Source of the DNA: Acidimicrobiia bacterium
GTDB taxonomy: Bacteria > Actinomycetota > Acidimicrobiia > Acidimicrobiales > Aldehydirespiratoraceae
Direction: 5' to 3'
Length of the DNA: 64,000 nucleotides
Assembly: GCA_022821685.1 (NCBI GenBank)
Contig: JAJEDD010000041.1
Span: 41,486 to 105,485 of the forward strand
The position numbers and the translations under genes are program-made. This document shows positions 1 through 64,000 of the stretch, piece after piece (positions within the stretch are counted from its first letter, which is position 1; each line of letters starts with the position of its first letter). The notes under the pieces are model-generated. The model saw only the letters and a list, made by a program, of their open reading frames with translations. It made no database searches and was not told the origin of the DNA.

Positions 1-140
1 CTCACAAGGCGCCAGGCAGCAGATATTGTGGGAGCACCTCTCAACACTGCCGACGACACAACATTCCTATCGGACCGCCAACGGCAACTTGAGGCTCCGC
101 AAGGCGTTCGGAGATGCTACGGGATGGCACTTGCGAACTG

Positions 141-518
141 TCATCGTGCTGAGACCGAAGCGAATCGAGGGGCACCGCTTGACTGGGTGGACTCGGAGGC
201 GGGGACTTCGATCTCGACGAACTCGAATCTTGTCGCGACCGTGGGCGGCAAGTCGTAGAGTTCAAGCCACGGCTTTATAGTGTCGTCTGCAGTTTCTTCA
301 ACGTGATACGCAATCGCCTCGAGGATTGACATCTTGGGCTCCGGCAGTGGGTCGCCGTCCTCCAAGACGCCCTCAAGATGGAACGTAAGGGCTTCATCGA
401 TCATCTCAAGCATCTCCTCCCAGGTATCGCCCACGCTTACGCACCCCGGCACGTCTGGCACGTAAGCACCCCAACCGTTGACGTCCAAGATGAACACGAC
501 CGTGTACGTCAGGTTCAC
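141..518 (-). CDS. hicB: HicB-family antitoxin (type II TA), copy 1
   Basis: 125-aa ORF with a HicB-like N-terminus (YTVVF..GWGAYVPDVPGCVSVGDTWEEMLEMIDEAL..HLE..GDPLPEP). Clearly paralogous to 551..916. Confidence 0.8.
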   Translation of the reverse strand: MNLTYTVVFILDVNGWGAYVPDVPGCVSVGDTWEEMLEMIDEALTFHLEGVLEDGDPLPEPKMSILEAIAYHVEETADDTIKPWLELYDLPPTVATRFEFVEIEVPASESTQSSGAPRFASVSAR

Positions 519-550
519 GGGACACGCCTCTCCTCATCCTCAAGACAGGC

Positions 551-916
551 TCAGCCTGCCTGGACTGCTTCGAGGACCGCTGGCGAGGCCTCAGGGACGC
601 TGATCTCGATCTCGACAGGTTCGAATCGTGTGGCGAGGGTGGGCGGGAAGTCGTAGGACTCACGCCACGGCTCCATGGAGTCGTCCGACATCGCTTCAAG
701 GTGATATGCGATCGCCTCGTCGATTGACATCTTGGGCTCCGGCAGTGGGTCGCCGTCCTCTAGCGTGAGTTCGATGTGGCCGGTCAGAGCCTCCCGGATC
801 ATCACGAGCATCTCCTCCCAAGTGTCGCCGACGCTCACGCACCCGAGTACGTCCGGCGTGTACGCGGCCCAGTTGTTGGGCGTCCTCTCGAAGACGGCCA
901 CATAAGTCAGCTTCAT
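551..916 (-). CDS. hicB: HicB-family antitoxin (type II TA), copy 2
   Basis: 121-aa ORF (YVAVFE..NWAAYTPDVLGCVSVGDTWEEMLVMIREAL..GDPLPEP). It starts 25 nt downstream of the hicA remnant stop, the classic hicA-hicB order. Confidence 0.8.
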   Translation of the reverse strand: MKLTYVAVFERTPNNWAAYTPDVLGCVSVGDTWEEMLVMIREALTGHIELTLEDGDPLPEPKMSIDEAIAYHLEAMSDDSMEPWRESYDFPPTLATRFEPVEIEISVPEASPAVLEAVQAG

Positions 917-940
917 GGGATGACGCTCCTCGTGTCGCTC

Positions 941-1133
941 CTACTTCAAGCCTGCCTGCCGAAGAATACTCTGCCAGGTTGACTCGGGAAGATCCTTGCC
1001 AAGCTTGCCCGGGATCGTCACCTTCCCAGGCTTCGTTGGATGGAGGGAAATGACGGTGGCTGCCCTTCGTCCGCACGCGATACCAGCCGTCGCGCTCGAC
1101 GACTTTGATCGCCTCTCTAGCCGTCGGGGGCAT
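941..1133 (-). pseudogene. hicA: HicA-family mRNA interferase toxin, disrupted by a 1-nt frameshift
   Basis: The N-terminus MPPTAREAIKVVERDGWYRVRTKGSHRHF is in the frame starting at 1133. The conserved C-terminus HPTKPGKVTIPGKLGKDLPESTWQSILRQAGLK* is in the next frame and stops at 941..943. The span is 193 nt (3n+1). The shift lies near the tttccctcc run at about 1040-1052. Confidence 0.75.
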
Positions 1134-1941
1134 AGCCCAACCCTGCCAGCAGTTCGTTCATATGGGCAGCAGCTTCATCCCGCTTGCGCTCGGCCTCGCG
1201 GAGTTGTGTGAGCGCGTCCTCGACGCTCATGACCTCGACCGGCTCGGTGGTGTCTACGTAGCGGCTGATGTTCAGGTTGTGATCGTTGGCCTCGACCTCA
1301 TCCAGATCGGCCACATGCGCGAAGCGCTCGGCCTCCTCGTATGAGCGGAACGCCTCAACGATGCTCGCTACGTGAGCGGGATCGAGGAAGTTCTGCGCCT
1401 TGCCGGAACGGAAGTAGTCGGGCTGGGCGGCATCAATGAACAGCACCTTGCCGCGGCGCTCGGCCGGCTTGGCCTTGTTGAACACGCAGATCGCCACCGG
1501 GATGCTGGCCCCGTAGAAGAGGTTGGGGGCCAGCCCGATCACCGCCTCGAACAGGTCGGCCTCCAATATCCCCTTGCGGATCGTCCCCTCTGCCCCGCCA
1601 CGGAACAAGACGCCGTCGAGCCGGGGTGCATTGGCCTCCTCGATCTCGGCGCTGGCACGGTTGAGGACCTCTCCAAGGTTCATCGACTGGCGGATGATCT
1701 CGCTCCAGCGGGCCTCGGGCGGAACGAAGAACTCGTGCTCGTCATGGTCTTGTTCGGCCACCCCGCGGTCGAGGCCGTCACGGACGGCGCTGTCCACCTC
1801 CTCGTCGAAGCGGTCTGAGAGCCGCTTCAGGAACAGCACCGAGAAGATGAAGTTCTTGTAGTCGCTGGAGTCGATCTGGCCGCGCAGGATGTCGGCGGCG
1901 CCCCACAGCTTCGACTCCAACTCGGTGATGGTGAGAGGCAC
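1117..1941 (-). pseudogene. hsdM: Type I R-M HsdM methyltransferase remnant with an in-frame internal deletion of the catalytic core
   Basis: An HsdM_N-like N-terminus (ELESKLWGAADILRGQIDSSDYKNFIFSVLFLKRLSD) is joined directly to the HsdM C-terminal region (GVLFRGGAEGTIRKGILEADLFEAVIGLAPNLFYGASIPVAICVFNK...NLNISRYV). There is no FxGxG SAM motif and no NPPF/NPPY motif. It is 274 aa against about 500+ aa expected. GTG start with a GGAAGGAG ribosome-binding site (RBS). Confidence 0.7.
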
Positions 1942-2068
1942 AGTTAGCTCCTTCCGCGACGTGCCGCCGCGATATCGGCAATGACCGACTCCGGCAACGA
2001 CATCATGCCTGGCGCTGCTTCAAGAACTCCAAGACGGTCCAACCCTACGTGCGTAGGTTGCTGGCTGG

Positions 2069-4222
<2,154 letters not shown>

Positions 4223-4227
4223 AGGCT

Positions 4228-4320
4228 ACGTCGCGGGGCCGGGAACTGGAGCCTTGCTCATCTTCAATCCACAGGCTTGCCCGCATGGGCCGGATTCTCT
4301 TGGCTATTCGCTCGGCCTGT
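4228..4320 (+). repeat. Partial, diverged copy of the MITE-like intergenic repeat (right part with TIR)
   Basis: ...ccacaggcttgcccgcatgggccggattctcttggctattcgctcggcctgt aligns with the right half of the 15179..15315 copy. The TIR supplies the ALDH stop codon (..RPSE*). Confidence 0.6.
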
Positions 4321-5779
4321 CGGTGGTGTGGTCAGCGACAATCAGGGTCTTCAGGTCGCTGTGGAAATCCAGGGCGTGGTTTCCGCCCTCTCGGCCTATT
4401 CCGGAGAGGCCGCAGCCGCCGAAGGGGGCGGCCAGGTCGCGCACCAGGAAGGTGTTGGTCCACACGATCCCGGCCTGTACCGCTCGGCCCACCCGCTCGG
4501 CTCGCGCCGCCGATCCTGTGTAGACGATGGCCGACAGGCCGTAGCGGGTGGAGTTGGCCAACTCGACCGCCGCGGCCTCGGAGGTGAACGCCTGGATGGT
4601 GAGCACCGGGCCAAAAACCTCGCACTGGACGATCTCGGAGTGGTTGGACGCGGGCTCGATCAGGGTGGGCTCATAGTGGAGGGAGCCCCGGCGGCGCCGG
4701 CCGCCCCACACCACCGTGTCGCCCGCGGCTCGGGCCCGATCCACGAAACCCTCGACTCGGGCCAGATGGTCGGGGTGGACCATCGGGGCGACGGTGGTGG
4801 CGTCGTCGCGGCTGTCGCCCAGCACATGGGCCTCGGTGCGAACCCGCAGGGCATCGGTGAACTCGGTGCGGATCTCTGACTCCACCAGCAGGCGAGTGCC
4901 GGCCAGGCACACCTGGCCCGAGTCCTCGTACTGGGCCGCGGCCTGATCGGCGGCGGCTTCGAGGTCGCAGTCGGCGAACACGATGAGCGGACCCTTGCCG
5001 CCCAACTCCGCGGTGAACGGCACGATGTTGGCCGCCGCAGCCGCGCCGATGACCCGGGCCGTCTCCGGTGAGCCGGTGAAGCTGATGCGCCGCACCCGCG
5101 GGTCGGCGGTGAGGGCCGCCCCGACCTCGGCGCCGATGCCCTGAACCAGGTTGAAGGCGCCGGGGGGCAGTCCGGCCTCCACCGTGAGATCGGCCAGCAG
5201 CGATGCCGACAACGGCGACCACTCGGCCGGCTTGAGCACCACGCTGTTGCCCGCGGCCAGCGCGGGAGCCACCTTCCAGGTGGCCAGCATGAACGGTGCG
5301 TTCCACGGCGTGATCACCACCGCGGGGCCGGCCGGCATGCGCTGCACGGTGTGGGCGGTGCCCCGGGCCGGCCATCGGGGCTCGTCATGGGCCTCGGCCA
5401 TGTCCGCATAGAAGCGGAAGTTGAGCGCGCCCCTGGCCACCAGCCGCTCACGCATGGAGCGATGCAGGAAGCCCATGTCGAGGGTCTCGACTAGGGCGAT
5501 ATCGTCGTTGCGAGCCTCGATCAGATCGGCTACCCGGCGCAGCGCAGCAGCCCGCTCGCCCACCGGCATCCCGCCCCACTGGCGGAAACCGTCGACGGCC
5601 GCCTCCACCGCCCGCTCAGCGGTGGCCGCGTCGCCGCGGGCCACATCGGCCAGCTTGTGTTGCCAGTCCAGCGGCGAACGGCACTCGAAACTGCCCGGCG
5701 AAGAGACCCGCCGACCACCGATCAGGTGGTCAACACTGACCCCAACCCCGCCAACATCAACCCGGTCCGACTCAGTCAT
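4304..5779 (-). CDS. NAD(P)+-dependent aldehyde dehydrogenase (HpaE/2-hydroxymuconic-semialdehyde dehydrogenase-like)
   Basis: ALDH motifs ELGGKGP and GQVCLAGTRLLV (catalytic Cys). The start is set at the ATG at 5779 (MTESDRVDV...). The 104-aa upstream extension in the track is Pro/Arg-rich and overlaps a repeat element. Confidence 0.85.
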   Translation of the reverse strand: MTESDRVDVGGVGVSVDHLIGGRRVSSPGSFECRSPLDWQHKLADVARGDAATAERAVEAAVDGFRQWGGMPVGERAAALRRVADLIEARNDDIALVETLDMGFLHRSMRERLVARGALNFRFYADMAEAHDEPRWPARGTAHTVQRMPAGPAVVITPWNAPFMLATWKVAPALAAGNSVVLKPAEWSPLSASLLADLTVEAGLPPGAFNLVQGIGAEVGAALTADPRVRRISFTGSPETARVIGAAAAANIVPFTAELGGKGPLIVFADCDLEAAADQAAAQYEDSGQVCLAGTRLLVESEIRTEFTDALRVRTEAHVLGDSRDDATTVAPMVHPDHLARVEGFVDRARAAGDTVVWGGRRRRGSLHYEPTLIEPASNHSEIVQCEVFGPVLTIQAFTSEAAAVELANSTRYGLSAIVYTGSAARAERVGRAVQAGIVWTNTFLVRDLAAPFGGCGLSGIGREGGNHALDFHSDLKTLIVADHTTDRPSE

Positions 5780-5791
5780 CGCCGCCCTCAA

Positions 5792-5879
5792 CTGGCCCGA
5801 GCAACCCGTGAGCAGCGAACAAGAGCGGGAATGACCCAACTGCGCCGCGACGGACTCTCGCCAATGTTGCGTTCGCTCT
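5792..5879 (-). repeat. Partial copy of the MITE-like intergenic repeat
   Basis: ctggcccgagcaacccgtgagcagcgaacaagagcgggaatgacc...gttcgctct aligns with the inner and right part of the 6812..6963 copy. Confidence 0.6.
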
Positions 5880-5903
5880 TCGACGGTGACCCGCCGCGTG
5901 GCC

Positions 5904-6794
5904 TCACTCGTCGTCCTTGTCCAGGGTTGACTGGTAGTGGCGGGCGCCGGGGCCTCTGGGGGCTCGCTTGCCTCGGTGCTCCCAGTCGCCGCCCATGGCG
6001 GTGGACACGACCTCCTCGCTGTCCGACGGCTGGGCGCCGACGTCGGAGCGCACCGGCTCGGGCCCGGCCACGATGGTGTTGGTGAGGGCACCCAGACCCT
6101 CCACCTCGACCGTCACCACATCGCCGGGCGCCACCGGCCGGGATCCGGCCGGAGTGCCCGACAGCACCAGGTCGCCGGGCACCAGGGTGATGGTGCGAGC
6201 CAGGTCGGCCACCAGGTAGTGCATGTCCCACTCCATCTCGTCGGTGCTGCCGTCTTGGCGGACCTCGCCGTTGACCAGGGTGCGTATCTGCTTGCCGGCG
6301 AAGTCCCAGCCGGTCACCAGCGCCGGTCCGACTGGGCACAGGGTGTCGCTGCCCTTGACCCGCAGCATCGAGCCCGCGTCGGTGTCTCGGAAGTCGTGCA
6401 GGCCGTAGTCGTTGGCCACCGTGTAGCCCGCGATGTAGTGGCCCGCGTCGGCGGGCGCCACGTTGCGGCAGGTGCGACCAATGACGATGCCGATCTCGCC
6501 CTCATAGTTCAGCCACCGGCACGGCTCGGGCCGCACCACGTCGGCGCCGTGGGTGCTCAGCGCGGTGATCGGCTTGTGGAAGTAGGTCGGGGCGGGCGGC
6601 AGCCTGGTCATGAACTCGGCCACCCGGCTGGCGTAGTTGAGGTGGACGCAGATGATCTTGGTCGGCTCGCACGGCGGCAGGTGCACCGCATCAGCCGCGG
6701 CCACCCGCCGCCCGTCTCGGGCCACCAACTCGTCGCCGTCGCGACGGGTCAGCACCGGATACCCGTCCAGCAGAATGCGCCGATACTCGGTCAC
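5904..6794 (-). CDS. Fumarylacetoacetate hydrolase (FAH) family protein (HpaG/2-keto-4-pentenoate hydratase-like)
   Basis: FAH-family core (KIICVHLNYASR..YFHKP..LNYEGEIGIVIG..GYTVANDY..GTPAG). The GTG at 6794 is preferred. The track start at 6848 lies inside the repeat element. Confidence 0.8.
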   Translation of the reverse strand: MTEYRRILLDGYPVLTRRDGDELVARDGRRVAAADAVHLPPCEPTKIICVHLNYASRVAEFMTRLPPAPTYFHKPITALSTHGADVVRPEPCRWLNYEGEIGIVIGRTCRNVAPADAGHYIAGYTVANDYGLHDFRDTDAGSMLRVKGSDTLCPVGPALVTGWDFAGKQIRTLVNGEVRQDGSTDEMEWDMHYLVADLARTITLVPGDLVLSGTPAGSRPVAPGDVVTVEVEGLGALTNTIVAGPEPVRSDVGAQPSDSEEVVSTAMGGDWEHRGKRAPRGPGARHYQSTLDKDDE

Positions 6795-6811
6795 GGCTGT
6801 TGCGGGCTCCC

Positions 6812-6963
6812 GGAGGCCGAGCGAATAGGCGCTGGATCCAGCCGACACGGGCGAGGCCGTGGGCTGTGCTGTCGGGGTTTGGGCGGCCCGTGAGCGCAGC
6901 GAACAAGAGCGAGCATGACACCGCTGCGACCCGACTGGCCCCGCACCTATCTGCGCTCGCTCT
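6812..6963 (-). mobile_element. MITE-like TIR-bounded intergenic repeat, full copy
   Basis: It starts ggaggccgagcgaatagg and ends cacctatctgcgctcgctct (imperfect terminal inverted repeats). The interior is the reverse complement of the 15179..15315 copy. Confidence 0.75.
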
Positions 6964-7675
6964 GGGAGTCTCGGGCTGCTCCCACGAAGGTGTCGAAGAG
7001 GTCGTCGCGCCCGAGCAGGTCTGAGGCGGCGCCCTCGGCTGCGATCTCGCCGGTCCTCAGCACGTAGGCGCGGTCGGCCACCTCCAGCAGCCGGGTGGCG
7101 TTCTGCTCCACCACCAGCATGGTGCGCCCCTCAGCCCGCAGCCGGCCCACCAGTTCGAACACGAAGTCGACCAGCACCGGCGCCAGACCCAGCGACGGCT
7201 CGTCCATCAATAGGATGCGAGGATTGCTCATGAGGGCCCGGGCGATGGCGAGCTGCTGGGCCTCGCCTCCCGACAGCAGGCCGGCCGCGGTGGACCACTT
7301 GTCCTTGAGCACGGGGAACAGCTCCACCATCTCGTCGAGACGCTCGGCCCGCTCGTCGGCCGGAACGGTTACGCCCCCCACCCGCAGATTCTCGACCACC
7401 GTCATCTCGGCGAACAGCCTGCGCCGCTCCGGCACGAGAGACAGTCCCGCCTTGAGTATCCGATCGGGGCTGTGGCCGGTCACGGGCCTGCCTTCGAGGC
7501 GCACCTCCCCCTCGGCGGGGCGCAACAGCCCCGCCACGGTGTTGAGCAGGGTTGTCTTGCCCGCGCCGTTGGGTCCGATGAGCCCGACGATCTCGTTCGC
7601 CCCGACGTGCAAGCTCACCCGGCGCACAGCCGAGATCGATCCGTAGCGGGTGGTGATCCCGGACACCTCAAGCAT
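6947..7675 (-). CDS. ABC transporter ATP-binding protein, LivF-like (branched-chain amino acid type)
   Basis: Walker A GPNGAGKTT, signature LSGGEAQQLAIARAL, Walker B LLMDEPSLGLAP. No cognate permease, binding-protein or LivG gene is adjacent. Confidence 0.85.
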   Translation of the reverse strand: MLEVSGITTRYGSISAVRRVSLHVGANEIVGLIGPNGAGKTTLLNTVAGLLRPAEGEVRLEGRPVTGHSPDRILKAGLSLVPERRRLFAEMTVVENLRVGGVTVPADERAERLDEMVELFPVLKDKWSTAAGLLSGGEAQQLAIARALMSNPRILLMDEPSLGLAPVLVDFVFELVGRLRAEGRTMLVVEQNATRLLEVADRAYVLRTGEIAAEGAASDLLGRDDLFDTFVGAARDSQSERR

Positions 7676-7770
7676 CGCGGCACCCTACCCCAGCCTCCCG
7701 CAGGACAGGCTGCTGGCACGACGGTCTAGCCTGCGGTCGGTTCGGTAGCGAACGAATCGAGATAACGGCA

Positions 7771-8334
7771 ATGAACCACCAGGCCGACCCGAGTGACAAC
7801 GCCGCACCAAGAGACGCTCGGGAGCGATCCGCGCCTGCTCCCCGCCTGCTCGACGCCGAGCGCCTCATCGAGGAACGCCTCGGCGATCGGCCGCTCGACT
7901 TCGACTCGATGCTGGCCGTGTCGAACATCTACCGGGCCGCGACCGCGGTGCGCCGCCGGGCCGAGCAGGGCGTGCTGTCGGAACTCGGCCTCTCCTGGGG
8001 CGGCTTCACCACGCTGTGGGTGCTGTGGGTGTGGGGGCAGATGCAGACCGCGGACCTGGCCGACGAGTGCGACCTGTCCAAGGGAACCCTCACCGGCGTG
8101 GTCAAGACGCTGGAGAAGCGAGGCTTCGTGGAGCGCCGCCCGGTGGAGGCCGACCGCCGGCGGGTGACCGTGGCCCTCACCGACGCGGGCGTCGCAACCA
8201 TCGAGAAGCTCTTTCCCCGCTTCAACCGCTACGAGGGTCAGATGGTGAGCGCACTCACAACCGCCGAGAAGCAGGAGCTGGCCGAGTTGTTGCGCCGGGT
8301 GATCGTCACCGCGGCCAAGAGGCCGAGCGAATAG
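7771..8334 (+). CDS. MarR-family transcriptional regulator
   Basis: Winged-HTH MarR core (TADLADECDLSKGTLTGVVKTLEKRGFVERRPVEADRRRVTVALTDAG). Confidence 0.85.
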   Translation: MNHQADPSDNAAPRDARERSAPAPRLLDAERLIEERLGDRPLDFDSMLAVSNIYRAATAVRRRAEQGVLSELGLSWGGFTTLWVLWVWGQMQTADLADECDLSKGTLTGVVKTLEKRGFVERRPVEADRRRVTVALTDAGVATIEKLFPRFNRYEGQMVSALTTAEKQELAELLRRVIVTAAKRPSE

Positions 8335-8336
8335 GC
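8318..8336 (-). repeat. Solo TIR of the MITE-like repeat
   Basis: agaggccgagcgaatagg. It provides the MarR C-terminus ..RPSE*. Confidence 0.5.
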
Positions 8337-8388
8337 GGACAGCGGCTTGACGGTTGATCGTTCGGGGCCAAACGAATAGGGTCTCGGC

Positions 8389-9207
8389 GTGGTTGAGCTT
8401 CAGGGGTTCATGTATCCGAGGACGCCGACCGGGTCCGCGGGCATCGTGCCGCCGCCGCCGTGGCACTACTCCGGCGACATGCTCACGGTGGAGTACCGCA
8501 CCGATCCCGACCGGGTGGCCGAGCTGCTGCCCGAGCCCCTCGAGCCCGCCGACGACGATCCCGGCGCGGTGGCCATGGTCTGGGCCGAGTGGCAGAGCTG
8601 CGGCGACGACTTCGAGGAGCTGCTCGATCCGGTGCGGGCCCAGTACCGGGAGGTGTTCGCGGTGGTGCGCTGCCAGTTCCGGGGCTCCACCTACAGCCGG
8701 GCGGCCTACATCTGGGTGGACAAGGACTTCGCCATGGCCAGGGGCCACTTCCAGGGCTACCCCAAGAAGCTGGGCGAGATCGCCATGACCAGGCCGGTGA
8801 CGGTGGGGCGGGCCGGGCCGCGCCTGGAGGCGGGGGGCCGCTTCGGCGCCACCCTCAGCACTTGGGGGCGGCGCATCGCCGAGGCCCGGTTCACCATCGG
8901 TGGCACCGCGGAGTCGCCCGGATTCGTCAACAGCCATCCGATGCTGCACAGCCGGCAGATGCCGGCCATGGAGGCCGACGGCCGCGACGCGCTCGACGAA
9001 CTGGTCACCATGCGGGGCTACGACGCCGACCTCGGCCCGGTGTACGCCGGCGACGTTGAGCTGGTGCTGCCCGAGTGCCCCACCGAGGAGCTGCACCGCC
9101 TGCAGCCGGTGGAGATGATCGGCGGCTACTACCGCCAGGTCGGCATATCAATGGCCGCCGGCACCACTCTGTGGGCCGCCCCCAACCCGAGGGCCGCACC
9201 AGCATGA
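8389..9207 (+). CDS. Acetoacetate decarboxylase (ADC/MppR-like) family protein
   Basis: ADC-family features (PPPWHYSGDML.VEY.TDP..V..LLP.PLEP; ..WVDKDFAMARGHFQGYPKK). Confidence 0.7.
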   Translation: MVELQGFMYPRTPTGSAGIVPPPPWHYSGDMLTVEYRTDPDRVAELLPEPLEPADDDPGAVAMVWAEWQSCGDDFEELLDPVRAQYREVFAVVRCQFRGSTYSRAAYIWVDKDFAMARGHFQGYPKKLGEIAMTRPVTVGRAGPRLEAGGRFGATLSTWGRRIAEARFTIGGTAESPGFVNSHPMLHSRQMPAMEADGRDALDELVTMRGYDADLGPVYAGDVELVLPECPTEELHRLQPVEMIGGYYRQVGISMAAGTTLWAAPNPRAAPA

Positions 9208-9294
9208 ACCCTGCCATCTTCGTCGGCGACAACGACGACCACAGGGACGACTCGTGAGCACGGCCACCTGCGTCGACGACCACGGCGACCACCC

Positions 9295-10569
9295 GTGAAC
9301 ACCGCCAGCTACGTCGACGACTACCTGGCCGACCACGGCGACGGCGACGCCGACCTGGCGTCGCACGACTCGTTCACCTCCGGGGTGCCCCACGCCACCT
9401 TCACCCGGCTTCGCCGCCACGACCCGGTGCACTGGACCCCCGAGGCCGACGGCGCCGGATTCTGGTCGATCACCCGCTACCACGACGCCCTGGCCGTGAG
9501 CCGCGACGTGGACACGTTCACCTCCACCAAGGGCATACGCCTCGAGGAGATGGACGACGACGAGCTCGAGGCCCGCCGCACCATGATGGAGCTCGACCCG
9601 CCCGAGCACACCCGGCTGCGGCGCCTGGTGAACCGGGGCTTCACCCGCCGCACCGTCGAGTCCTACGAGGACTCCATCCGGGCCCTGGCCGCCGAGGTGC
9701 TCGACGAGGCCCTCGCCGCCGACGCCTTCGACTTCGTGACCGAGGTGGCGGCCAAGCTGCCCATGCGGATGCTGGGCCGGCTGCTGGGCACCAGCGACGC
9801 TGACGGCCACCAACTGGTCGAGTGGGGCGACGCCTTCCTGGGCAACAGCGATCCCGAGTTCACCACCCACGTCATCGACACGGCCGACACCGAGGAGTTC
9901 CGGCTGATGCCGTTCCGCAGCCCCGCCGCGGCCGAGGTGTTCGAGTACGCCGAGCAGCAGGCCGCAGAGCGCCGGGCCTGCCCCCGCCACGACGTGATCA
10001 CCCAGCTGCTGGCCCCCACCCGCGACGGCGAGCCCCTCAGCGACCTGGAGTTCAAGAACTTCTTCCTGCTGCTCATCGCGGCCGGCAACGACACCACCCG
10101 CTACACGATGACCCACGGGCTGCGCACCATGATGCAGCATCCCGGGCTGTGGCGGGCCTGGCGGGCCGACCCGACCCTCACCGCCACCGCGGTGGAGGAG
10201 ATACTGCGCACCAGCGCGGTGACCATGCACTTCCGCCGCACCGCGGCCCGGCCCGCCACCGTCGGCGGCAAGCGCATCGCCGCGGGCGACAAGGTGGTGA
10301 TCTGGTTCTGCTCGGCCAACCACGACGATGCCGGGTTCCCCCAGCCCTGGCGCTTCGACCTGGCCCGAGACCCCAACGACCACATGGCCTTCGGGCGCAA
10401 CGGACCGCACCTGTGCCTGGGCGCCTGGCTGGCCCGCATGGAGGCCCGGCTGGTGTTCGAGGAGCTGATGAAGCGGGTCGACCGGCTGGAGCCCGACGGC
10501 GAGCCCGACTACCTGCGCTCCAACTTCATCGCCGGCATCAAGCACCTGCCCGTGCGGGTGGTGGCGTGA
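9295..10569 (+). CDS. Cytochrome P450 (CYP125/CYP142-like)
   Basis: Heme loop FGRNGPHLCLGAWLAR, I-helix LLIAAGNDTTR, and LDPPEHTRLRRLV. Confidence 0.9.
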   Translation: MNTASYVDDYLADHGDGDADLASHDSFTSGVPHATFTRLRRHDPVHWTPEADGAGFWSITRYHDALAVSRDVDTFTSTKGIRLEEMDDDELEARRTMMELDPPEHTRLRRLVNRGFTRRTVESYEDSIRALAAEVLDEALAADAFDFVTEVAAKLPMRMLGRLLGTSDADGHQLVEWGDAFLGNSDPEFTTHVIDTADTEEFRLMPFRSPAAAEVFEYAEQQAAERRACPRHDVITQLLAPTRDGEPLSDLEFKNFFLLLIAAGNDTTRYTMTHGLRTMMQHPGLWRAWRADPTLTATAVEEILRTSAVTMHFRRTAARPATVGGKRIAAGDKVVIWFCSANHDDAGFPQPWRFDLARDPNDHMAFGRNGPHLCLGAWLARMEARLVFEELMKRVDRLEPDGEPDYLRSNFIAGIKHLPVRVVA

Positions 10570-10597
10570 TGCGCGGAATCGGGCCGGAGGGCTGCCG

Positions 10598-11458
10598 ATG
10601 GGTTCGATAGTGGGGGCGGCGGTGGTGTCGCACGTTCCGCCGCTGGTGATGCCCGAACAGGAGCGCCGAGCCCTCAACGGCGGCGAGGACACCACCCTGT
10701 TCGCGGGCCTGCACGCGCTGCGGGCCGAGCGGCTGGACCCCGCCGAGGCCGACACCGTGGTGGTGGTCGACACCCACTGGTTCACCACCGTCGAGCATGT
10801 CGTGACCGCCCATGAGCGCCGCCGGGGCCTGTTCACCTCCGACGAGCTGCCCCGGGGCATGTGCGCTGTGCCCTACGACATGCCCGGCGACCCCGAGCTG
10901 GCCCAAGCCTTCCAAGCCGCAGCCGCGGGCCGCAGCGACACCTGGGTCACCGCCACCGACGACCCGCACCTGCCGGTGCACTACCCCACCGTCAACCTGC
11001 TCGGCTTCCTGCAGGGCGACGAGCGCTGGGTGTCGATGGGCGTGTGCCAGACGGCCGAGCCCGCCGACTTCCTGCTGGCCGGCGAGTTGCTGGCCACCGC
11101 CGTGGCCGGCATCGACCGGCGGGTGGTGATCCTGGCCAGCGGCGGTCTCAGCCACCGGTTCTGGCCGCTGCGCCAGTTCCGCCACCACGAGGGCGCCGAC
11201 CCCGACCTGCACATCCGCACCCCCGAGGCCGCCGCCGCCGACCGCCGGGTGCTGGCCTGGATGGCCGCCGGCGACCACGCCGCCATCATCGACTTCCTGC
11301 CTGAGTACTCCCGCCACGCCCCCGAGGGCTACTTCGGCCACTACCTGACCATGGTGGGGGCGCTGGGCGGCCCGTCCTGCACGGCTCGGGGCACCCAGTT
11401 CGGCCAGTACGAGTCGGTGTCGGGCACCGGCCAGGCCCACGTATGGTTCGACCTGTGA
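10598..11458 (+). CDS. Class III extradiol ring-cleavage dioxygenase, LigB family
   Basis: LigB-type N-terminus (GAAVVSHVPPLV...VVVVDTHWF) and a size of about 286 aa. Confidence 0.7.
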   Translation: MGSIVGAAVVSHVPPLVMPEQERRALNGGEDTTLFAGLHALRAERLDPAEADTVVVVDTHWFTTVEHVVTAHERRRGLFTSDELPRGMCAVPYDMPGDPELAQAFQAAAAGRSDTWVTATDDPHLPVHYPTVNLLGFLQGDERWVSMGVCQTAEPADFLLAGELLATAVAGIDRRVVILASGGLSHRFWPLRQFRHHEGADPDLHIRTPEAAAADRRVLAWMAAGDHAAIIDFLPEYSRHAPEGYFGHYLTMVGALGGPSCTARGTQFGQYESVSGTGQAHVWFDL

Positions 11459-11531
11459 GCCGAGTGCCTGTGCGGACGACTCGAGTCCCTCCACCCGTGC
11501 GGGGATCGAGGCCTGAGACGGTGCACACCCT

Positions 11532-12251
11532 GTGAACACTGGCCAGCCCCGAGCCCTCGTGATTGCCCATGAGCCCCTGGGAGGAGGCGCGCTGGTGCAC
11601 ACGCTTCTCGCCGAGCGGGGCTACGACGTGCACGAGCATCAGGTCACCGCCGACTTCGACCGCCCCAACGACGCCGCGGCCTTCCCCGACCTGGCCGGCT
11701 ATGACGTGGTGGTGCCGATGGGCTCGGTCCGCTCGCTCACAGCCACCGACGAGATCGACAGCTGGATCTTCGAGGAGATCGACATTGTGCGCGCTGCCCA
11801 TGAGCGCGGCACTCCGATTCTCGGAATCTGCTTCGGCGCCCAACTGCTGGCCACCGCCCTCGGCGGGTCGGTGGAGCGCGCTCCGGTGACCGAGATCGGC
11901 TGGTACGAGATCTTCGAGCACGACGGATCAGTCAACCCGGTGGGGCCGGGGCCGTGGTTCCAATGGCACCACGACCGCTTCAAGGTGGCTGCGGATGCGC
12001 AGGTGCTGGCCGTCAACGACAACGCGGTACAGCTGTTCCGCAGTGAGCGCAGCGTGGGAACCCAGTTCCATCCCGAGGTGACCTACGAGCACCTGGAGGG
12101 GTTCCTGGCTGGAGCGAGCGAAGACTACGTCAACGAACACGGCATCGACCCGGCTCGACTCCTCGCGCAGATGCGCAGCAACGAGGAACGCAACGCCCGA
12201 CAGTGCGCCGCCCTAGTGGACTGGTTCCTCGACGAGGTGGCCGGCTCCTAG
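11532..12251 (+). CDS. Class I glutamine amidotransferase-like protein (GATase1)
   Basis: Nucleophile elbow GICFGAQLLA and the FHPE motif (GTQFHPEV). Confidence 0.8.
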   Translation: MNTGQPRALVIAHEPLGGGALVHTLLAERGYDVHEHQVTADFDRPNDAAAFPDLAGYDVVVPMGSVRSLTATDEIDSWIFEEIDIVRAAHERGTPILGICFGAQLLATALGGSVERAPVTEIGWYEIFEHDGSVNPVGPGPWFQWHHDRFKVAADAQVLAVNDNAVQLFRSERSVGTQFHPEVTYEHLEGFLAGASEDYVNEHGIDPARLLAQMRSNEERNARQCAALVDWFLDEVAGS

Positions 12252-12297
12252 AGCGAGCCGCCACAGATGCAAGCCCGTCGAGTCGCCGCGGCGTTCA
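12250..12297 (+). repeat. Partial copy (left about 45 bp) of the MITE-like repeat
   Basis: tagagcgagccgccacagatgcaagcccgtcgagtcgccgcggcg aligns with tagagcgagcgcggataggcacgagcccgtcgcgtcgcagcggtg at 56136. It lies between two convergent stop codons. Confidence 0.5.
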
Positions 12298-13653
12298 GTG
12301 GTAGGGCAGGTACTGCTTGAGCTCCCACTGCGTCAGGGGCTCGGTGCCATCGATGGCGTCCCAGTCGTCCACAGCCTCGTCGCCCGCCTCGGCGATGTAG
12401 CGGTCCCACTCGGCCCGCTTGTTGAACACGAAGTTGGCGCACAGCTCTGAGCCGACGGCCTCGCACAGGGCCTCGTCGGCCTCCATGTCGTCGAGGGCCG
12501 CGCTCAGGCTGTGGGCGCAATGGACGTCGGTGTCGACCTCCTCGAAGCCGTCGCCGGTCAGGGGCTCGGGGCACTCCAGCCCGCCCACGAAGCCGAGGCG
12601 GGCCGCCTGCAGCACGGTGGCCACCAGGGTGTGGAGGTTGGCCGCACCGTCGCCGATGCGGCTCTCGATGCGCATATGGGCTCCGGCGCCCCGTGGCACG
12701 CGGTTGCCGACGCAGCGGTGCTCCACCCCCCAGTTGGCCCAGTACCCGTTCAGATCGCCCGGGCGCAGGCGCCGGTAGGCGTTCACGGTGGGCGCGGCCA
12801 GCGCAGTCATGCCCCGGTGGTGATGCAGGAGCCCTCCCATGCAACCTCGGGCCAGATCAGACATGCCCGCCGCGCCGGCCTCGTCGGACATGGCGTTGTT
12901 GCCCTCGGCGTCGGCCAGCGAGAGGTTGACGTGCACGCCGGTGCCGGAGACGCCACCGAACGGCTTGCCTAAGAAAGTCAGATCCAGATCCAGGGGACGG
13001 CCGGAGGCGTCGGTGGAGGTCAGCACCGTCTCGCGGGCCAGCAGGCGGAACAGGAAGGCATTGTCGACGGCCCACATGGCGTCGCCGTATTCGAGGGTGA
13101 GCTCGAACTGGCCCTCGTCGAACTCGGCGTTGACCGACTCCACCGCGATGCCCGACGCCTCCGCCCGGCGCACCAGCTTGGTGATCACACCGTGAGGATC
13201 GGAGCCGACCCCGGTGCCGTACACCATGGAGCGCGGCGTCTCGTAGGGGCGGGGATCATCGAGGCCGCCGCTGAACACGTAGGCCTCCAGCTCTATGCCG
13301 ACCTTGGGGGTGTAGCCGAGGGCCTCCCAGTCGGCCACCGCCCGGCGCAGTGCCTCGCGGGGCGACACCGGCAGCGCCTCGCCGTGCATCCGCAGATCTC
13401 CGATGACCACGCCGGTGGATTCGTCGTCCCAGCCCTGCTGCACGGTGTCGGGGTCGAAGCTGACCTGGGTGTCGGGCAGCCCTTCCAGCAGGTAGGCGCC
13501 GGGCGCGGGCAGGAGGCTGCGGTCATAGCCCAGCGCGAACACGCACACGCAGTGGCCGGTGCCCCGATGGGCCAGCCGGGCCGGCAGGTACTTGCCGCGG
13601 GCCAGCCCCAGGTGATCGGGCCACAGCACCCGTATCCGGTCCCAGTCGCTCAT
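12295..13653 (-). CDS. Glutamine synthetase-family gamma-glutamyl-amine synthetase (PuuA/GlnA3-like)
   Basis: GS catalytic-domain motifs (GVGSDPHG; NAEFDEGQFE; GTGVHVNLSL; NRVPRG..RIESR). The start is set at the ATG at 13653 (MSDWDRIRVLWPD...). Confidence 0.85.
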   Translation of the reverse strand: MSDWDRIRVLWPDHLGLARGKYLPARLAHRGTGHCVCVFALGYDRSLLPAPGAYLLEGLPDTQVSFDPDTVQQGWDDESTGVVIGDLRMHGEALPVSPREALRRAVADWEALGYTPKVGIELEAYVFSGGLDDPRPYETPRSMVYGTGVGSDPHGVITKLVRRAEASGIAVESVNAEFDEGQFELTLEYGDAMWAVDNAFLFRLLARETVLTSTDASGRPLDLDLTFLGKPFGGVSGTGVHVNLSLADAEGNNAMSDEAGAAGMSDLARGCMGGLLHHHRGMTALAAPTVNAYRRLRPGDLNGYWANWGVEHRCVGNRVPRGAGAHMRIESRIGDGAANLHTLVATVLQAARLGFVGGLECPEPLTGDGFEEVDTDVHCAHSLSAALDDMEADEALCEAVGSELCANFVFNKRAEWDRYIAEAGDEAVDDWDAIDGTEPLTQWELKQYLPYH

Positions 13654-13689
13654 GGCAGCTCCCGCGGTGAACGTTCGGCCCCGAAAGGT

Positions 13690-13806
13690 AGCCCGCGCCG
13701 AGCCCGCAATCACACCGGCACGACAGGCCGAGCTGATCTCCGCTCGTTGGCTGCGCTCACCGGCCGCTCGGGCCAAGGTCTCGCAGACTCGCTCAGACTA
13801 GGCCGG
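13690..13806 (+). repeat. Diverged copy of the MITE-like intergenic repeat
   Basis: tctccgctcgttggctgcgctcaccggccgctcgggccaaggtctcg...actcgctcagactaggccgg aligns with the repeat core. The boundaries are approximate. Confidence 0.5.
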
Positions 13807-15018
13807 GGCTTCGTCCTGGTCGGGGTAGAGCCCGGTGCGGCCCAGGCGCTCCAGGCACACCTCTACGCTCCAGGGCAGCATGGCGGCCCCGCAGCGAGCG
13901 TCGCGGTAGGCCTGCTCCAGGTAGGAGGGCCGCAGCATGCTGCGTCCGCCGCACACCCGCAGCGCCAGCGACGCCACCGCGGGGGCGCCCTCCATCACCG
14001 TGACCACCGACGACCACGCCCGCCTCACCTGATCGGGGCTCGGATCGACGCCGCACTCGGCCAGCACCCGGTGGGTGAGCGCCTGGGCCCGGTCGTAGGT
14101 CAGGTTCATCTGGGCCCAGCCCTGCTGCTTGATGGGATGGTCCCGACGGGCGCCTCCGTCTCGCAGGTAGGCAGCGGTGGCGTCGAGAACGCCCCGCATG
14201 AGACCGAGATAGGCGAACGACAGCGTCATGTAGAAGTAGGGCCAGCGGATGGCGGCCTGATCGAAGGCGCCGGGCGGCAGCCACTCGTTGCCCTCGGGCA
14301 CGGCCGCCTCGTCGAGCACCAGCGTGCGGGAGTCGGTGCCCCGCATCCCCAGCGGATCCCATCGCCCCTCGATGGTGGCGCCGGGCGCGTCGGCGGGCAC
14401 GCCCATGAAGCGGATCCGGTCGTCGCCGGGCACCAGGCAGACCACGTTGTGGATGTGCGCCGCGCCCGACAGCGAGGCGAAGATCTTGCGGCCCGTCACC
14501 CGGTAGCCGCCGACGGCGGGAACGGCCCGGGTGGAGTAGCCCGCGGTGGCGCCCGCCGCCGCGCCCTCCGAGAAGGGCTGGCTGTGGATGGCGCCGTCGC
14601 GGACGATGCCTCGCCGCAGCTCGGCCCGGCGCTCGGCCAGCAGCGTCCGCTCGGCTGCGTCGAGGTCGAGGTCGTCGGCGATCTGGCCCACGAGGAGGGT
14701 GGTGGCGGTATGCATGTTGAAGGTCAGCGCGGTGGTGGCACAGTGCCGTCCCAGCTCCTCGGCCACGAGGGCGTAGGCCACGAAGTCGCCGCCGAGGCCC
14801 CCGTCGGCGACGGGGATGCACAGGCCGAGCAGGCCGGCTTCGCGTAACTCGACCCAATTCTGGGTGGGAAACGCAGCGTCGCGGTCGTGGGCCTCGGCCC
14901 GAGCCGCGAAGCCGGGACCCAGCGCCGCCATACGCTCCACCAGCTCGAGCCGCTGCGGCGTGTAGATGGGCGCGGTCACGGCCTGCGAGCCTAACGGTGG
15001 CTCTCCGGGCCGTGGCAT
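13798..15018 (-). CDS. Acyl-CoA dehydrogenase family protein
   Basis: ACAD-like N-terminal, middle and C-terminal regions (..FPTQNWVELREAGLLGL..; GYRVTGRKIFAS). The start is set at the ATG at 15018. Confidence 0.75.
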   Translation of the reverse strand: MPRPGEPPLGSQAVTAPIYTPQRLELVERMAALGPGFAARAEAHDRDAAFPTQNWVELREAGLLGLCIPVADGGLGGDFVAYALVAEELGRHCATTALTFNMHTATTLLVGQIADDLDLDAAERTLLAERRAELRRGIVRDGAIHSQPFSEGAAAGATAGYSTRAVPAVGGYRVTGRKIFASLSGAAHIHNVVCLVPGDDRIRFMGVPADAPGATIEGRWDPLGMRGTDSRTLVLDEAAVPEGNEWLPPGAFDQAAIRWPYFYMTLSFAYLGLMRGVLDATAAYLRDGGARRDHPIKQQGWAQMNLTYDRAQALTHRVLAECGVDPSPDQVRRAWSSVVTVMEGAPAVASLALRVCGGRSMLRPSYLEQAYRDARCGAAMLPWSVEVCLERLGRTGLYPDQDEAPA

Positions 15019-15178
15019 GGTGCTCCCGGCCAGCGGGTCCCCAGCTTGGCGCTCTGGCCGGCGGGTCCTGTCACGGGCGCGCCCAGGCGGCACGAGCGCC
15101 GCCATTGCTTGCCCCCGTGCCAACCCCCGGCCTCACCGGTCGCCCCCCGGCCCTGTCCAGAGCGATTCAGGTCGCTTG

Positions 15179-15315
15179 AGAGCGAGCGAAAATAGGTGAG
15201 AGCTGGTCGCGTCGCAGGGGGGTCATTCCCGCTCATGTTCGCTGCGCTCACGGGCCGCTCGGGCCACGGCCTCGCCCGTATGGGCCGGACTCGCTCACCT
15301 ATTCGCTCGGCCTCT
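15179..15315 (+). mobile_element. MITE-like TIR-bounded intergenic repeat, full copy
   Basis: The left end is agagcgagcgaaaataggtgag. The right end ctcacctattcgctcggcctct is its imperfect reverse complement. The element is 137 bp. Confidence 0.8.
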
Positions 15316-16284
15316 GAGGAAAGCGCGTGTCAGATGATTGACAGCATCGGCAGCCTCTGAGACAGCTAGATGGCCTATGCCGTCTAGGACTACGAGTTCC
15401 GCGTTCTTCAGCCCGTCGACAAGGATGCGGGCGTAGGCCACGGGGGTCTCTGCATCCAGCTCTCCGGCGATCACCAGGGCGGGAGCCTCGATCTCGGCCA
15501 AGCGGTCAACGACGTTGTGGTCAGGCAGACACTCGACCGCGGCCCGCAGGCCCGCGGTCGGGATGCGGGCGAAGCCGGCCGCCCGCATGGCCAGCATGTC
15601 GGCACTGAGGCCGGGGCCAGCGATTGAAGTGAGGACACCCTCGGCGATGTCGGCCGGCGTCAGGCCCGCGTCCAGGGGCGCCAGCCGGGCGGCTCGCCAG
15701 GCGTCGGGGTCGGTGCCGTCGAGCCCGAACGCTGCGCTGGTGTTGGCCAGCACCAGCCGGTCGACCCGATCGGGGTGACGCAGGGCGGCGTGCAGAGCGT
15801 GCATGCCGCCGAACGACTCCCCCACCAGATGGGCCCGCTCCACCCCGGCCGCGTCGAGCAGCCGGGCCACCGCATCGGCGATGGCGGCGAGGGTCAAGGG
15901 CGTCACCGGTGCCGAGGCGCCGTAACCGGGCATGTCCCATGCGATGCATCGGAACGTGCCGCTCAAGCCTTCAAGCTGCGGCGCCCATGAGGTGCGCGAG
16001 CCTCCGAGGCCGTGAAGGAACACCACCGCGTCACCCTGACCCTGCTCGCGCCAAGCCAGAGGCCCGTCCACATCGACGGCGGCGCCTTGGCCCTGACCCC
16101 CACCGGCCAAGGGCCCGTTCACATCCACAGCATCGCCTTGACCCTGCTTGCCACCGGCCTGCGGGCGGTCCGCATCAACGGCGACGTGGGCCCGGCGGTC
16201 CATGTCGGTGTCACGCTCGGGCTGTCGGCCCCTGCGGCTGTTGGACATGCTCGGAACGTACACTCTCGGCTGTGGCGACGGCAC
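15295..16284 (-). CDS. Alpha/beta hydrolase with a triplicated N-terminal segment
   Basis: VVFLHGLGGS oxyanion region and nucleophile elbow GESFGG. The true start is uncertain (16284, 16248 or 16203). The C-terminal ..RGRANR* is read from the repeat TIR. Confidence 0.8.
   Translation of the reverse strand: MPSPQPRVYVPSMSNSRRGRQPERDTDMDRRAHVAVDADRPQAGGKQGQGDAVDVNGPLAGGGQGQGAAVDVDGPLAWREQGQGDAVVFLHGLGGSRTSWAPQLEGLSGTFRCIAWDMPGYGASAPVTPLTLAAIADAVARLLDAAGVERAHLVGESFGGMHALHAALRHPDRVDRLVLANTSAAFGLDGTDPDAWRAARLAPLDAGLTPADIAEGVLTSIAGPGLSADMLAMRAAGFARIPTAGLRAAVECLPDHNVVDRLAEIEAPALVIAGELDAETPVAYARILVDGLKNAELVVLDGIGHLAVSEAADAVNHLTRAFLRGRANR
16027..16179 (-). repeat. Tandem repeat, 3 x 51 bp, in frame in the 5' part of the hydrolase gene
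   Basis: The units are 16129-16179, 16078-16128 and 16027-16077. They encode VDADRPQAGGKQGQGDA, VDVNGPLAGGGQGQGAA and VDVDGPLAWREQGQGDA. Confidence 0.85.
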
Positions 16285-16976
16285 CGCTGATCGGCATCTC
16301 GGGGAGAACCCGCACCGCAGGCGAGATCGACCTGAAGCCCCGCTCGCTTCAAGCCTGCGATGTGGACCTGTACTTCTGCGACTACGCCCGCGCGGTGCTG
16401 GCGGCGGGCGGACTGCCGGTGTACCTGCCCACCAGCGCCGACCCGGCCGACTACGCCGAGCGTTTGGACGGGCTGGTGCTCACCGGCGGCGCCGACATCG
16501 AGCCCCAGCGCTACGGGCAGGTGGCCAATGCCGAGCTGTACACCCCGGAGCCGGCCCGCGACGCCTTCGAGATGGCCCTGTTGGACGGAGCGGCCCGATC
16601 GGGAGCGCCGGTGCTGGGCATCTGCCGGGGCATCCAGGTGTTCAACGTCCACGGCGGCGGAACCCTCCACCAACACGTCGCCGCCCACGCCGGCTTCGAC
16701 CGGCCCAGCACCCGCCTCCACAGTGTCAAACTCGCCGAGGGCTCGCTGGCCGAGTCGTTGTACGGGCCGTCGATTGAGGTCAATTCGCTGCACCACCAGA
16801 CCATCGACCAACTCGCCGACGGCTACGAGATCACCGGCCGCAGCGACGACGGCGCCATAGAGGCCATCGAAGCCCACGACCGGCCCTGGATCGGCCTCCA
16901 GTGGCACCCCGAGCTGCTCGACTCCCGAGACACCGACCCCGCCTTCACCTGGCTAGTAGCGGCCTCCCGTCCCTAA
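16272..16976 (+). CDS. Gamma-glutamyl-gamma-aminobutyrate hydrolase family protein (PuuD-like, peptidase C26)
   Basis: GGADIEP, the nucleophile in GICRGIQV, and WHPE (LQWHPE). The GTG at 16272 (VATAPLIGISG) is preferred. The upstream part of the track ORF is antisense to the hydrolase repeat. Confidence 0.8.
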   Translation: MATAPLIGISGRTRTAGEIDLKPRSLQACDVDLYFCDYARAVLAAGGLPVYLPTSADPADYAERLDGLVLTGGADIEPQRYGQVANAELYTPEPARDAFEMALLDGAARSGAPVLGICRGIQVFNVHGGGTLHQHVAAHAGFDRPSTRLHSVKLAEGSLAESLYGPSIEVNSLHHQTIDQLADGYEITGRSDDGAIEAIEAHDRPWIGLQWHPELLDSRDTDPAFTWLVAASRP

Positions 16977-17007
16977 CCACACCCCAACTCGGTTCAGCGA
17001 GGAGAGC

Positions 17008-20000
17008 ATGAACGCCGTCACTTCCCGCCAACAGATACGGGATCTGATTTCGGCCCGGGAGTTGGGCGAGCTGTTCCGGGGGCACCTGGGATGGGACAAT
17101 CCCCGCCAAGAACCGCTGCCTTTCGGCTCAGACTCGTCGATGGCGGCTCATCCGGTGGCTTCAAAGAAGGCGGTGGATGTATGGCGTGTGCCGTGTCCGA
17201 CTGTTCCGGCCGCTGTGGAGCGACACAAGATCATCCGCCGGATTCGCAGGCTCTACAGCTTGGAAACGCTGGTCGTCTTTGATGGCGATGATGGCGACAT
17301 GCTGTGGCTTTGGCCGGAGCAACGCCCAGCGGGGGACAGCTACCGGGCGGTTGGCCATCGATGCGATCGAGACGCTGTCGGAGAAGAGATGCTTGATCGG
17401 TTGGCGGGTGTGGCCTTCACGCTCGACGAGGAGGACGACCTCGCGGTGTCCGATGTGTTGTCGCGGGTGCGGCAATCGCTCGGGGTGGACATCGCGGATC
17501 TGGACAGAGAAGTCGAGAGGGCAGTTCTAGATATCGCGGTGCCCCTGTCAGGCGATGCGGGCTGCTCGGCGAAGATCGGCGAGGTCTTGTCCCAGGAGGG
17601 TGGCGAACAGTCCAACCGGATGGCCGCGGCGATCATGTTCAACGCTGTCGTGTTCCAACATCACATCGCTTCTCATCATCCGGGCATTGTGCGCTCCCTT
17701 GAAGAGGTCCGCTCCGCCGGTGCTACCAGGGCTCTTGTCGCCGCTGAGTGGGACGCTATCCTCGCCATCAACTACTGGCCGATCTTCGGGATCGCCCGGA
17801 AGTTGCTCAACGCGATCGGCGACGATGATGTCGCCGCTGCGGTGTTGGGAGACTTGTACGGGAGTGCTTCTGACAAGGTCGCCCATCGGGCTACGCAGGG
17901 TCTGGTGGGGGAGCTCTTCGGGCGGCTCATAGTCGACCGGAAGTTCCTGGCCACCTACTACACGCGTCCGCAGTCGGCTTCGTTCCTGGCTGAGATGGCC
18001 GTGAACCGCCTTGATGTGGACTGGGCCGATCCCGAAGCGGTGACATCGCTGCGCGTGGCGGATTTGGCTTGCGGCACGGGAGCGCTGCTAACAGCCTCGT
18101 ACCGCCGCATTGCAGCCCGCCACGAAGACGCAGGCGGCGATCCCGCCGAGCTGCACCAGAAGATGATGGAGGAAGTCCTCACCGGATGCGACATCATGCC
18201 CGCGGCCGTGCATCTGACCGCTTCGGTGCTGTCGGGCGAGCACACCCATATCGGGTACAAGGGCACCAAGACCTGGGTCATGCCTTTCGGCGTGCATAAT
18301 TTCGGCGCCGGTCCGCAGACCTGTCTTGGTTCGCTGGACTTGCTGTATAGCGGTCAACGGCGGGCACTGTTCGGTGACGGCTCGACCGCGGTCGAGGCGA
18401 AGGACACGGCGGTCCCCAGCGAAGCCAAGGTCCCCGACGGGAAGTTCGACTTGGTGATCATGAACCCGCCCTTCACGCGGCCCACCAACCATGAGAACAA
18501 GCAGCGCGGCCTGGAGGAAGGGGTGGTTGTGCCGAACCCGGCGTTCGCCGGCCTGGACAACGACGAAGTCGCCCAGGAGCTGATGAGCTACGCCCTAGAA
18601 GAGGCCTACGACGCGGGAGGGATCAAGCCCGCAGACCGGGCTGGCCACGGCAACGCCGGACTCCCCACGAACTTCGTGGACCTCGCCCACCGTAAGCTCC
18701 GAGCCGGTGGTGTGCTGGCCCTGATCGTCCCCGCTGCAGCCGTCACCGGAAGAAGCTGGGAGAAGACCAGACAGCTGCTCGTCAAGCACTACGAGGACAT
18801 CGCGGTCGTCACCATGGCGTCAGCGGAGAGCAGCACTGCCCGCGCTTTCTCCAACGACACCAACATGGCAGAAGCGATCATCGTCGCCACGAGACGGAAG
18901 CAGTCCGCAACGCTCACCGAAACCAAGGAATGTCTTGCCCGGTACATTTGCCTGCGGAGCCGGCCGGCGACCAACCCTGAGGGTGTCGACATAGCCCGCG
19001 CAGCATCGCCCGGCGGGGACTTCGACAAACCCGGCGGGTCGCACGCCGGCTTCGCTGTTCCGGTTCTGTTCACGGCCGACGGCGGCGGGCATCCCTCCGG
19101 TGTCATGAGCGCCGAGCTGTGCGGCATCGCCGCGAACCTCACTGTTGGGCATCTGCGCCTTCCCGGCCTGGCGGACTTGATCGATGTCCCGACGGTTCCG
19201 CTCCGAGACCTCGGCTCCCGAGGGCCCGTGGATCGCGACATCAACGAAGGCGGCGGCCGAGGCCCCTATGAGGTGACACCCCCTGAGCGGCGGTGGTCCG
19301 AAGACACTCTTTGGAAGGACAAGGAGCAGGTGCGGCAGTCGCACGTGGACTCCGAGCGGCCGGTGCTATGGAGCCACGACGCGGACATGGAGACTCGCAT
19401 GGTCGTCCTACCATGCTCGACCGGTGTAGTCCGCCCCGGCATGGACGACCGGGCACAAGAGCTCTGGGACGGTTACACCAACAAGAAGAAGGAGCAGATC
19501 GCTGGCGCCACCCGCCTACACATCAACCGCGACTTCCGAGTGAATTCCCAGCCGCTCGGTGCGTGCCTGACCCCCGAAGCTGCGCTGGGTGGATCAGCGT
19601 GGCCCTCCTTCGCGCCTACCCCCCCCCCCGGCTGGAATGGGCGACCGCGAGACGTGGGAGAAAGCGCTGTGCGTGTGGCTGAACTCCACACTCGGCTTGG
19701 TGGGACGGTGGTGGGTGTCATCGCGGCAGCAAAACGGCAGAGCAAGATTGAGCGTCACCACCATCGGGAGCGTTCCGGCTCTGGACTTGCGCAGCGCCAC
19801 TCCGGCGATGATCCGCGCCGCTGCGGCCATATACGACCAATTCGAACACCGGCAGTTCCTCCCCGCCAACGAGGCCTACCGAGACCCGGCGCGCCACGAC
19901 CTGGATGAGACGCTAGCGAAGCGGGTGCTGCACCTGCCAAGAGAGGCGCTTGCCGGACTGGCCCGACTGCGCGACATGTGGTGCCGCGAGCCGTCGGTGC

Positions 20001-20035
20001 ACGGCAACAAGAAGACCCGCCCAGACGGTTCCTGA
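17008..20035 (+). pseudogene. Large (about 1008 aa if restored) N6-adenine DNA methyltransferase, split by a +1 frameshift in a C11 tract (phase-variable or sequencing-error candidate)
   Basis: Motif I VADLACGTGALL and motif IV VIMNPPFTR. The frame starting at 17008 reads ..AWPSFAPTPPP, then turns Arg-rich and stops at 19908. The frame of ORF 19589..20035 continues with plausible sequence (AGMGDRETWEKALCVWLNSTLGLVGRWW...). A good RBS (gaggagag) precedes 17008. Confidence 0.8.
19619..19629 (+). repeat. Homopolymeric poly-C tract (11 nt) inside the methyltransferase gene
   Basis: Counted directly: acc + ccccccccc + g. C10 or C13 would fuse the two reading frames. Confidence 0.95.
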
Positions 20036-20054
20036 CCGACTCGTCACCTGTTGC

Positions 20055-23000
20055 ATGCCACGAATCATCGACAACATCGAGATCGGTCTCGCTGAGGACC
20101 TGCGCGCCGAGATAGCACGCGGTGCTGTGCGGCTCGACGCTGCCATCGGGTACTTCAATCTGCGGGGCTGGCGAGAACTGGCCGACGCCGTGGACGCCAT
20201 GCCTCACACCGAGGACGCTCCCAAGGCGAGAATTCTCATCGGGATGGCCCGCGATCCCCATGACGAACTCCGTAGGGAGCTGACGGGGCGAGGCGACAGC
20301 ACCCTTGACAACGCCACCCGCAACACCATGCGCCAGCAGACCCGCAAGGTGCTGCGCGAGCAGCTGACCATCGGCCTGCCCACCGCAGCCGACGAGAAGG
20401 CCCTGCGACAGCTGCGGGCACAGATGGACTGCGGCGACGTGGCCATCAAGCTGCACTTGGCTCATCGTCTCCATGCAAAGCTCTACATATGCCACCGCGC
20501 CGATGACCGGTACCCGAACCTCGGATATGTCGGGTCGTCCAACTTGACATTCGCCGGCCTCGGCGGGCAGGGCGAGTTGAACGTTGACGTGCCCGACACC
20601 GACGCTTCCGAGAAGCTCGCCGCATGGTTCGAGGCGCGCTGGGAGGACCCTGCTTCGGTTGATGTGACCAGCGATCTGCTGGACCTTCTCGACGAATGCT
20701 GGGCCCGGCCTCACCCGCCTGAGCCATATCTGGTGTATCTGAAGATGGCCTACCACCTGTCCCAGGAGGCCCGGGACGGGTTGATCGCCTATGGTCTGCC
20801 CGCCGACTTGCGGGCCACGCTGCTGGAGCACCAGGCGGTCGCAGCGCAGTTCGCGGCCGGAGCGCTTGACCGGCTCGGCGGGGTGATGGTCGGAGACGTG
20901 GTCGGCTTGGGCAAGACCCTCGTCGCGGTGGCTGTCGCCAGGCTGCGCCAGGACGCGCACGGCGGCCGTGTGCTCGTCGTGTGCCCCAAGAACCTCAGAC
21001 CCATGTGGCAGGGCTACTGCGACACCTACGACCTCCGCCACGAAGTCGTCGAACTGTCGATGGCGACCAAGCGGCTGTCAGAACTGCGAGGCCGTTACAG
21101 CACGGTCGTCGTTGACGAGTCCCACAACCTCCGCAACCGCACCCGCAAGGACTACCAGGAGATCAAGGGCTTCATCGATGACAACGACTCCAAAGTGATG
21201 CTGTTGACGGCCACCCCCTACAACCTCGACTTCACCGACGTCGCGAACCAGTTGGCCCTCTTCGTGGGTGAGGAGGACCCGCTGGGTGTTACCCCCGAGG
21301 CCGCCATTGCCGAGCATGGCGTCGAGCAGGTCACCCGCCGCCTCGACTGCGGCCCTGACAGCCTCGCGGCGTTCCGACGCAGCGAGTACCCCGAGGACTG
21401 GGAACGGCTCATGGACCGCTACATGGTGCGTCGCACCCGCCGCTCGGTGGAGCGCAGCTACGGCGTTGCCGGCATTCAGGTGATCTCCCCTGACGGCGAG
21501 TCGGCAACGTATCCCGCCGACGGCTGCGAGGTGCTTATCGACGGCGCCGCCAAGCGAGGATGGGATCGCGTGCGCATCGAGAGCCAAGGCGCGCGTGTGC
21601 GAGTCGGCGGTGACGAGTCGTTCATTGCTGGAGCGCAAGTGCAAGTCGCCATCAACGGCAGCCTGGCCAGCCTGCCGGCGGGCAGCAGCGCAGCCGTGAG
21701 GCGCTGTCTGCGAGTCGGTGACTCCCTGCATCTCATTCCCCGCCGCCGCGCTGTCAGCGTGACATACCAGCCCGGCCCCGACGCAGCCATCGCGTCCGAT
21801 GAGACCCTCGACGACATCAACGCGTTGGATCTGCCCCGCTATCGCCTGATCGACTACCTGGCGAAAGATGCCGACAAGCGAGACGACCTGACCGGCGATG
21901 AATCCGCGGCGATCAAGTCCTGGCGGGAACAGCCCCAGCGCAACTTGAACCTGATCGGATTCGCCCGGACACTGATCTACAAGCGGCTCGGATCGTCGGG
22001 GCCCGCGCTCATCGCCACACTGCGCCGCCACCGCCTCCGCAACGACATCCTCCTGCTCGCCATAGACCGGGGATGGGACCTGCCAACGATGAGCAGCTCC
22101 ATCGCCGTCGAGCCGTCACCCACCGACATCGACGACGGAGCAGGCGACGAAGAACTCCCGGTCGATGCCGACAGCAGGATCGCCGATGCCGAAGCCGCGT
22201 ACGCCAAGCTCGTCGATTCCGGCAAAGTCAAACACCTGCGGCCGTTGCTGTTCACCGATGCGCTGGGAGATGCGCTGCGCTCGGACAATCGGCTCATCGG
22301 CGGGATCCTCGACCGCATCGGCGACTGGGACCAAGGACACGACACCAAGCTCGACGCCCTCGCGGGGCTTGCCTGCGGCGACCACCGCTCCGAGAAGGTG
22401 GTCGTGTTCACCGAGTACGCCGACACCGCCTCCTACGTCGCGGCTGCCTTGACCGAGCGCGGCATCGACAGCGTCGAGGCGGTCACCGGCTCCGATGCCA
22501 ACCCCACACTGGCCGCCCGCCGATTCTCGCCGCTTTCCAACGAATCGCTGGGCGGGATGCCCCGACGCGAACAGCCGATACGGGTGCTGGTATCCACCGA
22601 CGTCCTATCAGAAGGCCAGAACCTCCAAGACGCCCGCGTCGTGGTGAACTACGACCTGCCGTGGGCGGTAGTGCGGATAGTGCAGCGCGCCGGGCGCGTG
22701 GACCGCATCGGCCAAACCGCCGACGAGGTGGTCGTCGCCTCCATGCTCCCACCCGGCGGCGTCGAAGAAGTGATCGGCAACCACCGGCGCATCCGCGAGC
22801 GGCTAGAAGCCAACGCCGTCGTGTTCGGCGGAGGGGAACGATTCTTCGGCACCGACGAAGAAGAAGCCGCCCTGCGAGACGCGATCTACAACGAGGACCC
22901 GCCCGACGACTCAGACGACGAAGTCGACGTGGTGTCTATGGCCTACGAGATATGGCGAGCCGCACAACGAGACCACCCCGAGAAGGCCGAGGCGGCCGAG

Positions 23001-23582
23001 GCTCTGCCCAACGTGATCTACTCCACTCTCGCCCGAGCCGGCGATGCCGACGAGCTGGGCGTGCTCGTGCACATCCAGACCGACGACGAGATCAACGCGT
23101 TCGCCCTCTCACCCGCGTCAGGCAGCCCGCCGAACGCCGTCGCCGCCCGTGAGGCGCTGCGCCTAGCCGCCTGCGAACCCGACACACCAGCCGCCGACAC
23201 ACTCCAACAGCACCACGAACTGTTGGCCGCAGCATTCAACGGGCCCCTGCGCTTCCCCGCAGCAGCCGCCCAAGGCCAACTATCAGGGGTCCGCAGCCGA
23301 TGCTGGAACAGGCTGCGCGGCTTCCTCAACAGCGCCACCCACCAAACCCAGGGCAATCTGCTGTGGGACCCAACAACCCTCAATGCCGCACTGGACGCTC
23401 TGTATCAACGCCCCCTGCTGCGCGACGCCCGCGAGAAGATCGCCACAGCCCTACAAGAGCACAGCGACGACAACCTCGCGGCCCTCGTAGCGGACCTCCA
23501 CTCCCGCAACGAACTATGCGTTCCACAAGCAGCCGACGTCGCCCCGCCCCACATCATCTGCTCCATGGGCCTGACCCGCTGA
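20055..23582 (+). CDS. PLD(HKD)-nuclease / SNF2-family helicase fusion protein (1175 aa)
   Basis: N-terminal single HKD motif (HAKLYICHR...GYVGSSNLTFAGL). SNF2 motifs I GLGKT, II VVVDESHNLRN, III LLTATPYN and VI QRAGRVDRIGQ, plus the helicase-C segment STDVLSEGQNLQD. The ATG at 20055 is 19 nt after the methyltransferase stop. Confidence 0.85.
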   Translation: MPRIIDNIEIGLAEDLRAEIARGAVRLDAAIGYFNLRGWRELADAVDAMPHTEDAPKARILIGMARDPHDELRRELTGRGDSTLDNATRNTMRQQTRKVLREQLTIGLPTAADEKALRQLRAQMDCGDVAIKLHLAHRLHAKLYICHRADDRYPNLGYVGSSNLTFAGLGGQGELNVDVPDTDASEKLAAWFEARWEDPASVDVTSDLLDLLDECWARPHPPEPYLVYLKMAYHLSQEARDGLIAYGLPADLRATLLEHQAVAAQFAAGALDRLGGVMVGDVVGLGKTLVAVAVARLRQDAHGGRVLVVCPKNLRPMWQGYCDTYDLRHEVVELSMATKRLSELRGRYSTVVVDESHNLRNRTRKDYQEIKGFIDDNDSKVMLLTATPYNLDFTDVANQLALFVGEEDPLGVTPEAAIAEHGVEQVTRRLDCGPDSLAAFRRSEYPEDWERLMDRYMVRRTRRSVERSYGVAGIQVISPDGESATYPADGCEVLIDGAAKRGWDRVRIESQGARVRVGGDESFIAGAQVQVAINGSLASLPAGSSAAVRRCLRVGDSLHLIPRRRAVSVTYQPGPDAAIASDETLDDINALDLPRYRLIDYLAKDADKRDDLTGDESAAIKSWREQPQRNLNLIGFARTLIYKRLGSSGPALIATLRRHRLRNDILLLAIDRGWDLPTMSSSIAVEPSPTDIDDGAGDEELPVDADSRIADAEAAYAKLVDSGKVKHLRPLLFTDALGDALRSDNRLIGGILDRIGDWDQGHDTKLDALAGLACGDHRSEKVVVFTEYADTASYVAAALTERGIDSVEAVTGSDANPTLAARRFSPLSNESLGGMPRREQPIRVLVSTDVLSEGQNLQDARVVVNYDLPWAVVRIVQRAGRVDRIGQTADEVVVASMLPPGGVEEVIGNHRRIRERLEANAVVFGGGERFFGTDEEEAALRDAIYNEDPPDDSDDEVDVVSMAYEIWRAAQRDHPEKAEAAEALPNVIYSTLARAGDADELGVLVHIQTDDEINAFALSPASGSPPNAVAAREALRLAACEPDTPAADTLQQHHELLAAAFNGPLRFPAAAAQGQLSGVRSRCWNRLRGFLNSATHQTQGNLLWDPTTLNAALDALYQRPLLRDAREKIATALQEHSDDNLAALVADLHSRNELCVPQAADVAPPHIICSMGLTR

Positions 23583-23643
23583 GTCCAACCGATCGCGCGA
23601 CACCGAACTCGGCGAGGTGCCCGCTGTAGGTGACGAGTGAATG

Positions 23644-24762
23644 TCAGGTGAATTCGACGCGCCGCTTTAGGCGGTTGCCCACGTTGTACTGCAGCTTGCC
23701 CTCGTATTGGAGCCTTCCGACCACGATGCCAGCAGCGACCTCGTGTTCGTCGGCGAAGCGCTGAATGTCGGCAAGTGTCCGAAGGCCGAATAGACGCTCC
23801 TCAAGTCGCTCGGGAATCAAGGTGGTTGCAGCAAACCGGTCGGCCTCGGATTCTCTCACAAGGTCTTCGGCCACATACGGCTGTGCGCCACTCTCGTTCT
23901 TGCCAATCGCCGCATCGATGAAGCGCTCGCGGCGAGGGTGGAGCAGGATGTGGCCCACTTCGTGAAACAACGAGAACCAGAACTGGTCGTCGCGGCGGTA
24001 GCGCAAACTCAAGGCGATGACGGGGTTCCCGGCCAGCCAGTAGGCCGCTCCACTGACGCGAGCGCCCTTGATCTCCGGCTCGAACACCACTGCAACTCCG
24101 GCGGCGCCACATACCGACTGGAGCCACTCTCCGACTGTCTCGGGCGGATCCGCGGTCGCAGAGCGGATCTTCAGCAGCAGCTTGCGGAACCTTGACGGAT
24201 CGTAGATGCCACGATCAACTTCCGCCGCCTTGATCTCTGTGATCCTCACCCAGGACGCAAGCGCTCCCTGATCCACTTCGTACGCACTGGCGCGGCGGAA
24301 GGACGCGGCCGGTTGACTCCACACTGAGTGCCATGCGGCCACTGAGGCAACTCCGAAGAAGCGCTTCGCCTCCGCGATTAGGGTCGCCTTATCGTCGCTT
24401 TGAGGTAGGTAGCCCCGCTTGCGCAACTCGCGCCAGGGCAGCAGCTTCAGCCACTCCAAGTCCTCCGCGGTCGCCTGACGCTCAGCGAGCCGGGTCAGTC
24501 GTGCCTGATAGTTGGCCTCCCGGGCGTTCCAGAACTGCGACGGGATCCCGAGCACCCGTTCCAGCTTCACCGCGACGGCCGGAGTCAGGGTCGCGTGGCC
24601 CTTTGCGAGCCGGTTGACATGCTTGGGGCTCAATTCGGCGCGGCGGGCTAGCTCGGCCTGAGTCAGGCCAGCCTCTTCCAGCGCCTCCAGCAACGTCTCG
24701 CCTGGAGGCACGGCATAATCGGGTTCATAAGTGATCAGTTCGTTGGCCATGCTCTTACTCAC
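23644..24762 (-). CDS. higA: HigA-like XRE HTH antitoxin fused to an ImmA/IrrE (COG2856) zinc metallopeptidase domain
   Basis: N-terminal HigA-type HTH (PPGETLLEALEEAGLTQAELARRAELSPKHVNRLAKGHATLTPAVAVKLERVLGIPSQFW). C-terminal HExxH motif (FHEVGHILLH). Confidence 0.8.
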   Translation of the reverse strand: MSKSMANELITYEPDYAVPPGETLLEALEEAGLTQAELARRAELSPKHVNRLAKGHATLTPAVAVKLERVLGIPSQFWNAREANYQARLTRLAERQATAEDLEWLKLLPWRELRKRGYLPQSDDKATLIAEAKRFFGVASVAAWHSVWSQPAASFRRASAYEVDQGALASWVRITEIKAAEVDRGIYDPSRFRKLLLKIRSATADPPETVGEWLQSVCGAAGVAVVFEPEIKGARVSGAAYWLAGNPVIALSLRYRRDDQFWFSLFHEVGHILLHPRRERFIDAAIGKNESGAQPYVAEDLVRESEADRFAATTLIPERLEERLFGLRTLADIQRFADEHEVAAGIVVGRLQYEGKLQYNVGNRLKRRVEFT

Positions 24763-24824
24763 CCCCTTATCGCTCTCTGCTGTCGCTTAGGGCCGCCGCC
24801 AGGCTCAGCACCCTCCGACTCCTG

Positions 24825-25160
24825 CTAGTCATGGGTGTCGGCAATCTCGACGACTACCACCCCTGTCACAAGTTTCCAGTCGATACTGCCTTCGGAGCGC
24901 CGAACCCGGTCAGGATCAGCTGGCTCGACAATGAGACGCCTGGGGTGATCCAAATCGCCGCTCATCTGGCCTCTCCGGTCGGCACGAAGCGGGTGCCACC
25001 TTCCAGGAAGGCTCAAGAGTTCGCTCGCGTCGGCGACCGCCTCCAAGTCGGCCAAACGCTGCTTCAGCCGTCGGGCTCCTTTCGATCCGAGCCTTCGCGT
25101 CATCAACCGCTCCTGCGCGCAGAGCGCTGCGAGCCGTCGATCTCGAAACTGGATCAGCAC
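24825..25160 (-). CDS. higB: HigB-like toxin (plasmid-maintenance killer protein, RelE/ParE superfamily)
   Basis: 111 aa with the HigB pattern (IQFRDRRLAALC...AKRLKQRLADLEAV....L.LPG.R.HPL..DR.GQ.S..L....RLI). GTG start. Toxin-first order, as in higBA. Confidence 0.75.
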   Translation of the reverse strand: MLIQFRDRRLAALCAQERLMTRRLGSKGARRLKQRLADLEAVADASELLSLPGRWHPLRADRRGQMSGDLDHPRRLIVEPADPDRVRRSEGSIDWKLVTGVVVVEIADTHD

Positions 25161-25167
25161 CGTTGAA

Positions 25168-25215
25168 CTTTACCATGTAGGTAAAGATATCACGGTGGTC
25201 TGACAATGTCTAGCC
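25168..25215 (-). promoter_or_regulatory. Putative higBA promoter (TAGACA-N17-TATCTT) with a 7-5-7 inverted-repeat operator
   Basis: Minus strand: TAGACAttgtcagaccaccgtgaTATCTT. The inverted repeat ctttacc-atgta-ggtaaag at 25168..25186 lies 7 nt upstream of the GTG start. Confidence 0.35.
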
Positions 25216-25341
25216 GAGACCCGATCAGGGAGAGGTTCGGTCCACTTGGCCTCGCAGCCGGTGGTCGCTGAAGTGCTGGCGACGGAGTCCGGGGGTGAAG
25301 GCGAACGGTATCAACTTCTCGTCCCGACGGTCTTCGCGTGG

Positions 25342-26589
25342 TCAGCTGATGGGGCTGGCTGGAACGGTCGCTTGGGCGACGGAGGCCTCCACTACTGGTA
25401 TCTCGTGGCGCTCGAGGGGGCGCATCCACTCCTTTCGGGCCAGGGCCTTGTCGATGTAGGGCGCCAGGTCGTCGGCCTTGGCCGCCTCGCGCTCGGCCCG
25501 GCCGGCGGTGAACTCGCCCAGCACGTCCGACCCGAACAGGCGCAGGCTGTCGCAGATGTCGGAGTGGCGGTTCTTGCCGCCCTGCTGCAGGAAGATCACA
25601 TGGTCGATGCCGGCCGCCTCGGCCTTCTTGAGCCAGCGGACCGCGTCGGCGGGGGTGCCGATGGTGTCGGCGTAGTCGTTGCCCGCCTGGCGGGCCGCAG
25701 CCACCGCGTCTTCGAGGGCCGAGCCCCGCTGGGCCTCGTAGCGGTCCCAGATGTCGCTGTGACCGGGGATGGTGTGATGCACCACCAGCTGGCGCAGGGC
25801 GTAGGCGAAGAAGTGGAATCCGTCGAAGCCCCGCCGGATGGCCTCGGCCCGCTCGGGGTGCAGCGAGAAGCCGGTGACCACCGCGATGTTGGCGTTGACG
25901 CTGTGACCGAGGGGCACGCACTCGTCGCTGCGGATGATGTCGTAGTACACCTCGGCCCAGTAGCGGGCCTCGGCCGGGTCGACGAAGGCGAAGGCCAGCG
26001 CGCCCAGGCCGCAGCGGGCGGCCAGTTCGATGGTGGTGCGGTTGGTGCAGGCGATCCACATCGGCGGGTGGGGCTTCTGCACCGGCTTGGGGATCACGTC
26101 GCGGCACGGCATCGAGAAGAACTCGCCCTCGAAGCCCGGGTAGGGCGACATGGCCATCATGTTGGCGATCTGCTCGCCCGCCTCGAGGCTCATGGCCCGC
26201 TTCTGCTTGGCGGGGATGCCGAACCCGCCCAGTTCCAGGCGGGTGGCGCCCTCGCCGATGCCCAGCTCGACCCGGCCCCCCGAGATCAGGTCGAGGGTGG
26301 CGACGCACTCGGCGGTGCGGGCCGGGTGGTTGTAGGCCGGTGGCGCCTGACGGATGCCGTGGCCCAGCCGGATGCGGCTGGTGCGGGCCGCGCAGGCCGA
26401 CAGGAACACCTCGGGGGCCGAGCAGTGCGAATACTCCTCCAGGAAGTGGTGCTCGACCGCCCAGGCCACGTCGATGCCGACCTCGTCGGCCACCTCGACC
26501 TGCTCGATGGCCTCGCCCAACAGCCGCTGCTCGGAGTCCATTGCCCACGGCCGGGGCATCTGAAGCTCGTAGAACACACCGAACCGCAC
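25342..26589 (-). CDS. LLM-class (luciferase-like) flavin/F420-dependent oxidoreductase
   Basis: Typical LLM N-terminus (MRFGVFYELQ.PRPW....E..L..EAIEQVE.AD..G.D..W.VEHHFLEEYSH). Confidence 0.8.
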   Translation of the reverse strand: MRFGVFYELQMPRPWAMDSEQRLLGEAIEQVEVADEVGIDVAWAVEHHFLEEYSHCSAPEVFLSACAARTSRIRLGHGIRQAPPAYNHPARTAECVATLDLISGGRVELGIGEGATRLELGGFGIPAKQKRAMSLEAGEQIANMMAMSPYPGFEGEFFSMPCRDVIPKPVQKPHPPMWIACTNRTTIELAARCGLGALAFAFVDPAEARYWAEVYYDIIRSDECVPLGHSVNANIAVVTGFSLHPERAEAIRRGFDGFHFFAYALRQLVVHHTIPGHSDIWDRYEAQRGSALEDAVAAARQAGNDYADTIGTPADAVRWLKKAEAAGIDHVIFLQQGGKNRHSDICDSLRLFGSDVLGEFTAGRAEREAAKADDLAPYIDKALARKEWMRPLERHEIPVVEASVAQATVPASPIS

Positions 26590-26707
26590 GGCCAGTCAAC
26601 CTAGCTGGATGCGGTGCCAGGTCGAGAACCGGGATTCAGGGCTCGCAGGTGAGCACACCGGTCCAACGGGCATCTGAGCCGTCGCGAGCGGGCGCTACCG
26701 TGGCGAC

Positions 26708-27691
26708 ATGGCCGGGTCCATCGCAGAGCTGGTGGCCACCAAGGGATACCTGGTGGCCGACGGGGCGATGGGCACCCAGCTCTTCGCGGCGGGCCTCACC
26801 GCTGGCGATGCGCCCGAGGCCTGGAACGTCCACCACGCCGAACAGGTGCGAGCCGTCCATCGGGCCTACTTGCGGGCCGGAGCCGACTTGGTGGTGACCA
26901 ACAGCTTCGGAGGAAACCGTTTCCGCCTGGCTCTGCACGACCTCGATGACAGGGTAGTTGAACTCAACGAGGCCGCGGCCCGCAACGCCCGCATTGAGGC
27001 CGACGCAGAAACCGAGCGGACCGGCCGGCCAACGCTGGCGGCGGGATCGATGGGGCCGACCGGCTCTCTGCTGGCGCCGCTGGGCGACATGTCGGCCGCC
27101 GAGTGCGAGGCCGCCTTCGCCGAACAGGCCACAGGCCTGGCCGAGGGCGGCGCCGATCTGCTGTGGGTCGAGACGATGAGCGACCTCGACGAGCTGGAGG
27201 CGGCGGTGCGGGGGGCCCGCTCGGCCTGCGACCTTCCCGTGGCCGCCACCATGAGCTTCGACACCGCGGGCCGAACCATGATGGGCGTCACCGGCGCAGA
27301 CCTGGCCGAGCGGCTCGGCGGGCTGGGCCTGGCCGCGGTGGGCGCCAACTGCGGCAACAACATCGCCGACACCGAGGCCGCCGCGGTGGCGATTGCGGCC
27401 GCATGTGCGGATACCCCGGTGGTCTCCAAGCCCAACGCGGGAATCCCGGTGTGGAGCGATGACGCGCTGGTCTACGACGGCACCCCCGACGTGCTGGCCG
27501 CCCACGCCCACCGGGCTCGAGCCGCGGGCGCAGCCGTGATCGGCAGCTGCTGCGGCAGCACCCCGGCCCACACCGCCAAGATGGCGGCCGTGCTAAGAGG
27601 CGACGAGCCCCCGCCCGAGTCGACGCCTCGGACCGCGACGGCGCTCACCGAGGACCGCTCGACCCGCCGCCGAAACCGCCGCCGCCGCTGA
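26708..27691 (+). CDS. Homocysteine S-methyltransferase family protein (Hcy-binding domain, MetH N-terminal/BHMT-like)
   Basis: LVADGAMGT, VVTNSFG, GANCG and GSCCGSTP (zinc-ligand cysteines). Confidence 0.8.
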   Translation: MAGSIAELVATKGYLVADGAMGTQLFAAGLTAGDAPEAWNVHHAEQVRAVHRAYLRAGADLVVTNSFGGNRFRLALHDLDDRVVELNEAAARNARIEADAETERTGRPTLAAGSMGPTGSLLAPLGDMSAAECEAAFAEQATGLAEGGADLLWVETMSDLDELEAAVRGARSACDLPVAATMSFDTAGRTMMGVTGADLAERLGGLGLAAVGANCGNNIADTEAAAVAIAAACADTPVVSKPNAGIPVWSDDALVYDGTPDVLAAHAHRARAAGAAVIGSCCGSTPAHTAKMAAVLRGDEPPPESTPRTATALTEDRSTRRRNRRRR

Positions 27692-27829
27692 ACCCGCCCC
27701 TATCCCCGACAGATGCGAGCCTGTACGATCGCGCCATGACCCACCGTCAGCTGGGCCCATGATCCACGCTGGGAACAATGTGAGGGCCAATCTCGTCCGG
27801 GTCATCGTCCGGCTCGGCTTGGCGGGTCC

Positions 27830-29857
27830 ATGATCCACGCCCGAAGCGGTGCGAGGACCGGGTTGTTGAGCTTGATCGACGAACTCGTCCTGGCCCTCCT
27901 CAACGAGGAGAGCGGCTACTTTCGCCAAGTACCCGGCTGGAATCTGAACTGCGCCGTCGTCGGCGCGGCACTGGCCGAGCTGTCGCTCATGTCGCGCATC
28001 GACACCGACATGGACTCCCTGATCCTTCTGGATGCGACCGCGACCGGCGACCGGGCGCTCGATCCCGCCCTCGAAGAGATCGCGGCCGAGCCCGTTCAGC
28101 ACAACGCCCAGTACTGGATCGAGCGGCTCGCTCCCCAGGCGGAATCGATCATCGACATGACGCTCGACCGGCTGGTCGACCTGAGGATCCTCCACCATCA
28201 CGACGGCGACTTCTGGTCGCTGGCCGGAGCCGCCTGGAGGATGGAACTCCACCAGGGATCCGAGGAGGGCACGGCCGTCGAGCACGTCAAGACCCGCATC
28301 AGCAGAGCCATCTTCAACAACGAGATCCCCGATCCGAGAGACATAATCATCATCTGTTTGATCGACACCTGCGACGTGCTGCGCCTCATCTTCGAACTCG
28401 ACGAGGAGGCCGAAGAACGCGTCCGGGCCATCCTCAAGATGGACTTGATCGGTCGAGCCATCGCCGCGGCGGTGGCACAGAACATTGCGGGGCGGTTGTT
28501 CGGGCCGACCGCTCTGGCCAAGCCGATTCCCGTCGTCCCGCTGCGGAGGCTGCTGCGCAGCAAACAGATCCGGTCCGGCAACCTGCCCGCATTCTTCGCC
28601 GAACTGCACCAAGAGTTCGGCCCGGTGTTCGAGATACGGCCGCCGGTGGCTCAGAACATGATCTGCCTCGCTGGTCCGGACACGAACCAGTGGGTGCACC
28701 GTCAAGGCCGCATGCACCTGAGAGCCAGGGACTATCTGGAGGACTTCGAGAAGGTCTACGGCGGGGTGGGGCTGCTGCCCGCCCTCGACGGCGCCGACCA
28801 CTTCCGGTATCGAAAGTTCATTCAGCCCGCGTATTCGCGCACCAGGGTGGAGGACCGGCTGGACGAGTTCCTCAGCCGCGCCCGCCACGACATGGCGGCC
28901 TGGAGTGTCGGGGAGACGCGCCATGCGGTGGGGATGTGCCGCAAGCTGGTCAACGCCGCCATGTCGCCGCTGTTTGTCGGCATCGACTCCCAAGACATCG
29001 TCGACGACATGCACAAGTTCAAGGACCGGGCCCTCAAGACGCACGTCGGCCGAACCCTGCCCAAGTTCATGCTGAAGACCCCGGCCATGAGGCGCCGAGC
29101 GAAACAGATCGACGAGGTGATGGACCGGGTGCTCAACGTCCATACCCCCGCCCAGCGGGTCGGCTGTCCCCGGGATCTGGCCGACGAGCTGCTGACCATG
29201 CACAACAACGATCAGCAGTTCCTGCCGGAGTCGAATCTTCGGTTCGTGCTGTCGGCGCCGCTGATCGCCAGCATGTACGTGGGCGACCAGCTCAGCTTCG
29301 CCGCATTCGCCATGGTGTCGCAGCCCGAGTTCTACGACAGGATCCGGGCCGAGGCCGACTCGGTGTTCGCGGCCGGCGACCCGGACGGCGAGACGCTCAC
29401 CGGGCCGTCCACAGACGTGACTCGCCGGTTCATCATGGAGTGTCTGCGCCTCTACCCGATCGTCCCGCTGTCGGTCCGCAACGTGATGAACGCCTGCGAG
29501 GTGGAGGGCTACCAGCTGCCCGAGGGCAGGCGCGTCTTCATTGCACAGACGGCAACGCACTACATGGCCGACCTCTTTCCCGACCCGTTCAGATTCGACA
29601 TCGACCGCTATGCGGAGCCCCGCAAAGAGCATGTCGGCACCGGATACTCGCCCTACGGATTGGGCACCCACACCTGCCTCGGCGCCCGATTGACGGAAAT
29701 GTACCTGGCCACCAACCTGCTGTTGATGGCGCACTACTTCATGTTCGAGATCGCCCCCAAGAACTACAAGCTGAGGATCAGCCCGTTCCCGTCGATGTCG
29801 CCGAACAAGAAGCTGAAGTTCCGCATCTCCGAGCGCAGGCGCGACCTACCCGCCTGA
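27830..29857 (+). CDS. GPP34/GOLPH3-like domain fused to a cytochrome P450
   Basis: The N-terminal about 200 aa look GPP34-like (LIDELVLALLNEESGYF...NCAVVGAALAELSLMSRID...LDPALEEI). The C-terminal part is a P450 (ExxR in ECLRLYP; heme loop YSPYGLGTHTCLGARL). Confidence 0.75.
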   Translation: MIHARSGARTGLLSLIDELVLALLNEESGYFRQVPGWNLNCAVVGAALAELSLMSRIDTDMDSLILLDATATGDRALDPALEEIAAEPVQHNAQYWIERLAPQAESIIDMTLDRLVDLRILHHHDGDFWSLAGAAWRMELHQGSEEGTAVEHVKTRISRAIFNNEIPDPRDIIIICLIDTCDVLRLIFELDEEAEERVRAILKMDLIGRAIAAAVAQNIAGRLFGPTALAKPIPVVPLRRLLRSKQIRSGNLPAFFAELHQEFGPVFEIRPPVAQNMICLAGPDTNQWVHRQGRMHLRARDYLEDFEKVYGGVGLLPALDGADHFRYRKFIQPAYSRTRVEDRLDEFLSRARHDMAAWSVGETRHAVGMCRKLVNAAMSPLFVGIDSQDIVDDMHKFKDRALKTHVGRTLPKFMLKTPAMRRRAKQIDEVMDRVLNVHTPAQRVGCPRDLADELLTMHNNDQQFLPESNLRFVLSAPLIASMYVGDQLSFAAFAMVSQPEFYDRIRAEADSVFAAGDPDGETLTGPSTDVTRRFIMECLRLYPIVPLSVRNVMNACEVEGYQLPEGRRVFIAQTATHYMADLFPDPFRFDIDRYAEPRKEHVGTGYSPYGLGTHTCLGARLTEMYLATNLLLMAHYFMFEIAPKNYKLRISPFPSMSPNKKLKFRISERRRDLPA

Positions 29858-32308
29858 CCCGCGCCGGTCCCGGTGCTCGGCTACCACGTCGAGGTCGTCC
29901 CAGAGCCTCTGCACTGTGGAGCGCAAGCGCATGTTCTCGTAGGCGCCCCACACGGTCATCGCGGGCGGCACCACCAGGATGGACACGAGCAGCGAGTAGG
30001 CGATGGCGACCGCCGCGGTGACGCCGAACTGCTGGGTCCCCGCCAGCGGCGAGAACACCAGCACCCCGAACCCGAGCGCGGTCGTGAGGGCGGAGCCCAG
30101 CAGGGCCGAGCCGGTGGTGGCGAGCGTGCGTACCGCGGCCTGCTCGGGATTGCGGACCCGGGCGAACTCCTCTCGGTAGCGGTGGATCACATGGATGGTG
30201 TAGTCCACGCCGATCCCGATCGAGAGCGCTGTGATGATCGAGGTGATCAGCCCGTAGGGAATGCCCAGCAGGGCCATGGTGCCGAGGATCCAGATGAGAA
30301 CCAGCACGATGGGCCCGACCGCGATCACCCCCAGCATCGGCCGGCGCAGCGTCACCCAGAAGAAGAGGATCAGGATGCCCAGAGCGACGGCCACGGTGGA
30401 GGTGATCGCCTCGGTCTGGCGCGACGTGATCTGTTCGGTGACGGTGACCGACAGGATGCTCATCGAAGTGGCGGTGATGGCGTCGTCGTCGCCGGCCCAG
30501 AGCGCCTCGATCTCGTCCTGCAGCACGGCGGTGGCGCCGGGATCGTCGGTGTAGGTCGGGAACTGCAGCAAGATGGCATCGATGCCTCCGGGATCGTTGA
30601 CCAGAACGTTGGCCGTGGCCGGATCGGTGGCTTCGAGCCGGTCCAGGAACTCCTGCATCCCGGCCGGATCGAGCTGCACCCCGGCGGAGGCCTCGGCGAA
30701 CAGTGCCGCCAGCGCGGGGTCGTACTTGTCGCCGGGCTCGCCGCTGTCGTGGGTCCAGTCGTGCGCCAGCGACACGTACGACGCTTCCAGCGGCCCCGCC
30801 GCAGCCCGCGGCCGGCGCTGCTCATCGGCGAAGGCGGCGGCCAAGTCCTGAATGTTCAGCAGCGTGCGGGCCTCGGTGGCCTCGGCTCTCACCAGCACGC
30901 TGGCCAGCTCAGTCGACCCTCCGACGGCGGTGTCGAGGGACTCCAAGTCGTTCATCACGCTGCCGTCGCGGGGCAAGATGTCTCGGATGCTGAACTCCGA
31001 GTGGAGCCCGGTGGCCGCGAATCCGAGCGCGACAGTCACGCCGAGCACCACAATGAGGTACGGGGCCGGCCGGCGGGCCACGCTGGCGCCGAGAGCCCTG
31101 GCCACCGGCTCGATTCCGGGCAGCGAGCTCGACACCGAGCGGGGCGGACGCAGCTTGCCTCGCGCCTCCCGCCGCCGGTCGACGATGGTCCGGCCGGCCG
31201 GGACCAGCGTCAGCATGACGATCAGGCTCAACCCCACCCCCAGCCCGGCCACGATTCCGAAATCGCCGATCACGTCTATCGGCGAGAACAGGGTGGCCAG
31301 GAAGCTGGCGATGGTGGTGGCGGCCGCCAGTGTCAGCGGGCTGGCGACTTTGCGCAGGCCGTTGCGGACCGCCTCCAGGACCGGCTCGCCGTCTGCCCGC
31401 TGCTCGCGGTAGTGCGACACGGCCTGGATCGCATAGTCCACCGTGAGGCTGATCACGATGATCGGCACCATCGTGGTGAGCGAGCTGGGCGGACCGATCC
31501 AGCCGAGCCCGTCGGGTCCGAGCCAGCCCTCCGCCCCGACGATCCAGACCAGCGAGAAGACCAGGCCGGTGAGCGTGAGCAGCAGATCCGACAGCGTTCG
31601 CAGGAACACCACGATCAGCGCCGCGATCAGCAGCAGGGCCAGGCCGACCAGCGGCGCCATGCCGGTCTCGATGGCCTCGGTGTACTCGTCCTCGATCACG
31701 ATGGGCGACAGGCTGCTCACTTGCAGCACGCCCGCCGAGGCATCGGCCAGGTCGCTGATCGTCCGCTCCGCCACCGCGGTGTCGTCCGTGTTCTTCAGGC
31801 GGACGGTGGCGATCGCCACCGGTGTGCCGTCGGCGTCGGTCCCCGACATGGCGTCGAGCGCCCCGCCGATCTCACCGACGCTGCGGACCTCGTCGATCTC
31901 TGCCTGGGTGATCGAGCCGATGTCGACACCGGTCGCGACCCCGATCAGTGACGAGGGCGAGATGATCGGATCGGCCGGCGCCAGCAGCGGAATCACGCTC
32001 GGATCGCTGGCAATGGCGCCGATGAGGGCGTCCATCTGCTGGAGTCCGCCGGGAGTGAATGCGTCGCCGCGGAAGACGAGTGTGACGACATTGACATCGC
32101 TGGACTCGCCGAAGAACTCGTCGAGTTCGGAGACCGCGGCGGCGATGGCGCTGCCCGGCGGCAAGAACGCCACCGAGGCCCCTTCGATCGGCGGCACGCG
32201 CCGGGTCGCCCCCGCGGCCAGAACAACGGTGACGACGAGCAGAACGAGGATCGTGACGTACGGGCGAACCGTGATGAACCGACTGAACCTGCCGAGGACG
32301 CGGTTCAT
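29846..32308 (-). CDS. MMPL/RND-family membrane transporter
   Basis: Two six-helix hydrophobic bundles separated by soluble domains, the MMPL/SSD pattern (..LSIGIGVDYTIHVIHRYRE..; ..ISLTVDYAIQAVSHYRE..). The start is set at the ATG at 32308 (MNRVLGRFSRFI...). Confidence 0.85.
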   Translation of the reverse strand: MNRVLGRFSRFITVRPYVTILVLLVVTVVLAAGATRRVPPIEGASVAFLPPGSAIAAAVSELDEFFGESSDVNVVTLVFRGDAFTPGGLQQMDALIGAIASDPSVIPLLAPADPIISPSSLIGVATGVDIGSITQAEIDEVRSVGEIGGALDAMSGTDADGTPVAIATVRLKNTDDTAVAERTISDLADASAGVLQVSSLSPIVIEDEYTEAIETGMAPLVGLALLLIAALIVVFLRTLSDLLLTLTGLVFSLVWIVGAEGWLGPDGLGWIGPPSSLTTMVPIIVISLTVDYAIQAVSHYREQRADGEPVLEAVRNGLRKVASPLTLAAATTIASFLATLFSPIDVIGDFGIVAGLGVGLSLIVMLTLVPAGRTIVDRRREARGKLRPPRSVSSSLPGIEPVARALGASVARRPAPYLIVVLGVTVALGFAATGLHSEFSIRDILPRDGSVMNDLESLDTAVGGSTELASVLVRAEATEARTLLNIQDLAAAFADEQRRPRAAAGPLEASYVSLAHDWTHDSGEPGDKYDPALAALFAEASAGVQLDPAGMQEFLDRLEATDPATANVLVNDPGGIDAILLQFPTYTDDPGATAVLQDEIEALWAGDDDAITATSMSILSVTVTEQITSRQTEAITSTVAVALGILILFFWVTLRRPMLGVIAVGPIVLVLIWILGTMALLGIPYGLITSIITALSIGIGVDYTIHVIHRYREEFARVRNPEQAAVRTLATTGSALLGSALTTALGFGVLVFSPLAGTQQFGVTAAVAIAYSLLVSILVVPPAMTVWGAYENMRLRSTVQRLWDDLDVVAEHRDRRGSGG

Positions 32309-32375
32309 GGAGCGCCACCGTAGCAGCGCCCCTCTCGGCCTCGGCCCGCGGAGTCCCACCGGTAGGGTGCCGCCA

Positions 32376-33419
32376 ATGAGCAAGCTGTCACGAGTCTTCG
32401 CCGGGCTGCGGGCCGCGGACCGGGTCGGCGGTGGAGTCGACCGTCGGATGCGGCGCTTCGACGACTGGCTCGACCGGGCTTCGGTGCGCAACGGCGGCGC
32501 GACGGACTACGACCACACCGAGACCGTCCGGGAGTACTACGAGATTTGCAACGATCTGATGGTGTGGGGTTGGGGCGAGTCGCTGCACTTCGCGCCGCTG
32601 TTGCCCGGCGAGAGCGTGAACGACTCCAAGATCCGCCACCAGCGACTGATGATCGACAAGCTGGAACTGCGCTCCGACATGACGGTGGTGGACGTCGGCT
32701 GCGGGATCGGCGGACCGATGCGCCGGGTCGTCTCGGAGACCGGCGTGAGGGTGGTCGGAGTCAACATCAATGAGGTGCAGATGGACCTGACCAGGTCGTT
32801 GAACGCCGAGGCGGGGCTCGACCACATGGTCGACTGCCTGGTGTGCAGCTTCATGGACATGGCCGACGTTGCGGACGACACCTTCGACCGCGGCTACGCA
32901 ATCGAATCAACCATCCATGCGCCCGACAAGGCGGGTGCATTCGCCGAGATCTACCGGGTGCTCAAGCCCGGAGCCCTCTTCTGGGGTCAAGAGTTCTGCA
33001 TGACGGAACGGTTCGATCCCGGCAACGACCAGCATCTGGCCATGAAGCGAGACTTGATGCACGGCATCGCTCTGCACGACATCGCCACCACCGGCGAAGT
33101 GGACCGGGCGCTCGCAGCGGCGGGATTCGAGGTCATCGAGGGGGTGGATCGAGGCGCCGCCGGCAACGGTGCGGCCACGCCCTGGTATCAGCCTCTGGAG
33201 ACCTGGAAGCCGAGGTTGGGCAATTCGCTGATCGGGGTGCCGCTCGGCCGCAAGGCGGCCATCGCCGGATCCAGGCTGGCCGAGTTGCTGCGAATCTTCC
33301 CGAAGGGCTCCGCCGACGTGGTCAAGATGCTGGATCAGACCGCCAGCGCCTACGTCGCCGGAGGCAAGTCACAGATCTTCACCCCGCTGTACTGCTTCCT
33401 GGCCCGCAAACCCCTCTAG
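32376..33419 (+). CDS. ERG6/SMT-like (sterol 24-C-methyltransferase family) SAM-dependent methyltransferase
   Basis: SMT signature regions are present: VWGWGESLHFAP (cf. YEYGWGxSFHF), VVDVGCGIGGPMR and YAIESTIHAP (cf. YAIEATCHAP). Only the last 347 aa of track ORF 31443..33419 are credible. Confidence 0.8.
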   Translation: MSKLSRVFAGLRAADRVGGGVDRRMRRFDDWLDRASVRNGGATDYDHTETVREYYEICNDLMVWGWGESLHFAPLLPGESVNDSKIRHQRLMIDKLELRSDMTVVDVGCGIGGPMRRVVSETGVRVVGVNINEVQMDLTRSLNAEAGLDHMVDCLVCSFMDMADVADDTFDRGYAIESTIHAPDKAGAFAEIYRVLKPGALFWGQEFCMTERFDPGNDQHLAMKRDLMHGIALHDIATTGEVDRALAAAGFEVIEGVDRGAAGNGAATPWYQPLETWKPRLGNSLIGVPLGRKAAIAGSRLAELLRIFPKGSADVVKMLDQTASAYVAGGKSQIFTPLYCFLARKPL

Positions 33420-33443
33420 AGCGCATAGACCGCTCGCCGCCGG

Positions 33444-35108
33444 TCAGTGGCGGAATTGGCGCTCGCCGGTGAACAGCATGGCGATGTTGTGTTCGTCGGC
33501 GGCGGCAATGACCTCGGCATCGTTGACTGAGCCGCCGGGCTGGACGACCACCGCGGCGCCGGCTTCGGCCGCGGCCGCGATGCCGTCGGCGAACGGGTAG
33601 AAGCCGTCGCTGGCGCAGGCGCCGCCCGCGGCCCGGCCCGCCGCCTTGGCCGCAGCGATCCGGCCCGCCTCGACCCGGTTCTGCTGGCCCGCGCCGATGC
33701 CCCAGGCGGTGCCGTCGCGAGCCAGCACCACCGCGTTGGAACTGGTGTGGGCGCACACCCGCCAGGCGAACACCGAGTCGGCCCGCTCCGCTGGGGTGGG
33801 CTGTCGAGCGGTGACCACCTGCCAGTCGGCCGGGTCGGCCTGGTGCCCGCGCCGAGACTGCACCAGGAAGTCGCCGGGGCTGTCGAGGGTCCTTAGGGCG
33901 AGACCCCAGCCGACTCCTCCGGAGCCAGCCCTGGGTACTTCCAGCAGGCGGGTGTTGGCCCGGCGGGCGGCCAGTCGCTCGATCACGCCGCTGGCGTAAC
34001 CGGGGGCGATCACCACGTCGGCCTGAGCCGCGGCCGCCATGGCAGCGGCGGTGGCCTCGTCGATCACCGTGTTGACGGCCACCACGCCGCCGAAGGCGCT
34101 GCGCGGGTCGCAGTCGAAGGCTCGGGAGTAGGCGGTGGACAGGTCATCGGCGAAGGCCGCTCCGCACGGGTTGGCGTGCTTGACGATCACCGCCGCGGGC
34201 CGGTCGCCCAGGTCGTGGGCCAGGCGCCACGCGGCGGCGGCGTCCATCAGGTTCAGATAGCTCGGCACCGGGCCGCCGCGCTGGACGACGCCGTCGAAGA
34301 ACCCGGCGGTTCCGCGGACCCGGTAGCGGGCGCCCTGCTGATGGGGGTTCTCGCCGTAGCGCAGCACCTCGGCCCGCTCAAGGTCCAAGCGGATCACCGG
34401 CGGCAAGCCCGCCCCGACCGACTCGTCGCCAGCATCGGAGCCAGCGCCAACCGGCACGCCTCCACTATGCAGGCCAGACCCGTCGTCGGCATCCGGGGCG
34501 GGCTCGTCGGATAGCTCTCGACCACGCACACCGGACTCGTCCCGCGCGTCGAACCAGTCGGCGATGGCGGCCTCGTACGCCGCGCTGTGGGCGAACGCCT
34601 TGCGGGCCAGCCGCAGGCGGGTGGACGCCGCAAGGTCCGCCTCCGAGCGGAGCTCGTGCAGGACCGGCCGGTAGTCGGCCGGATCCACCACCACGGCCAC
34701 ATGGGCGTGGTTCTTGGCCGCGGCCCGCACCATGGTCGGCCCGCCAATGTCGATCGTCTCAATACCGGGCGACGCCCCGAACGGGTAGAGGTTCACCACC
34801 ACCAGATCGATCGGGTCGATGCCGTTGGCCTCCAGATCGGCCCGGTGGGCAGGATCGTCGCGGTCGGCCAGGATCCCGCCGTGGATGCGGGGATGCAAGG
34901 TCACCACCCGGTGCCCCAACATCGGTGGCGAACCGGTGTAGTCGGCTGCATCGGCAACAGGCAGGCCCGCGGCCGCGATCAGCCGGGCCGAGCCCGCACT
35001 GGCGATCAGCTCCCACCCCAACTCGACGAGACCCGCCGCCAACTCGACCACGCCCGCCTTGTCGTAGACGGAGATCAGCGCCCGCCTCGGCTCATTCATC
35101 GAGGCCAT
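33444..35108 (-). CDS. purH: Bifunctional AICAR transformylase / IMP cyclohydrolase
   Basis: ALISVYDK, LHPRIHGGIL, NLYPF, RYGENPHQ, C-terminal FTGERQFRH. Confidence 0.95.
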   Translation of the reverse strand: MASMNEPRRALISVYDKAGVVELAAGLVELGWELIASAGSARLIAAAGLPVADAADYTGSPPMLGHRVVTLHPRIHGGILADRDDPAHRADLEANGIDPIDLVVVNLYPFGASPGIETIDIGGPTMVRAAAKNHAHVAVVVDPADYRPVLHELRSEADLAASTRLRLARKAFAHSAAYEAAIADWFDARDESGVRGRELSDEPAPDADDGSGLHSGGVPVGAGSDAGDESVGAGLPPVIRLDLERAEVLRYGENPHQQGARYRVRGTAGFFDGVVQRGGPVPSYLNLMDAAAAWRLAHDLGDRPAAVIVKHANPCGAAFADDLSTAYSRAFDCDPRSAFGGVVAVNTVIDEATAAAMAAAAQADVVIAPGYASGVIERLAARRANTRLLEVPRAGSGGVGWGLALRTLDSPGDFLVQSRRGHQADPADWQVVTARQPTPAERADSVFAWRVCAHTSSNAVVLARDGTAWGIGAGQQNRVEAGRIAAAKAAGRAAGGACASDGFYPFADGIAAAAEAGAAVVVQPGGSVNDAEVIAAADEHNIAMLFTGERQFRH

Positions 35109-35110
35109 CC

Positions 35111-35995
<885 letters not shown>

Positions 35996-36071
35996 GGCTA
36001 TATCCCGCGCTCGCCGGTGCCGTTGCCAGCCAGATCCACCGCCCGGCGGACGAAGTCGAGCGGCACAGATC

Positions 36072-37235
36072 TCACGACCGCCCCGCCCCATCGCCGGCGC
36101 CGGCCAGATCCACCGCCCGGCGGGCGGCGTCGAGCATGGTGGGCTCCATCATCAACGCATCGCTCAGGTGGGGCTCAAGCAGCTCGCGGCCCTCGGCTGC
36201 GTTGGTGCCGTCGAGGCGGATCACGATGGGCGAGTCGATGTCGACGCGCCCGGTGGCCTCGACGATGCCGACCGCGATCTCCTCGCCCCGGGTGATGCCC
36301 CCGAAGATGTTGATCAGGATGGCCCGCACCGCGGGATCGTTGTTGATCACCTCCAGCGCGCCGGCCATGACCTCGGCGTTGGCGCCGCCGCCGATGTCGA
36401 GGAAGTTGGCGGGACGGCCCCCCACCTGGTTGACCACGTCGACGGTGCTCATGGCCAGGCCCGCGCCGTTGGCGATCACCCCCACCGAGCCGTCGAGTCC
36501 CACGTATTGCAGCCCTTTGGCGTGGGCGGCCTGCTCACGCTCGTCGCGGGTCTGGGTGGCGTCGTAGGCGGCGTAATCGTGGTGGCGGAACGTGCTGTTG
36601 GCGTCGAGGGTGACCTTGGAGTCGAGCAGCACCACCTCGCCGCCGGAAGTCACGATAAGCGGGTTGACCTCCACCAGGTCTGCGTCGGCGTCCACGTAGA
36701 CGCGGTACAGCGCCGCCAGCACGTCGGCCACCGAGTCGGCGGCGGCACCGGGGATGCGGGCGGCCCGCACCCAATGGCGGCACTGCTCGGCCGACAGCCC
36801 GTCTACCGGGTCGATGTGGATGCGGGCAATGGCCTCGGGGGCGCGGGCGGCCACCGCCTCGATCTCCACGCCGCCCTCGGCCGACAGCATCCCCAGGTGC
36901 TGGCGGGCCGACCGGTCGAGGGTGAAGCTGGCGTAGTACTCCTCGGCGATGTCGGACGCCTGCTCGATCCACAGGCGGCGCACGGTGTGGCCCGAGATGT
37001 CGAGCCCCAGGATGCCTTCGGCGTGTCGGCGCACCTCGTCGATGTCGGCGGCGAGCTTCACTCCCCCGGCCTTGCCCCGTCCGCCGGTGTGGACCTGGGC
37101 CTTCACCACCACCGGCAGCCCGAGCCGCTGGGCCGCGGCCACGGCCTCGTCAGCCGAGAAGGCGGCTTCGCCCACCGGCACCGGCAGCCCGTACCGGGCG
37201 AACAGCTCCTTGCCCTGATGCTCGAACAGATCCAC
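36072..37235 (-). CDS. sucC: Succinate--CoA ligase subunit beta
   Basis: VDLFEHQGKELFARYGLPVP, VVKAQVHTGGRGKAGGVK, NIFGGITR. GTG start at 37235. The 169-aa upstream extension in the track was rejected. Confidence 0.9.
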   Translation of the reverse strand: MDLFEHQGKELFARYGLPVPVGEAAFSADEAVAAAQRLGLPVVVKAQVHTGGRGKAGGVKLAADIDEVRRHAEGILGLDISGHTVRRLWIEQASDIAEEYYASFTLDRSARQHLGMLSAEGGVEIEAVAARAPEAIARIHIDPVDGLSAEQCRHWVRAARIPGAAADSVADVLAALYRVYVDADADLVEVNPLIVTSGGEVVLLDSKVTLDANSTFRHHDYAAYDATQTRDEREQAAHAKGLQYVGLDGSVGVIANGAGLAMSTVDVVNQVGGRPANFLDIGGGANAEVMAGALEVINNDPAVRAILINIFGGITRGEEIAVGIVEATGRVDIDSPIVIRLDGTNAAEGRELLEPHLSDALMMEPTMLDAARRAVDLAGAGDGAGRS

Positions 37236-37328
37236 GAGCGGCGATACTAGGCCGCGATGCCCGCCACCGGTTCGCCCGCGCTGCGATCTCAGCCCTGCCC
37301 GAGTCGGACAGAGTGAGTCGATAGCGCG

Positions 37329-37796
37329 ATGCCCGTCTCCCGTGGCTCCCGACCCGACCTGCGCACCGTGGTGGTGGTGGGCCTGGCCGGGGTGGCGGTG
37401 GCGCTGGGACTGGTGCTGGGGGTGCTGCTGCTCACCCGGGGCGGCACCGATGTGGAACTCCGCCTCGGCGACCGCGACTTCCGCGACATGGAAACGGGCC
37501 GGATAAGCGCCGAGATCGCCGACCGGGGGCCGATCCTGTTCGGCGACGTAGCCGACGGCGAGCTCGACATCATCCTTCAGCACCTCGGCGACGACCCCGA
37601 ATCGGGGTGGCTGGCCTTCGAGGCCCGCCGATCCGGCCAGAGTCGGGACTGCTTCTTCCAGTGGCTCCCCGAGCGGGCCGAGTTCGTCAACACCTGCGAC
37701 CCCGAAGACATCGTGGACGCGGCCGGCACCGGCCTGCGCCACTTCGACGTGGCCGTAGTAGACGGCGACGTCCGGGTAGACATCAACCCGTCGTAA
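37329..37796 (+). CDS. Hypothetical membrane-anchored protein
   Basis: 155-aa ORF with one N-terminal transmembrane helix (TVVVVGLAGVAVALGLVLGVLLL) and a non-repetitive acidic ectodomain. No family recognised. Confidence 0.5.
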   Translation: MPVSRGSRPDLRTVVVVGLAGVAVALGLVLGVLLLTRGGTDVELRLGDRDFRDMETGRISAEIADRGPILFGDVADGELDIILQHLGDDPESGWLAFEARRSGQSRDCFFQWLPERAEFVNTCDPEDIVDAAGTGLRHFDVAVVDGDVRVDINPS

Positions 37797-37820
37797 CGCT
37801 CACACGGAAGAGCGCTCACA

Positions 37821-38558
37821 ATGGAGGACCGTATGGCTGACGTGAAACCCACCGACCGGATTTTCCTGCGCGACGCCCAGTGCCGGGCCTTCACCGCAAC
37901 CGTCGTCGCGGTCGACGGCGACCGGGTGGCCCTCGACGCCACCGCCTTCTACGCCACCAGCGGAGGCCAGCCCCACGACACCGGCACGCTCAGCTTCGCC
38001 AGCGGCGAGGCGGCGGTCACCGATGTGCGGGGCCACGACGTGGTGTGGCACACCCTCGACGGCGAGGCCCCGCCAGCCGGCACGCCGGTGCGGGGGGAGC
38101 TCGACTGGGAGCGCCGCCTCGCCCTGATGCGCACCCACACCGCGCTGCACATCCTGTGCGGGGTGATCTACAACACCTGGGGCGTGTCGGTGACCGGCGG
38201 CAACATGGCCCCGCTGTCGGCCCGCATGGACTTCGAGTTCGACCCCCTGCCGGAGGGCTTCGCCAAGCAGGTCACCGAGCTGGTCAACGCCGAGATCGCC
38301 GCCGACCGCCCCATCGAGATCTCGTTTCTGCCCCGGGCCGAGGCCCTGGCCGACGAGGATCTGATTCGCACCAAGGTCAACCTCATCCCCGAGTCGGTGC
38401 AAGAGATCCGGGTGGTGGACATCGTCGGGCTCGACAAGCAGGCCGACGGGGGCACCCACCTGCGGTCCACCGGCGGGGTGGGCCGCTTCGAGGTGGTCAA
38501 GACCGAGTCGAAGGGCAAGGCCAACAAGCGCCTGCGGATCGCCCTCCACGACGCCTGA
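37821..38558 (+). CDS. alaX: Alanyl-tRNA editing protein (AlaX-M-like)
   Basis: HxxxH zinc motif (RTHTALHILCG) and the CxxxH-region equivalent (ADGGTHL). Confidence 0.75.
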   Translation: MEDRMADVKPTDRIFLRDAQCRAFTATVVAVDGDRVALDATAFYATSGGQPHDTGTLSFASGEAAVTDVRGHDVVWHTLDGEAPPAGTPVRGELDWERRLALMRTHTALHILCGVIYNTWGVSVTGGNMAPLSARMDFEFDPLPEGFAKQVTELVNAEIAADRPIEISFLPRAEALADEDLIRTKVNLIPESVQEIRVVDIVGLDKQADGGTHLRSTGGVGRFEVVKTESKGKANKRLRIALHDA

Positions 38559-38588
38559 TCCGGCCAGTCGGCCTCTTGGCCTCTGGCC

Positions 38589-40805
38589 TCAGATCTTCTC
38601 CAGGGGGGCCCACGAGAGCAGCAGCTGCTTCTGGCCGACGCCGGGGAAGCGCACCGAGGCCTGAGCGTCGTCGCCGCTGCCCTCGATGTTGAGGATCACG
38701 CCCTCGCCCCACTGGGTGTGGCGCACATCGTCGCCCACTCGCAGTCCCAGGCGATCAGCGCCGGACGGCGCGGGAGCGGGGCGCCGGCCGGCGTCGATGG
38801 CCCGCTCCACGATCTCGTCGCGGTGGGACGACCGCCGGTCGAGACTGTGCTCGCGCCGGGCGCGGCTCCAGTGGCGGCTGCGCACCGCCCGGGCGCCGTC
38901 GGCGGCCTGCACCAGCTCGGCGGGGATCTCCTTGATGAACCGGCTCGGCGGGTTGTACTGCCGGCTGCCGTACAGCAGGCGGCTCCAGGCGTGGGTGAGG
39001 GTGAGCTGGCGCATGGCCCGGGTGATCCCGACGTAGGCCAGGCGGCGCTCCTCCTCCAGTTCGTGGGGCTCGCCCAGGGCCCGAATGTGGGGGAACACCC
39101 CGTCCTCCATGCCGATCATGTACACGTCGGGATACTCCAGGCCCTTGGCCGAGTGCAGGGTCATGAGCGTGACCGCGGAGTCGTCGGCGTCGGCCAGATC
39201 GTCGGTGTCGGCCACCAGCGCCACCGCCTCCAGGAACTCGTCGACGGTGTCGTGCTCGCCGGCCGCTCCCACCAGCTCGGCCAGGTTCTCGAGCCGGCCG
39301 TCGGCCTCGACCGACTTCTCCGCGCGCAGCTCGTCCAGATAGCCGGAGCGCTCCAAGAGCTCCTGCAGCACAGCGGCCGGCGTAGCCCGCAGCGAGGCCA
39401 CGTCGTCGATGAGGGCACGGAACTGTCCGACCCCGGCCGCGGCCCGCCCGGTGACGCCGGCGGAGGCGCAGCGGCCGAGGGCCTCGTAGAAGGTGAGGCC
39501 GTGCCGCGCCGCGCTGGCGTCGATCTTGGCCACCGAGGTGGCGCCCACCCCCCGCTTGGGCACGCCCAGCGCTCGCTTCACGCTCACCTCGTCGCCGGGA
39601 TTGGCGACCGCCTTGACGTAGGCCATGGCGTCGCGCACCTCGCGGCGGTCGTAGAAGCGGGTGCCGCCCACCAGCCGGTAGGGGATCTCCGCCTTCACCA
39701 GCTGCTCCTCTACCGCCCGGGACTGGGCGTTGGTGCGGTAGAAGACAGCCATCTCGGACAGGCGCATGTGCTCGGACTCGCGGCGGCGCACGATCTCGCT
39801 GACCACGTAGCGGGCCTCGTCGGACTCGTCGTCGGCGTGGTAGCGGACGATGCCGGGTCCCGATCCCCGGTCGGTCCACAGGTCCTTGGGCTTGCGGCCG
39901 GCGTTGTTGACGATGACGGCGTTGGCGGCGTCGAGGATGTTCTGGGTGCTGCGATAGTTCTGCTCCAGCACCACGATGCGGACGTCGTCGAAGGCCCGCT
40001 CGAACTCGAGGATGTTGCGGATGTCGGCGCCGCGGAAGGCGTAGATCGACTGGTCGGCGTCGCCCACCGCGGTCACCTGGCGGCTCTCGGCGCCCAGGCG
40101 GATCACCAGTTCGTTCTGCACCGGGTTGGTGTCCTGATACTCGTCCACCAGCACATGAGCGAAGCGCTGCCGCCAACGGTCCAGCACCTCCGGGCAGCTC
40201 CGGAACAGCTCTACGGTGCGCAGCAGCAGATCATCGAAGTCCATGGCCGCGGCCGAGGCCAGCCGGCGCTGGTAGCGGTCGAACACCTCAGCGATGCGCC
40301 GCTCGTAGACGTTGGAGGCCCGCTCGGCGTAGTCGGCCGCGCCGATGTTGTCGTTCTTGGCGGCCGAGATGACGGCGTGGATCGAGCGGGGCGGGAACCG
40401 CTTGGGGTCGAGGTTCAGGTCACGCAGCACGTAGCCGCACAGTCGCACCGCATCGCCCTGGTCATAGATGGAGAAGCGGCTGGGGTAATCGATGTAGGCG
40501 GCGTCGCGGCGCAGGATGCGCACACAGGCGGCATGGAACGTCGACACCCACATGCTCTCGGCCACCGGGCCCACCAGGCCGCCGACGCGGTGGCGCATCT
40601 CACCGGCGGCCTTGTTGGTGAAGGTGATGGCCAGGATCTCGAACGGCGACACGCCGTGCTCCCCAATCAGGTGCGCGATGCGGTGGGTGAGCACCCGGGT
40701 CTTGCCCGATCCCGCCCCGGCCACCACCAGAAGCGGCCCGCCGACATGGGTGACCGCCTCAAACTGGGCCGGGTTCAGCCCCTCCAGAATCGCCGACTCC
40801 GCCAT
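38589..40805 (-). CDS. pcrA: ATP-dependent DNA helicase PcrA/UvrD (SF1)
   Basis: Walker A AGAGSGKT, DEYQDTN, TLHSAKGLEYP, VGITRA. Confidence 0.9.
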   Translation of the reverse strand: MAESAILEGLNPAQFEAVTHVGGPLLVVAGAGSGKTRVLTHRIAHLIGEHGVSPFEILAITFTNKAAGEMRHRVGGLVGPVAESMWVSTFHAACVRILRRDAAYIDYPSRFSIYDQGDAVRLCGYVLRDLNLDPKRFPPRSIHAVISAAKNDNIGAADYAERASNVYERRIAEVFDRYQRRLASAAAMDFDDLLLRTVELFRSCPEVLDRWRQRFAHVLVDEYQDTNPVQNELVIRLGAESRQVTAVGDADQSIYAFRGADIRNILEFERAFDDVRIVVLEQNYRSTQNILDAANAVIVNNAGRKPKDLWTDRGSGPGIVRYHADDESDEARYVVSEIVRRRESEHMRLSEMAVFYRTNAQSRAVEEQLVKAEIPYRLVGGTRFYDRREVRDAMAYVKAVANPGDEVSVKRALGVPKRGVGATSVAKIDASAARHGLTFYEALGRCASAGVTGRAAAGVGQFRALIDDVASLRATPAAVLQELLERSGYLDELRAEKSVEADGRLENLAELVGAAGEHDTVDEFLEAVALVADTDDLADADDSAVTLMTLHSAKGLEYPDVYMIGMEDGVFPHIRALGEPHELEEERRLAYVGITRAMRQLTLTHAWSRLLYGSRQYNPPSRFIKEIPAELVQAADGARAVRSRHWSRARREHSLDRRSSHRDEIVERAIDAGRRPAPAPSGADRLGLRVGDDVRHTQWGEGVILNIEGSGDDAQASVRFPGVGQKQLLLSWAPLEKI

Positions 40806-40870
40806 CGCCGCTCACCCTACTGCCGCCACCCGACACCACCGGAGAGCCCTGCCGCCGACTCCTATGCGCC

Positions 40871-42019
40871 CTATGCGATCCCCGCATCATCGGCGAGGAC
40901 GTCCAAGAACGGAGAATAGCGGTAGACGCGATTGCGTCGGCGACCCGTGACCTCGTCGACGACGCCCAACGAGACCAGCTCCTCGAGCAGGCGCCCGACC
41001 GTCGAAGGCGTCGAAGCGAGCCGCGCCGTGGCGTACTTGATGGTGACGACAGGCTGCTGAGCCAACAAGTCGATCAGCGGCCAGCCGTAACGCCCCAGGT
41101 TCTGGTCGGTTGCGATGCGGCGGTGATCGTCCGTGAGCAACGTCAACTCGGCGGCCACCCGGACAGCGTCATTGGCCGTGGCCTTCACACCGGTAAGGAA
41201 GAACCGGAGCCAGCTCTCCCAGTCGCCCCGGGTGCGGATGGCATCGAGGCGGTCGTAGTACTCGCTGCGGTTCTGTTTCAGGAACAGGCTCAAGTACAGC
41301 AGCGGGCGGGCCAGCACCCGCCGTTGCACCAGCAGCAAAGCGATGAGGAGTCGTCCCACCCGGCCGTTGCCGTCCAGGAACGGGTGTATGGTCTCGAACT
41401 GGGCGTGGGCCAGGGCTGCGAGCACCAGCGGAGGGTCGCCGCTGTCGTTGAGGTAGACCTCGAGGGCTCGGATCGCGGCGGGAAGGTCTTCCGGCGTCGG
41501 CGGCACGAACGTCGCAGACTCCAGGGTGCAACCCGCTGGGCCGATCCAATTCTGGGTCCTGCGGAACTCGCCCGGATCACGCTCCTGGCCGCGCACACCC
41601 TCCATCAGCTCGCCGTGAACCCTGCGGATCAGGCGGCCCGACAGCGGCAACTCGTCGAGAAGGCGCAGTCCCAGGCCCATGGCCCGCACATAGTTGACCG
41701 TCTCGGCGAGATCGTCAGGCGGCGGAGCCACTCTGGCCTCCACCTCGTGGGCCAGCACATCGTCAAGGCTCGACTGGGTGCCCTCGATCTGGGAGCTGAG
41801 CACCGCCTCGCGGCGAACATACGATGCCACAAACAGATCGGGGTTCGGCAGGGTCCCCGCCATCCCATCCAGTCGGCCCACCGCGGCGGTGGCATCCGAC
41901 AGCAGCCCAAGCAGATCAGTGTCCCACCGCAGCGGTGGATCGGGGGGCAGCGGCTTGGGCACGAACGCCTCGTACCCGGTCAACTGCCGCCGGAACTGCC
42001 CGGCTCGCATGCTGGCCAT
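40871..42019 (-). CDS. Fic-family AMPylase-type protein with an intramolecular inhibitory motif and a C-terminal wHTH
   Basis: Fic motif HPFLDGNGRVGR. N-terminal inhibitory (S/T)xxxE(G/N) motif SSQIEGT. Strong RBS (AAGGAGG). Confidence 0.85.
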   Translation of the reverse strand: MASMRAGQFRRQLTGYEAFVPKPLPPDPPLRWDTDLLGLLSDATAAVGRLDGMAGTLPNPDLFVASYVRREAVLSSQIEGTQSSLDDVLAHEVEARVAPPPDDLAETVNYVRAMGLGLRLLDELPLSGRLIRRVHGELMEGVRGQERDPGEFRRTQNWIGPAGCTLESATFVPPTPEDLPAAIRALEVYLNDSGDPPLVLAALAHAQFETIHPFLDGNGRVGRLLIALLLVQRRVLARPLLYLSLFLKQNRSEYYDRLDAIRTRGDWESWLRFFLTGVKATANDAVRVAAELTLLTDDHRRIATDQNLGRYGWPLIDLLAQQPVVTIKYATARLASTPSTVGRLLEELVSLGVVDEVTGRRRNRVYRYSPFLDVLADDAGIA

Positions 42020-42358
42020 TTGTGCCTCCTTGTTTCGATCGCTGGAATATCGAGCCCGATTCCGACAATTATTCTAATAAACAGCAGAATACTAAAACAA
42101 CAGTGCAGTCGTGGTGCGCTTCTTTTGGACAGCCAAAATAGCGGCAGCCGGATCCAAATCTTATTCTGACAGATAACTGATTGCTAAAATAAGCGCCCAG
42201 AACCCGCGCTGGTATTTTGGCCGCTCAAATAACGGCACCAATAGCGGCAGCTTGTTCCACTGAAGGCTAGTTGACTAGAATAACGCGCAGTTCTGGGAAC
42301 CCGGCTTAGCCGGGGATAGCGTGCGGCTGATGTCTGCCATTGCTGGTGCGGCGCGGTC

Positions 42359-43291
42359 GTGAGCCGCCCGTTTCGCTTCGGTTTCAGTCTCGACGGCCTC
42401 AACGATCCCGACGAGATCGCGCGGCGGGTCCGCTGGGCCGAGGACGCCGGGTACTCGTCGGTAGTGATGACCGACCATTTCGATGCCCGACACGGACCGC
42501 TGGTGGCTCTCACCGCGGCGGCGCTGGCCACCGAGTCGCTGAAGGTGGGCACTCTGGTGCTGGCCAACGACTACCGCCACCCGGCCGTGCTGGCCAAAGA
42601 GCTCGCCTCGCTCGACGTGATCTCGGGCGGACGGCTTGAGTTCGGCATCGGCGCGGGATGGATGGCCTCCGACTACGAGCAGGCCGGGATCGACTTCGAC
42701 CGCCCCGGCGTGCGCATCGAGCGCCTCAACGAGGCGATCTCGGTGCTGGAGGGCTGCTTCGCCGACGGTCCCTTCGACTTCAAGGGCCGCCACTACCGCA
42801 TCCGGGGGCTCGAATCCTGGCCGAAGCCCGTCCAGCAGCCCCGTCCTCGGCTGCTGGTGGCCGGCGGCGGCCATCGGATGCTGGCGCTGGCCGGACGGCG
42901 GGCCGACATCGTGGGGATCAATCCCAGCCTGCACTCGGGCGCGGTCGACGAGCACGCCGGCCCCACCGCCACCGCGGCGGCCACCGACGCCAAGCTGGCC
43001 GCGGTGCGAGAGGCCGCCGGGGACCGCTTCGACGCCATCGAACTGCAGACCCGGGTGCATCTGGCCATGATCACCGACGACGCCCACGGCCTGGCCTCAG
43101 CCGCCGCGCCGGCCTTCGGGATCACCGCCGAGCAGGCCCTGAACTCACCCCACGCCTTGGTGGGAACGGTGAACGAGTGCGTGGACAGGATCGAGGACTG
43201 GAGGGACCGCTGGGGAATCTCGTACATCTCCCTCATGGGCAGCTCCGCAGAGGAGATGGCCCCCGTAGTCGACCGCCTCACCGGCCGCTAA
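42359..43291 (+). CDS. LLM-class F420-dependent oxidoreductase
   Basis: MSRPFRFGF...GYSSVVMTDHF...ELASLDVISGGRLEFGIGAGW. GTG start. Confidence 0.8.
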   Translation: MSRPFRFGFSLDGLNDPDEIARRVRWAEDAGYSSVVMTDHFDARHGPLVALTAAALATESLKVGTLVLANDYRHPAVLAKELASLDVISGGRLEFGIGAGWMASDYEQAGIDFDRPGVRIERLNEAISVLEGCFADGPFDFKGRHYRIRGLESWPKPVQQPRPRLLVAGGGHRMLALAGRRADIVGINPSLHSGAVDEHAGPTATAAATDAKLAAVREAAGDRFDAIELQTRVHLAMITDDAHGLASAAAPAFGITAEQALNSPHALVGTVNECVDRIEDWRDRWGISYISLMGSSAEEMAPVVDRLTGR

Positions 43292-43296
43292 CCGTG

Positions 43297-44841
43297 TCAT
43301 TCCCATTCGATGGTGGCGGGGGGCTTGGACGTTATGTCGTAGGCCACCCGGTTCACTCCGTCGACCTCGGCGATGACCCGGCTGCTCATGGCCTCGAGAA
43401 CCTCGTGGGGCAGGCGGGCCCAATCGGCGGTCATGGCGTCGGAGCTGGTGACGGCCCGGATCACCACCGGACGCCCGTAGGTGCGCTCGTCACCCATCAC
43501 CCCCACAGTGCGGATGTCGGGCAGCACCGCGAACGACTGCCAGATCTCCTGCTCCAGGCCGGCGCGGCGCAACTCCTCCCGCACGATGGCATCGGCGTGG
43601 CGAAGGGTGCGGGCCGCCTCCGGGGTCACCTCCCCGATGATGCGAACGGCCAGGCCCGGCCCGGGGAAGGGCTGGCGGTTCACGATCTCCGGCGGCAGGC
43701 CCAGCTCGGCGCCCACTGACCGCACCTCGTCCTTGAACAGCGACCGCAGCGGCTCGACCAGCTCGAAGTCGAGGTTCTCAGGCAGGCCGCCCACGTTGTG
43801 ATGGCTCTTGATGGTGGACGAATGGGTGGTGGCGCCCGACTCGATCACGTCGGGATACAGCGTCCCCTGCACGAGGAATCCGGCGTCGGGGATCCGGCTG
43901 CGGGCCCGCTCGAAGGCCCGGATGAACTGCTCGCCCACCGCCTTGCGCTTGGCCTCGGGCTCGGTGACGCCCTCCAGCGCGGCGAAGAACTCGTTGGCTG
44001 CGTCGATGCGGACGAGGTCTGCGCCGAAGTGGCGACCGAAGGCCTCCTCCACCTCGTCGGCCTCTCGGTGGCGCAGCAGGCCGGTGTCGACCAGCACGCA
44101 GGTGAGCCGGTCGCCGACGGCGGTGTGCACCAGCGCGGCGGCCACCGCCGAGTCCACCCCGCCCGAGAGTCCGCAGATGGCCCGGCCATCACCGATCTGG
44201 TCGCGAACGGAGGCCACCGCCGACTCGATGATCGAGTGCATCGACCAACTCAGTTCGGCACCGCAGGCCCGGCGCAGGAAGCGCTCCATCATCTCGCGTC
44301 CCTGCGGGGTGTGCTCCACCTCGGGATGGAACTGCACCCCGTAGAGGCCACGGTCGGGGTTCTCGAAGGCGGCCACCGGCGACGCGGCAGTGGCCGCAGT
44401 CACGATCGCCCCCGGCGGCGGCTCGGCGATAGCGTCGAAGTGGCTCATCCACACCGGCAGCGGCGACGGCAGGCCCGCCAACAGCACCCCGCCGTCGCCG
44501 GTGGCCGTCATCTCGGCCCGGCCGTACTCGCCCCGCCGGTTGGGGCCGACGGAGCCGCCCAGCTGCTCGGCGATGAGCTGGGCCCCGTAGCAGATGCCGA
44601 GGATCGGCACGCCCAGGCTGTAGACGGCGGGGTCGAGGCCGGGTGCGCCCTCGACGTGCACCGAGGCCGGGCCGCCGCTGAGAATCACCCCGGCGGGCCG
44701 GCGGGACGCGATCTCGGCCGCGGTGACCGTGGCGGGCACGATCTCGCTGTACACCTGGCACTCGCGCACCCGCCGGGCGATCAGCTGCGAGTATTGCGCT
44801 CCGAAGTCGACGACCAGAACGGTGTCGAAGGCACCTGTCAC
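43297..44841 (-). CDS. guaA: GMP synthase (glutamine-hydrolysing)
   Basis: [13 protein letters not shown], the PP-loop SGGVDS, C-terminal PPATIEWE. Confidence 0.95.
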
Positions 44842-44948
44842 CGCGGGCCGCTCATCTCACCGCTCCGGCGCCTCACCGCTGACTCGCAGCAGGCCGCCGG
44901 TTCGCCGTCCGACGAGCCGCCCGCCGCGGCAGGGCTGCCCGCCGGACT

Positions 44949-46058
44949 TCACGGCGCGACGGCGACGACGGCGGCCCTTTGGAAGTCCTTCACGTCGGTG
45001 TAGCCGCACTTGGCCATGGAGGTCCGCAGCCCGCCCATCAGGTTGGTGGTGCCGTCGGGGCCGAGGGCGGGGCCGTGGAGGATCTCCGCGAGGGTGCCCC
45101 GCGGCTCCACCTCGGTGACGCGCCCCCGGGGCAGGGTCGGATGGCCGGCGGAGAGATCCCAGTGCCGGCCCGGGCACGGCGAGTCGGAGGCGGAGGCCAG
45201 CGGCAGGCCGACCATGGCCGAGTCGGCGCCGCACACGATGGCCTTGGCGATGTCGCCCGCGGTGCGCATCGTCCCGTCGGCGATCACATGGCAGTACACG
45301 CCGGTCTCGTCGAGGTGGCGCATGCGGGCGGCCCGGGCGTCGGCGATGGCGGTGGCCTGGGGCGCGTCGAGCCCGAGCACATGGCGGGTGGTGCCCACGT
45401 GTCCCGAGCCGGCGCCGACCAGCACGCCGGCCGCGCCGGTGCGCATCAAGTGCAGGGCGGCCTGATAGCTCACGCAGCCGCCGACCACCACCGGCGTCTG
45501 CATGCGCCGGATGAACGTCTTGAGGTTGAGCGGGTCGCCCGCGGAGGAAACGTGCTCGGCCGACACGATCGTGCCCGAGATGAACAGCAGGTTGATGTCG
45601 GCGGCGATGGCATGGGGAGCGAGCTCCTCTGCCCGCTGGGGCCGGACCCGGCCGGCGGTGCGCACCCCGGCGGCCGCGATCTCCGAGATGCGGGCGGCCA
45701 CCAGCTCGGGCTGCACCGGCCGGGCGTACATCTCCCGCAGGCGGGCCGCGGCCGCGGCCAGCGGCGCGGCGGCCAGCTCGGCCAACTCGGCGGCAGGGTC
45801 GGCGCAGCGGGTCCAGATGCCCTCGAGGTCGAGCACCCCCAGCCCGCCGAGCTCTCCCATCCGCACCGCGGTGGCGGGGCTGGTCACGCTGTCGGTTGAG
45901 GCGGCCAGCACCGGGATGTCGAACCGGTAGGCGTCTATCTGCCAGGAGATGTCCACGTCGGTGAGGTCGCGGGTGCGCCGGCTGGGAACGATGGCGATCT
46001 CGTCGAGCCGGTAGGCGCGCCGACCGGACTTGCCCAGCCCAATCTCGATCTCAGCCAC
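44949..46058 (-). CDS. guaB3: GuaB3-type IMP dehydrogenase-related protein
   Basis: The N-terminus (EIEIGLGKSGRRAYRLDEIAIVPSRRTRD..DISWQIDAYRFDIPV) matches the remembered mycobacterial GuaB3 pattern. There are no CBS domains. Confidence 0.8.
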   Translation of the reverse strand: MAEIEIGLGKSGRRAYRLDEIAIVPSRRTRDLTDVDISWQIDAYRFDIPVLAASTDSVTSPATAVRMGELGGLGVLDLEGIWTRCADPAAELAELAAAPLAAAAARLREMYARPVQPELVAARISEIAAAGVRTAGRVRPQRAEELAPHAIAADINLLFISGTIVSAEHVSSAGDPLNLKTFIRRMQTPVVVGGCVSYQAALHLMRTGAAGVLVGAGSGHVGTTRHVLGLDAPQATAIADARAARMRHLDETGVYCHVIADGTMRTAGDIAKAIVCGADSAMVGLPLASASDSPCPGRHWDLSAGHPTLPRGRVTEVEPRGTLAEILHGPALGPDGTTNLMGGLRTSMAKCGYTDVKDFQRAAVVAVAP

Positions 46059-46140
46059 CGCTCTGCAACATCCGTACAGGTTCGCTCATGAGTCTCAAGA
46101 CCAACAGTTCAGGGCGCCGGAAGCCGGGCACCGCACGAGC

Positions 46141-46965
46141 CTACCCGGCGCCAACTCCCGCAGTGGCGACCGCCAGCAGCCGTCGCAGCACGGCGGCCGT
46201 GGCACCCCACACGGTGTCGCCCGGCAACTCGAAGAAGGTTATGGCGCGCTCGCCTCCGAGGGCCTCGTCCCGCGGCCAGATCTCCTCGCGCCAGGCTTCG
46301 GGGTCGGTCAGATGGGCCAGCGCCACATCGAGGATCTGCTCGACCTCGGACGGGTCGGGCACCAGCTCGGGGCGCGCCTCGACGGTGGCGACGTAGGGGC
46401 ACACCAGCGAACCGGAACCGACGGTCACGAAGCTGTCGAGCCGACCGATCGGCGACACGCTGTGGGGATCCAGCCCGATCTCCTCGGCCGCCTCCCGCAG
46501 CGCGGTGGCCCACAGGTCGGCGTCGCCCGGTTCGCGCCGTCCGCCCGGAAACGAGACCTCGCCCGCATGGTGGCGGAGGTGCCCGGCGCGGCGGGTGAGT
46601 ACCACCCAGGGCTCGCCGCGGTGCTCGTACAGCAGCACCAGCACTGCGGACGGAGCGGACTCCGGCGAGTCGACGAGGGTGGGAACGGTGGCAGCGACCG
46701 CCTGCACCACCCGCTCCAGGCTGGGGCGGCGCCGGGCATCAGCAAGCACGGCCCACGGCGCCGGCGCTCCCAGCCGGGCATTCGCGGGGCGGGGAATGTG
46801 CTGGGATCCGCCCCTTCCGGTCGGGGCCGACAGCGCCGCGGTCGGTGCGGTCAGGTCGGTCAGGGCTCTTCGGCAGCGGCGGCCAAGCCTTGGAGGAGAT
46901 CCCGCAGGCCACCGGTCTTGAGGTCGCTCATCACCCGGCCCGGCGGGGTGTCGCCCCGCTCCCAC
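46141..46965 (-). CDS. Nudix hydrolase (CoA pyrophosphatase-like)
   Basis: Nudix box GGRREPGDADLWATALREAAEEIGL. The true start is probably downstream of 46965, because the N-terminal about 70 aa are Pro/Arg-rich. Confidence 0.7.
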   Translation of the reverse strand: MGAGRHPAGPGDERPQDRWPAGSPPRLGRRCRRALTDLTAPTAALSAPTGRGGSQHIPRPANARLGAPAPWAVLADARRRPSLERVVQAVAATVPTLVDSPESAPSAVLVLLYEHRGEPWVVLTRRAGHLRHHAGEVSFPGGRREPGDADLWATALREAAEEIGLDPHSVSPIGRLDSFVTVGSGSLVCPYVATVEARPELVPDPSEVEQILDVALAHLTDPEAWREEIWPRDEALGGERAITFFELPGDTVWGATAAVLRRLLAVATAGVGAG

Positions 46966-47043
46966 TCCTCCCAGTGGTCCAGCAGCTTGCGAGGGTCCGG
47001 GGCGGGCCGATCCATCCGCTGAGGCTACCGGCGCCGGACGCGT

Positions 47044-47070
47044 AGGAGCCCGAGCTCATCGCTCGGGCTC
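47044..47070 (-). terminator. Stem-loop terminator downstream of groEL
   Basis: Perfect 10-bp stem ggagcccgag / ctcgggctcc with a 7-nt loop, 28 nt after the groEL stop. No U-tract, as in the I-shaped actinobacterial type. Confidence 0.5.
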
Positions 47071-47097
47071 CTTGGGGGGTTCGCGGGGGGCGAACGG

Positions 47098-49043
<1,946 letters not shown>

Positions 49044-49115
49044 GTGTCCTCCCGGACTCCTTGGAATGGTTGGATTGTTCCTTGCGGCCGTTTGCGCTCG
49101 GCCGCGACACGGGTG

Positions 49116-49142
49116 TTGGCACTCTCCCGTGACGAGTGCCAA
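49116..49142 (-). promoter_or_regulatory. CIRCE operator (HrcA binding site) upstream of groES-groEL
   Basis: TTGGCACTC-N9-GAGTGCCAA, a perfect inverted repeat. It matches the CIRCE consensus TTAGCACTC-N9-GAGTGCTAA at 16/18 positions. Confidence 0.85.
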
Positions 49143-49213
49143 CGATAGGGGCCGCCGCCGGGCGCAACAACGCGCGAGCCGGCCTGTTTCGGGCGGCCCC
49201 GGCTGCGCCCGGC

Positions 49214-50200
<987 letters not shown>

Positions 50201-50228
50201 GATGGCGGTGGTGGCCGAGGCCGGCCCA

Positions 50229-50377
50229 AGAGCAGGCGCGGATTGCTCCCAAGCGTCTCGCAGCGCGGCGTTGTCACTCCCGCTCTTGTTCGCTGCGCTC
50301 ACGGGCCGCTCGGGCCACGGCCTCGCTATGCGCTCTGCGGGAACCCCAAGGGGGACGGATCTATCCGCTCGGCCTCT
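50229..50377 (+). mobile_element. MITE-like TIR-bounded intergenic repeat, full copy with a degenerate left end
   Basis: The core tcccgctcttgttcgctgcgctcacgggccgctcgggccacggcctcg is identical to the copies at 55855 and 56137. The right TIR is ctatccgctcggcctct. Confidence 0.75.
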
Positions 50378-50385
50378 AAACCCGG

Positions 50386-51081
50386 TCACGGCGCGCCCTC
50401 CCGCGGGTTGGGCTCGGCATCGGGGCGGCGCAGGTAGAGCGGCTCGACCGCTTCGGGGCGCACGAACTCCTCGCGCAGAGCTTGGGCGTGGGCGAGCAGC
50501 ACCAGAGACTCGGCCGACGGATGGGCGAAGCCCCGGTCAGCCACACAGGCCTCCCGCAGCGGATCGAACCTCTCGCGGTAGCGGACCGCGCCGTCGCCCA
50601 CGACCAGAGTCTCGCCGCCCTCGGCCATGATCTGCGACACGACGTGGTCGGGGCTGCCGACCGCGGGCTCGCTGATTCGCTGCACCCCGCCGGGCACGCA
50701 GCGGTAGCGGGCATGGAAGACCTCGCCGCGGCGGGCGTCGATGACGACCGCAACGGCGCGGCCGCAGTGCCGCAGGCGGTGGGCCACAAGGTCGAGGCTG
50801 GCGGCGGGCACCATCGGGACGCTGAGCGCATGGGCGATGGTGACGGCGGTGGCCACCCCCACCCGCAGCCCGGTGTACAAGCCGGGACCGACATCCACTG
50901 CGACCGCGGCCAGATCCCGCAGCGAGATCCCCGCGTTGTCGCAGACGACCTGAATCTGGGGGGCGAGCAACTCGGCGTGGCGCCGCTCCCGGGTGGCCTG
51001 CACTGACGCCAGGACGCCGTCGTGGCCTCCGACCGCGCAGCCGACACGGCCGGTGGCCGACTCGATGCCGAGAATCAGCAT
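50386..51081 (-). CDS. tsaB: tRNA threonylcarbamoyladenosine biosynthesis protein TsaB
   Basis: MLILGIESATGRVGCAV..., GPGLYTGLRVGVATA. Confidence 0.85.
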   Translation of the reverse strand: MLILGIESATGRVGCAVGGHDGVLASVQATRERRHAELLAPQIQVVCDNAGISLRDLAAVAVDVGPGLYTGLRVGVATAVTIAHALSVPMVPAASLDLVAHRLRHCGRAVAVVIDARRGEVFHARYRCVPGGVQRISEPAVGSPDHVVSQIMAEGGETLVVGDGAVRYRERFDPLREACVADRGFAHPSAESLVLLAHAQALREEFVRPEAVEPLYLRRPDAEPNPREGAP

Positions 51082-51145
51082 GGGCTTGGTCTGCGGGCGG
51101 GTGACCGCCCCTCGGGGGAGGTTGCGGCAAACGCTGACGCAGCCA

Positions 51146-51625
51146 TCAGCCTCGAGGCCAGCCTTCGAGCGCAGCCCGCAGGCTCGGGCTGCGCCTGAGC
51201 CAGGACTCGCCTACGCACTCGACATCGAGGCGCCGGTCGTCTGGGCCGTCGCCAAAGGAGATCGTCACCGACAACCGGTCAGCGGGCAGGTCCGCGGTGA
51301 TCGTGTCGCCCCACTCGACCAGGGTCACCCCATCGTCGAGCAGTTCGGGCAGGGCCAGATCGGCCACCTCGTCGGGACCGTCGAAGCGGTAGACGTCGAG
51401 GTGGTTGACCACCAGGCGGCCCTGGTAGCGGTTGGCCAGCGTGAAGGTGGGGCTGGTGACGGCGGCGGTCACGCCCAAGGCGGCCGCGAAGCCCTGCACG
51501 AAGGCGGTCTTGCCCGCGCCGAGATCCCCGACGAGCACCACCACGTCGCCGGTTGCTGCCACCGCCGCCACGGCCCCGCCGACGGCTCTCGTCTCGTCGA
51601 CGTCACCCGTGCTGCAAGCGATCAT
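51146..51625 (-). CDS. tsaE: tRNA threonylcarbamoyladenosine biosynthesis ATPase TsaE
   Basis: P-loop [25 protein letters not shown]. Confidence 0.85.
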
Positions 51626-52533
51626 GGCGACGGCCGGCGGGGTGGTCTCACCCCTGAATCGTAGGTCGCGGTGGCGCTGCCCACGGCCTCGGCCACTGCG
51701 GCTACGGCCAGGAGCCTCACATCATCGGCGTCGGCGGGAACCTCGCCGGTGGCCGCGGCCACCACCGCATCGCCGTCGCTGCGGGTGTGGGCTGGAACCA
51801 GAGTGCGGGCCAGTCCGTCGTGGCCGCCCTGGGCCACCCAGAAGCAATCGAGCTTGGTCAGCTCGGCGTTGGTGACGACGGCGCACAGGGTCGTGTTGGT
51901 GAACAAGCTCTTCCGGCCCTCCCAACTCTGGAAGGCTCCGGCCGCGACCTGTTCGAGTATCTGCTGCGACTCGGGCGGGGGGCTGCCCGCCGCGTTGAGG
52001 GCCACCACCGCGCTGACGACCAACTCACCGCGGCGCACCGCGGCGATGCCCAGTCCGCCCGGCTCGGCGCGCTGCGAGCCGAGCCACTTGGACACGGTGG
52101 CACCGGCGCCGGCGCCGACCGCGCCCGTCTCAGACGCTGCAGTGCGGTTGGCGGCAGCGTGCCGCCCGGCGGCGGCACCGGGGCGGACGGCCGAGTCGCC
52201 GACACCGAGGTCGTAGAGAGCCATGGCCACCACGATGGGCACCGGGCCATGGGGCGTGTCGAACCCCCGTCCCTCGGCCTCGAGAACTTCCATGACCCCG
52301 TCGGCTGAGGCCAAGCCGAAGGCGGAACCTCCGGTGAGCACGATGGCGTCCACGCAGTCGACCAGCCGCTCCGGTGCCAGAAGCGCGAAGTCGCGGGTGG
52401 CCGGGGCACCGCCTCGCACCTCGCCCGAGGCAGTGGTGCCCGGCGGCAGCACGATCACCGTGCAGCCGGTGCGGGCCACGGGGTCGGTCCAATGCCCGAT
52501 CTCAACCCCGCGGACCTGCAGATCAACTTGCAC
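51622..52533 (-). CDS. P1 family peptidase (DmpA/S58-like Ntn hydrolase)
   Basis: GHWTD...TGCTVIV.P.G...[11 protein letters not shown]; GGSAFGL. The stop overlaps the tsaE start (ATGA). Confidence 0.7.
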
Positions 52534-52608
52534 AGTCGGAACCTATACGAGACTTGATCTATGGCGACACGGCGACGTTCATGGTGGGGTGGGCAGCCCA
52601 ACGGCGGA

Positions 52609-53754
52609 CTAGACCGAAACTCGGGGCACTCGGGCCGAGATCGACGTGACGATCTCGTAGGCGATGGTGCCGAGCCGTTCGGCGATCTCAGTCGCGGTGA
52701 TGTGCTCCGGGCCCTGGCGGCCGATGAGCACTACTTCGTCTCCCACTGCCGCCTCTTCGGCGACCGGGGGGGCGAGGGCGACCATGAGCTGGTCCATGGT
52801 CACGGTGCCCACGATGGGGCACCGCCGGCCTCGCACCAGCACCTCGACTCCGGCTGAGCCGCTGTCGCGGCGGATGCCGTCGGCGTAGCCGATGGCGACG
52901 GTGGCGATCCGGGTGGGCTCGTCGGCCCACCAACGCCGGCCGTACGACACGCTCTCGCCGGGGGCCACCGTCCGAAGCGCGGTGATGCGAGACACCAGTT
53001 CAAGGGCCGGTTGGAGCGGCACAATGTCGGCCAGCTCCGGCGCGGGCGGCACGCCGTAGATGGCGATGCCGGCCCGGATCAGGTCCCGGTGCGAGTCGGG
53101 GTGGGCCAGCAGTCCGGCCGAGTTGGCTACATGCACAAGCAACGGGCTCAGGCCGTTTGCTCGCAGGCGGGCGACAGCAGAATCGAAGCGGGCCAACTGC
53201 TCGGCTGTGAACGAATCGTTCGGGACATCGGCCACCGCGAGATGGGTCCAAACGCCTTCGAGGCTGAGCCGGTCTCCGGCCGCTCGCAGGGCTGAGGTAG
53301 CCGCATCGAGTTCGGAGGGAAGCACGCCCATCCGGTGCATGCCGGTGTCCACCTTGAGATGGACGGCGCGGACGGGTCCCGGCGCGGCGGCCAGCGCCTC
53401 GATCCCCGCGGTCGACGACACCGTGAACCGGACCTGCTCGCCACAGCGCAGCGATGCGTCGGCCACCAGTGTGGGCGCGACCTCCGACAATACGAGCACC
53501 GGCGCGTCGCTGCCGACGCTCTCGGCGGCCTCGGCCGCTTCGAGGGCTTCGGGGATCGTGGCCACGCCCAGCCAAGACGCGCCCCCCGCCAGCGCGGCAC
53601 GGGCCGCGGTGACGGCACCGTGGCCATAGCCGTCGGCCTTGACCACCGCGCACACCGCCGCGCCGCCGGCCCGCTCGGCCAGGCACCGAACGTTGGCCTC
53701 GATGGCCGCGCTGCGAACCCTGACCAGGCGCGCCGTCAGCTTTGGGACGCTCAC
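52609..53754 (-). CDS. alr: Alanine racemase
   Basis: PLP-lysine motif AVVKADGYGHG and the SYG motif (GESVSYGRRW). Confidence 0.9.
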   Translation of the reverse strand: MSVPKLTARLVRVRSAAIEANVRCLAERAGGAAVCAVVKADGYGHGAVTAARAALAGGASWLGVATIPEALEAAEAAESVGSDAPVLVLSEVAPTLVADASLRCGEQVRFTVSSTAGIEALAAAPGPVRAVHLKVDTGMHRMGVLPSELDAATSALRAAGDRLSLEGVWTHLAVADVPNDSFTAEQLARFDSAVARLRANGLSPLLVHVANSAGLLAHPDSHRDLIRAGIAIYGVPPAPELADIVPLQPALELVSRITALRTVAPGESVSYGRRWWADEPTRIATVAIGYADGIRRDSGSAGVEVLVRGRRCPIVGTVTMDQLMVALAPPVAEEAAVGDEVVLIGRQGPEHITATEIAERLGTIAYEIVTSISARVPRVSV

Positions 53755-53887
53755 GGCAGACCACCACCAGAGGGACCGGCCAGGAAGCGGCGGCCCGCAC
53801 TGCCGGACAGCCCCGTCGTGGGGCGGCTCAGGCTGCGAACCGGGCCGGCCCCCATAACCGCCGCCCCGCTAGACGCCGCCGACTTGT

Positions 53888-55237
53888 TCATGGTGTGACG
53901 GTGGGCAGGGCGGCGAGCAGGTCGCTGGCCACTAGGCGGGGGCCGCGGATTGCTGATGCGGCCCGGCCGTGAAGGTGGGCGGTCTCGGCCACCCGGTCGA
54001 TCAGGCGTTCGGGGCCGAAGGCGGCCATCCGGCCGGCGATCATGCCGGTGAGAACATCACCGGTGCCCGCGGTGGCCAGACGAGCATCACCGCTGGAGAC
54101 GATCCGGATCCGTCCATCGGCGTCGGCCACCATGGTGGGCCCGCCCTTGAGCAGAACCACCGCGTCGAATCGGGCCGCGGCATGCTTGGCCGCGGCAATT
54201 CGGTCGGGGCCGGGCCGGGCCGACATCAGGGCTTCGAACTCGCCGTCGTGCGGCGTCAACACCAGCGGTGACGAACTGCCGCGGCGCCGGCCGATGACCG
54301 CAGCCACTGCAGGGTCGCGCAGCAGACGCAGACCGTCGGCATCCACCACCGTCGGCAAGTTCAAGGCCAGCGCAGCGGCGAGGCGGGCCGCAGCCTGATC
54401 GTCGGTGCCCAGCCCCGGCCCGGCCGCGCACACCTTGAAGCGGTCGGCGTCCACCGCCAGAGGCGGCTCGGATCGAACCACCTCCACCGGCCAAGCCGTC
54501 CCGGCCGCGGCCGGCGAGCAGAGGTGGACCATGCGAGCCCCGCTGCGCAGCGCCGCGGAGCAGGCCAACGACGCGGCCCCGCCCATGCCGGGAGAGCCGG
54601 CCACCACCAGCGCGGCCCCATCCCACTTGTGGGTGGCGCCCGTGCCTGCGGGCAGCGCCTCGACATCGGCGTCGGTGAACAGCGCGCAGGCGTCTCCATC
54701 GGCATCACCGACGGCAAGGCCGATGTCGGCGACGGTGGTGGCGCCACAGACGGCGGGGCCCTTGCCGAACAGCAGGCCCGGCTTGAGCGCCGCGAACGTG
54801 ACCGTGCGCTGCGCCGCCCACACCGGTTCGCCCAGCACCTCGCCAGTGAGCCCGTCGAGTCCGCTGGGTATGTCGACGGCCAGCACCGGCGCGTCGAGGC
54901 GACCGCGCTGGGGCGGAGCATGGGGCCGAGAAAGCCCGGTGCCGAAGGCCGCGTCGATGTAGAGATCTGCCGGAGGCAGGGTCTCGGGAGCGTCGGCGAC
55001 GGAGACCACCCGCACCCTCACCCCGTCGCGGCGGAGCCGGCGGGCCGCGGCCCGGCCGTCGGCGCCGTTGTTGCCGGGGCCGGCCAGCACCACAACCCGG
55101 CGCCCATACCGCCCACCCATCATCTCGACCGCAGCCCGAGCCACCGCCGCTGCGGCCCGCTCGATCAACACATCAACCGGTTCGGGAGCGGCCGCATCAA
55201 TCTCAGCCATCCGAACCGGGGTAACGACCGGAATCAT
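53888..55237 (-). CDS. nnr: Bifunctional NAD(P)H-hydrate repair enzyme Nnr (epimerase / ADP-dependent dehydratase)
   Basis: N-terminal YjeF_N (GPGNNGADG) and a C-terminal carbohydrate-kinase domain (GTGDVLTGMIA). Confidence 0.85.
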   Translation of the reverse strand: MIPVVTPVRMAEIDAAAPEPVDVLIERAAAAVARAAVEMMGGRYGRRVVVLAGPGNNGADGRAAARRLRRDGVRVRVVSVADAPETLPPADLYIDAAFGTGLSRPHAPPQRGRLDAPVLAVDIPSGLDGLTGEVLGEPVWAAQRTVTFAALKPGLLFGKGPAVCGATTVADIGLAVGDADGDACALFTDADVEALPAGTGATHKWDGAALVVAGSPGMGGAASLACSAALRSGARMVHLCSPAAAGTAWPVEVVRSEPPLAVDADRFKVCAAGPGLGTDDQAAARLAAALALNLPTVVDADGLRLLRDPAVAAVIGRRRGSSSPLVLTPHDGEFEALMSARPGPDRIAAAKHAAARFDAVVLLKGGPTMVADADGRIRIVSSGDARLATAGTGDVLTGMIAGRMAAFGPERLIDRVAETAHLHGRAASAIRGPRLVASDLLAALPTVTP

Positions 55238-55824
55238 CGCTCAACTGAGTGCCGAGGCCTAGGGAGCCATCCTCGGGGTGCTCGAAGCTCGATGCCAGTG
55301 GGAGTCACGACAGGATCCGGAAGCCGGCTCAACCGGATGACGGGGCCAGCGAGATGGGTGGCCGCGTCAGCGGCCCGCCGGAGTTGGGCCGAGCGGCGAT
55401 GTGGCGGGAAGGCCACCATCACCCGCTTGTCACCGAATCTGCGGCGGACGGCCTCAATTGGCGCAACAAGATCGCTGTCGGCTGAGACCACGATGGCCAG
55501 ATCGAAGCGGTCGTCGTAGGCGTCTTCGAGGATGCGAACCGCCATGTTCACGTCCGTTCGCTTCTCCTCGTACTTCTTCTTCACGAACCCGCACTTGCGA
55601 CACTCGACGCTAGTCGTCAGGAAGTGGCCGAACTCGATCTCGACGCCTCCCCGAGCCATCAGCGCATCCAAGTAGACCGCTTGGTCCACCCCTGCCTCGA
55701 AGTCGTCGCGCACTCGAGCCGTGAAGTAGCGCACTAGGCCGAGACGTTGGTGGGGTCTCGGCAAAGCCGCGCACATCGCTCGCAAGTCAAGCCACCGGGC
55801 ATTGTGTAGCCGGGCATCGAGCAT
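55234..55824 (-). CDS. NYN (LabA/PIN-like) domain protein, apparently 5'-truncated by a repeat insertion
   Basis: NYN core (EKRTDVNMAVRILEDAYDDRFDLAIVVSADSDLVAPIE). The conserved IDxFNLYYG strand is encoded in frame just upstream of the first ATG and runs into repeat copy 55855..55992. Confidence 0.7.
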   Translation of the reverse strand: MLDARLHNARWLDLRAMCAALPRPHQRLGLVRYFTARVRDDFEAGVDQAVYLDALMARGGVEIEFGHFLTTSVECRKCGFVKKKYEEKRTDVNMAVRILEDAYDDRFDLAIVVSADSDLVAPIEAVRRRFGDKRVMVAFPPHRRSAQLRRAADAATHLAGPVIRLSRLPDPVVTPTGIELRAPRGWLPRPRHSVER

Positions 55825-55854
55825 CCCGTAGTAGAGATTGAAGCTGTCAATGTA

Positions 55855-55992
55855 AGAGGGCGCGCAAATAGGTGAGAACCCGTCGCGTCGCAGCGGTGTC
55901 TTTCCCGCTCTTGTTCGCTGCGCTCACGGGCCGCTCGGGCCACGGCCTCGCCCCGTATGGGCCGAAATCGCTCGCCTATCCGCTCGGCCTCT
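55855..55992 (+). mobile_element. MITE-like TIR-bounded intergenic repeat, full copy (138 bp)
   Basis: agagggcgcgcaaataggtgag...ctcgcctatccgctcggcctct. The inner roughly 110 bp are identical to copy 56137..56274. Confidence 0.85.
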
Positions 55993-56035
55993 AAGCAAAT
56001 ACACGCTCATAATTCATAGTTCAGGACTGTACCTG

Positions 56036-56064
56036 TTGCATGAACATGTGCATCGTGATATTCT
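56036..56064 (+). promoter_or_regulatory. Sigma70-like promoter TTGCAT-N17-TATTCT in the AT-rich spacer
   Basis: ttgcat (56036-41), a 17-nt spacer, then tattct (56059-64). It sits in a segment of markedly lower GC than its surroundings. Confidence 0.3.
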
Positions 56065-56070
56065 GCTCGT

Positions 56071-56128
56071 ACCACCCCTTGGTGAGTAGCCTTGGGTAAC
56101 GGCCCCGGCTCCCGGTCGGGGCCGTTTT
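56071..56128 (+). ncRNA. Candidate small RNA (about 58 nt) from the predicted promoter to the intrinsic terminator. The alternative reading is a 19-codon ORF at 56040..56099.
   Basis: The predicted start is about 7 nt after the -10 element. A small hairpin cacc-cctt-ggtg is followed by the terminator. The alternative is ATG 56040 ... TAA 56099, encoding MNMCIVIFCSYHPLVSSLG. Confidence 0.25.
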
Positions 56129-56130
56129 CG
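56101..56130 (+). terminator. Rho-independent terminator
   Basis: ggccccg-gctcccggt-cggggcc followed by gttttcg. Confidence 0.5.
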
Positions 56131-56136
56131 CGTCTT

Positions 56137-56274
56137 AGAGCGAGCGCGGATAGGCACGAGCCCGTCGCGTCGCAGCGGTGTCTTTCCCGCTCTTGTTCGC
56201 TGCGCTCACGGGCCGCTCGGGCCACGGCCTCGCCCCGTATGGGCCGAAATCGCTCGCCTATCCGCTCGGCCTCT
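56137..56274 (+). mobile_element. MITE-like TIR-bounded intergenic repeat, full copy (138 bp)
   Basis: agagcgagcgcggataggcacgag...ctcgcctatccgctcggcctct. Its last base overlaps the acpS stop codon. Confidence 0.85.
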
Positions 56275-56681
56275 TAGCGAGCGAGTGCTACGACGGTGGC
56301 TTGGGCTAGAGCGTCGGTGTGCGACAGCGAGACGAGCCAGCGGCCGATGCCGTGGTCCGCGGCGGTGGAGCGGGCGTCGCCGTGCAGCACGAGTTCGGGG
56401 CGGCCGTCGTCGTCTCGGACCACCTCGATTTCGGCCATGCGCATCCCGCCCAGGCCATAGCCAAGAGCCTTGAGGGCTGCCTCCTTGGCAGCGAACCGTG
56501 CTGCCAGCCGGGCAGCCGGATCAAACGCCCGCTCGGCGTAGGTCCGCTCACCGGCGGTGAACAGCCGGTCGGCCACCGAGGGACGCCGCTGGAGCACGGT
56601 GCGGAACCGGTCGACGTCAACCAGGTCGGTGCCGATCCCCACCACCCCGGCATCGGACAAGCCCCTGATGCCCTCGGTCAC
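56274..56681 (-). CDS. acpS: Holo-[acyl-carrier-protein] synthase
   Basis: GIGTDLVDVDRF...FAAKEAALKALG. Confidence 0.9.
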   Translation of the reverse strand: MTEGIRGLSDAGVVGIGTDLVDVDRFRTVLQRRPSVADRLFTAGERTYAERAFDPAARLAARFAAKEAALKALGYGLGGMRMAEIEVVRDDDGRPELVLHGDARSTAADHGIGRWLVSLSHTDALAQATVVALAR

Positions 56682-56756
56682 TCGCCCAACGATACCGATG
56701 CGCCCAGTGTGATCTCGCCCTTCCGGATTGACGGCAGCGCGTGCCGCGCCCGTGGT

Positions 56757-59700
56757 TCAGGTGCGCCAGTGGTCGGCCAGGTCTCCGATGGGGGCTGTGA
56801 GCAAGTCGACCACCGCTATCTCGGCCAAGCGGGCCTCGTCGAAGGCGGGCTCGGTCTCGGTGACCGCGTCGCGCAGTTCCGAGTAGCGGTTGCGGTACCC
56901 CTGCATCACGCTGCGAGCCGCCGCCGCCGGCAGGGAGTCCTCGAAGCGGACGTGCAGCAGGGTGATCCCCACCGCGGCGCCGGCGGCAACCTCGGGAACG
57001 AACACGACCGTGCGCCCGTCGTGGCGGCCCCGAGCGGCCAGCACCCGGCGCTCCACCGCCACCCGGCGCTTGCTGCCGGTCAACGAAGGGGCCGACGCCG
57101 TGCGCGAGGCGATGCCGGTGGCGATTCCGCCCTGGTCGACCACGGCGATCTCCTCGGACCCGTCGAGTCGGTAGCGGGTGTGACCCTGCACCTCGGCCAC
57201 CGCCCCGCTGAGATCGGCCAGGGCCCGCACGGTGGAGTAGGAGAGGCTGTCGCGGGGCGCGCCCGCGGCGAGCACGGCCCGGATAAGCGGCGCCTCCAGC
57301 AGCGTCTGGTCGGAGCGGGAGATGCCGACGGTGACCGTCTTGGCCTGGTGGCGGATCGCGTCCACCGGACGGGTCAGCTCGTCGATCCCGACGCTCAGCG
57401 CGGCCTCTAGGTCGTCGATCACCGCGGCGGGAGTGCCGACCCGGCCCAGCTCCAGTTCGTATCCGTCCAGCGGGGCCAGCCCGGTGGCGTAGCGCATCAG
57501 CGTGGCGATGCGCACCGCGGTGGACGCCTCCAGATGCCCGTTGTAGTCGCCTCGCTCCAGACCGGCCTTGAAGGCGGCGCCGGCCTGCTGCAACGCGGGC
57601 CCCGCCAAGTGAAGGACATCCTCGGCGGTGGCGTCGGTGCGGGCGGCAGCCGCCTCGATGGCGGCCCGGGCCTCTCGCAGCGGCTGTGCCCCGGCATCGA
57701 TGGCCAGCGCGGCCTCGTAGCCGAAGAGGTGGCCCACCATGGTGGCGGGCAGGAAGGCCAGCCGGGGGTCCACCCGCGGCACGCACAGCACCGCCGACGC
57801 GCCCTCGAAGCGGGTGTCGCCGTCGTCGGCCACCACCACCGGGGCGGCCCTGTGGGCGCCGAAGATGGCCACCTCCTTGGCCACATCGTCGGCCACCGAG
57901 CCCGACAGGCCCGCCGCGCACACCAGCACCAGGGGCTCGGCCGACAGGTCGATGTGCTTCTTGTCCTCGGTGGCGTCGCTGGAGATCGACATGTAGCACA
58001 GCTCTGAGAGCTTGATGCGCACCTCGCGGGCCGCCACCTGGTTGGGTCCGTTGCCGACGACGGCCCAGTGGCGCCGGCCCGGCGCAAGGCTGCGGGCCGC
58101 CTCAGCAATGCCGTCGCGCCGCTCAAGCACCGTCTGCAGCACCTCAGGCATGGCCCGCAGCGATTCGAGGAGGCTGCGGCGCGACTCAGCGCCCCGGTCT
58201 CCTGCTGCCGCGCCCGCACCGACTGAGCACGGTGCTGGGACGACATCGCCCGCCACCTCGCTCGCGAAGGCCACGGCCAGAAGGCAGCCCGCGGCCACCT
58301 GGGAGTAGAACGCCTTGGTGGAGGCGACGCTCATCTCCACGTCTCGGCCGTCGGAGGTGTAGAGCACGCCGTCGGCCCGGTCGGTGAGGTCGCTGTTGCG
58401 GCGGTTGACGACGGCCACCACCGCGGCACCTCTGGCCCGCACCAGGTCGACGGTGCGGTTGGTGTCGGTGGTGGTGCCCGACTGCGAGATGGCCACCACC
58501 AGCGTGTCGGACATGTCCGTTTTCAGGTGGAAGGCCGACAGCTCGGTGGCGGGCAGTGCCGCCACGTCGAGGGATCCGGCCCGGCCTGCGTCGGCCAGCA
58601 ACGTTCGCAGACAGCGGGCGAAGCTCTCCCCCGCCACCGCCGCGGTGCCCTGGCCGATGGCCAGCACCGTCGTCACCGACCCGTCGCGCAGCCCGGCCCT
58701 CACCGCGGAGGGCAGCGTCTCGGGGCCGATGGACAGGCCGGGGCCGTCGGCGGTGTCGACGATCCGACCCCGCAGCGTCTTGCGGAACGACGCGGGCGCC
58801 TCGCCGATCTCCTTGAGCAGGTAGTGGCGATGGTCGCCGCGGTCGATGTCGCGGGTGGTGATGCATGCGGTCGAGATCTCGCCGGGGGCCACCGGCAGAG
58901 GAGCCCCGTCGTAGGAGTGCCGGGTCAGGCCCTCGATCAGGCCGGCCCGGCTGCCGTCGAGTTCGACGATCTGGCCTCTGGCGCCGGCCGCGCCGACGGC
59001 GTTCTCGCCGTCCATGCGCAGGTAGCGGGGCGTCTCCTCCACCACGCCGTAGGGCTCGCTGGCCACGATGAACGTGTCGTCGGCGAGCCCGACGTAGAGG
59101 GCCTGGCCGCTGCCCCGCAGCGCCAGCTGCAGGCGGTCGGGCGAGCCTGCGGTGCAGACGGCCACCGCCACCGAGCCCTCGCACTCGGCCACGGTTCGCC
59201 GGAACGCCTCAGCAGGCGGCAGGCCGGCGGCCAGGCGGCGGCCCATCAGCGCGGGCACGGTCTTGGAGTCGGTGGTGATGGCGGGCGGCACCCGGATCCC
59301 GGCCGAGGCGAGCAGCTCGGCGTAGTTGTCCACGTCGCCGTTGACAGCGCCGACCACGTAGGGCGGATCCTCGCCGAGCACATCGCTGTTGAGCGGATGG
59401 GCGTTCGCCTCGGAGATGATGCCGACAGAGGCCCAACGGGTGTGGGCCAGCACCAGCACGCGGGCGTCAGGGGAGGCGAGCGCCGCGGCCAGCAGCCGGT
59501 CGGAGGCGACCGCGGCCCGCAACGCGGCGGTGTTGTCGCCCAGCTCGCCTATCTCGGCCGCCGTCTTGTACACGATGCTGAGAACGCCATCCACGAGGCG
59601 CACCGAGCCGGCGCCGAACGACGGGTCGTGGCCGCGTCTGTCGATGGCCGCGGCCACTGCGGGATCGTCGCGGTCGAGTCCGTGGCCGCTGATCAGCAGA

Positions 59701-60233
59701 TGCAGCCCGGCGGAATCGCGTCCGCGCACCTCGAGCCGGTCCAAGGCACCGACGGCCTGATGGATGGACAGGTAGGCCTCCACCGCGGCCGGCGCCGAGT
59801 CGGCGGTCAGCCGAGCCTCGGCCAAGAACTTCGAGACGGCGCGAGCCGCGCCCAGCCGGTCGCGTCCGAGCGCCCACAAGCCGTCGCGGATTCGCACCAA
59901 CGGCTCGTTGAGGTGCTCCAGTTCGGCCGGGTCGAGCGATGGATCGGCGTCAAGTCGGGCGTCGAGGGCGGCCACCGAGGCCGTTGCCTCGTCGATGAGG
60001 GTCGCGAGCGTGTCGGCCGTCTCGGGCGAACCGAGCAGGAGTCGCAGCCCGGCGACCCCTCCCAGCAGCTCGTTGGCGGCCTGAAGCTGCTCGGCTGCGG
60101 TCGAGAGTTCGGGGGCGGAAGCGGCCGGTCCGGCGAGGGCGACAGAGGCCGCCTCAACCATGCCGACGACCGCGGCAGCATCGGGGATCGGCCGCGTCGA
60201 GGGGCGGCGCACGATGGCGACTATCCCGCACAT
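56757..60233 (-). CDS. Atypical 1158-aa GlmS-like protein (class-II Ntn glutamine amidotransferase + 2 SIS domains + a long insertion and a C-terminal extension)
   Basis: MCGIVAIV (Cys nucleophile at position 2), RGRDSAG, HTRWASVG, NGDVDNY, TDSK; SIS motifs ISQSGTTTDT and GNGPNQVAAREVRIKLSE. The ATG is at 60233. The position is syntenic with glmS, between glmM and acpS. Confidence 0.8.
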   Translation of the reverse strand: MCGIVAIVRRPSTRPIPDAAAVVGMVEAASVALAGPAASAPELSTAAEQLQAANELLGGVAGLRLLLGSPETADTLATLIDEATASVAALDARLDADPSLDPAELEHLNEPLVRIRDGLWALGRDRLGAARAVSKFLAEARLTADSAPAAVEAYLSIHQAVGALDRLEVRGRDSAGLHLLISGHGLDRDDPAVAAAIDRRGHDPSFGAGSVRLVDGVLSIVYKTAAEIGELGDNTAALRAAVASDRLLAAALASPDARVLVLAHTRWASVGIISEANAHPLNSDVLGEDPPYVVGAVNGDVDNYAELLASAGIRVPPAITTDSKTVPALMGRRLAAGLPPAEAFRRTVAECEGSVAVAVCTAGSPDRLQLALRGSGQALYVGLADDTFIVASEPYGVVEETPRYLRMDGENAVGAAGARGQIVELDGSRAGLIEGLTRHSYDGAPLPVAPGEISTACITTRDIDRGDHRHYLLKEIGEAPASFRKTLRGRIVDTADGPGLSIGPETLPSAVRAGLRDGSVTTVLAIGQGTAAVAGESFARCLRTLLADAGRAGSLDVAALPATELSAFHLKTDMSDTLVVAISQSGTTTDTNRTVDLVRARGAAVVAVVNRRNSDLTDRADGVLYTSDGRDVEMSVASTKAFYSQVAAGCLLAVAFASEVAGDVVPAPCSVGAGAAAGDRGAESRRSLLESLRAMPEVLQTVLERRDGIAEAARSLAPGRRHWAVVGNGPNQVAAREVRIKLSELCYMSISSDATEDKKHIDLSAEPLVLVCAAGLSGSVADDVAKEVAIFGAHRAAPVVVADDGDTRFEGASAVLCVPRVDPRLAFLPATMVGHLFGYEAALAIDAGAQPLREARAAIEAAAARTDATAEDVLHLAGPALQQAGAAFKAGLERGDYNGHLEASTAVRIATLMRYATGLAPLDGYELELGRVGTPAAVIDDLEAALSVGIDELTRPVDAIRHQAKTVTVGISRSDQTLLEAPLIRAVLAAGAPRDSLSYSTVRALADLSGAVAEVQGHTRYRLDGSEEIAVVDQGGIATGIASRTASAPSLTGSKRRVAVERRVLAARGRHDGRTVVFVPEVAAGAAVGITLLHVRFEDSLPAAAARSVMQGYRNRYSELRDAVTETEPAFDEARLAEIAVVDLLTAPIGDLADHWRT

Positions 60234-60341
60234 CAGGCCAGAACCCTCACCGCATGCCCCTCCCGAGACTTCATCGCCACGACACCCCTTCGGCAACCTG
60301 GGCGCATGCCCAAGCACCGCGTCGGGCCCCAACAGGAGACT

Positions 60342-61799
60342 TCATCGCGACAACATCGCTTCGCCGACGCGAGCTGCGACCTGCTCGGCTTCGGCTCTGG
60401 CCGTGTTGTGGTCGGTTGCCTCCACCATCACCCGCACCAGCGGCTCGGTGCCCGACGGGCGCACCAGCACCCGGCCCGAGTCGCCGAGGCGGGCCGCGGC
60501 GTCGGCCGCGATCGGGCCGAGGGCTGCGTCGAGGTCAGCGGACCGGGCGCCGGCCGGCAGCGGCACCCCCACCAGAATCTGGGGCATGCGAGTCATCGCC
60601 GCGGCGGTGAGGTCGAGCAGGCTCTGCCCGGAGCGCTTGACCGCATCCAGCAACTGCACCGCGGTGAGCAGCCCATCGCCGGTGGTGGCCAGGTCGCGGA
60701 AGATCAGATGGCCGGACTGCTCGCCGCCGAGCACCAAGCCCTGCTCCTCCAGCTCAACGAGCACATGCCGGTCGCCCACCGGTGTCTCAACCACCCCAAT
60801 GCCGCGGCCGGCCATGGCCCGGCGCAGCCCGAGGTTGGCCATGACGGTGACCACCACCGCGTCCCCGCTGAGCCGGCCCCGCGAAGCGCGGTCGATGGCG
60901 CACACCGCGAGGATCTGGTCGCCGTCCACCAAGTCGCCGCAGCCGTCGACGGCCAGCACCCGGTCGGCGTCACCGTCGAAGGCGAGACCGGCGTCGGCGC
61001 CGGAGGCCACCACCGCGGCTTGCAGGCTCTCGGGGTGCAGCGACCCGCAGCCATCGTTGATGTTGTGGCCGTCGGGATCGGCGTGGATCGCCTCAACGTC
61101 GGCACCCAGGCCGCGCAGGCACTCGGGCGCGCCGCGGCACGCCGCGCCGTTGGCCGCGTCGACCACGATGTGCAGCCCAGCCAGGCCGCGTCCCTCAATG
61201 CTCGCGGCCACCGCTTGGACATGGCGACGGTGTGCCAGTTCCCCCGCCTCGACGTCTGCCGCAGCCGAGCTGAGCCGGAAGCGGTGATTCTGGTCCCCAG
61301 CCGCAACCGTCGGGCCGCTTCCAGGGGCGCGTCCCGCGTCGCAGCCTCCGGGCTCGGCCAGGTCGAGAGCGTCTCTCGCGCCGACTGCCGCGCCGCTGGG
61401 CAGGCCTTCGAGCAGCTCGCGATAGCGCCGCTCCACTGCGTGCTGGACCTCGTCGCTCAGCTTGCGGCCCCCGGGCGCGAACAGCTTCACGCCATTGTCG
61501 TGCCATGGGTTGTGCGATGCCGATACCACCGCCCCGGCAACCTGCTCGTCCTGGCACCAGCGGGCCACCGCCGGAGTGGGAACCACCCCCAAGTCGACCG
61601 CCGACCCTCCGGCCCGCTCCACCCCCCGGCTCAGAGCCTCCACCAGACGTGGCCCGGAGACCCTGGTGTCGCGCCCGACCGCGAACCGCTCGGCACCCAA
61701 GACATCGCCCGCGGCCTCGCCCAGCGCGGCTACCAAATGCTCGGTCAGCGGCCCGCGGGTGTCGCCGCGCACCCCGTCGGTGCCGAAGGCCAGGGTCAT
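60342..61799 (-). CDS. glmM: Phosphoglucosamine mutase
   Basis: FGTDGVRG; the active-site serine loop SASHNPWHDNG; GGEQSGH. ATG at 61799. Confidence 0.9.
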   Translation of the reverse strand: MTLAFGTDGVRGDTRGPLTEHLVAALGEAAGDVLGAERFAVGRDTRVSGPRLVEALSRGVERAGGSAVDLGVVPTPAVARWCQDEQVAGAVVSASHNPWHDNGVKLFAPGGRKLSDEVQHAVERRYRELLEGLPSGAAVGARDALDLAEPGGCDAGRAPGSGPTVAAGDQNHRFRLSSAAADVEAGELAHRRHVQAVAASIEGRGLAGLHIVVDAANGAACRGAPECLRGLGADVEAIHADPDGHNINDGCGSLHPESLQAAVVASGADAGLAFDGDADRVLAVDGCGDLVDGDQILAVCAIDRASRGRLSGDAVVVTVMANLGLRRAMAGRGIGVVETPVGDRHVLVELEEQGLVLGGEQSGHLIFRDLATTGDGLLTAVQLLDAVKRSGQSLLDLTAAAMTRMPQILVGVPLPAGARSADLDAALGPIAADAAARLGDSGRVLVRPSGTEPLVRVMVEATDHNTARAEAEQVAARVGEAMLSR

Positions 61800-61863
61800 G
61801 CTTTGCCCGCAGTCCGCGCGCCTGCCGAGCCTGCCGCCGGATGCGCCGTCGGGGGCGCTGCGG

Positions 61864-62256
61864 TCAGCGCTTGCTGTACTGCGGCGCCTTGCGTGCCTTC
61901 TTGAGGCCGTACTTCTTCGCTTCCTTCTTGCGGGGGTCGCGAGTGAGGTACCCGCCCTTCTTGAGCGTGTCGCGCAGCTCGGGCTCCACTTCGACCAACC
62001 CTCGGGAGATGCCCAGGCGCAGCGCTCCGGCCTGCCCGCTGGGGCCACCGCCGTGGATGGTGGCCTCCACGTCGTAGCGGCCCTCGGTGGCGGTGGCGGT
62101 GAGGGGCTCGATGATCTGCGTCTGGTGGGCCCGCGACGGAAAGTACTCCTCGGCGGTGCGGCCGTTGATGGTGACGACTCCGGCGCCGGTCCGCAGCCGA
62201 ACCCGGGCCACGGACCGCTTGCGGCGTCCGGTTGCTTGCACGAGCGGAGCAGTCAT
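61864..62256 (-). CDS. rpsI: 30S ribosomal protein S9
   Basis: [14 protein letters not shown]...[19 protein letters not shown]...[17 protein letters not shown]. Confidence 0.95.
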
Positions 62257-62287
62257 TGTGACCTCACCTCGATCATCGGAAGGCGGC

Positions 62288-62734
62288 TCATCGGGCCCGG
62301 GCGTGCTCGACGGCGTAGGGCTGGGGCTTCTGGGCGGCATGGGGGTGGGTGGGACCGGCGTAGACCTTCAGCTTGCTGATCTGGGCCCGACCCAGCCTCG
62401 TCTTGGGCAGCATGCTCCGGATGGTGTCGCGCAGGGCCTCGTCGGGGCGGCGGGCCAGCTTGGCGCCGTAGGTCTCGGTGCGCAGGCCGCCGGGGTAGCC
62501 GGAGTGGCGGTAGACCCGCTTCGAGTCGGCCTTGCCCGCGGTGAGCACCACCTTGTCGGCGTTGACGATCACCACATGGTCGCCGGTGTCGATATGGGGA
62601 GCGAAGGTGGGCTTGTGCTTGCCCCGCAGCAGGGTCGCGACCTCGGTGGCGAGCCTCCCGAGCACCATGCCCTCGGCGTCGACGAGGTGCCAGCTGCGCT
62701 CGATCTCAGAGGCCTTGGGGCTGTAGGTCGCCAC
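62288..62734 (-). CDS. rplM: 50S ribosomal protein L13
   Basis: [46 protein letters not shown] at 62734 preceded by GGGAG. Confidence 0.95.
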
Positions 62735-62952
62735 ATTCGCTCCCGTCGGTTCGTGGTCGGACTGAAGACAGCCCCACGGGTCCAAGCGACCGCCCAGACC
62801 GGCCCCTCAGGCTAGGCCCACCCCCAACAAACAACAATCCACCGACACACCCCCCGTCCTGTTGCCCAGATCCTCCCCAAAGTGTCATACGAAATCCCCT
62901 CAAAGTGTCATATGGAGAGCACGCGGCCGACGCTGCGCGAAGGGGCTGCTGG

Positions 62953-63690
62953 CTATTCGTAGAGGGCGGTCCATAGGACCAGGCCTTGGGGTGGGGCTGG
63001 GCTGGGGGCTGCGCTGCGATCTCGGGCTGCGATGATCTTGCCCACGTCCGACGGCTTGTGGCGGCCCCGGCCCACCGACACCAGCAGGGCCACCAGCGAG
63101 CGCACCATCTGGTGGCAGAACGAGCTGGCCTCGATCTCGAACACCGTCACATCCCCCTCGATCCACCACACCGCCCGCCGCACGGTTCGCACCATCGACT
63201 GGTCGGGATGCGACGGATTGCGGCGGCAGAACGAGCTGAAGTCGTGGTCGCCCAGCAGCCGGTCGGCCGCGGTGCGCATGGCCCGCAGATCCAGCGGGTG
63301 CTCCACATGCCAGCACAGGCCGCCCGCCAGCGGATTGGGTACGGGCGAGTTCAGGATCCGATACCGGTACACCCGGCCGGTACACGAGTGCCGAGCGTCG
63401 AAATCGGCGGCGGCCACGCTGGCCCTCGAGGCTGCAATGTGGGGGCCGCACATGCGGTTGACGGCCCGCACCAGCCGGACCGGGTCGGCCCGCTCCACGT
63501 CGGCGTCGAAGGAGACCACCTGGGCCCGGGCGTGCACGCCCCGGTCGGTGCGGCCCGCGCACACCAGATCAACCGGATGGCCCAGCACCCGGCCGAGGGC
63601 GTCGCCCAGGGCCCCGGCCACGGTGGGCACCCCCTCGTTGCGGGCGAAGCCGTGATAGTGCGAGCCGTCGTAGGCCACGGTCATCCGCAT
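62953..63690 (-). CDS. truA: tRNA pseudouridine(38-40) synthase TruA
   Basis: MRMTVAYDGSHYHGFA, catalytic GRTDRGVHA. Start at the internal ATG at 63690; the track ORF starts at 63726. Confidence 0.9.
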   Translation of the reverse strand: MRMTVAYDGSHYHGFARNEGVPTVAGALGDALGRVLGHPVDLVCAGRTDRGVHARAQVVSFDADVERADPVRLVRAVNRMCGPHIAASRASVAAADFDARHSCTGRVYRYRILNSPVPNPLAGGLCWHVEHPLDLRAMRTAADRLLGDHDFSSFCRRNPSHPDQSMVRTVRRAVWWIEGDVTVFEIEASSFCHQMVRSLVALLVSVGRGRHKPSDVGKIIAARDRSAAPSPAPPQGLVLWTALYE

Positions 63691-63770
63691 GCGGACCACC
63701 CCGACCAGCTCGCCGCTACCGGACAATCAGAGGCTCCCCATACATGCCGGACCCCCTGTGGTGAAGTGTC

Positions 63771-64000
63771 TCAGACGAGTTCTATTCGGGCCATGGGGGC
63801 GTTGTCACCTTGGCGGGGGCCGAGCTTGACGATGCGGGTGTAGCCGCCGGGGCGGTCGACGTAGCGGGGGCCGATGTCGTCGAAGAGCTTGGACGCCATC
63901 TCCCGGTCGCCCAGGAACCGCACCACCTGCCGGTGGTTGTGAACGCCGCCGCGGCGGGCCTTGGTGATCATCTTCTCGGCGATGGGGCGCACCGCCTTGG
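63771..64000 (-). CDS. rplQ: 50S ribosomal protein L17 (C-terminal part; the 5' end lies beyond the window)
   Basis: ..[11 protein letters not shown]...[25 protein letters not shown]. Confidence 0.9.

Follow-up and report, generated by a model that had tools for sequence, protein, structure and literature searches.

Restriction-modification systems that couple an N6-adenine methyltransferase to an ATP-driven nuclease have been described in several arrangements. Type ISP enzymes such as LlaGI and LlaBIII carry the nuclease, motor, methyltransferase and target recognition domain (TRD) on one polypeptide, whereas Type III systems such as EcoP15I divide them between a methyltransferase that carries specificity (Mod) and a helicase-nuclease that depends on it (Res). 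In phase-variable Type III systems a repeat-driven ON/OFF switch sits in the mod gene, which is tolerated because restriction needs Mod. Single-chain Type IIG/IIL enzymes (MmeI, BpuSI, DrdV, Cj0031) join nuclease, methyltransferase and TRD without a separate motor gene, and phospholipase D (PLD)-type nucleases linked to SF2 ATPases are found in SauUSI, CglI/NgoAVII, PbeA and the MtsD effector of MANTIS/Gao_RL (bioRxiv 10.64898/2026.09.23.753747; PMC10853773 for PbeA and SauUSI).

Here we examine a two-gene locus in a 64,000-nucleotide stretch of Acidimicrobiia DNA (hereafter the window), which pairs a large methyltransferase with a PLD-SNF2 fusion. This pairing has already been listed, as a Cj0031-like Type II RM CDS next to a PLD (cd09178) + SNF CDS, in a table of PMC9881135, and the partner methyltransferase of Synechocystis, slr6050 (M.Ssp6803IV), has been studied genetically (PMC6105098); however, we found no biochemical or phage-challenge test of such a pair. 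A preliminary description based on sequence alone had stated that PLD-SNF2 fusions were catalogued only as conserved-domain models with no known functional study—given the work on MtsD, PbeA and SauUSI, this statement is outdated or incomplete.

Anatomy of the locus

The observation that prompted this work was confirmed: two co-directional genes, a methyltransferase and a PLD-SNF2 fusion, lie 19 nt apart in a segment of lower GC content (0.62-0.67 across about 16.9-25.3 kb, against 0.70-0.72 in the flanks). Gene 1 (17008-20035, plus strand) encodes a gamma-class N6-adenine methyltransferase with a target-recognition region. As sequenced, its ORF (17008-19908) runs out of frame at a C11 tract (19619-19629), located inside codons for TPPP; this is the only homopolymer of 8 or more in the window. 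Deleting one C gives a 1008-aa protein ending at 20035, consistent with full-length natural homologues of 1002-1012 aa at 78-94% identity; C13 is likewise in frame, while at C11 the frame shifts after aa ~874. The catalytic core spans 18061-18474, from motif I (DLACGTG, 18061-18090; DLACGTGALL at aa 352-361) to motif IV (NPPF, aa 486-489, 18463-18474), and these columns are invariant in a 36-sequence alignment; a weak Pfam Eco57I hit covers aa 459-601. The same alignment shows many invariant columns between aa 883 and 996, within the conserved C-terminal ~125 aa (WEKALCVWLNSTLGL..., 19655-20035) that is lost when the tract is out of frame.

The preliminary description recognised no domain in about 330 N-terminal and about 450 C-terminal residues of gene 1, but these termini can now be assigned: there is an N-terminal ~160-aa partner-specific domain (17008-17502), here termed the adaptor, followed by a helical spacer and, at the C-terminus, a target-recognition region resembling Type IIG/ISP/PglX enzymes. 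The AF2 models of the two proteins are of moderate quality only (pLDDT 73 and 69; pTM 0.72 and 0.42). The fold matches of the gene 1 model are BpuSI, DrdV, LlaBIII and BrxX/PglX, while the gene 2 model resembles RapA and SNF2 remodellers.

Gene 2 (20055-23582, plus strand) starts at the ATG at 20055 and is intact, encoding a 1175-aa fusion of one HKD/PLD nuclease motif (aa ~10-215), a RapA-like SNF2 ATPase (lobe 1 at aa ~250-465, a beta insert at 470-570, a helical region, and lobe 2 at aa ~765-900) and a conserved C-terminal domain (aa ~960-1175). Every expected motif is present: HAKLYICH (140-147), GSSNLT (160-165), GLGKT (284-288), DESH (354-357), TATPYN (385-390) and QRAGRVDRIGQ (877-887). 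The HKD, Walker A, DExH and motif VI columns are invariant in a 20-sequence alignment at ~48% identity. The beta-rich insert, previously put at about 230 aa, is about 100 aa in the AF2 model, of which only about 70 aa are extra relative to the ~1100-aa family consensus.

The neighbouring genes had been described as a toxin-antitoxin module. The first, in the same low-GC island, encodes an HTH_3 + Peptidase_M78 (ImmA/IrrE) fusion (23644-24762, minus strand) and is not conserved next to the module elsewhere, the flanks of which differ among relatives. Upstream of it lies a 111-aa ORF (24825-25160, minus strand) that may be a HigB-like toxin, although the resemblance is by eye only and a Pfam search returned no hit.

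Conservation of the pair, its N-terminal domains and its repeats

Both families number thousands of proteins, and their pairing recurs across phyla. PLD-SNF2 relatives were confirmed at 585 scanned stretches, and the 80 loci kept span more than 10 phyla. Of the 52 loci with enough flank, 49 carry a large methyltransferase ORF with the adaptor domain, adjacent and on the same strand, and 22 more with partial flank do too; synteny, which had been named beforehand as a test that could refute the idea of a module, is thus passed. The pair also occurs on the Synechocystis plasmid pSYSX. The adaptor is the hallmark shared by all methyltransferases that sit next to a PLD-SNF2 gene, and it is the only part of gene 1 that tblastn detects across phyla. 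It is an undescribed domain with no Pfam hit and no PDB sequence relative, and the 193 representative proteins that carry it always do so at the N-terminus; however, no fusion of the adaptor or the methyltransferase with PLD-SNF2 was found that would prove physical coupling. The adaptor sits on at least three different Type IIG/IIL chassis—partners include a Cryobacterium protein with full MmeI_hel/Mtase/TRD/C Pfam domains, the Slr6050 type (PADLOC REase_MTase_IIG), a type with a C-terminal AlbA_2 domain, and gene 1's own type.

A reciprocal test gave the complementary result. In all, 72 metagenome loci encode relatives of gene 1 with a different N-terminal domain, and none has PLD-SNF2 within 6 kb, whereas the two adaptor-type relatives with room both have it. 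The alternative domain carries PD[ILVM]-x6-18-hExE/K in 44 of the 47 distinct sequences examined, indicating a nuclease domain in these solitary relatives. An hhalign comparison finds no homology between the two N-terminal domains (probability 0.3%); however, the adaptor could itself be a degenerate nuclease fold, as Hagemann et al. noted weak HSDR_N similarity in Slr6050.

The C tract is a hypervariable simple-sequence repeat. Its length is 9, 9, 9, 11, 12, 12, 13 and 15 in eight assemblies, only one of which is in frame; one of the C12 values comes from the ENA copy of the same scaffold, otherwise identical over 11.5 kb. These lengths come from assemblies rather than reads, so homopolymer miscalls may contribute to individual values, and C9 in three assemblies could be a calling bias. 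Additionally, related Acidimicrobiia partner genes carry G/C runs, (TG)n, (TC)n and tetranucleotide repeats. Across the 80 loci, 11 of 14 long repeats lie in partner methyltransferase genes, which cover 12.5% of the bases (p = 3e-8); these include (TG)15, (TC)9, (CGAC)27 and (TCGG)13. PLD-SNF2 has no internal stop in any of the 13 OFF loci. The preliminary description treated the frameshift as something to repair; it is more likely a phase-variation switch.

Interpretation and alternative readings

We favour, with moderate confidence, the reading that the two genes encode a two-subunit, ATP-dependent restriction-modification system with Type III or "split Type ISP" logic. In this view gene 1 descends from single-chain Type IIG/IIL enzymes (nuclease-methyltransferase-TRD) in which the PD-(D/E)xK nuclease domain has been replaced by the adaptor; the protein would keep target recognition and N6-adenine methylation of host DNA, and probably hemimethylates a short asymmetric site. 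Gene 2 would supply in trans what gene 1 lost: a single HKD motif means that it must dimerise to form one PLD active site, as in BfiI, SauUSI and MtsD, this nuclease would be driven by an SNF2 dsDNA translocase, and gene 2 would be recruited or licensed at unmethylated sites through the adaptor. The poly-C tract, at codon ~871, would act as a slippage-prone contingency switch: at C11 the last ~135 conserved residues are lost and the system would be OFF. Since PLD-SNF2 stays intact where the methyltransferase is OFF, restriction must in this model need the full-length methyltransferase, and one switch would turn off both methylation and restriction without self-killing. The anatomy, the synteny, the domain replacement and the repeat-length polymorphism are demonstrated by our analysis, whereas methylation and cleavage by these proteins, their physical coupling, the type of site and the reversibility of the switch are inferred.

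Two lines of published evidence bear on this model. The Synechocystis methyltransferase slr6050 is tentatively assigned the asymmetric site GAm6AGGC, and a knock-out could not be segregated, as expected if a cognate restriction activity exists (PMC6105098). The same result could, however, mean that restriction persists without an intact methyltransferase, which would contradict a single switch for both activities, although polyploidy and the retained N-terminal fragment make it ambiguous. A precedent is available in MANTIS, where a PLD-helicase dimer restricts only when the methyltransferase complex recognises unmodified asymmetric sites (bioRxiv 10.64898/2026.09.23.753747).

The earlier interpretation, a minimal DISARM-like defence system, was partly supported: the pair is a self-contained, conserved methyltransferase and nuclease-translocase module that none of the HMM libraries searched assigns to a characterised system, but the DISARM-like label is not supported. 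Every NCBIfam hit is far below its cut-off (for example DISARM_DrmD at 121 bits against 610, and phospholipD_antiphage at 131 against 1100), and PADLOC hits are partial.

Among the alternatives, all of which we consider unlikely, a sequencing or assembly artefact in a gene that is really intact (C10 or C13) survives best. Long G/C homopolymers are error-prone on all platforms, and the two deposited versions of the window's scaffold differ only in this tract (C11 against C12). However, lengths range over 6 nt across assemblies from different projects, di- and tetranucleotide repeats that break or preserve frame in sister genes cannot be homopolymer errors, and seven of eight assemblies being wrong is unlikely; even if the true length here is uncertain, the tract is still a hypermutable repeat.

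Slightly more doubtful is a decaying pseudogene, in which the frameshift is permanent, the cassette is being lost and the tract has no switching role. The window copy and most close relatives are out of frame, one locus elsewhere is truly decayed (half a PLD-SNF2 and no methyltransferase), and another has a frameshift without any repeat. Against this, the breaks sit exactly at repeats of varying length (9-15), both flanks of the tract remain conserved with the downstream frame open to the normal stop, PLD-SNF2 is intact in all 13 OFF loci, and independent lineages have acquired different repeats (mono-, di- and tetranucleotide) in the same gene.

Less likely still, the methyltransferase may be mainly a phase-variable epigenetic regulator (a phasevarion), with PLD-SNF2 not a restriction nuclease but an accessory remodeller or loader needed for methylation, by analogy with the ATPase MtsA in MANTIS. 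Phase-variable methyltransferases often control regulons, as is established for Type III mod genes, and in MANTIS methylation itself needs an ATPase (bioRxiv 10.64898/2026.09.23.753747). However, the HKD catalytic residues of gene 2 are invariant across phyla, and the adaptor replaces a nuclease domain precisely when PLD-SNF2 is present, which argues that the nuclease function was outsourced; additionally, the module sits in variable defence-island contexts with SIR2, AbiEi, PIN and KAP NTPase genes. The least likely reading is a reduced member of a known multi-gene system (class 1 DISARM, BREX-related/Hma/MANTIS or Dpd) whose other genes lie elsewhere: the best PADLOC and NCBIfam hits of gene 2 are DrmD, "HKD+Snf2", BrxHI, HmaA and DpdE, but all cover only the helicase lobes and fall far below curated cut-offs, no DrmA/DrmB, DUF499, DUF3780, PglZ or BrxC gene lies within about 6 kb, and the two-gene unit moves alone into many unrelated contexts.

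Comparison with described systems

Type ISP enzymes have the same four activities—nuclease, SF2 ATP motor, gamma-class N6-adenine methyltransferase and TRD—and LlaBIII (4xqk) is among the best fold matches of gene 1; an asymmetric site with one-strand methylation is expected here too, as inferred from the GAAGGC site of M.Ssp6803IV (PMC6105098). In Type ISP, however, the single polypeptide uses an Mrr-type PD-(D/E)xK nuclease and a Type I-like helicase, while here the predicted activities are split over two proteins, the nuclease is HKD/PLD, the motor is RapA-like SNF2, and a dedicated adaptor domain is present. Type III systems share the two-subunit plan and the position of the switch; however, Mod is a beta-class enzyme and Res carries a C-terminal PD-(D/E)xK nuclease, and no sequence or HMM relationship to either was found.

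Gene 1 shares the helical spacer, methyltransferase and TRD chassis of Type IIG/IIL enzymes, and its closest solitary relatives are such enzymes; Cj0031 is described as the homologue of PLD-SNF-linked enzymes in PMC9881135. In contrast to these, the nuclease domain is replaced by the adaptor, a separate PLD-SNF2 gene is always present, and gene 1 scores only 19-25 bits on the PADLOC Type IIG models.

In the MANTIS/Gao_RL/Type-2 BREX-related (Hma-like) system the effector is likewise an N-terminal HKD nuclease fused to an SF2 (Swi2/Snf2-type) ATPase, and it acts only after a methyltransferase recognises unmodified asymmetric sites (bioRxiv 10.64898/2026.09.23.753747; PMC12839542). MANTIS needs a DUF499 AAA+ ATPase and a DUF3780 protein and uses a different methyltransferase family, none of which is present here; gene 2 matches the HmaA model only over aa 631-888 (helical region and lobe 2), and the phospholipD_antiphage model best over aa 760-925 (lobe 2). 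Class 1 DISARM (DrmD, DrmMI, DrmA, DrmB, DrmC) has the same domain inventory of SNF2 helicase, N6-adenine methyltransferase and PLD nuclease, but here the core genes DrmA and DrmB (DUF1998) are absent, PLD is fused rather than separate, and gene 1 is not DrmMI (E about 0.004).

The PLD-nuclease ATP-dependent restriction enzymes share a single HKD motif coupled to an SF2 ATPase; the Pfam RE_NgoFVII N-terminal PLD model hits gene 2, and PbeA models hit the Synechocystis homologue. They differ in that SauUSI is modification-dependent and carries its own reader domain, CglI/NgoAVII separate nuclease and ATPase and use C5 methyltransferases, and PbeA works with Dnd-type partners.

The two-gene locus and library searches

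The window has about 70% GC, and the stretch from about 16.9 to 25.3 kb drops to 0.62-0.67. The first open reading frame of the pair (gene 1, the methyltransferase gene; 17008-19908) leaves its frame at a C11 tract (19619-19629), the only homopolymer of 8 or more in the whole 64 kb. Removing one C (C10) gives a 1008-aa protein that ends at 20035. The next gene (gene 2, the PLD-SNF2 gene) starts 19 nt later at 20055 and encodes 1175 aa. The motifs named in the preliminary description are all present at the places it gave, and its observation of the two genes is therefore confirmed. The window matches, base for base, the 11.5-kb stretch fetched from an ENA metagenome scaffold (KELL22-1_SAMN22237337_METAG-scaffold_50), with the single exception that the ENA copy has C12—two public versions of the same scaffold differ only in the poly-C length (19619-19629 in the window, 3564-3575 in the ENA copy, our locus L081).

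In Pfam searches gene 1 has only a weak Eco57I methylase hit, while gene 2 has PLDc_2/RE_NgoFVII, SNF2-rel_dom, and Helicase_C. The PADLOC and NCBIfam libraries give partial hits: for gene 2 to DrmD, 'HKD+Snf2', BrxHI, HmaA, DpdE, and phospholipD_antiphage, and for gene 1 to mad2 and to Type IIG/PglX fragments; however, every NCBIfam hit is far below its curated cut-off, and none of the three libraries assigns either protein to a known system. Profile searches of the PDB gave only generic relatives, BrxX at E = 0.005 for gene 1 and RapA/SNF2 for gene 2.

The neighbours within about 6 kb are a GATase, an abhydrolase, an ACAD, an HTH-ImmA fusion, a luciferase-like gene, and an S-methyltransferase. 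The HTH_3 + Peptidase_M78 (ImmA/IrrE) fusion (23644-24762, minus strand) was considered as a candidate third component and rejected, because the neighbours differ in every relative. A 111-aa ORF (24825-25160, minus strand) sits directly upstream of this fusion and looks HigB/killer-protein-like by eye; the two may form an atypical toxin-antitoxin pair, although the resemblance of the small ORF could not be confirmed and it has no Pfam support. A second lower-GC stretch at 27.5-30.5 kb contains a 675-aa ORF (27830-29857, plus strand) that combines a GPP34 (Golgi phosphoprotein 3) domain with a cytochrome P450 domain.

Conservation of the pair and its shared N-terminal domain

Both proteins belong to large families. 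In each search more than 6000 of the 8000 scored candidates passed the E-value threshold, and the named hits among the best matches are Acidimicrobiia MAGs. A scan of one genome per species confirmed relatives of PLD-SNF2 at 585 scanned stretches; the 80 loci kept (loci of this and of the other scans are numbered with the prefix L) span Acidimicrobiia, Verrucomicrobiota, Cyanobacteria, Chloroflexota, Acidobacteriota, Bacteroidota, Firmicutes, Proteobacteria, Actinomycetes, and others. Nearly every locus with enough flank has a co-directional ORF of 900-1370 aa carrying NPP[YWF] directly beside the PLD-SNF2 gene—downstream in most phyla, and upstream in most of the Acidimicrobiia loci. An HMM of the partner's N-terminal domain finds it adjacent on the same strand in 49 of 52 well-flanked loci, and in 22 more with partial flank. 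The exceptions are one truncated PLD-SNF2 copy (L001), one truncated methyltransferase copy (L071), and one locus with only 2.4 kb of downstream flank (L005). L001 (10001-11902), in a Candidatus Aldehydirespirator genome, is a decayed copy in which only the C-terminal half of PLD-SNF2 (aa 542-1175, 83% identity) remains and no methyltransferase lies within 10 kb.

The flanks of the pair differ in every relative and include SIR2, AbiEi, PIN, KAP NTPase, an integrase fragment, or metabolic genes; the two genes therefore move as a unit. In three Acidimicrobiia loci (L070 5013-6023, L072 8904-10010, and L073 8733-10010) an extra ORF of 336-425 aa with no Pfam hit lies between the methyltransferase and PLD-SNF2, and could be a third component of a sub-variant. 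The pair also occurs on plasmids, including Synechocystis PCC 6803 pSYSX and Rhodococcus, Gordonia, and Arthrobacter-group plasmids. On pSYSX (35696-55139, our locus L092) a vapBC-type pair is inserted between PLD-SNF2 and the methyltransferase gene slr6050, and a ThiF/E2/multiubiquitin cluster and an HTH + ImmA/IrrE pair lie just downstream. The PLD-SNF2 gene of pSYSX lies at 43696-47151.

A tblastn search with gene 1 detects only its first ~160-220 residues in the partners from other phyla. The rest of those partners belongs to different chassis: a complete MmeI-type enzyme (MmeI_hel, MmeI_Mtase, MmeI_TRD, MmeI_C) in Cryobacterium; the Slr6050 type, which PADLOC models as 'Type IIG restriction enzyme-methyltransferase'; a type with a C-terminal AlbA_2 domain; and gene 1's own type. 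What they share is the N-terminal domain of ~160 aa, here called the adaptor, with the consensus LF.EELGW ... IA.KRG ... PD...R.KI ... EHL.IF.D ... Q.W.WVKRE ... GQ.G..LLQKL. The tryptophans W29, W100, and W102 of the adaptor are conserved. This domain has no Pfam model and, in a profile search, no PDB sequence relative, and it always lies at the extreme N-terminus of the 193 representative proteins that carry it. A search of these 193 representatives for a fusion of the adaptor or methyltransferase with PLD-SNF2 found none. One giant hit (P0241, 5081 aa) matches residues 85-151 of the adaptor in 29 separate stretches; it is probably a repeat protein or a compositional match.

The reciprocal test gave the same answer. 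A metagenome scan with the gene 1 family returned mostly solitary proteins of 950-1040 aa that align from residue ~165 onward. Their N-terminal ~165-200 residues carry PD[ILVM]-x6-18-hExE/K, a PD-(D/E)xK-type nuclease signature, in 44 of 47 cases; the signature occurs in 0 of 42 adaptor-type N-termini, and no acidic or lysine column is invariant in aa 1-190. All 72 nuclease-type loci lack PLD-SNF2 within 6 kb, while the adaptor-type loci with room (L093 and L150) both have it. We considered that the adaptor is a diverged copy of the nuclease domain of the solitary relatives; however, hhalign rejects detectable homology between the two N-domains (probability 0.3%), although a degenerate nuclease fold cannot be excluded by this sequence comparison. 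So on at least three chassis the built-in nuclease has been exchanged for this domain exactly where a PLD-SNF2 gene is present. The simplest reading is that the nuclease function has been outsourced to PLD-SNF2 and that the new domain couples the two proteins, the coupling itself being inferred.

The AF2 model of gene 1 (pLDDT 73, pTM 0.72) matches BpuSI, DrdV, LlaBIII, HsdM, and BrxX/PglX. The predicted layout is an alpha/beta N-domain (aa 1-135), a helical spacer (aa ~147-332), a Rossmann-fold methyltransferase (aa ~340-650), and a less confident C-terminal TRD; the residues after the tract (aa 883-1008) are among the most conserved of the family. The model of gene 2 (pLDDT 69, pTM 0.42) matches RapA and the eukaryotic SNF2 remodellers, with a predicted N-terminal PLD fold, two RecA lobes, an all-beta insert at aa 470-570, a helical region, and a conserved C-terminal domain. 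The HKD, Walker A, DExH, and motif VI columns are invariant at ~48% identity. A single HKD motif implies dimerisation to build one active site, as established for BfiI and Nuc and reported for MtsD and SauUSI (bioRxiv 10.64898/2026.09.23.753747).

Repeat-length variation in the methyltransferase genes

Close homologues of gene 1 truncated at 887-911 aa all break at SFAPTPP. DNA from independent assemblies shows the tract as C9 (three times), C11 (the window), C12 (the ENA copy of the same scaffold, and L093), C13 (in frame, giving 1009 aa), and C15—only one of the eight is in frame. Relatives at 78-89% identity have no tract at this site and are intact. In the other Acidimicrobiia loci the partner methyltransferase of the Slr6050 type carries different repeats at different positions. 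These are in frame in L002 (G17), L068 (C15), L073 ((CGAC)27), and L077 ((TCGG)13), and out of frame in L066 (G17), L072 (G10), L074 (G11), L069 ((TG)15), and L070 ((TC)9); a Verrucomicrobiota locus (L033) has C15. In L068 a second tract, C14 (16639-16652), lies directly after the stop codon of the partner methyltransferase.

Across the 80 genome loci, 11 of the 14 long repeats lie in the partner methyltransferase genes, which make up 12.5% of the sequence (binomial p = 2.9e-8). No repeat lies in PLD-SNF2, and that gene has no internal stop in any of the 13 loci whose methyltransferase is out of frame. Solitary Type IIG-like relatives of gene 1 also carry long poly-C tracts: L121 (7353-7377) and L161 (7347-7370) have about C24 inside the gene, while L095 (2392-2403), L096 (4539-4555), L127 (4555-4566), and L136/L137 (4619-4628) have C10-C17 tracts 0.9-1.5 kb upstream of the methyltransferase match.

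Di- and tetranucleotide repeats cannot be homopolymer sequencing errors, and independent acquisition of different repeats in the same gene is the signature of contingency loci. We therefore read the frameshift as a repeat-length switch, with reversibility within a clonal population remaining an inference for which C11 against C12 in the two versions of one scaffold is the only hint. The same pairing was reported to vary by programmed inversion in other bacteria, with Cj0031 of Campylobacter named as the homologue (PMC9881135), which fits a general pressure to vary this methyltransferase.

Proposed mechanism and comparison with known systems

The analysis itself establishes the two-gene unit, the domain replacement, the conserved catalytic residues, and a hypervariable repeat in the methyltransferase beside an intact nuclease gene; what follows on recognition, methylation, recruitment, cleavage, and protection of methylated DNA is inferred. 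In this view, gene 1 would recognise a short asymmetric site and methylate one strand. The only experimental hint is Synechocystis slr6050, the partner of the pSYSX PLD-SNF2 gene, which is tentatively assigned GAm6AGGC and whose knock-out would not segregate (PMC6105098). PLD-SNF2 dimers would be recruited through the adaptor at unmodified sites and use ATP to translocate and cleave. Genomes tolerate an OFF methyltransferase beside an intact nuclease gene, so in this model restriction must require the full-length methyltransferase, as in Type I, Type III, and MANTIS, and one switch would then silence both activities. The slr6050 result could instead mean that restriction survives loss of the methyltransferase, transcriptional slippage on long C tracts could make OFF states leaky, and the interaction between the two proteins is inferred without direct evidence.

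A further reading, possible but tentative, is that this is an unnamed, widespread class of ATP-dependent restriction-modification system, in which a previously undescribed adaptor domain has repeatedly displaced the nuclease domain of unrelated Type IIG/IIL enzymes and would harness a dimeric PLD-SNF2 motor nuclease in trans. In Acidimicrobiia the repeats suggest that the systems run as repeat-driven contingency loci; several of the repeat-bearing genomes are, by their names, sponge-associated, and these would be the first phasevarion-like switches reported for this group of uncultured bacteria. The pervasive repeats suggest that uncultured symbionts use contingency switching of defence or epigenetic state, a strategy that has so far been documented mainly in host-adapted pathogens.

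If confirmed, the pair adds a distinct two-subunit architecture to the ATP-dependent restriction enzymes—a natural 'split' counterpart of Type ISP built from a PLD nuclease and an SNF2 motor—and defines a new protein-protein coupling domain, which would show how modular methyltransferase-TRD chassis are re-wired to different effectors. Defence-annotation tools would currently miss it or mislabel it as a Type IIG enzyme plus an unassigned 'helicase-related protein'. The family is present in tractable hosts (Synechocystis PCC 6803 pSYSX, Rhodococcus, and Arthrobacter-group plasmids), so it can be tested directly there or by heterologous expression. Parts of it are already catalogued: CDD has cd09178, PADLOC has 'HKD+Snf2' and a Type IIG model built on the Slr6050 family, and a table in PMC9881135 lists the pairing. 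Literature searches on PLD-SNF2 proteins, on their combination with methyltransferases or Type IIG enzymes, and on phase variation in sponge symbionts found no functional or mechanistic study of the pair, no description of the adaptor domain, and no report of repeat-driven switching in these Acidimicrobiia.

The interpretation in the preliminary description, a compact restriction-like or minimal DISARM-like system, is partly supported: the conserved pairing holds, but the DISARM label does not. The DrmA (helicase) and DrmB (DUF1998) core genes of class 1 DISARM are absent from the locus, and relatives have other, unrelated neighbours; NF038317 DISARM_DrmD scores 120.8 bits against a cut-off of 610, and the PADLOC DrmMI models have E = 0.0035-0.008. 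For BREX, no PglZ or BrxC is present nearby, and the PglX NCBIfam models score 14-21 bits against cut-offs of 400-900. For MANTIS/Hma/Type-2 BREX-related systems, no DUF499 AAA+ ATPase (MtsA/HmaC) or DUF3780 (MtsB) gene occurs in the window neighbourhood or in the 12 related loci with called genes; the effector feature, an N-terminal HKD nuclease fused to a Swi2/Snf2-type ATPase, is present, as Pfam PLDc_2, SNF2-rel_dom, and Helicase_C hit gene 2, although the family-level HMMs are far below cut-off. The module therefore does not belong to DISARM, BREX, or MANTIS/Hma as those are defined in PMC12839542 and bioRxiv 10.64898/2026.09.23.753747.

Gene 1 shares with Type IIG/IIL single-chain enzymes a gamma-class N6A methyltransferase plus TRD on one chain, preceded by a helical spacer: the motif order is DLACGTG then NPPF, the predicted fold matches BpuSI, DrdV, and BrxX, and sister partners hit the MmeI_hel/Mtase/TRD/C or Eco57I models; however, the N-terminal PD-(D/E)xK nuclease domain of those enzymes was not found on this chain. 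With respect to Type III systems, the gamma-class motif order argues against a beta-class Mod, only a weak partial ResIII hit is present (26 bits), and the nuclease is an N-terminal HKD rather than a C-terminal PD-(D/E)xK domain of a Res subunit. With respect to Type ISP, whose four activities lie on a single polypeptide with an Mrr-like nuclease, there are two ORFs here. Phase-variable (contingency) methyltransferase loci carry a simple sequence repeat inside the coding sequence whose length differs between strains and sets the reading frame, and the tract of gene 1, which runs from C9 to C15 at one site in eight assemblies, has this feature. Functionally, the proposed system would work like a Type III or a split Type ISP enzyme and would parallel the effector logic of MANTIS, while failing defining features of each of these families.

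Follow-up and report, generated by a model that had tools for sequence, protein, structure and literature searches.

A run of 11 cytosines inside a large DNA methyltransferase gene is likely a genuinely hypermutable homopolymer, through which an uncultured, sponge-associated member of the Acidimicrobiia would phase-vary a two-gene cassette by slipped-strand mispairing. The window, by which we mean the whole 64-kb (64,000 nucleotides) stretch of DNA analysed here, carries this tract at positions 19619-19629 of the plus strand, where exactly 11 C are flanked by ...GCGCCTA on the 5' side and GGCTGG... on the 3' side. It is the sole homopolymer of at least eight bases in the window, the longest others being G7 and C6. 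With the run-extension probability of about 0.21 per step given by the window's own values, about 0.013 C or G runs of at least 11 bases are expected. Across 197 kb of related loci, no run of nine or more bases was found except the same methyltransferase tract. A mononucleotide run of at least nine bases inside an ORF is the criterion for phase-variable loci in a REBASE survey, in which 17.4% of mod genes pass, including those of environmental species and of Corynebacterium casei (PMC5909438), and the C11 tract at 19619-19629 is such a run.

The reading frame of the methyltransferase breaks exactly within this run, as the original prediction had it. Upstream of the tract the protein reads ...AWPSFAPTPPP and then enters an arginine-rich out-of-frame tail that stops at 19908, resulting in an ORF of 966 aa (17008-19908, plus strand). 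The continuation after the tract, AGMGDRETWEKALCVWLNSTLG..., is read in the frame of an ORF at 19589-20035, which is +1 relative to the upstream frame. Computed edits of the window tract gave a single ORF of 1008 aa when one C was removed and of 1009 aa when two were added, and both lengths occur as natural alleles (C10 with 1008 aa, C13 with 1009 aa). The tract-caused frame break in the methyltransferase gene is thereby confirmed, and so are the predicted truncation by C11 and the restoration of one ORF of about 1008 aa by C10 or C13.

The ORF as it stands, in what we call the OFF state, comprises 873 authentic residues followed by 93 residues of out-of-frame tail. The authentic part holds an N-terminal domain, a core typical of gamma-class N6-adenine methyltransferases and a beta-rich region resembling a target-recognition domain (TRD). 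Since motif I (DLACGTGALL, around residue 355) lies ahead of motif IV (NPPF, residues 486-489) and the recognition region is C-terminal, the protein falls into the gamma class. Sequence-profile matches (Eco57I, type IIG, PglX and MAD2-like) were all weak and far below the cut-offs, and a sequence search of the PDB with the methyltransferase gave no match, so that the fold search alone was informative. It returned BpuSI, BrxX/PglX, DrdV, LlaBIII and CamA, and the best structural matches were 3s1s (E 9e-14), 7lo5 and 4xqk. Judged by motifs and fold, the enzyme is predicted to be a large gamma-class N6-adenine DNA methyltransferase with a PglX/type IIG-like fold. The tract lies 87% along the gene and encodes Thr-Pro-Pro-Pro. 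In the model of P0001 this stretch forms a surface loop between a strand (867-870) and a helix (878-893), and the loop is predicted to separate the beta-rich target-recognition region from a C-terminal helical domain. No other part of the protein family is as well conserved as this domain segment of about 135 aa (19630-20035, plus strand), which is lost when the gene is OFF and contains many invariant residues, e.g. N893, G897, R901, W902, R907, Q908, G911, R912, W992, E995 and P996. Among 65 homologues, not one position within residues 1-195 is invariant. Separate translation of a C-terminal fragment from the ATG of MGDRETW was considered and dropped, as this start codon is not conserved (AGEGD, VGIGD and DWAN in relatives).

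The gene that follows encodes a fusion of an N-terminal phospholipase D-type (PLD, HKD) nuclease with an SNF2-family helicase. Its ORF of 1175 aa (20055-23582, plus strand) is intact, as had been stated for the downstream nuclease-helicase, and it starts 19 nt past the in-frame stop of the methyltransferase. With C11 the methyltransferase stop instead falls 146 nt ahead of the helicase start, and in the C12/C9 frame about 370 nt ahead of it. Domain matches are PLDc_2, SNF2-rel_dom and Helicase_C, together with DrmD-like, PADLOC 'HKD+Snf2' and NCBIfam phospholipD_antiphage models. In related loci with the cassette it adjoins the methyltransferase every time. Both genes sit in an island of low GC content (about 17000-25000; GC 0.63-0.67 versus 0.70-0.72 in the flanks), delimited by composition, Pfam matches and related loci, which also holds a minus-strand gene with HTH_3 and Peptidase_M78 domains (ImmA/IrrE-like, 23644-24762). 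The island is set among housekeeping genes; the neighbours of the cassette include GATase, abhydrolase, HTH-M78 and luciferase-like proteins. Because the flanking genes differ in related loci, the cassette appears to be mobile. The best explanation of the sequence data is that the methyltransferase and the PLD-SNF2 gene form a two-gene, horizontally acquired cassette that probably resembles a restriction-modification system. Neither the protein nor the DNA pattern gave a match in IMG/VR, so that a phage-borne cassette is without evidence there. An Rfam scan of the window gave zero matches, and a scan of JGI metagenomes for the 5' flank plus tract (TTCGCGCCTAC9) gave only two unrelated chance matches. 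From the GTDB genomes, two deletion remnants (L001, L002) and two homologues of 46% identity without the helicase partner were recovered, and nothing else.

The length of the tract varies among relatives, a comparison that had been proposed as a check on the switch. Ten related lineages with 82-95% nucleotide identity around the tract carry C9 (three lineages), C10 (two), C11 (three), C13 and C15. The tract is out of frame in five of the ten. C-terminal fragment ORFs were left out of this count, as they are a mix of contig-end pieces and breaks elsewhere. All five frameshifts sit in this tract of 9-15 nt within a gene of about 3 kb. Each of the OFF alleles is restored to 1005-1009 aa by a single change of ±1 C, and none of them carries a second lesion. 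Lengths also vary among the in-frame alleles (C10, C11 with a synonymous CCG>CCC change, and C13). The OFF alleles do not cluster in the tree but each have ON sisters, and the two OFF alleles that are sisters carry C9 and C15; this scatter and the unlike lengths of the sister pair imply at least five independent events. Although divergence between lineages is substantial (dS 0.2-0.9), the coding sequence after the tract has an omega as low in OFF-OFF pairs (0.19) as in ON-ON pairs (0.21). The partner is present in all ten lineages as a stop-free protein of 1174-1175 aa with its HxK, GKT and DESH motifs retained, and its omega is about 0.15 in all pair classes, so that OFF lineages are equally constrained. 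From this we conclude that the OFF alleles are young or transient rather than decaying. The repeat number differs, and its changes shift the frame in and out in a gene that is otherwise intact and kept by selection, as in phase-variable loci. An ON/OFF switch, as originally proposed, fits these comparisons well, and the further lesions that would mark a plain pseudogene are absent from the OFF alleles.

The uninterrupted run is itself conserved. The codons ACC CCC CCC are invariant in all ten lineages, compared with only 25% of four-fold sites that are invariant, and CCC is used throughout the ten lineages in just three of 40 conserved proline columns. On these counts the run appears to be kept at synonymous sites above the background level, a pattern that could stem from slippage dynamics and not from selection for mutability. 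Relatives with interrupted tracts (PDPDRAG, PKPPR and similar) all keep the full reading frame at the tract site and are never frameshifted there. These alleles also show that the poly-proline loop is dispensable for the protein, as would be expected if the tract were merely a recurrent mutational hotspot, real and unstable, at which an OFF mutation is the first step in the repeated loss of a costly acquired cassette, with no selected bet-hedging and no biological role for reversion. The cassette is often lost. Plainly decayed family copies carry frameshifts at other sites (P0025, P0027, P0121, P0037+P0130), a 5-kb deletion remnant exists (P0077/L001/L002), distant homologues lack the helicase partner and the low-GC island lies in variable contexts; such loss may just start at the tract. 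Nevertheless, we regard the hotspot explanation as unlikely. It does not predict that OFF alleles remain free of second lesions at dS values of 0.2-0.9, that constraint on the partner helicase is just as strong in OFF lineages, or that synonymous sites in the run are conserved beyond background. In addition, reversion of a C9-C15 tract is about as easy as its mutation, and reversibility is thus intrinsic to it.

Variation was also seen within a single strain. One further assembly (L016) has no mismatch to the window over 5478 bp and carries C13 (ON), and another (L017) has none over 22295 bp and carries C12 (OFF). Together with the C11 (OFF) of the window, three assemblies of the same strain differ at the tract only. 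Judging by the label KELL22-1 and PMC9531527, all three possibly go back to one NovaSeq library or to sister libraries, and the underlying data were probably NovaSeq 2x150 reads put together with MEGAHIT (PMC9531527). PCR stutter and sequencing indels readily arise at G/C homopolymers of 11-13 bases, and different assemblers may then settle on different lengths.

Such data bear on the trivial explanation that the true tract is in frame (C13 or C10) here and in the relatives, and that the out-of-frame lengths are sequencing, PCR-stutter or assembly miscalls. Noisy reads of a long G/C homopolymer would give C11, C12 and C13 in otherwise identical assemblies, the probable NovaSeq/MEGAHIT source is compatible with this, and a homopolymer miscall may account for the window's own C11. 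Long-read assemblies, in which homopolymers are easily miscalled, are the source of some relatives (contigs of 3.9 and 4.1 Mb) and of several OFF calls, namely L006 (C15) and L007 (C9). However, three OFF calls in independent lineages are C9, two of them from Logan assemblies of SRA runs, and a consensus error at nine bases is improbable if these runs are short-read. The in-frame lengths differ as well, which indicates that the tract varies in evolution. To explain an OFF fraction of one half, consensus errors would be needed in half of the assemblies, across platforms, and the interrupted 'locked' alleles and the identity at all other sites in 22 kb would be left unexplained. We therefore consider a purely technical origin very unlikely. 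The favoured reading takes the length differences to be biological, not technical, in every case.

It is known that long homopolymers can provoke RNA polymerase slippage and that CCC-N codons are prone to +1 shifts. An out-of-frame length could in principle be the functional one, with full-length protein made through RNA polymerase slippage or +1 ribosomal frameshifting at CCC-C in a fixed ratio of truncated to full product. Some leakiness of OFF alleles is plausible. Programmed recoding is nonetheless highly improbable and was rejected, since half of the relatives are plainly in frame and the OFF shifts go both ways (C9 and C12 versus C11 and C15), so that no single recoding event fits all. 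Past the tract the sequence is variable (AGMGD, VGIGD, DWAN), with no evident conserved stimulatory element, and the interrupted-tract alleles encode the full protein directly.

The favoured reading remains slipped-strand switching of the cassette. Mispairing at replication would add or remove a single C, and such indels would escape the NucS mismatch repair of actinobacteria, which leaves indels of 1-2 bp uncorrected and so favours tract frameshifts (PMC11551767). The full enzyme of 1008-1009 aa would be made at tract lengths of 10 or 13, which follow 3n+1 in this allele; with 11 or 12 C, translation would stop early and the highly conserved C-terminal helical domain would be lost. The OFF state would then abolish function. 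Since the methyltransferase bears the only recognisable DNA-recognition module, its loss would most likely silence modification and restriction together, and the intact nuclease-helicase would be harmless in OFF cells. The intact helicase in all five OFF lineages accords with the original suggestion that the nuclease either needs the methyltransferase or does no harm in its absence, and the nuclease presumably depends on the methyltransferase. Defended and undefended cells would coexist in the population and interconvert, and switching may be adaptive. A different consequence of the OFF state can be imagined, because the tract comes late in the gene, after the core and the recognition region and before the strongly conserved C-terminal domain. 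The truncated enzyme might still recognise and methylate DNA and be unable to engage the PLD-SNF2 nuclease-motor, which would uncouple methylation from restriction. We hold this to be decidedly unlikely. If it were true, obligate sponge symbionts would switch restriction alone, from M+R+ to M+R-, with a safe return to the defended state, and a previously uncharacterised two-gene defence system would act as a population-level gate on horizontal gene uptake.

Switches of this kind are already known, and what is new is one more example, in an uncharacterised system. The original prediction was aware of none in high-GC actinobacteria; precedents exist in the pglX G-tract (PMC4365076), in M. tuberculosis tracts (PMC10334774) and in a mod gene of Corynebacterium casei (PMC5909438). 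The closest parallel is Pgl (BREX type 2) of Streptomyces coelicolor A3(2), also a high-GC actinobacterium with a G/C homopolymer inside a large gamma-class N6-adenine methyltransferase, which there provides the specificity for phage defence. The pglX G-tract is described as phase-variable in PMC4365076 (citing Sumby & Smith 2003), where losing or gaining one base inactivates the gene (8 G to 7 G) and switching frequencies are 1e-2 to 1e-4. The modelled fold of the present methyltransferase matches PglX/BrxX. However, its sequence scores only 14-21 bits against model cut-offs of 400-900 (20.7 versus 500), the tract is longer (9-15 bases) and positioned late, before the C-terminal domain, and the host is uncultured. 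The pglZ, pglW, pglY and brxC genes are absent nearby, with a single PLD-SNF2 protein as partner instead. The cassette was therefore not assigned to BREX or Pgl, for which PglZ and BrxC/PglY are required. M. tuberculosis offers ample evidence of homopolymer-tract phase variation by reversible frameshifts (glpK 7C and genome-wide tracts; PMC10334774, bioRxiv 10.1101/717272), likewise in G/C homopolymers of a high-GC actinobacterium. Its targets differ in being metabolic or virulence genes with tracts of about 7 bases, and the support there comes from thousands of isolates and experiments.

As in the phasevarions of Haemophilus, Neisseria, Helicobacter and many other bacteria, a simple-sequence repeat in a methyltransferase ORF toggles the frame. 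In those Type III systems the restriction partner depends on Mod, so that OFF cells survive; we count this as a likeness, the dependence being presumed in the present case. The enzyme is not a Type III Mod, and probably not a classical Type IIG enzyme either. Type III restriction-modification combines a beta-class Mod with a central TRD and a Res of SF2 helicase plus PD-(D/E)xK nuclease, whereas the motif order and C-terminal TRD found here are those of the gamma class, as in type IIG enzymes and PglX, and the partner joins an N-terminal PLD nuclease to an SNF2 motor. The order of N-terminal domain, helical region, gamma N6A-methyltransferase core and C-terminal recognition region is shared with Type IIG, IIL and ISP enzymes (BpuSI, MmeI, DrdV, LlaBIII), and in Type ISP such a module is coupled to an SF2 motor and nuclease. 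Fold and weak HMM matches agree with Type IIG and IIL. In these enzymes, however, one polypeptide also carries the PD-(D/E)xK or Mrr nuclease; here residues 1-195 lack any invariant position, and PLD and SNF2 reside on a separate protein. DISARM (DrmD, DrmMI, the PLD protein DrmC) and stand-alone PLD-helicase anti-phage proteins offer the same ingredients of SNF2 helicase (DrmD-like, 110-121 bits), PLD nuclease and N6A methyltransferase. The matches lie far below the curated cut-offs (121 versus 610, 131 versus 1100), and PLD and SNF2 are fused in one protein. DISARM, with its core of drmA, drmB and drmC, was rejected as well, because only the SNF2 region is DrmD-like (120.8 bits versus 610) and neither DrmA nor DrmB (DUF1998) occurs in any of the loci.

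Phase-variable methyltransferases have been described chiefly in cultured pathogens adapted to their hosts, and in the Pgl system of Streptomyces. Our analysis suggests that the same bet-hedging logic operates in uncultured, vertically or horizontally maintained sponge symbionts of the Acidimicrobiia, on an uncharacterised cassette. In metagenome-assembled genomes, loci of this type are annotated as split genes or as pseudogenes (966 aa, or 764 + 132 aa, in the present case), and contingency loci can surface without culture when independent assemblies of one strain are compared. If confirmed, the tract would serve as a practical marker by which defended subpopulations could be told from undefended ones in sponge microbiomes, and the cassette would be a candidate new defence system.

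The methyltransferase gene changes its reading frame within an unbroken run of 11 cytosines (19619-19629). The ORF at 17008-19908 (966 aa) reads ...GGSAWPSFAPTPPP and then enters an Arg-rich out-of-frame tail that stops at 19908; the sensible continuation, AGMGDRETWEKALCVWLNSTLGLVGRWWVSSRQQ..., is found in the frame of 19589-20035. In computed edits, removal of one C gave an ORF of 1008 aa and addition of two C one of 1009 aa. The original prediction, which had placed the frame break inside the run and expected C10 or C13 to yield a single ORF of about 1008 aa, thus described tract and frames accurately throughout. The run is the sole homopolymer of at least 8 bases in the 64-kb window (69.5% G+C), with G7 and C6 as runners-up; at a run-extension probability of about 0.21, derived from the window itself, about 0.013 C or G runs of 11 or more would be expected. 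The window's own length of C11 is a call that still carries doubt.

Other assemblies of the same strain carry other lengths. Clustering at 90% placed three relevant proteins together with the window's product: P0122 (1009 aa), which differs from the window's protein solely by one added Pro, and the split pair P0123 (764 aa) and P0124 (132 aa). At the DNA level, L016 (Logan assembly of SRR16351678) aligns to window 15286-20761 and L017 (ENA ERZ23491298, 'KELL22-1_SAMN22237337', a 237-kb scaffold) to 7389-29682 (22295 bp), both with 0 mismatches and one gap. Since this gap is the tract in each case, C13 (in frame, ON) in L016 and C12 (OFF, in the other frame) in L017, the tract is the only position at which the three assemblies differ. 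The label and BioSample range of L017 suggest that it stems from Kelly et al. 2022, a study of Ircinia sponges in which NovaSeq 2x150 reads were assembled per specimen with MEGAHIT (PRJNA768976; PMC9531527). The three lengths reflect either heterogeneous reads at the tract or specimens that differ in the dominant length.

A protein search returned full-length relatives (79-94% identity, 1002-1012 aa) and several that end at exactly 87-89% of the query. The comparison of tract length with relatives, proposed in the original prediction, was made by aligning the window with the DNA of nine of them and gave C9-C15 over ten lineages. Five are ON: L005 with C13, L010 and L013 with C10, and L011 and L012 with a C11 lengthened by a synonymous CCG>CCC change. 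The other five are OFF, namely the window (C11), L007, L008 and L009 (C9) and L006 (C15). In all five OFF alleles a single C gained or lost restores an ORF of 1005-1009 aa, and no second lesion is present once the tract is corrected. The outcome of a plain pseudogene, a fixed C11 with further inactivating mutations in relatives, was not seen; lengths vary and OFF alleles are otherwise intact. Neighbour joining disperses the OFF alleles among ON sisters, and the only OFF sister pair consists of C9 and C15, so that the tree calls for a minimum of five independent changes in length.

In eight related proteins (P0003, P0006, P0008, P0009, P0010, P0011, P0012 and P0014) the tract is interrupted, with PDPDRAG, PDPAQAG, PKPPRIS or PDPPRMG replacing PTPPPAG at the site equivalent to window 19613-19640. 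All these close relatives are full length at this site and look like 'locked-ON' alleles. Their intermixing in the tree with alleles that bear the tract suggests that the switch was 'locked' repeatedly or that recombination took place. Long G/C homopolymers are prone to error, and noisy reads could yield the C11/C12/C13 trio. However, that all out-of-frame lengths are technical errors is very unlikely given three C9 alleles, two of them from Logan assemblies of SRA runs, diverse in-frame lengths, an OFF rate of 50% across platforms and the interrupted alleles. Programmed recoding of the out-of-frame alleles is rejected as highly improbable: the OFF alleles include shifts in either direction, and half of all alleles are in frame as they stand. 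Low-level leakiness of OFF alleles through slippage of RNA polymerase or ribosome is possible.

Synonymous divergence among the ten lineages is 0.2-0.9, and ACC CCC CCC is unchanged in all ten. Among four-fold sites outside the tract that encode a conserved amino acid, just 25% are invariant, and no more than 3 of 40 conserved Pro columns use CCC throughout. The C run is thus conserved at synonymous sites above background. The 10 nt directly 5' of it (TTCGCGCCTA; within window 19604-19618) are likewise identical in 10/10 lineages and include two four-fold synonymous sites (GCG, CCT). Downstream of the tract dN/dS is 0.19 for OFF-OFF, 0.19 for mixed and 0.21 for ON-ON pairs, compared to 0.18 upstream, and omega of the partner helicase is about 0.15 in every ON/OFF class. 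The tract could also be a mutational hotspot at which the cassette is lost one way. Decayed copies do exist: P0025, P0027, P0121 and P0037+P0130 carry frameshifts elsewhere, around residues 640, 700, 750 and 760. A plainly dead copy is P0077 (L001 6001-7203 and L002 6001-7209, from the MAGs Acidimicrobiaceae SB0673_bin_3 and Ca. Aldehydirespirator sp.), where a deletion spanning both genes has removed about 5 kb and joined methyltransferase residues 1 to roughly 404 to a C-terminal portion of the PLD-SNF2 protein. However, both genes are still constrained and every OFF allele is free of a second lesion, which makes one-way loss unlikely.

The repaired methyltransferase has motif I (DLACGTGALL) ahead of motif IV (NPPF) and matches Eco57I-type, type IIG, PglX and MAD2 methyltransferases weakly, far below curated cut-offs. 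The full-length relative P0001 (94% identical), modelled with AlphaFold2 (mean pLDDT 81.5, pTM 0.80), has BpuSI (type IIG, E 9e-14), BrxX/PglX (BREX), DrdV (type IIL), LlaBIII (type ISP), CamA and M.BseCI as top structural matches. These features place the enzyme among the gamma-class N6-adenine DNA methyltransferases whose recognition region is C-terminal. In the protein, the tract corresponds to the loop PTPPP, variable among 65 aligned homologues, which links beta-strand 867-870 to a C-terminal helical domain (878-1000) dense in invariant residues (N893, G897, R901, W902, S905, R907, Q908, G911, R912, W992, E995, P996). The OFF product would hence lack a part that matters. This position, late in the gene and directly before a conserved domain, is unusual; because of it restriction may be uncoupled from methylation, a prospect we consider slim.

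The in-frame methyltransferase stop is followed after 19 nt by the partner gene (20055-23582, 1175 aa), whose product combines a PLD/HKD nuclease domain at the N-terminus with an SNF2 helicase. In 10/10 lineages this product has 1174-1175 aa and retains the HxK, GKT and DESH motifs. That the helicase is intact in every OFF lineage would fit a methyltransferase that supplies target recognition for both activities, a likeness to Type III, type ISP and BREX systems. Membership in Type III, BREX or DISARM was ruled out, as defining partners or features are missing. The cassette lies in a low-GC island (17000-25000; 0.63-0.67, about 5 points below the 0.70-0.72 flanks) among housekeeping genes (purH, sucC, pcrA, glmS-like). 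Because the pair occurs in differing gene contexts at the nine related loci, we regard it as a mobile two-gene unit. Database names of carriers (Acidimicrobiaceae SB0673_bin_3, Ca. Aldehydirespirator, Ca. Poriferisocius) point to sponge-associated Acidimicrobiia. The wider methyltransferase family has >6000 database matches, and pairing with the nuclease-helicase is not universal in it, since homologues of 46% identity (L003 263-3307; L004 5254-8451, followed by neighbours including an ABC ATPase and an RTX/cadherin-repeat protein) have no downstream PLD-SNF2 gene. The same island holds an HTH_3 + Peptidase_M78 (ImmA/IrrE-like) gene (23644-24762, minus strand), whose adjacency is not conserved in relatives. 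Elsewhere in the window, four plus-strand copies of an intergenic element about 145 bp long are present: 15179-15322 (core 15238-15274), about 50230-50375 (50289-50325), 55855-55999 (55914-55950) and 56134-56274 (56196-56232). The 37-nt core is identical, full-length identity is about 85% and the ends are complementary. It has no Rfam match, and its fold shows no significant gain in stability over shuffled sequence (z = -1.37); the element may be of a MITE- or REP-like kind.

The tract is most simply explained as a hypermutable homopolymer subject to slipped-strand mispairing, which would lead to reversible ON/OFF variation (phase variation) of the methyltransferase; that it is a genuine contingency-type switch is very probable. 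For Actinobacteria this mechanism has a firm basis, since NucS mismatch repair leaves 1-2-bp indels unrepaired (PMC11551767) and phase variation through homopolymer tracts is widespread in M. tuberculosis (PMC10334774; bioRxiv 10.1101/717272). Among known cases the nearest is Pgl of Streptomyces coelicolor, whose methyltransferase PglX shares the fold class of the present enzyme. According to PMC4365076, the G8 tract of pglX gains or loses bases, with switching at 1e-2 to 1e-3 (ON to OFF) and 1e-3 to 1e-4 (OFF to ON), and phase variation of pglX genes has been called common (PMC11341690). The supposition that such switches were undescribed in high-GC actinobacteria is wrong in view of the pglX (PMC4365076) and M. 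tuberculosis (PMC10334774) cases. Thus, the homopolymer switch is known as a type of device; new are its host, an uncultured sponge symbiont, and its target, an uncharacterised methyltransferase + PLD-SNF2 cassette.

Follow-up and report, generated by a model that had tools for sequence, protein, structure and literature searches.

A GPP34–cytochrome P450 fusion with a pump and a sterol-methyltransferase homolog: a three-gene cassette of sponge-associated bacteria

In an Acidimicrobiia bacterium that is associated with sponges and lies close to Ca. Aldehydirespirator, three adjacent genes make up a reduced version of a mobile cassette found among sponge-associated bacteria. They encode a GPP34–cytochrome P450 fusion (G), a single-component RND-superfamily transporter (T, the pump), and a "clade A" homolog of the sterol methyltransferases (M, the SMT homolog). 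From the domains and neighborhoods described below, we give about an even chance to the reading that the cassette tailors and transports a sterol-like membrane lipid. The window analyzed is a stretch of 64,000 nt.

Both the fusion and the SMT neighborhood are already in print. The original prediction knew of no described GPP34–P450 fusion, but Ferreira et al. (2025, Microbiome, PMC11706023) published such proteins under the name GPP34_L; their set numbers 656 proteins, and sponge symbionts are the only reported source. According to the main text of Hoshino and Gaucher (2021, PNAS, PMC8237579), bacterial SMT genes often have three uncharacterized genes at their side, which possibly make up a steroid pathway not yet known. 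That main text names neither a pump nor a GPP34 domain, and the window differs also in having no Rieske gene. New here are a minimal form of the cassette (three genes, the pump being of monoderm type), a residue-level case against PI4P binding, cyclase counts, and controlled neighborhood counts.

Results

Layout of the locus

The three genes named in the original prediction are all present, with the identities it gave them. The genes of the fusion and the pump are convergent, and their stop regions overlap by the 12 nt that had been noted (29846–29857). The open frame of the pump (29846–32491) runs on to a TTG at 32491; the start is likely the ATG at 32308, because the resulting length equals that of the homologs. 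The start of the SMT homolog is supported by the alignment of its homologs. The genes of the pump and the SMT homolog are divergent, and the spacer between them is presumed to be a candidate shared promoter region. The GC content of the fusion gene is 64.3% (72%–73% in the flanks), and both G and M lie ~7–8 points below the flanks. The association of the three genes is not due to chance, since the same families are adjacent again in dozens of unrelated genomes.

Table 1. Features of the locus (positions within the window)
Feature	Position	Strand	Remarks
GPP34–cytochrome P450 fusion (GPP34_L)	27830..29857	+	675 aa
GPP34 domain	~27872–28477	+	Pfam PF05719, residues 15–216
P450 domain	~28550–29812	+	Pfam PF00067, residues 241–661
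Heme-ligand loop YGLGTHTCLG	29654–29683	+	Cys616
RND-superfamily transporter, single-component, MMPL/HAE3 type, with sterol-sensing-type domains	29846..32308	-	820 aa from ATG at 32308
Divergent spacer, pump start to methyltransferase start	32309..32375		67 bp
Clade A sterol-methyltransferase (SMT) homolog	32376..33419	+	347 aa
Region I WGWGESLHF	32565–32591	+	SMT signature

The GPP34–P450 fusion protein

The N-terminal domain, taken for GPP34/GOLPH3-like on first reading, indeed matches the Pfam model of GPP34 (105.8 bits, with a cut-off of 29.1), and the remainder of the protein matches that of P450 (121.4 bits). In profile searches, the N-terminal profile matches GOLPH3 (3kn1, E 5.8e-8) and Vps74 (4e-6). 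With the full-length AF2 model (mean pLDDT 77.8), the fold search returned P450s only, and GOLPH3 is not among the matches; the assignment of the GPP34 fold thus rests on sequence profiles. Both domains occur in one frame in a sponge-associated bacterium, as in the published GPP34_L proteins, and the closest relatives are found in sponge MAGs of Acidimicrobiia (70%–96% identity). The host genome contains also a short GPP34 gene (contig C23), which adjoins a ribonucleotide reductase, a 2OG oxygenase, and an IS transposase and has no lipid context.

The P450 part carries the family features: the Cys loop, an EXXR motif (E537-x-x-R540), and a PERF-like FDIDRY. The EXXR, FDIDRY, and Cys616 are invariant across 25 fusion homologs from ~10 phyla, with a mean column identity of 73%. 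The nearest folds to the model are CYP184A1 and CYP51 (20%–22% identity). Identity to any solved P450 does not exceed 22%; the best structural match is CYP184A1 complexed with oleic acid, and the next ones are CYP102 fatty-acid hydroxylases. An assignment to CYP51 itself is ruled out by the 20%–22% identity to the CYP51 structures of M. capsulatus and by the absence of the AGQHTS signature. In comparison with CYP184A1 and CYP51, the I-helix motif [AG]-G-x-[DE]-T-[TS] is absent, and the consensus LIASMY[LV]GDx[LF]S offers a Thr in neither register. Without the usual acid–Thr pair, ordinary hydroxylation is not assured. The linker between the two domains (IPxVPL...GNLP...YGPVF) resembles the post-anchor hinge of E-class P450s.

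In human GOLPH3, the residues described for the PI4P-binding pocket in structure papers on GOLPH3/Vps74 are W81, R90, R171, and R174. The three arginines align to V44, E105, and I108 of the fusion (profile alignment between remote homologs, with a confidence of ~0.7–0.99), and none of the 25 homologs has a basic residue at these positions. The position of W81 is poorly aligned, with an invariant W37 two residues off. The fusion has no signal peptide; its N-terminus belongs to the GPP34 fold and is matched in the alignment to the helix that opens the GOLPH3 core. Because the PI4P-binding arginines are not conserved and a signal peptide is absent, the GPP34 domain is best read as a putative intracellular membrane-docking module and not as a secreted PI4P effector, a reading that we hold overall with evenly divided confidence.

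The SMT homolog

The methyltransferase contains the three signature blocks noticed originally: Region I (Table 1), Region II (VDVGCGIGGP), and Region III (YAIESTIHAP). The SAM-binding pattern of Region II (DxGxGxxGP) and the glutamate of Region III, both typical of the SMT family, are present, and D106, G108, G110, G113, P114, and E177 do not vary across the SMT alignment. The protein matches Sterol_MT_C (PF08498, 58.8 bits with a cut-off of 21.7), preceded by a class I SAM methyltransferase domain (Methyltransf_11, 58.2 bits), as well as the cyclopropane/mycolic acid synthase (CMAS) family (1.4e-14). It is the sole SMT of the host genome. Phylogenetic placement, proposed as a check with the original prediction, groups the protein with the SMTs in a separate clade: it falls within the 71-member clade A, behind a branch marked 100* (length 0.77) and apart from the OSC-linked canonical SMTs. 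Identity between clade A enzymes and canonical SMTs is at most ~49%; M is 40%–46% identical to the assayed SMT types (contigs LXNJ01014139 and LXNI01004480 of Brown et al.).

The main peculiarity lies in Region I. In all SMTs found active in vitro so far, the sterol-binding motif of Region I is GWGxxFHF (Brown and Welander 2025, preprint). The window reads GWGESLHF, and the replacement of Phe by Leu is clade-wide. Some members of clade A have Ser or Asn in place of the third Gly. The Y-E-Y upstream of the motif reads M-V-W/F in the clade. Given this altered Region I, the usual delta-24 sterols, or even sterols in general, may not be substrates of clade A enzymes.

The SMTs described from sponge symbionts and uncultured bacteria (Brown et al. 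2023, PMC10070321; Brown and Welander 2025) share with M the methyltransferase domain followed by Sterol_MT_C and the conserved Regions II and III, and they come from the same sponge metagenomes (LXNI, LXNJ, JGIcombinedJ30088, Ga0209021). They differ in Region I (YEYGWGxSFHF vs. [WF]GW[GSN]ESLHF in clade A) and in neighborhood, the SMT of the window being linked to the GPP34–P450 set and not to OSC. No clade A member is found on any of the tested contigs that those two reports name; the supplement of Brown et al. (2023) gives gene IDs only, without sequences or matching motifs.

The pump

The pump matches MMPL (PF03176, in two stretches), Patched, and the Sterol-sensing domain in Pfam, and HAE3 (TIGR00921, 212 bits) in NCBIfam. 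The nearest solved chains are HpnN (6wu0, 5e-14), Patched-1, and MmpL3. The equivalog cut-offs of the hopanoid transporter HpnN and the sterol transporter BstA are not reached (114 vs. 752 for TIGR03480, 79.5 vs. 1100 for NF052374, and 45 vs. 1400 for BstA), and only superfamily-level models (MMPL, HAE3) match. Like HpnN and BstA, the pump is a putative twelve-helix RND-type lipid transporter with sterol-sensing-type domains; unlike them, it belongs to a distinct MMPL/HAE3-like subfamily and has no partner proteins here. Orthologs (65%–97% identity over ~820 aa) directly adjoin the fusion in 22 Acidimicrobiia and 12 Dehalococcoidia loci.

The cassette in other genomes

Anchoring on the fusion gene yielded 81 loci in ~10 phyla or classes. 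The recurrent neighbors are a clade A SMT, a Rieske protein with a KshA_C domain, an FAD amine-oxidase-like protein, and an RND pump, with order and orientation varying among loci. All five genes occur together in seven Dehalococcoidia loci. For the Rieske partner, the KshA_C match (PF19298) reaches 83 bits, and KshA enzymes are the closest solved relatives (4.5e-22); the FAD partner is similar to LkcE and to the fatty-acid isomerase of P. acnes (2b9w). The host genome has no ortholog of the Rieske protein (its KshA_C matches are marginal, ≤24 bits) and no match to the FAD oxidoreductase.

Counts anchored on SMTs in metagenome contigs (at least 8 kb of flank) show the fusion within 10 kb of 14 of the 26 clade A SMTs and of two of the 17 canonical ones, where both contigs hold also a clade A copy. 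A clade A SMT is present, adjacent or elsewhere, in all 12 carrier genomes examined (12/12). The pump varies by lineage: the loci of Gemmatimonadota and Latescibacterota have an AcrB-type pump instead of the MMPL type, and those of Binatia and Rhodospirillaceae a different MMPL pump. A pump that is swapped in type, yet present, is integral to the set. With the genes co-conserved across phyla, the earlier claim of linked genes for lipid tailoring and transport stands. On three contigs (L098, L099, and L158), the module adjoins canonical SMT genes, and on the last two an OSC also lies beside these genes.

Between phyla, identity is 56%–63% for G, 59%–70% for M, and 65%–70% for T, against 48%–54% for SucD and 47%–54% for PurH of the same genomes. 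Such an excess over SucD and PurH, along with the lowered GC content of G and M, indicates that the set is horizontally mobile.

Cyclases and the origin of the substrate

No squalene/oxidosqualene cyclase is visible in the window, as observed at the outset, and this extends to the whole genome: the cyclase model PF13243 finds no match in the 3.19-Mb, 96.4%-complete host genome, while control genomes do match. The cyclase is likewise absent from seven of the 10 other carriers, six of these seven being on records named assembled chromosomes. The OSC that marks clusters for de novo bacterial sterol biosynthesis is thus found neither in the cluster nor in the genome. Given these absences, the substrate is probably not made by the bacterium.

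Steroid clusters with ERG24, CYP51, and OSC and with flanking SMTs are known from Ircinia symbionts (Kelly et al. 2022, PMC9531527). They resemble the present cassette in their hosts, in the list of phyla, and in being sterol-related and horizontally transferred. They serve de novo biosynthesis around OSC, in contrast to the present host without OSC and with a P450 that is not CYP51. The CYP51 cluster of Kelly et al. is probably not the present cassette under a wrong annotation, as real OSC-linked clusters beside canonical SMTs are distinct. Upstream in the window, the block 4304–16976 ("CYP125-like") was considered for steroid catabolism; it is an aromatic catabolism block of the HpaD/E/G type, and its P450 matches no steroid equivalog.

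Discussion

In the reading that we favor, a sterol, or a polycyclic or isoprenoid lipid like it, would reside in the cytoplasmic membrane, and the bacterium would obtain it from the sponge or the community therein. The clade A SMT homolog would C-methylate it at an olefin using SAM, and the P450 would oxidize or rearrange it. The GPP34 domain sits where microsomal P450s have their membrane anchor and may dock the enzyme or present the lipid. The pump would carry either the substrate or the product from the membrane to the outside of the cell or the other way. In other lineages, the full cassette also has an FAD oxidoreductase and a Rieske oxygenase of KshA-like type. The class of substrate, the order of reactions, the direction of transport, and the role of GPP34 are all inferred. 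Several points count against this reading: Region I of the SMT homolog is altered, the P450 is at most 22% identical to any solved P450 and has its best structural match in one that binds oleic acid, its I-helix lacks the usual acid–Thr pair, the Rieske and FAD genes are absent from window and genome, and RND pumps usually export, so that uptake of host sterols would need another route.

The original prediction suggested a non-sterol substrate. This would be a lipid made by the bacterium, with the product going to the envelope: squalene or another acyclic isoprenoid, or else an acyl chain of an unsaturated fatty acid, which would give mid-chain methyl-branched or oxidized fatty acids. The lack of a cyclase in the host and most carriers agrees with it, as do the CMAS match, the P450 matches to CYP184A1 with oleic acid and then to CYP102 fatty-acid hydroxylases, the likeness of the FAD partner to LkcE and 2b9w, and the altered Region I. 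We consider this alternative, taken as a whole, unlikely. The Sterol_MT_C match is well over its cut-off, M keeps its 40%–46% identity to assayed SMT types, and the set is restricted to animal-associated bacteria instead of being general. It is less favored because the other recurrent partners are of steroid type: the Rieske partner is KshA-like, the pump has sterol-sensing-type domains with HpnN as its nearest solved chain, and canonical SMTs adjoin the module on three contigs (on two of them with OSC).

Detoxification is less probable still. The enzymes would alter a toxic terpenoid or steroid of the sponge or its symbionts, and the pump would expel it. The combination of P450, methyltransferase, and RND efflux pump is typical of xenobiotic handling, the Gram-negative carriers have an AcrB-type pump, and the set is confined to hosts rich in chemistry; a mean column identity of 73% across phyla, however, fits one defined substrate better than broad detoxification, and SMT-family enzymes are not known to act as detoxifiers.

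The published model has the GPP34 part act as a secreted effector, binding the PI4P of the host and stopping phagosomes from maturing, with incidental neighbors; it draws on the restriction of reported fusions to sponge symbionts (PMC11706023), on PI4P binding by eukaryotic GOLPH3, and on a real homology to GOLPH3 and Vps74, but is very unlikely in view of the missing signal peptide, a fused P450 that requires heme and cytoplasmic redox partners, the V, E, and I at the positions of the binding arginines, and a linkage to lipid enzymes and pump conserved over ~10 lineages, neither binding residues nor secretion having been tested in that study.

The window protein is nevertheless a member of that same GPP34_L group, with an N-terminal GPP34 domain joined to a P450 and a distribution in sponge symbionts of Acidimicrobiia and many other phyla. 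Sterols, methyltransferases, and MMPL/RND neighbors do not appear in the main text of PMC11706023. The conserved neighborhood, together with the lost binding residues and the absent signal peptide, points instead to an intracellular lipid enzyme.

It is a long shot that cyclase-free symbionts employ the cassette, through its divergent clade A methyltransferase and atypical P450, to remodel host sterols and thereby supply the missing enzymology of the "sponge-only" side chains (26-methyl, cyclopropyl, higher-alkylated), which would make the biomarker lipids products of the holobiont and not of the animal alone. If the favored sterol reading is true, bacteria without sterol synthesis of their own edit and move host sterols. 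This would bear on the question of which organisms make the unusual sponge sterols and on the reading of sterane biomarkers, and a metabolic role would replace the published idea of a PI4P effector for the GPP34–P450 proteins.

The gene cluster and its surroundings

The three genes that the original prediction had placed at 27830–33419 are borne out by their reading frames and domain matches (see the table). In the fusion protein (G), residues 15–216 match GPP34 (105.8 bits, cut-off 29.1; Pfam), so that the HMM search (PF05719) agrees with the first reading of this domain; residues 241–661 match cytochrome P450 (121.4 bits). The start of the pump (T) is placed at the ATG since homologues align across ~820 aa, and profile searches return MMPL (twice), Patched, a sterol-sensing domain and the HAE3 subfamily model. 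The pump is convergent with the fusion gene, with the same 12-nt overlap of the stop regions as first noticed. The methyltransferase (M), a homologue of sterol methyltransferases (SMT), lies divergently 67 bp from the pump start and contains the three expected signature blocks (WGWGESLHF, VDVGCGIGGP and YAIESTIHAP) as well as Sterol_MT_C (58.8 bits vs. a cut-off of 21.7; Pfam).

Positions of the cluster genes and of other features in the window
Feature	Position	Strand	Basis
GPP34–cytochrome P450 fusion (G), 675 aa	27830–29857	+	Pfam matches to both domains
MMPL/HAE3 pump (T)	ORF 29846–32491, likely ATG at 32308	−	Homologue alignment and family models
SMT homologue (M), 347 aa	32376–33419	+	Three motifs and Sterol_MT_C
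Homocysteine S-methyltransferase	26708–27691	+	PF02574, 216 bits
Aromatic catabolism block	4304–16976		HpaD/HpaE/HpaG-type

Ordinary genes flank the cluster: those of a luciferase-like monooxygenase and a homocysteine S-methyltransferase to the left, and purH with sucDC to the right. The homocysteine S-methyltransferase gene precedes the fusion gene by 138 bp on the same strand and is also beside it in the 96%-identical relative (L004), but in no other carrier; it could serve the SMT through the methyl cycle, or may be an incidental neighbor. The upstream block labelled "CYP125-like" encodes aromatic (homoprotocatechuate-like) and not steroid catabolism; an MppR-like enzyme and a gamma-glutamyl ligase are encoded there as well.

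The nearest relatives of the fusion protein come from sponge-derived Acidimicrobiia MAGs, the best (96% identity) in an otherwise syntenic locus of Ca. Aldehydirespirator sp. The assembly containing the window (3.19 Mb, 96.4% complete) has a second GPP34 gene (G000 contig C23:70625–71332; L180 9625–10332), which encodes a short form (235 aa, 161 bits). Its neighbors are a ribonucleotide reductase on one side and an IS (DDE) transposase on the other, and lipid genes are absent from its vicinity.

The fusion protein

Both domains are equally conserved, with a mean column identity of 73% over ~10 lineages. The AF2 model is of moderate confidence (pLDDT 77.8, pTM 0.67). The P450 half, with no more than 22% identity to the solved P450s, retains the Cys loop, EXXR and the FDIDRY motif. 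The I-helix reads LIASMY[LV]GDx[LF]S, without the I-helix Thr in either alignment register, which suggests a non-standard oxygen chemistry.

A profile of the N-terminal part finds GOLPH3 and Vps74. The PI4P-binding residues of GOLPH3, R90, R171 and R174, align to V44, E105 and I108 (profile alignment), and these positions are never basic within the fusion family. The first helix of the GPP34 fold forms the N-terminus, where no signal peptide is present. The fusion, of which the original prediction knew no description, has been published as "GPP34_L" (656 proteins, only in sponge symbionts, of many phyla), and GPP34 was proposed as a secreted effector binding host PI4P; the main text is silent on sterols, methyltransferases and MMPL, and describes tests of neither binding residues nor signal peptides (Ferreira et al. 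2025, PMC11706023). A heme enzyme dependent on ferredoxin partners is improbable as a secreted effector, and a membrane-docking or lipid-presenting role is therefore favored. Microsomal P450s carry a membrane anchor at their N-terminus; by analogy, the GPP34 half, at the same position, would dock the enzyme on the membrane or present the lipid.

A cassette recurring across phyla

With one genome per species, a scan anchored on the fusion gave 80 loci at 55%–96% identity, in Acidimicrobiia, Dehalococcoidia, Gemmatimonadota, Latescibacterota, Thermodesulfobacteriota, Binatia, Gammaproteobacteria, Rhodospirillaceae, Rhodothermaceae and Ca. Poriferisodalis. Clustering of all ORFs gives five recurrent families: G; T (Acidimicrobiia and Dehalococcoidia); M (eight lineages); R, a Rieske protein that also carries KshA_C (PF19298, 83 bits; eight lineages); and F, a FAD amine-oxidase-like protein of 462 aa (four labelled groups, one probably Acidimicrobiia). 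Seven Dehalococcoidia loci hold the full set of five; Latescibacterota, Binatia, Gammaproteobacteria and Rhodospirillaceae have GMR, and Thermodesulfobacteriota have FGM. The window, with G, T and M, adds a reduced member to an already known cassette.

In loci without T, another RND-superfamily pump adjoins the fusion gene (AcrB-type in Gemmatimonadota and Latescibacterota, a different MMPL in Binatia and Rhodospirillaceae). Fusion, methyltransferase and pump recur together across phyla, as a linked cluster would. Since gene order and orientation vary among lineages, the linkage is under selection and not just inherited.

Several genomes have the fusion gene in tandem, in two or three copies (L015–L019, L034, L040, L042, L074, L081, L082), and in L049, L073 and L074 two SMT genes of different clades lie side by side. 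Most Acidimicrobiia carriers (L005–L020, L024, L070) have a class I P450 of ~430 aa upstream of the fusion gene, often with a second copy after the pump; none is present within 10 kb in the window. For one Dehalococcoidia locus (L071, isolate Plut_88894), the isolate name suggests a MAG of Porites lutea, a coral; should that be its origin, the fusion would also occur outside sponges, in contrast to PMC11706023.

The clade A methyltransferases

In a tree of 115 SMT homologues, M falls within a 71-member clade (clade A; branch fully supported, length 0.77); it groups with the SMTs. A second scan, anchored on M in metagenome contigs, gave matches at 57%–79% identity (records LXNI, LXNJ, MKWU, JGIcombinedJ30088 and the Ga0209xxx series), with none between this group and those at ≤49%. 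Of these, LXNI, LXNJ, JGIcombinedJ30088 and Ga0209021 derive from sponge metagenomes (table of Brown et al., PMC10070321).

On SMT-anchored contigs that have 8 kb or more of flank, the fusion lies within 10 kb in 14 of 26 clade A contigs and an oxidosqualene cyclase (OSC) in one; for canonical SMTs (n = 17), the numbers are two (both also with a clade A copy) and five. In all five Acidimicrobiia that lack an SMT within 10 kb of the fusion, a clade A SMT occurs elsewhere in the genome, in two of them just 17–20 kb away.

Horizontal transfer

Between the window and five genomes from other phyla, the identities are 56%–63% for G, 59%–70% for M and 65%–70% for T, vs. 48%–54% for SucD and 47%–54% for PurH as controls. 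The GC content is 64.3% in the fusion gene and 65.4% in M vs. 72.8% in the homocysteine S-methyltransferase gene and 72.6% in purH, with the pump intermediate (69.1%). The linkage counts, the identities and the GC content are together the signature of a functional unit moved by horizontal transfer.

The substrate

Clusters described in the same hosts differ from the present cassette in being OSC-centered (Kelly et al. 2022, PMC9531527). The literature search found no link between GPP34 and sterols in sponges. Three uncharacterized genes, which may constitute an unknown steroid pathway, are often found beside SMT genes in bacteria (Hoshino and Gaucher 2021, PMC8237579). The cassette and the fusion are already known. 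The argument on PI4P residues, the cyclase counts, the clade A definition together with its controlled counts, and the exchange of pump types were not found in print in the literature searched.

The original prediction took the lipid to be possibly a non-sterol one. The motif GWGxxFHF in Region I is common to all SMTs found active in vitro (Brown and Welander 2025 preprint); clade A deviates from it, with Leu in every member with a readable Region I and Phe in canonical SMTs. The best structural match of the P450 is CYP184A1 with oleic acid (then CYP51 and CYP102), and F resembles LkcE and a fatty-acid isomerase. Against these points, M belongs to the SMT family, with 40%–46% identity to the canonical type of the contigs LXNJ01014139 and LXNI01004480, assayed by Brown et al. 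(PMC10070321); the nearest solved relatives of R are 3-ketosteroid 9-alpha-hydroxylases (4.5e-22), and those of T are HpnN, Patched and MmpL3; the module adjoins canonical SMT genes on contigs L098, L099 and L158, with an OSC beside them on L099 and L158. The non-sterol reading is thus less favored; the cluster stands and the novelty of the fusion does not, so that the original prediction is supported in part. These sequence relationships and neighbors suggest a sterol-type lipid as the substrate.

The first reading saw no cyclase in the window, and a profile search of the whole genome also found neither a squalene-hopene nor an oxidosqualene cyclase. A cyclase is present in three of 10 other carriers, two of them also with a canonical SMT. 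Whatever the lipid, most carriers do not cyclize it themselves. We reason, at about even chances, that the cassette tailors and transports a sterol-like lipid; if the lipid is a sterol, its source would be the host or neighboring organisms, since most carriers have no cyclase.
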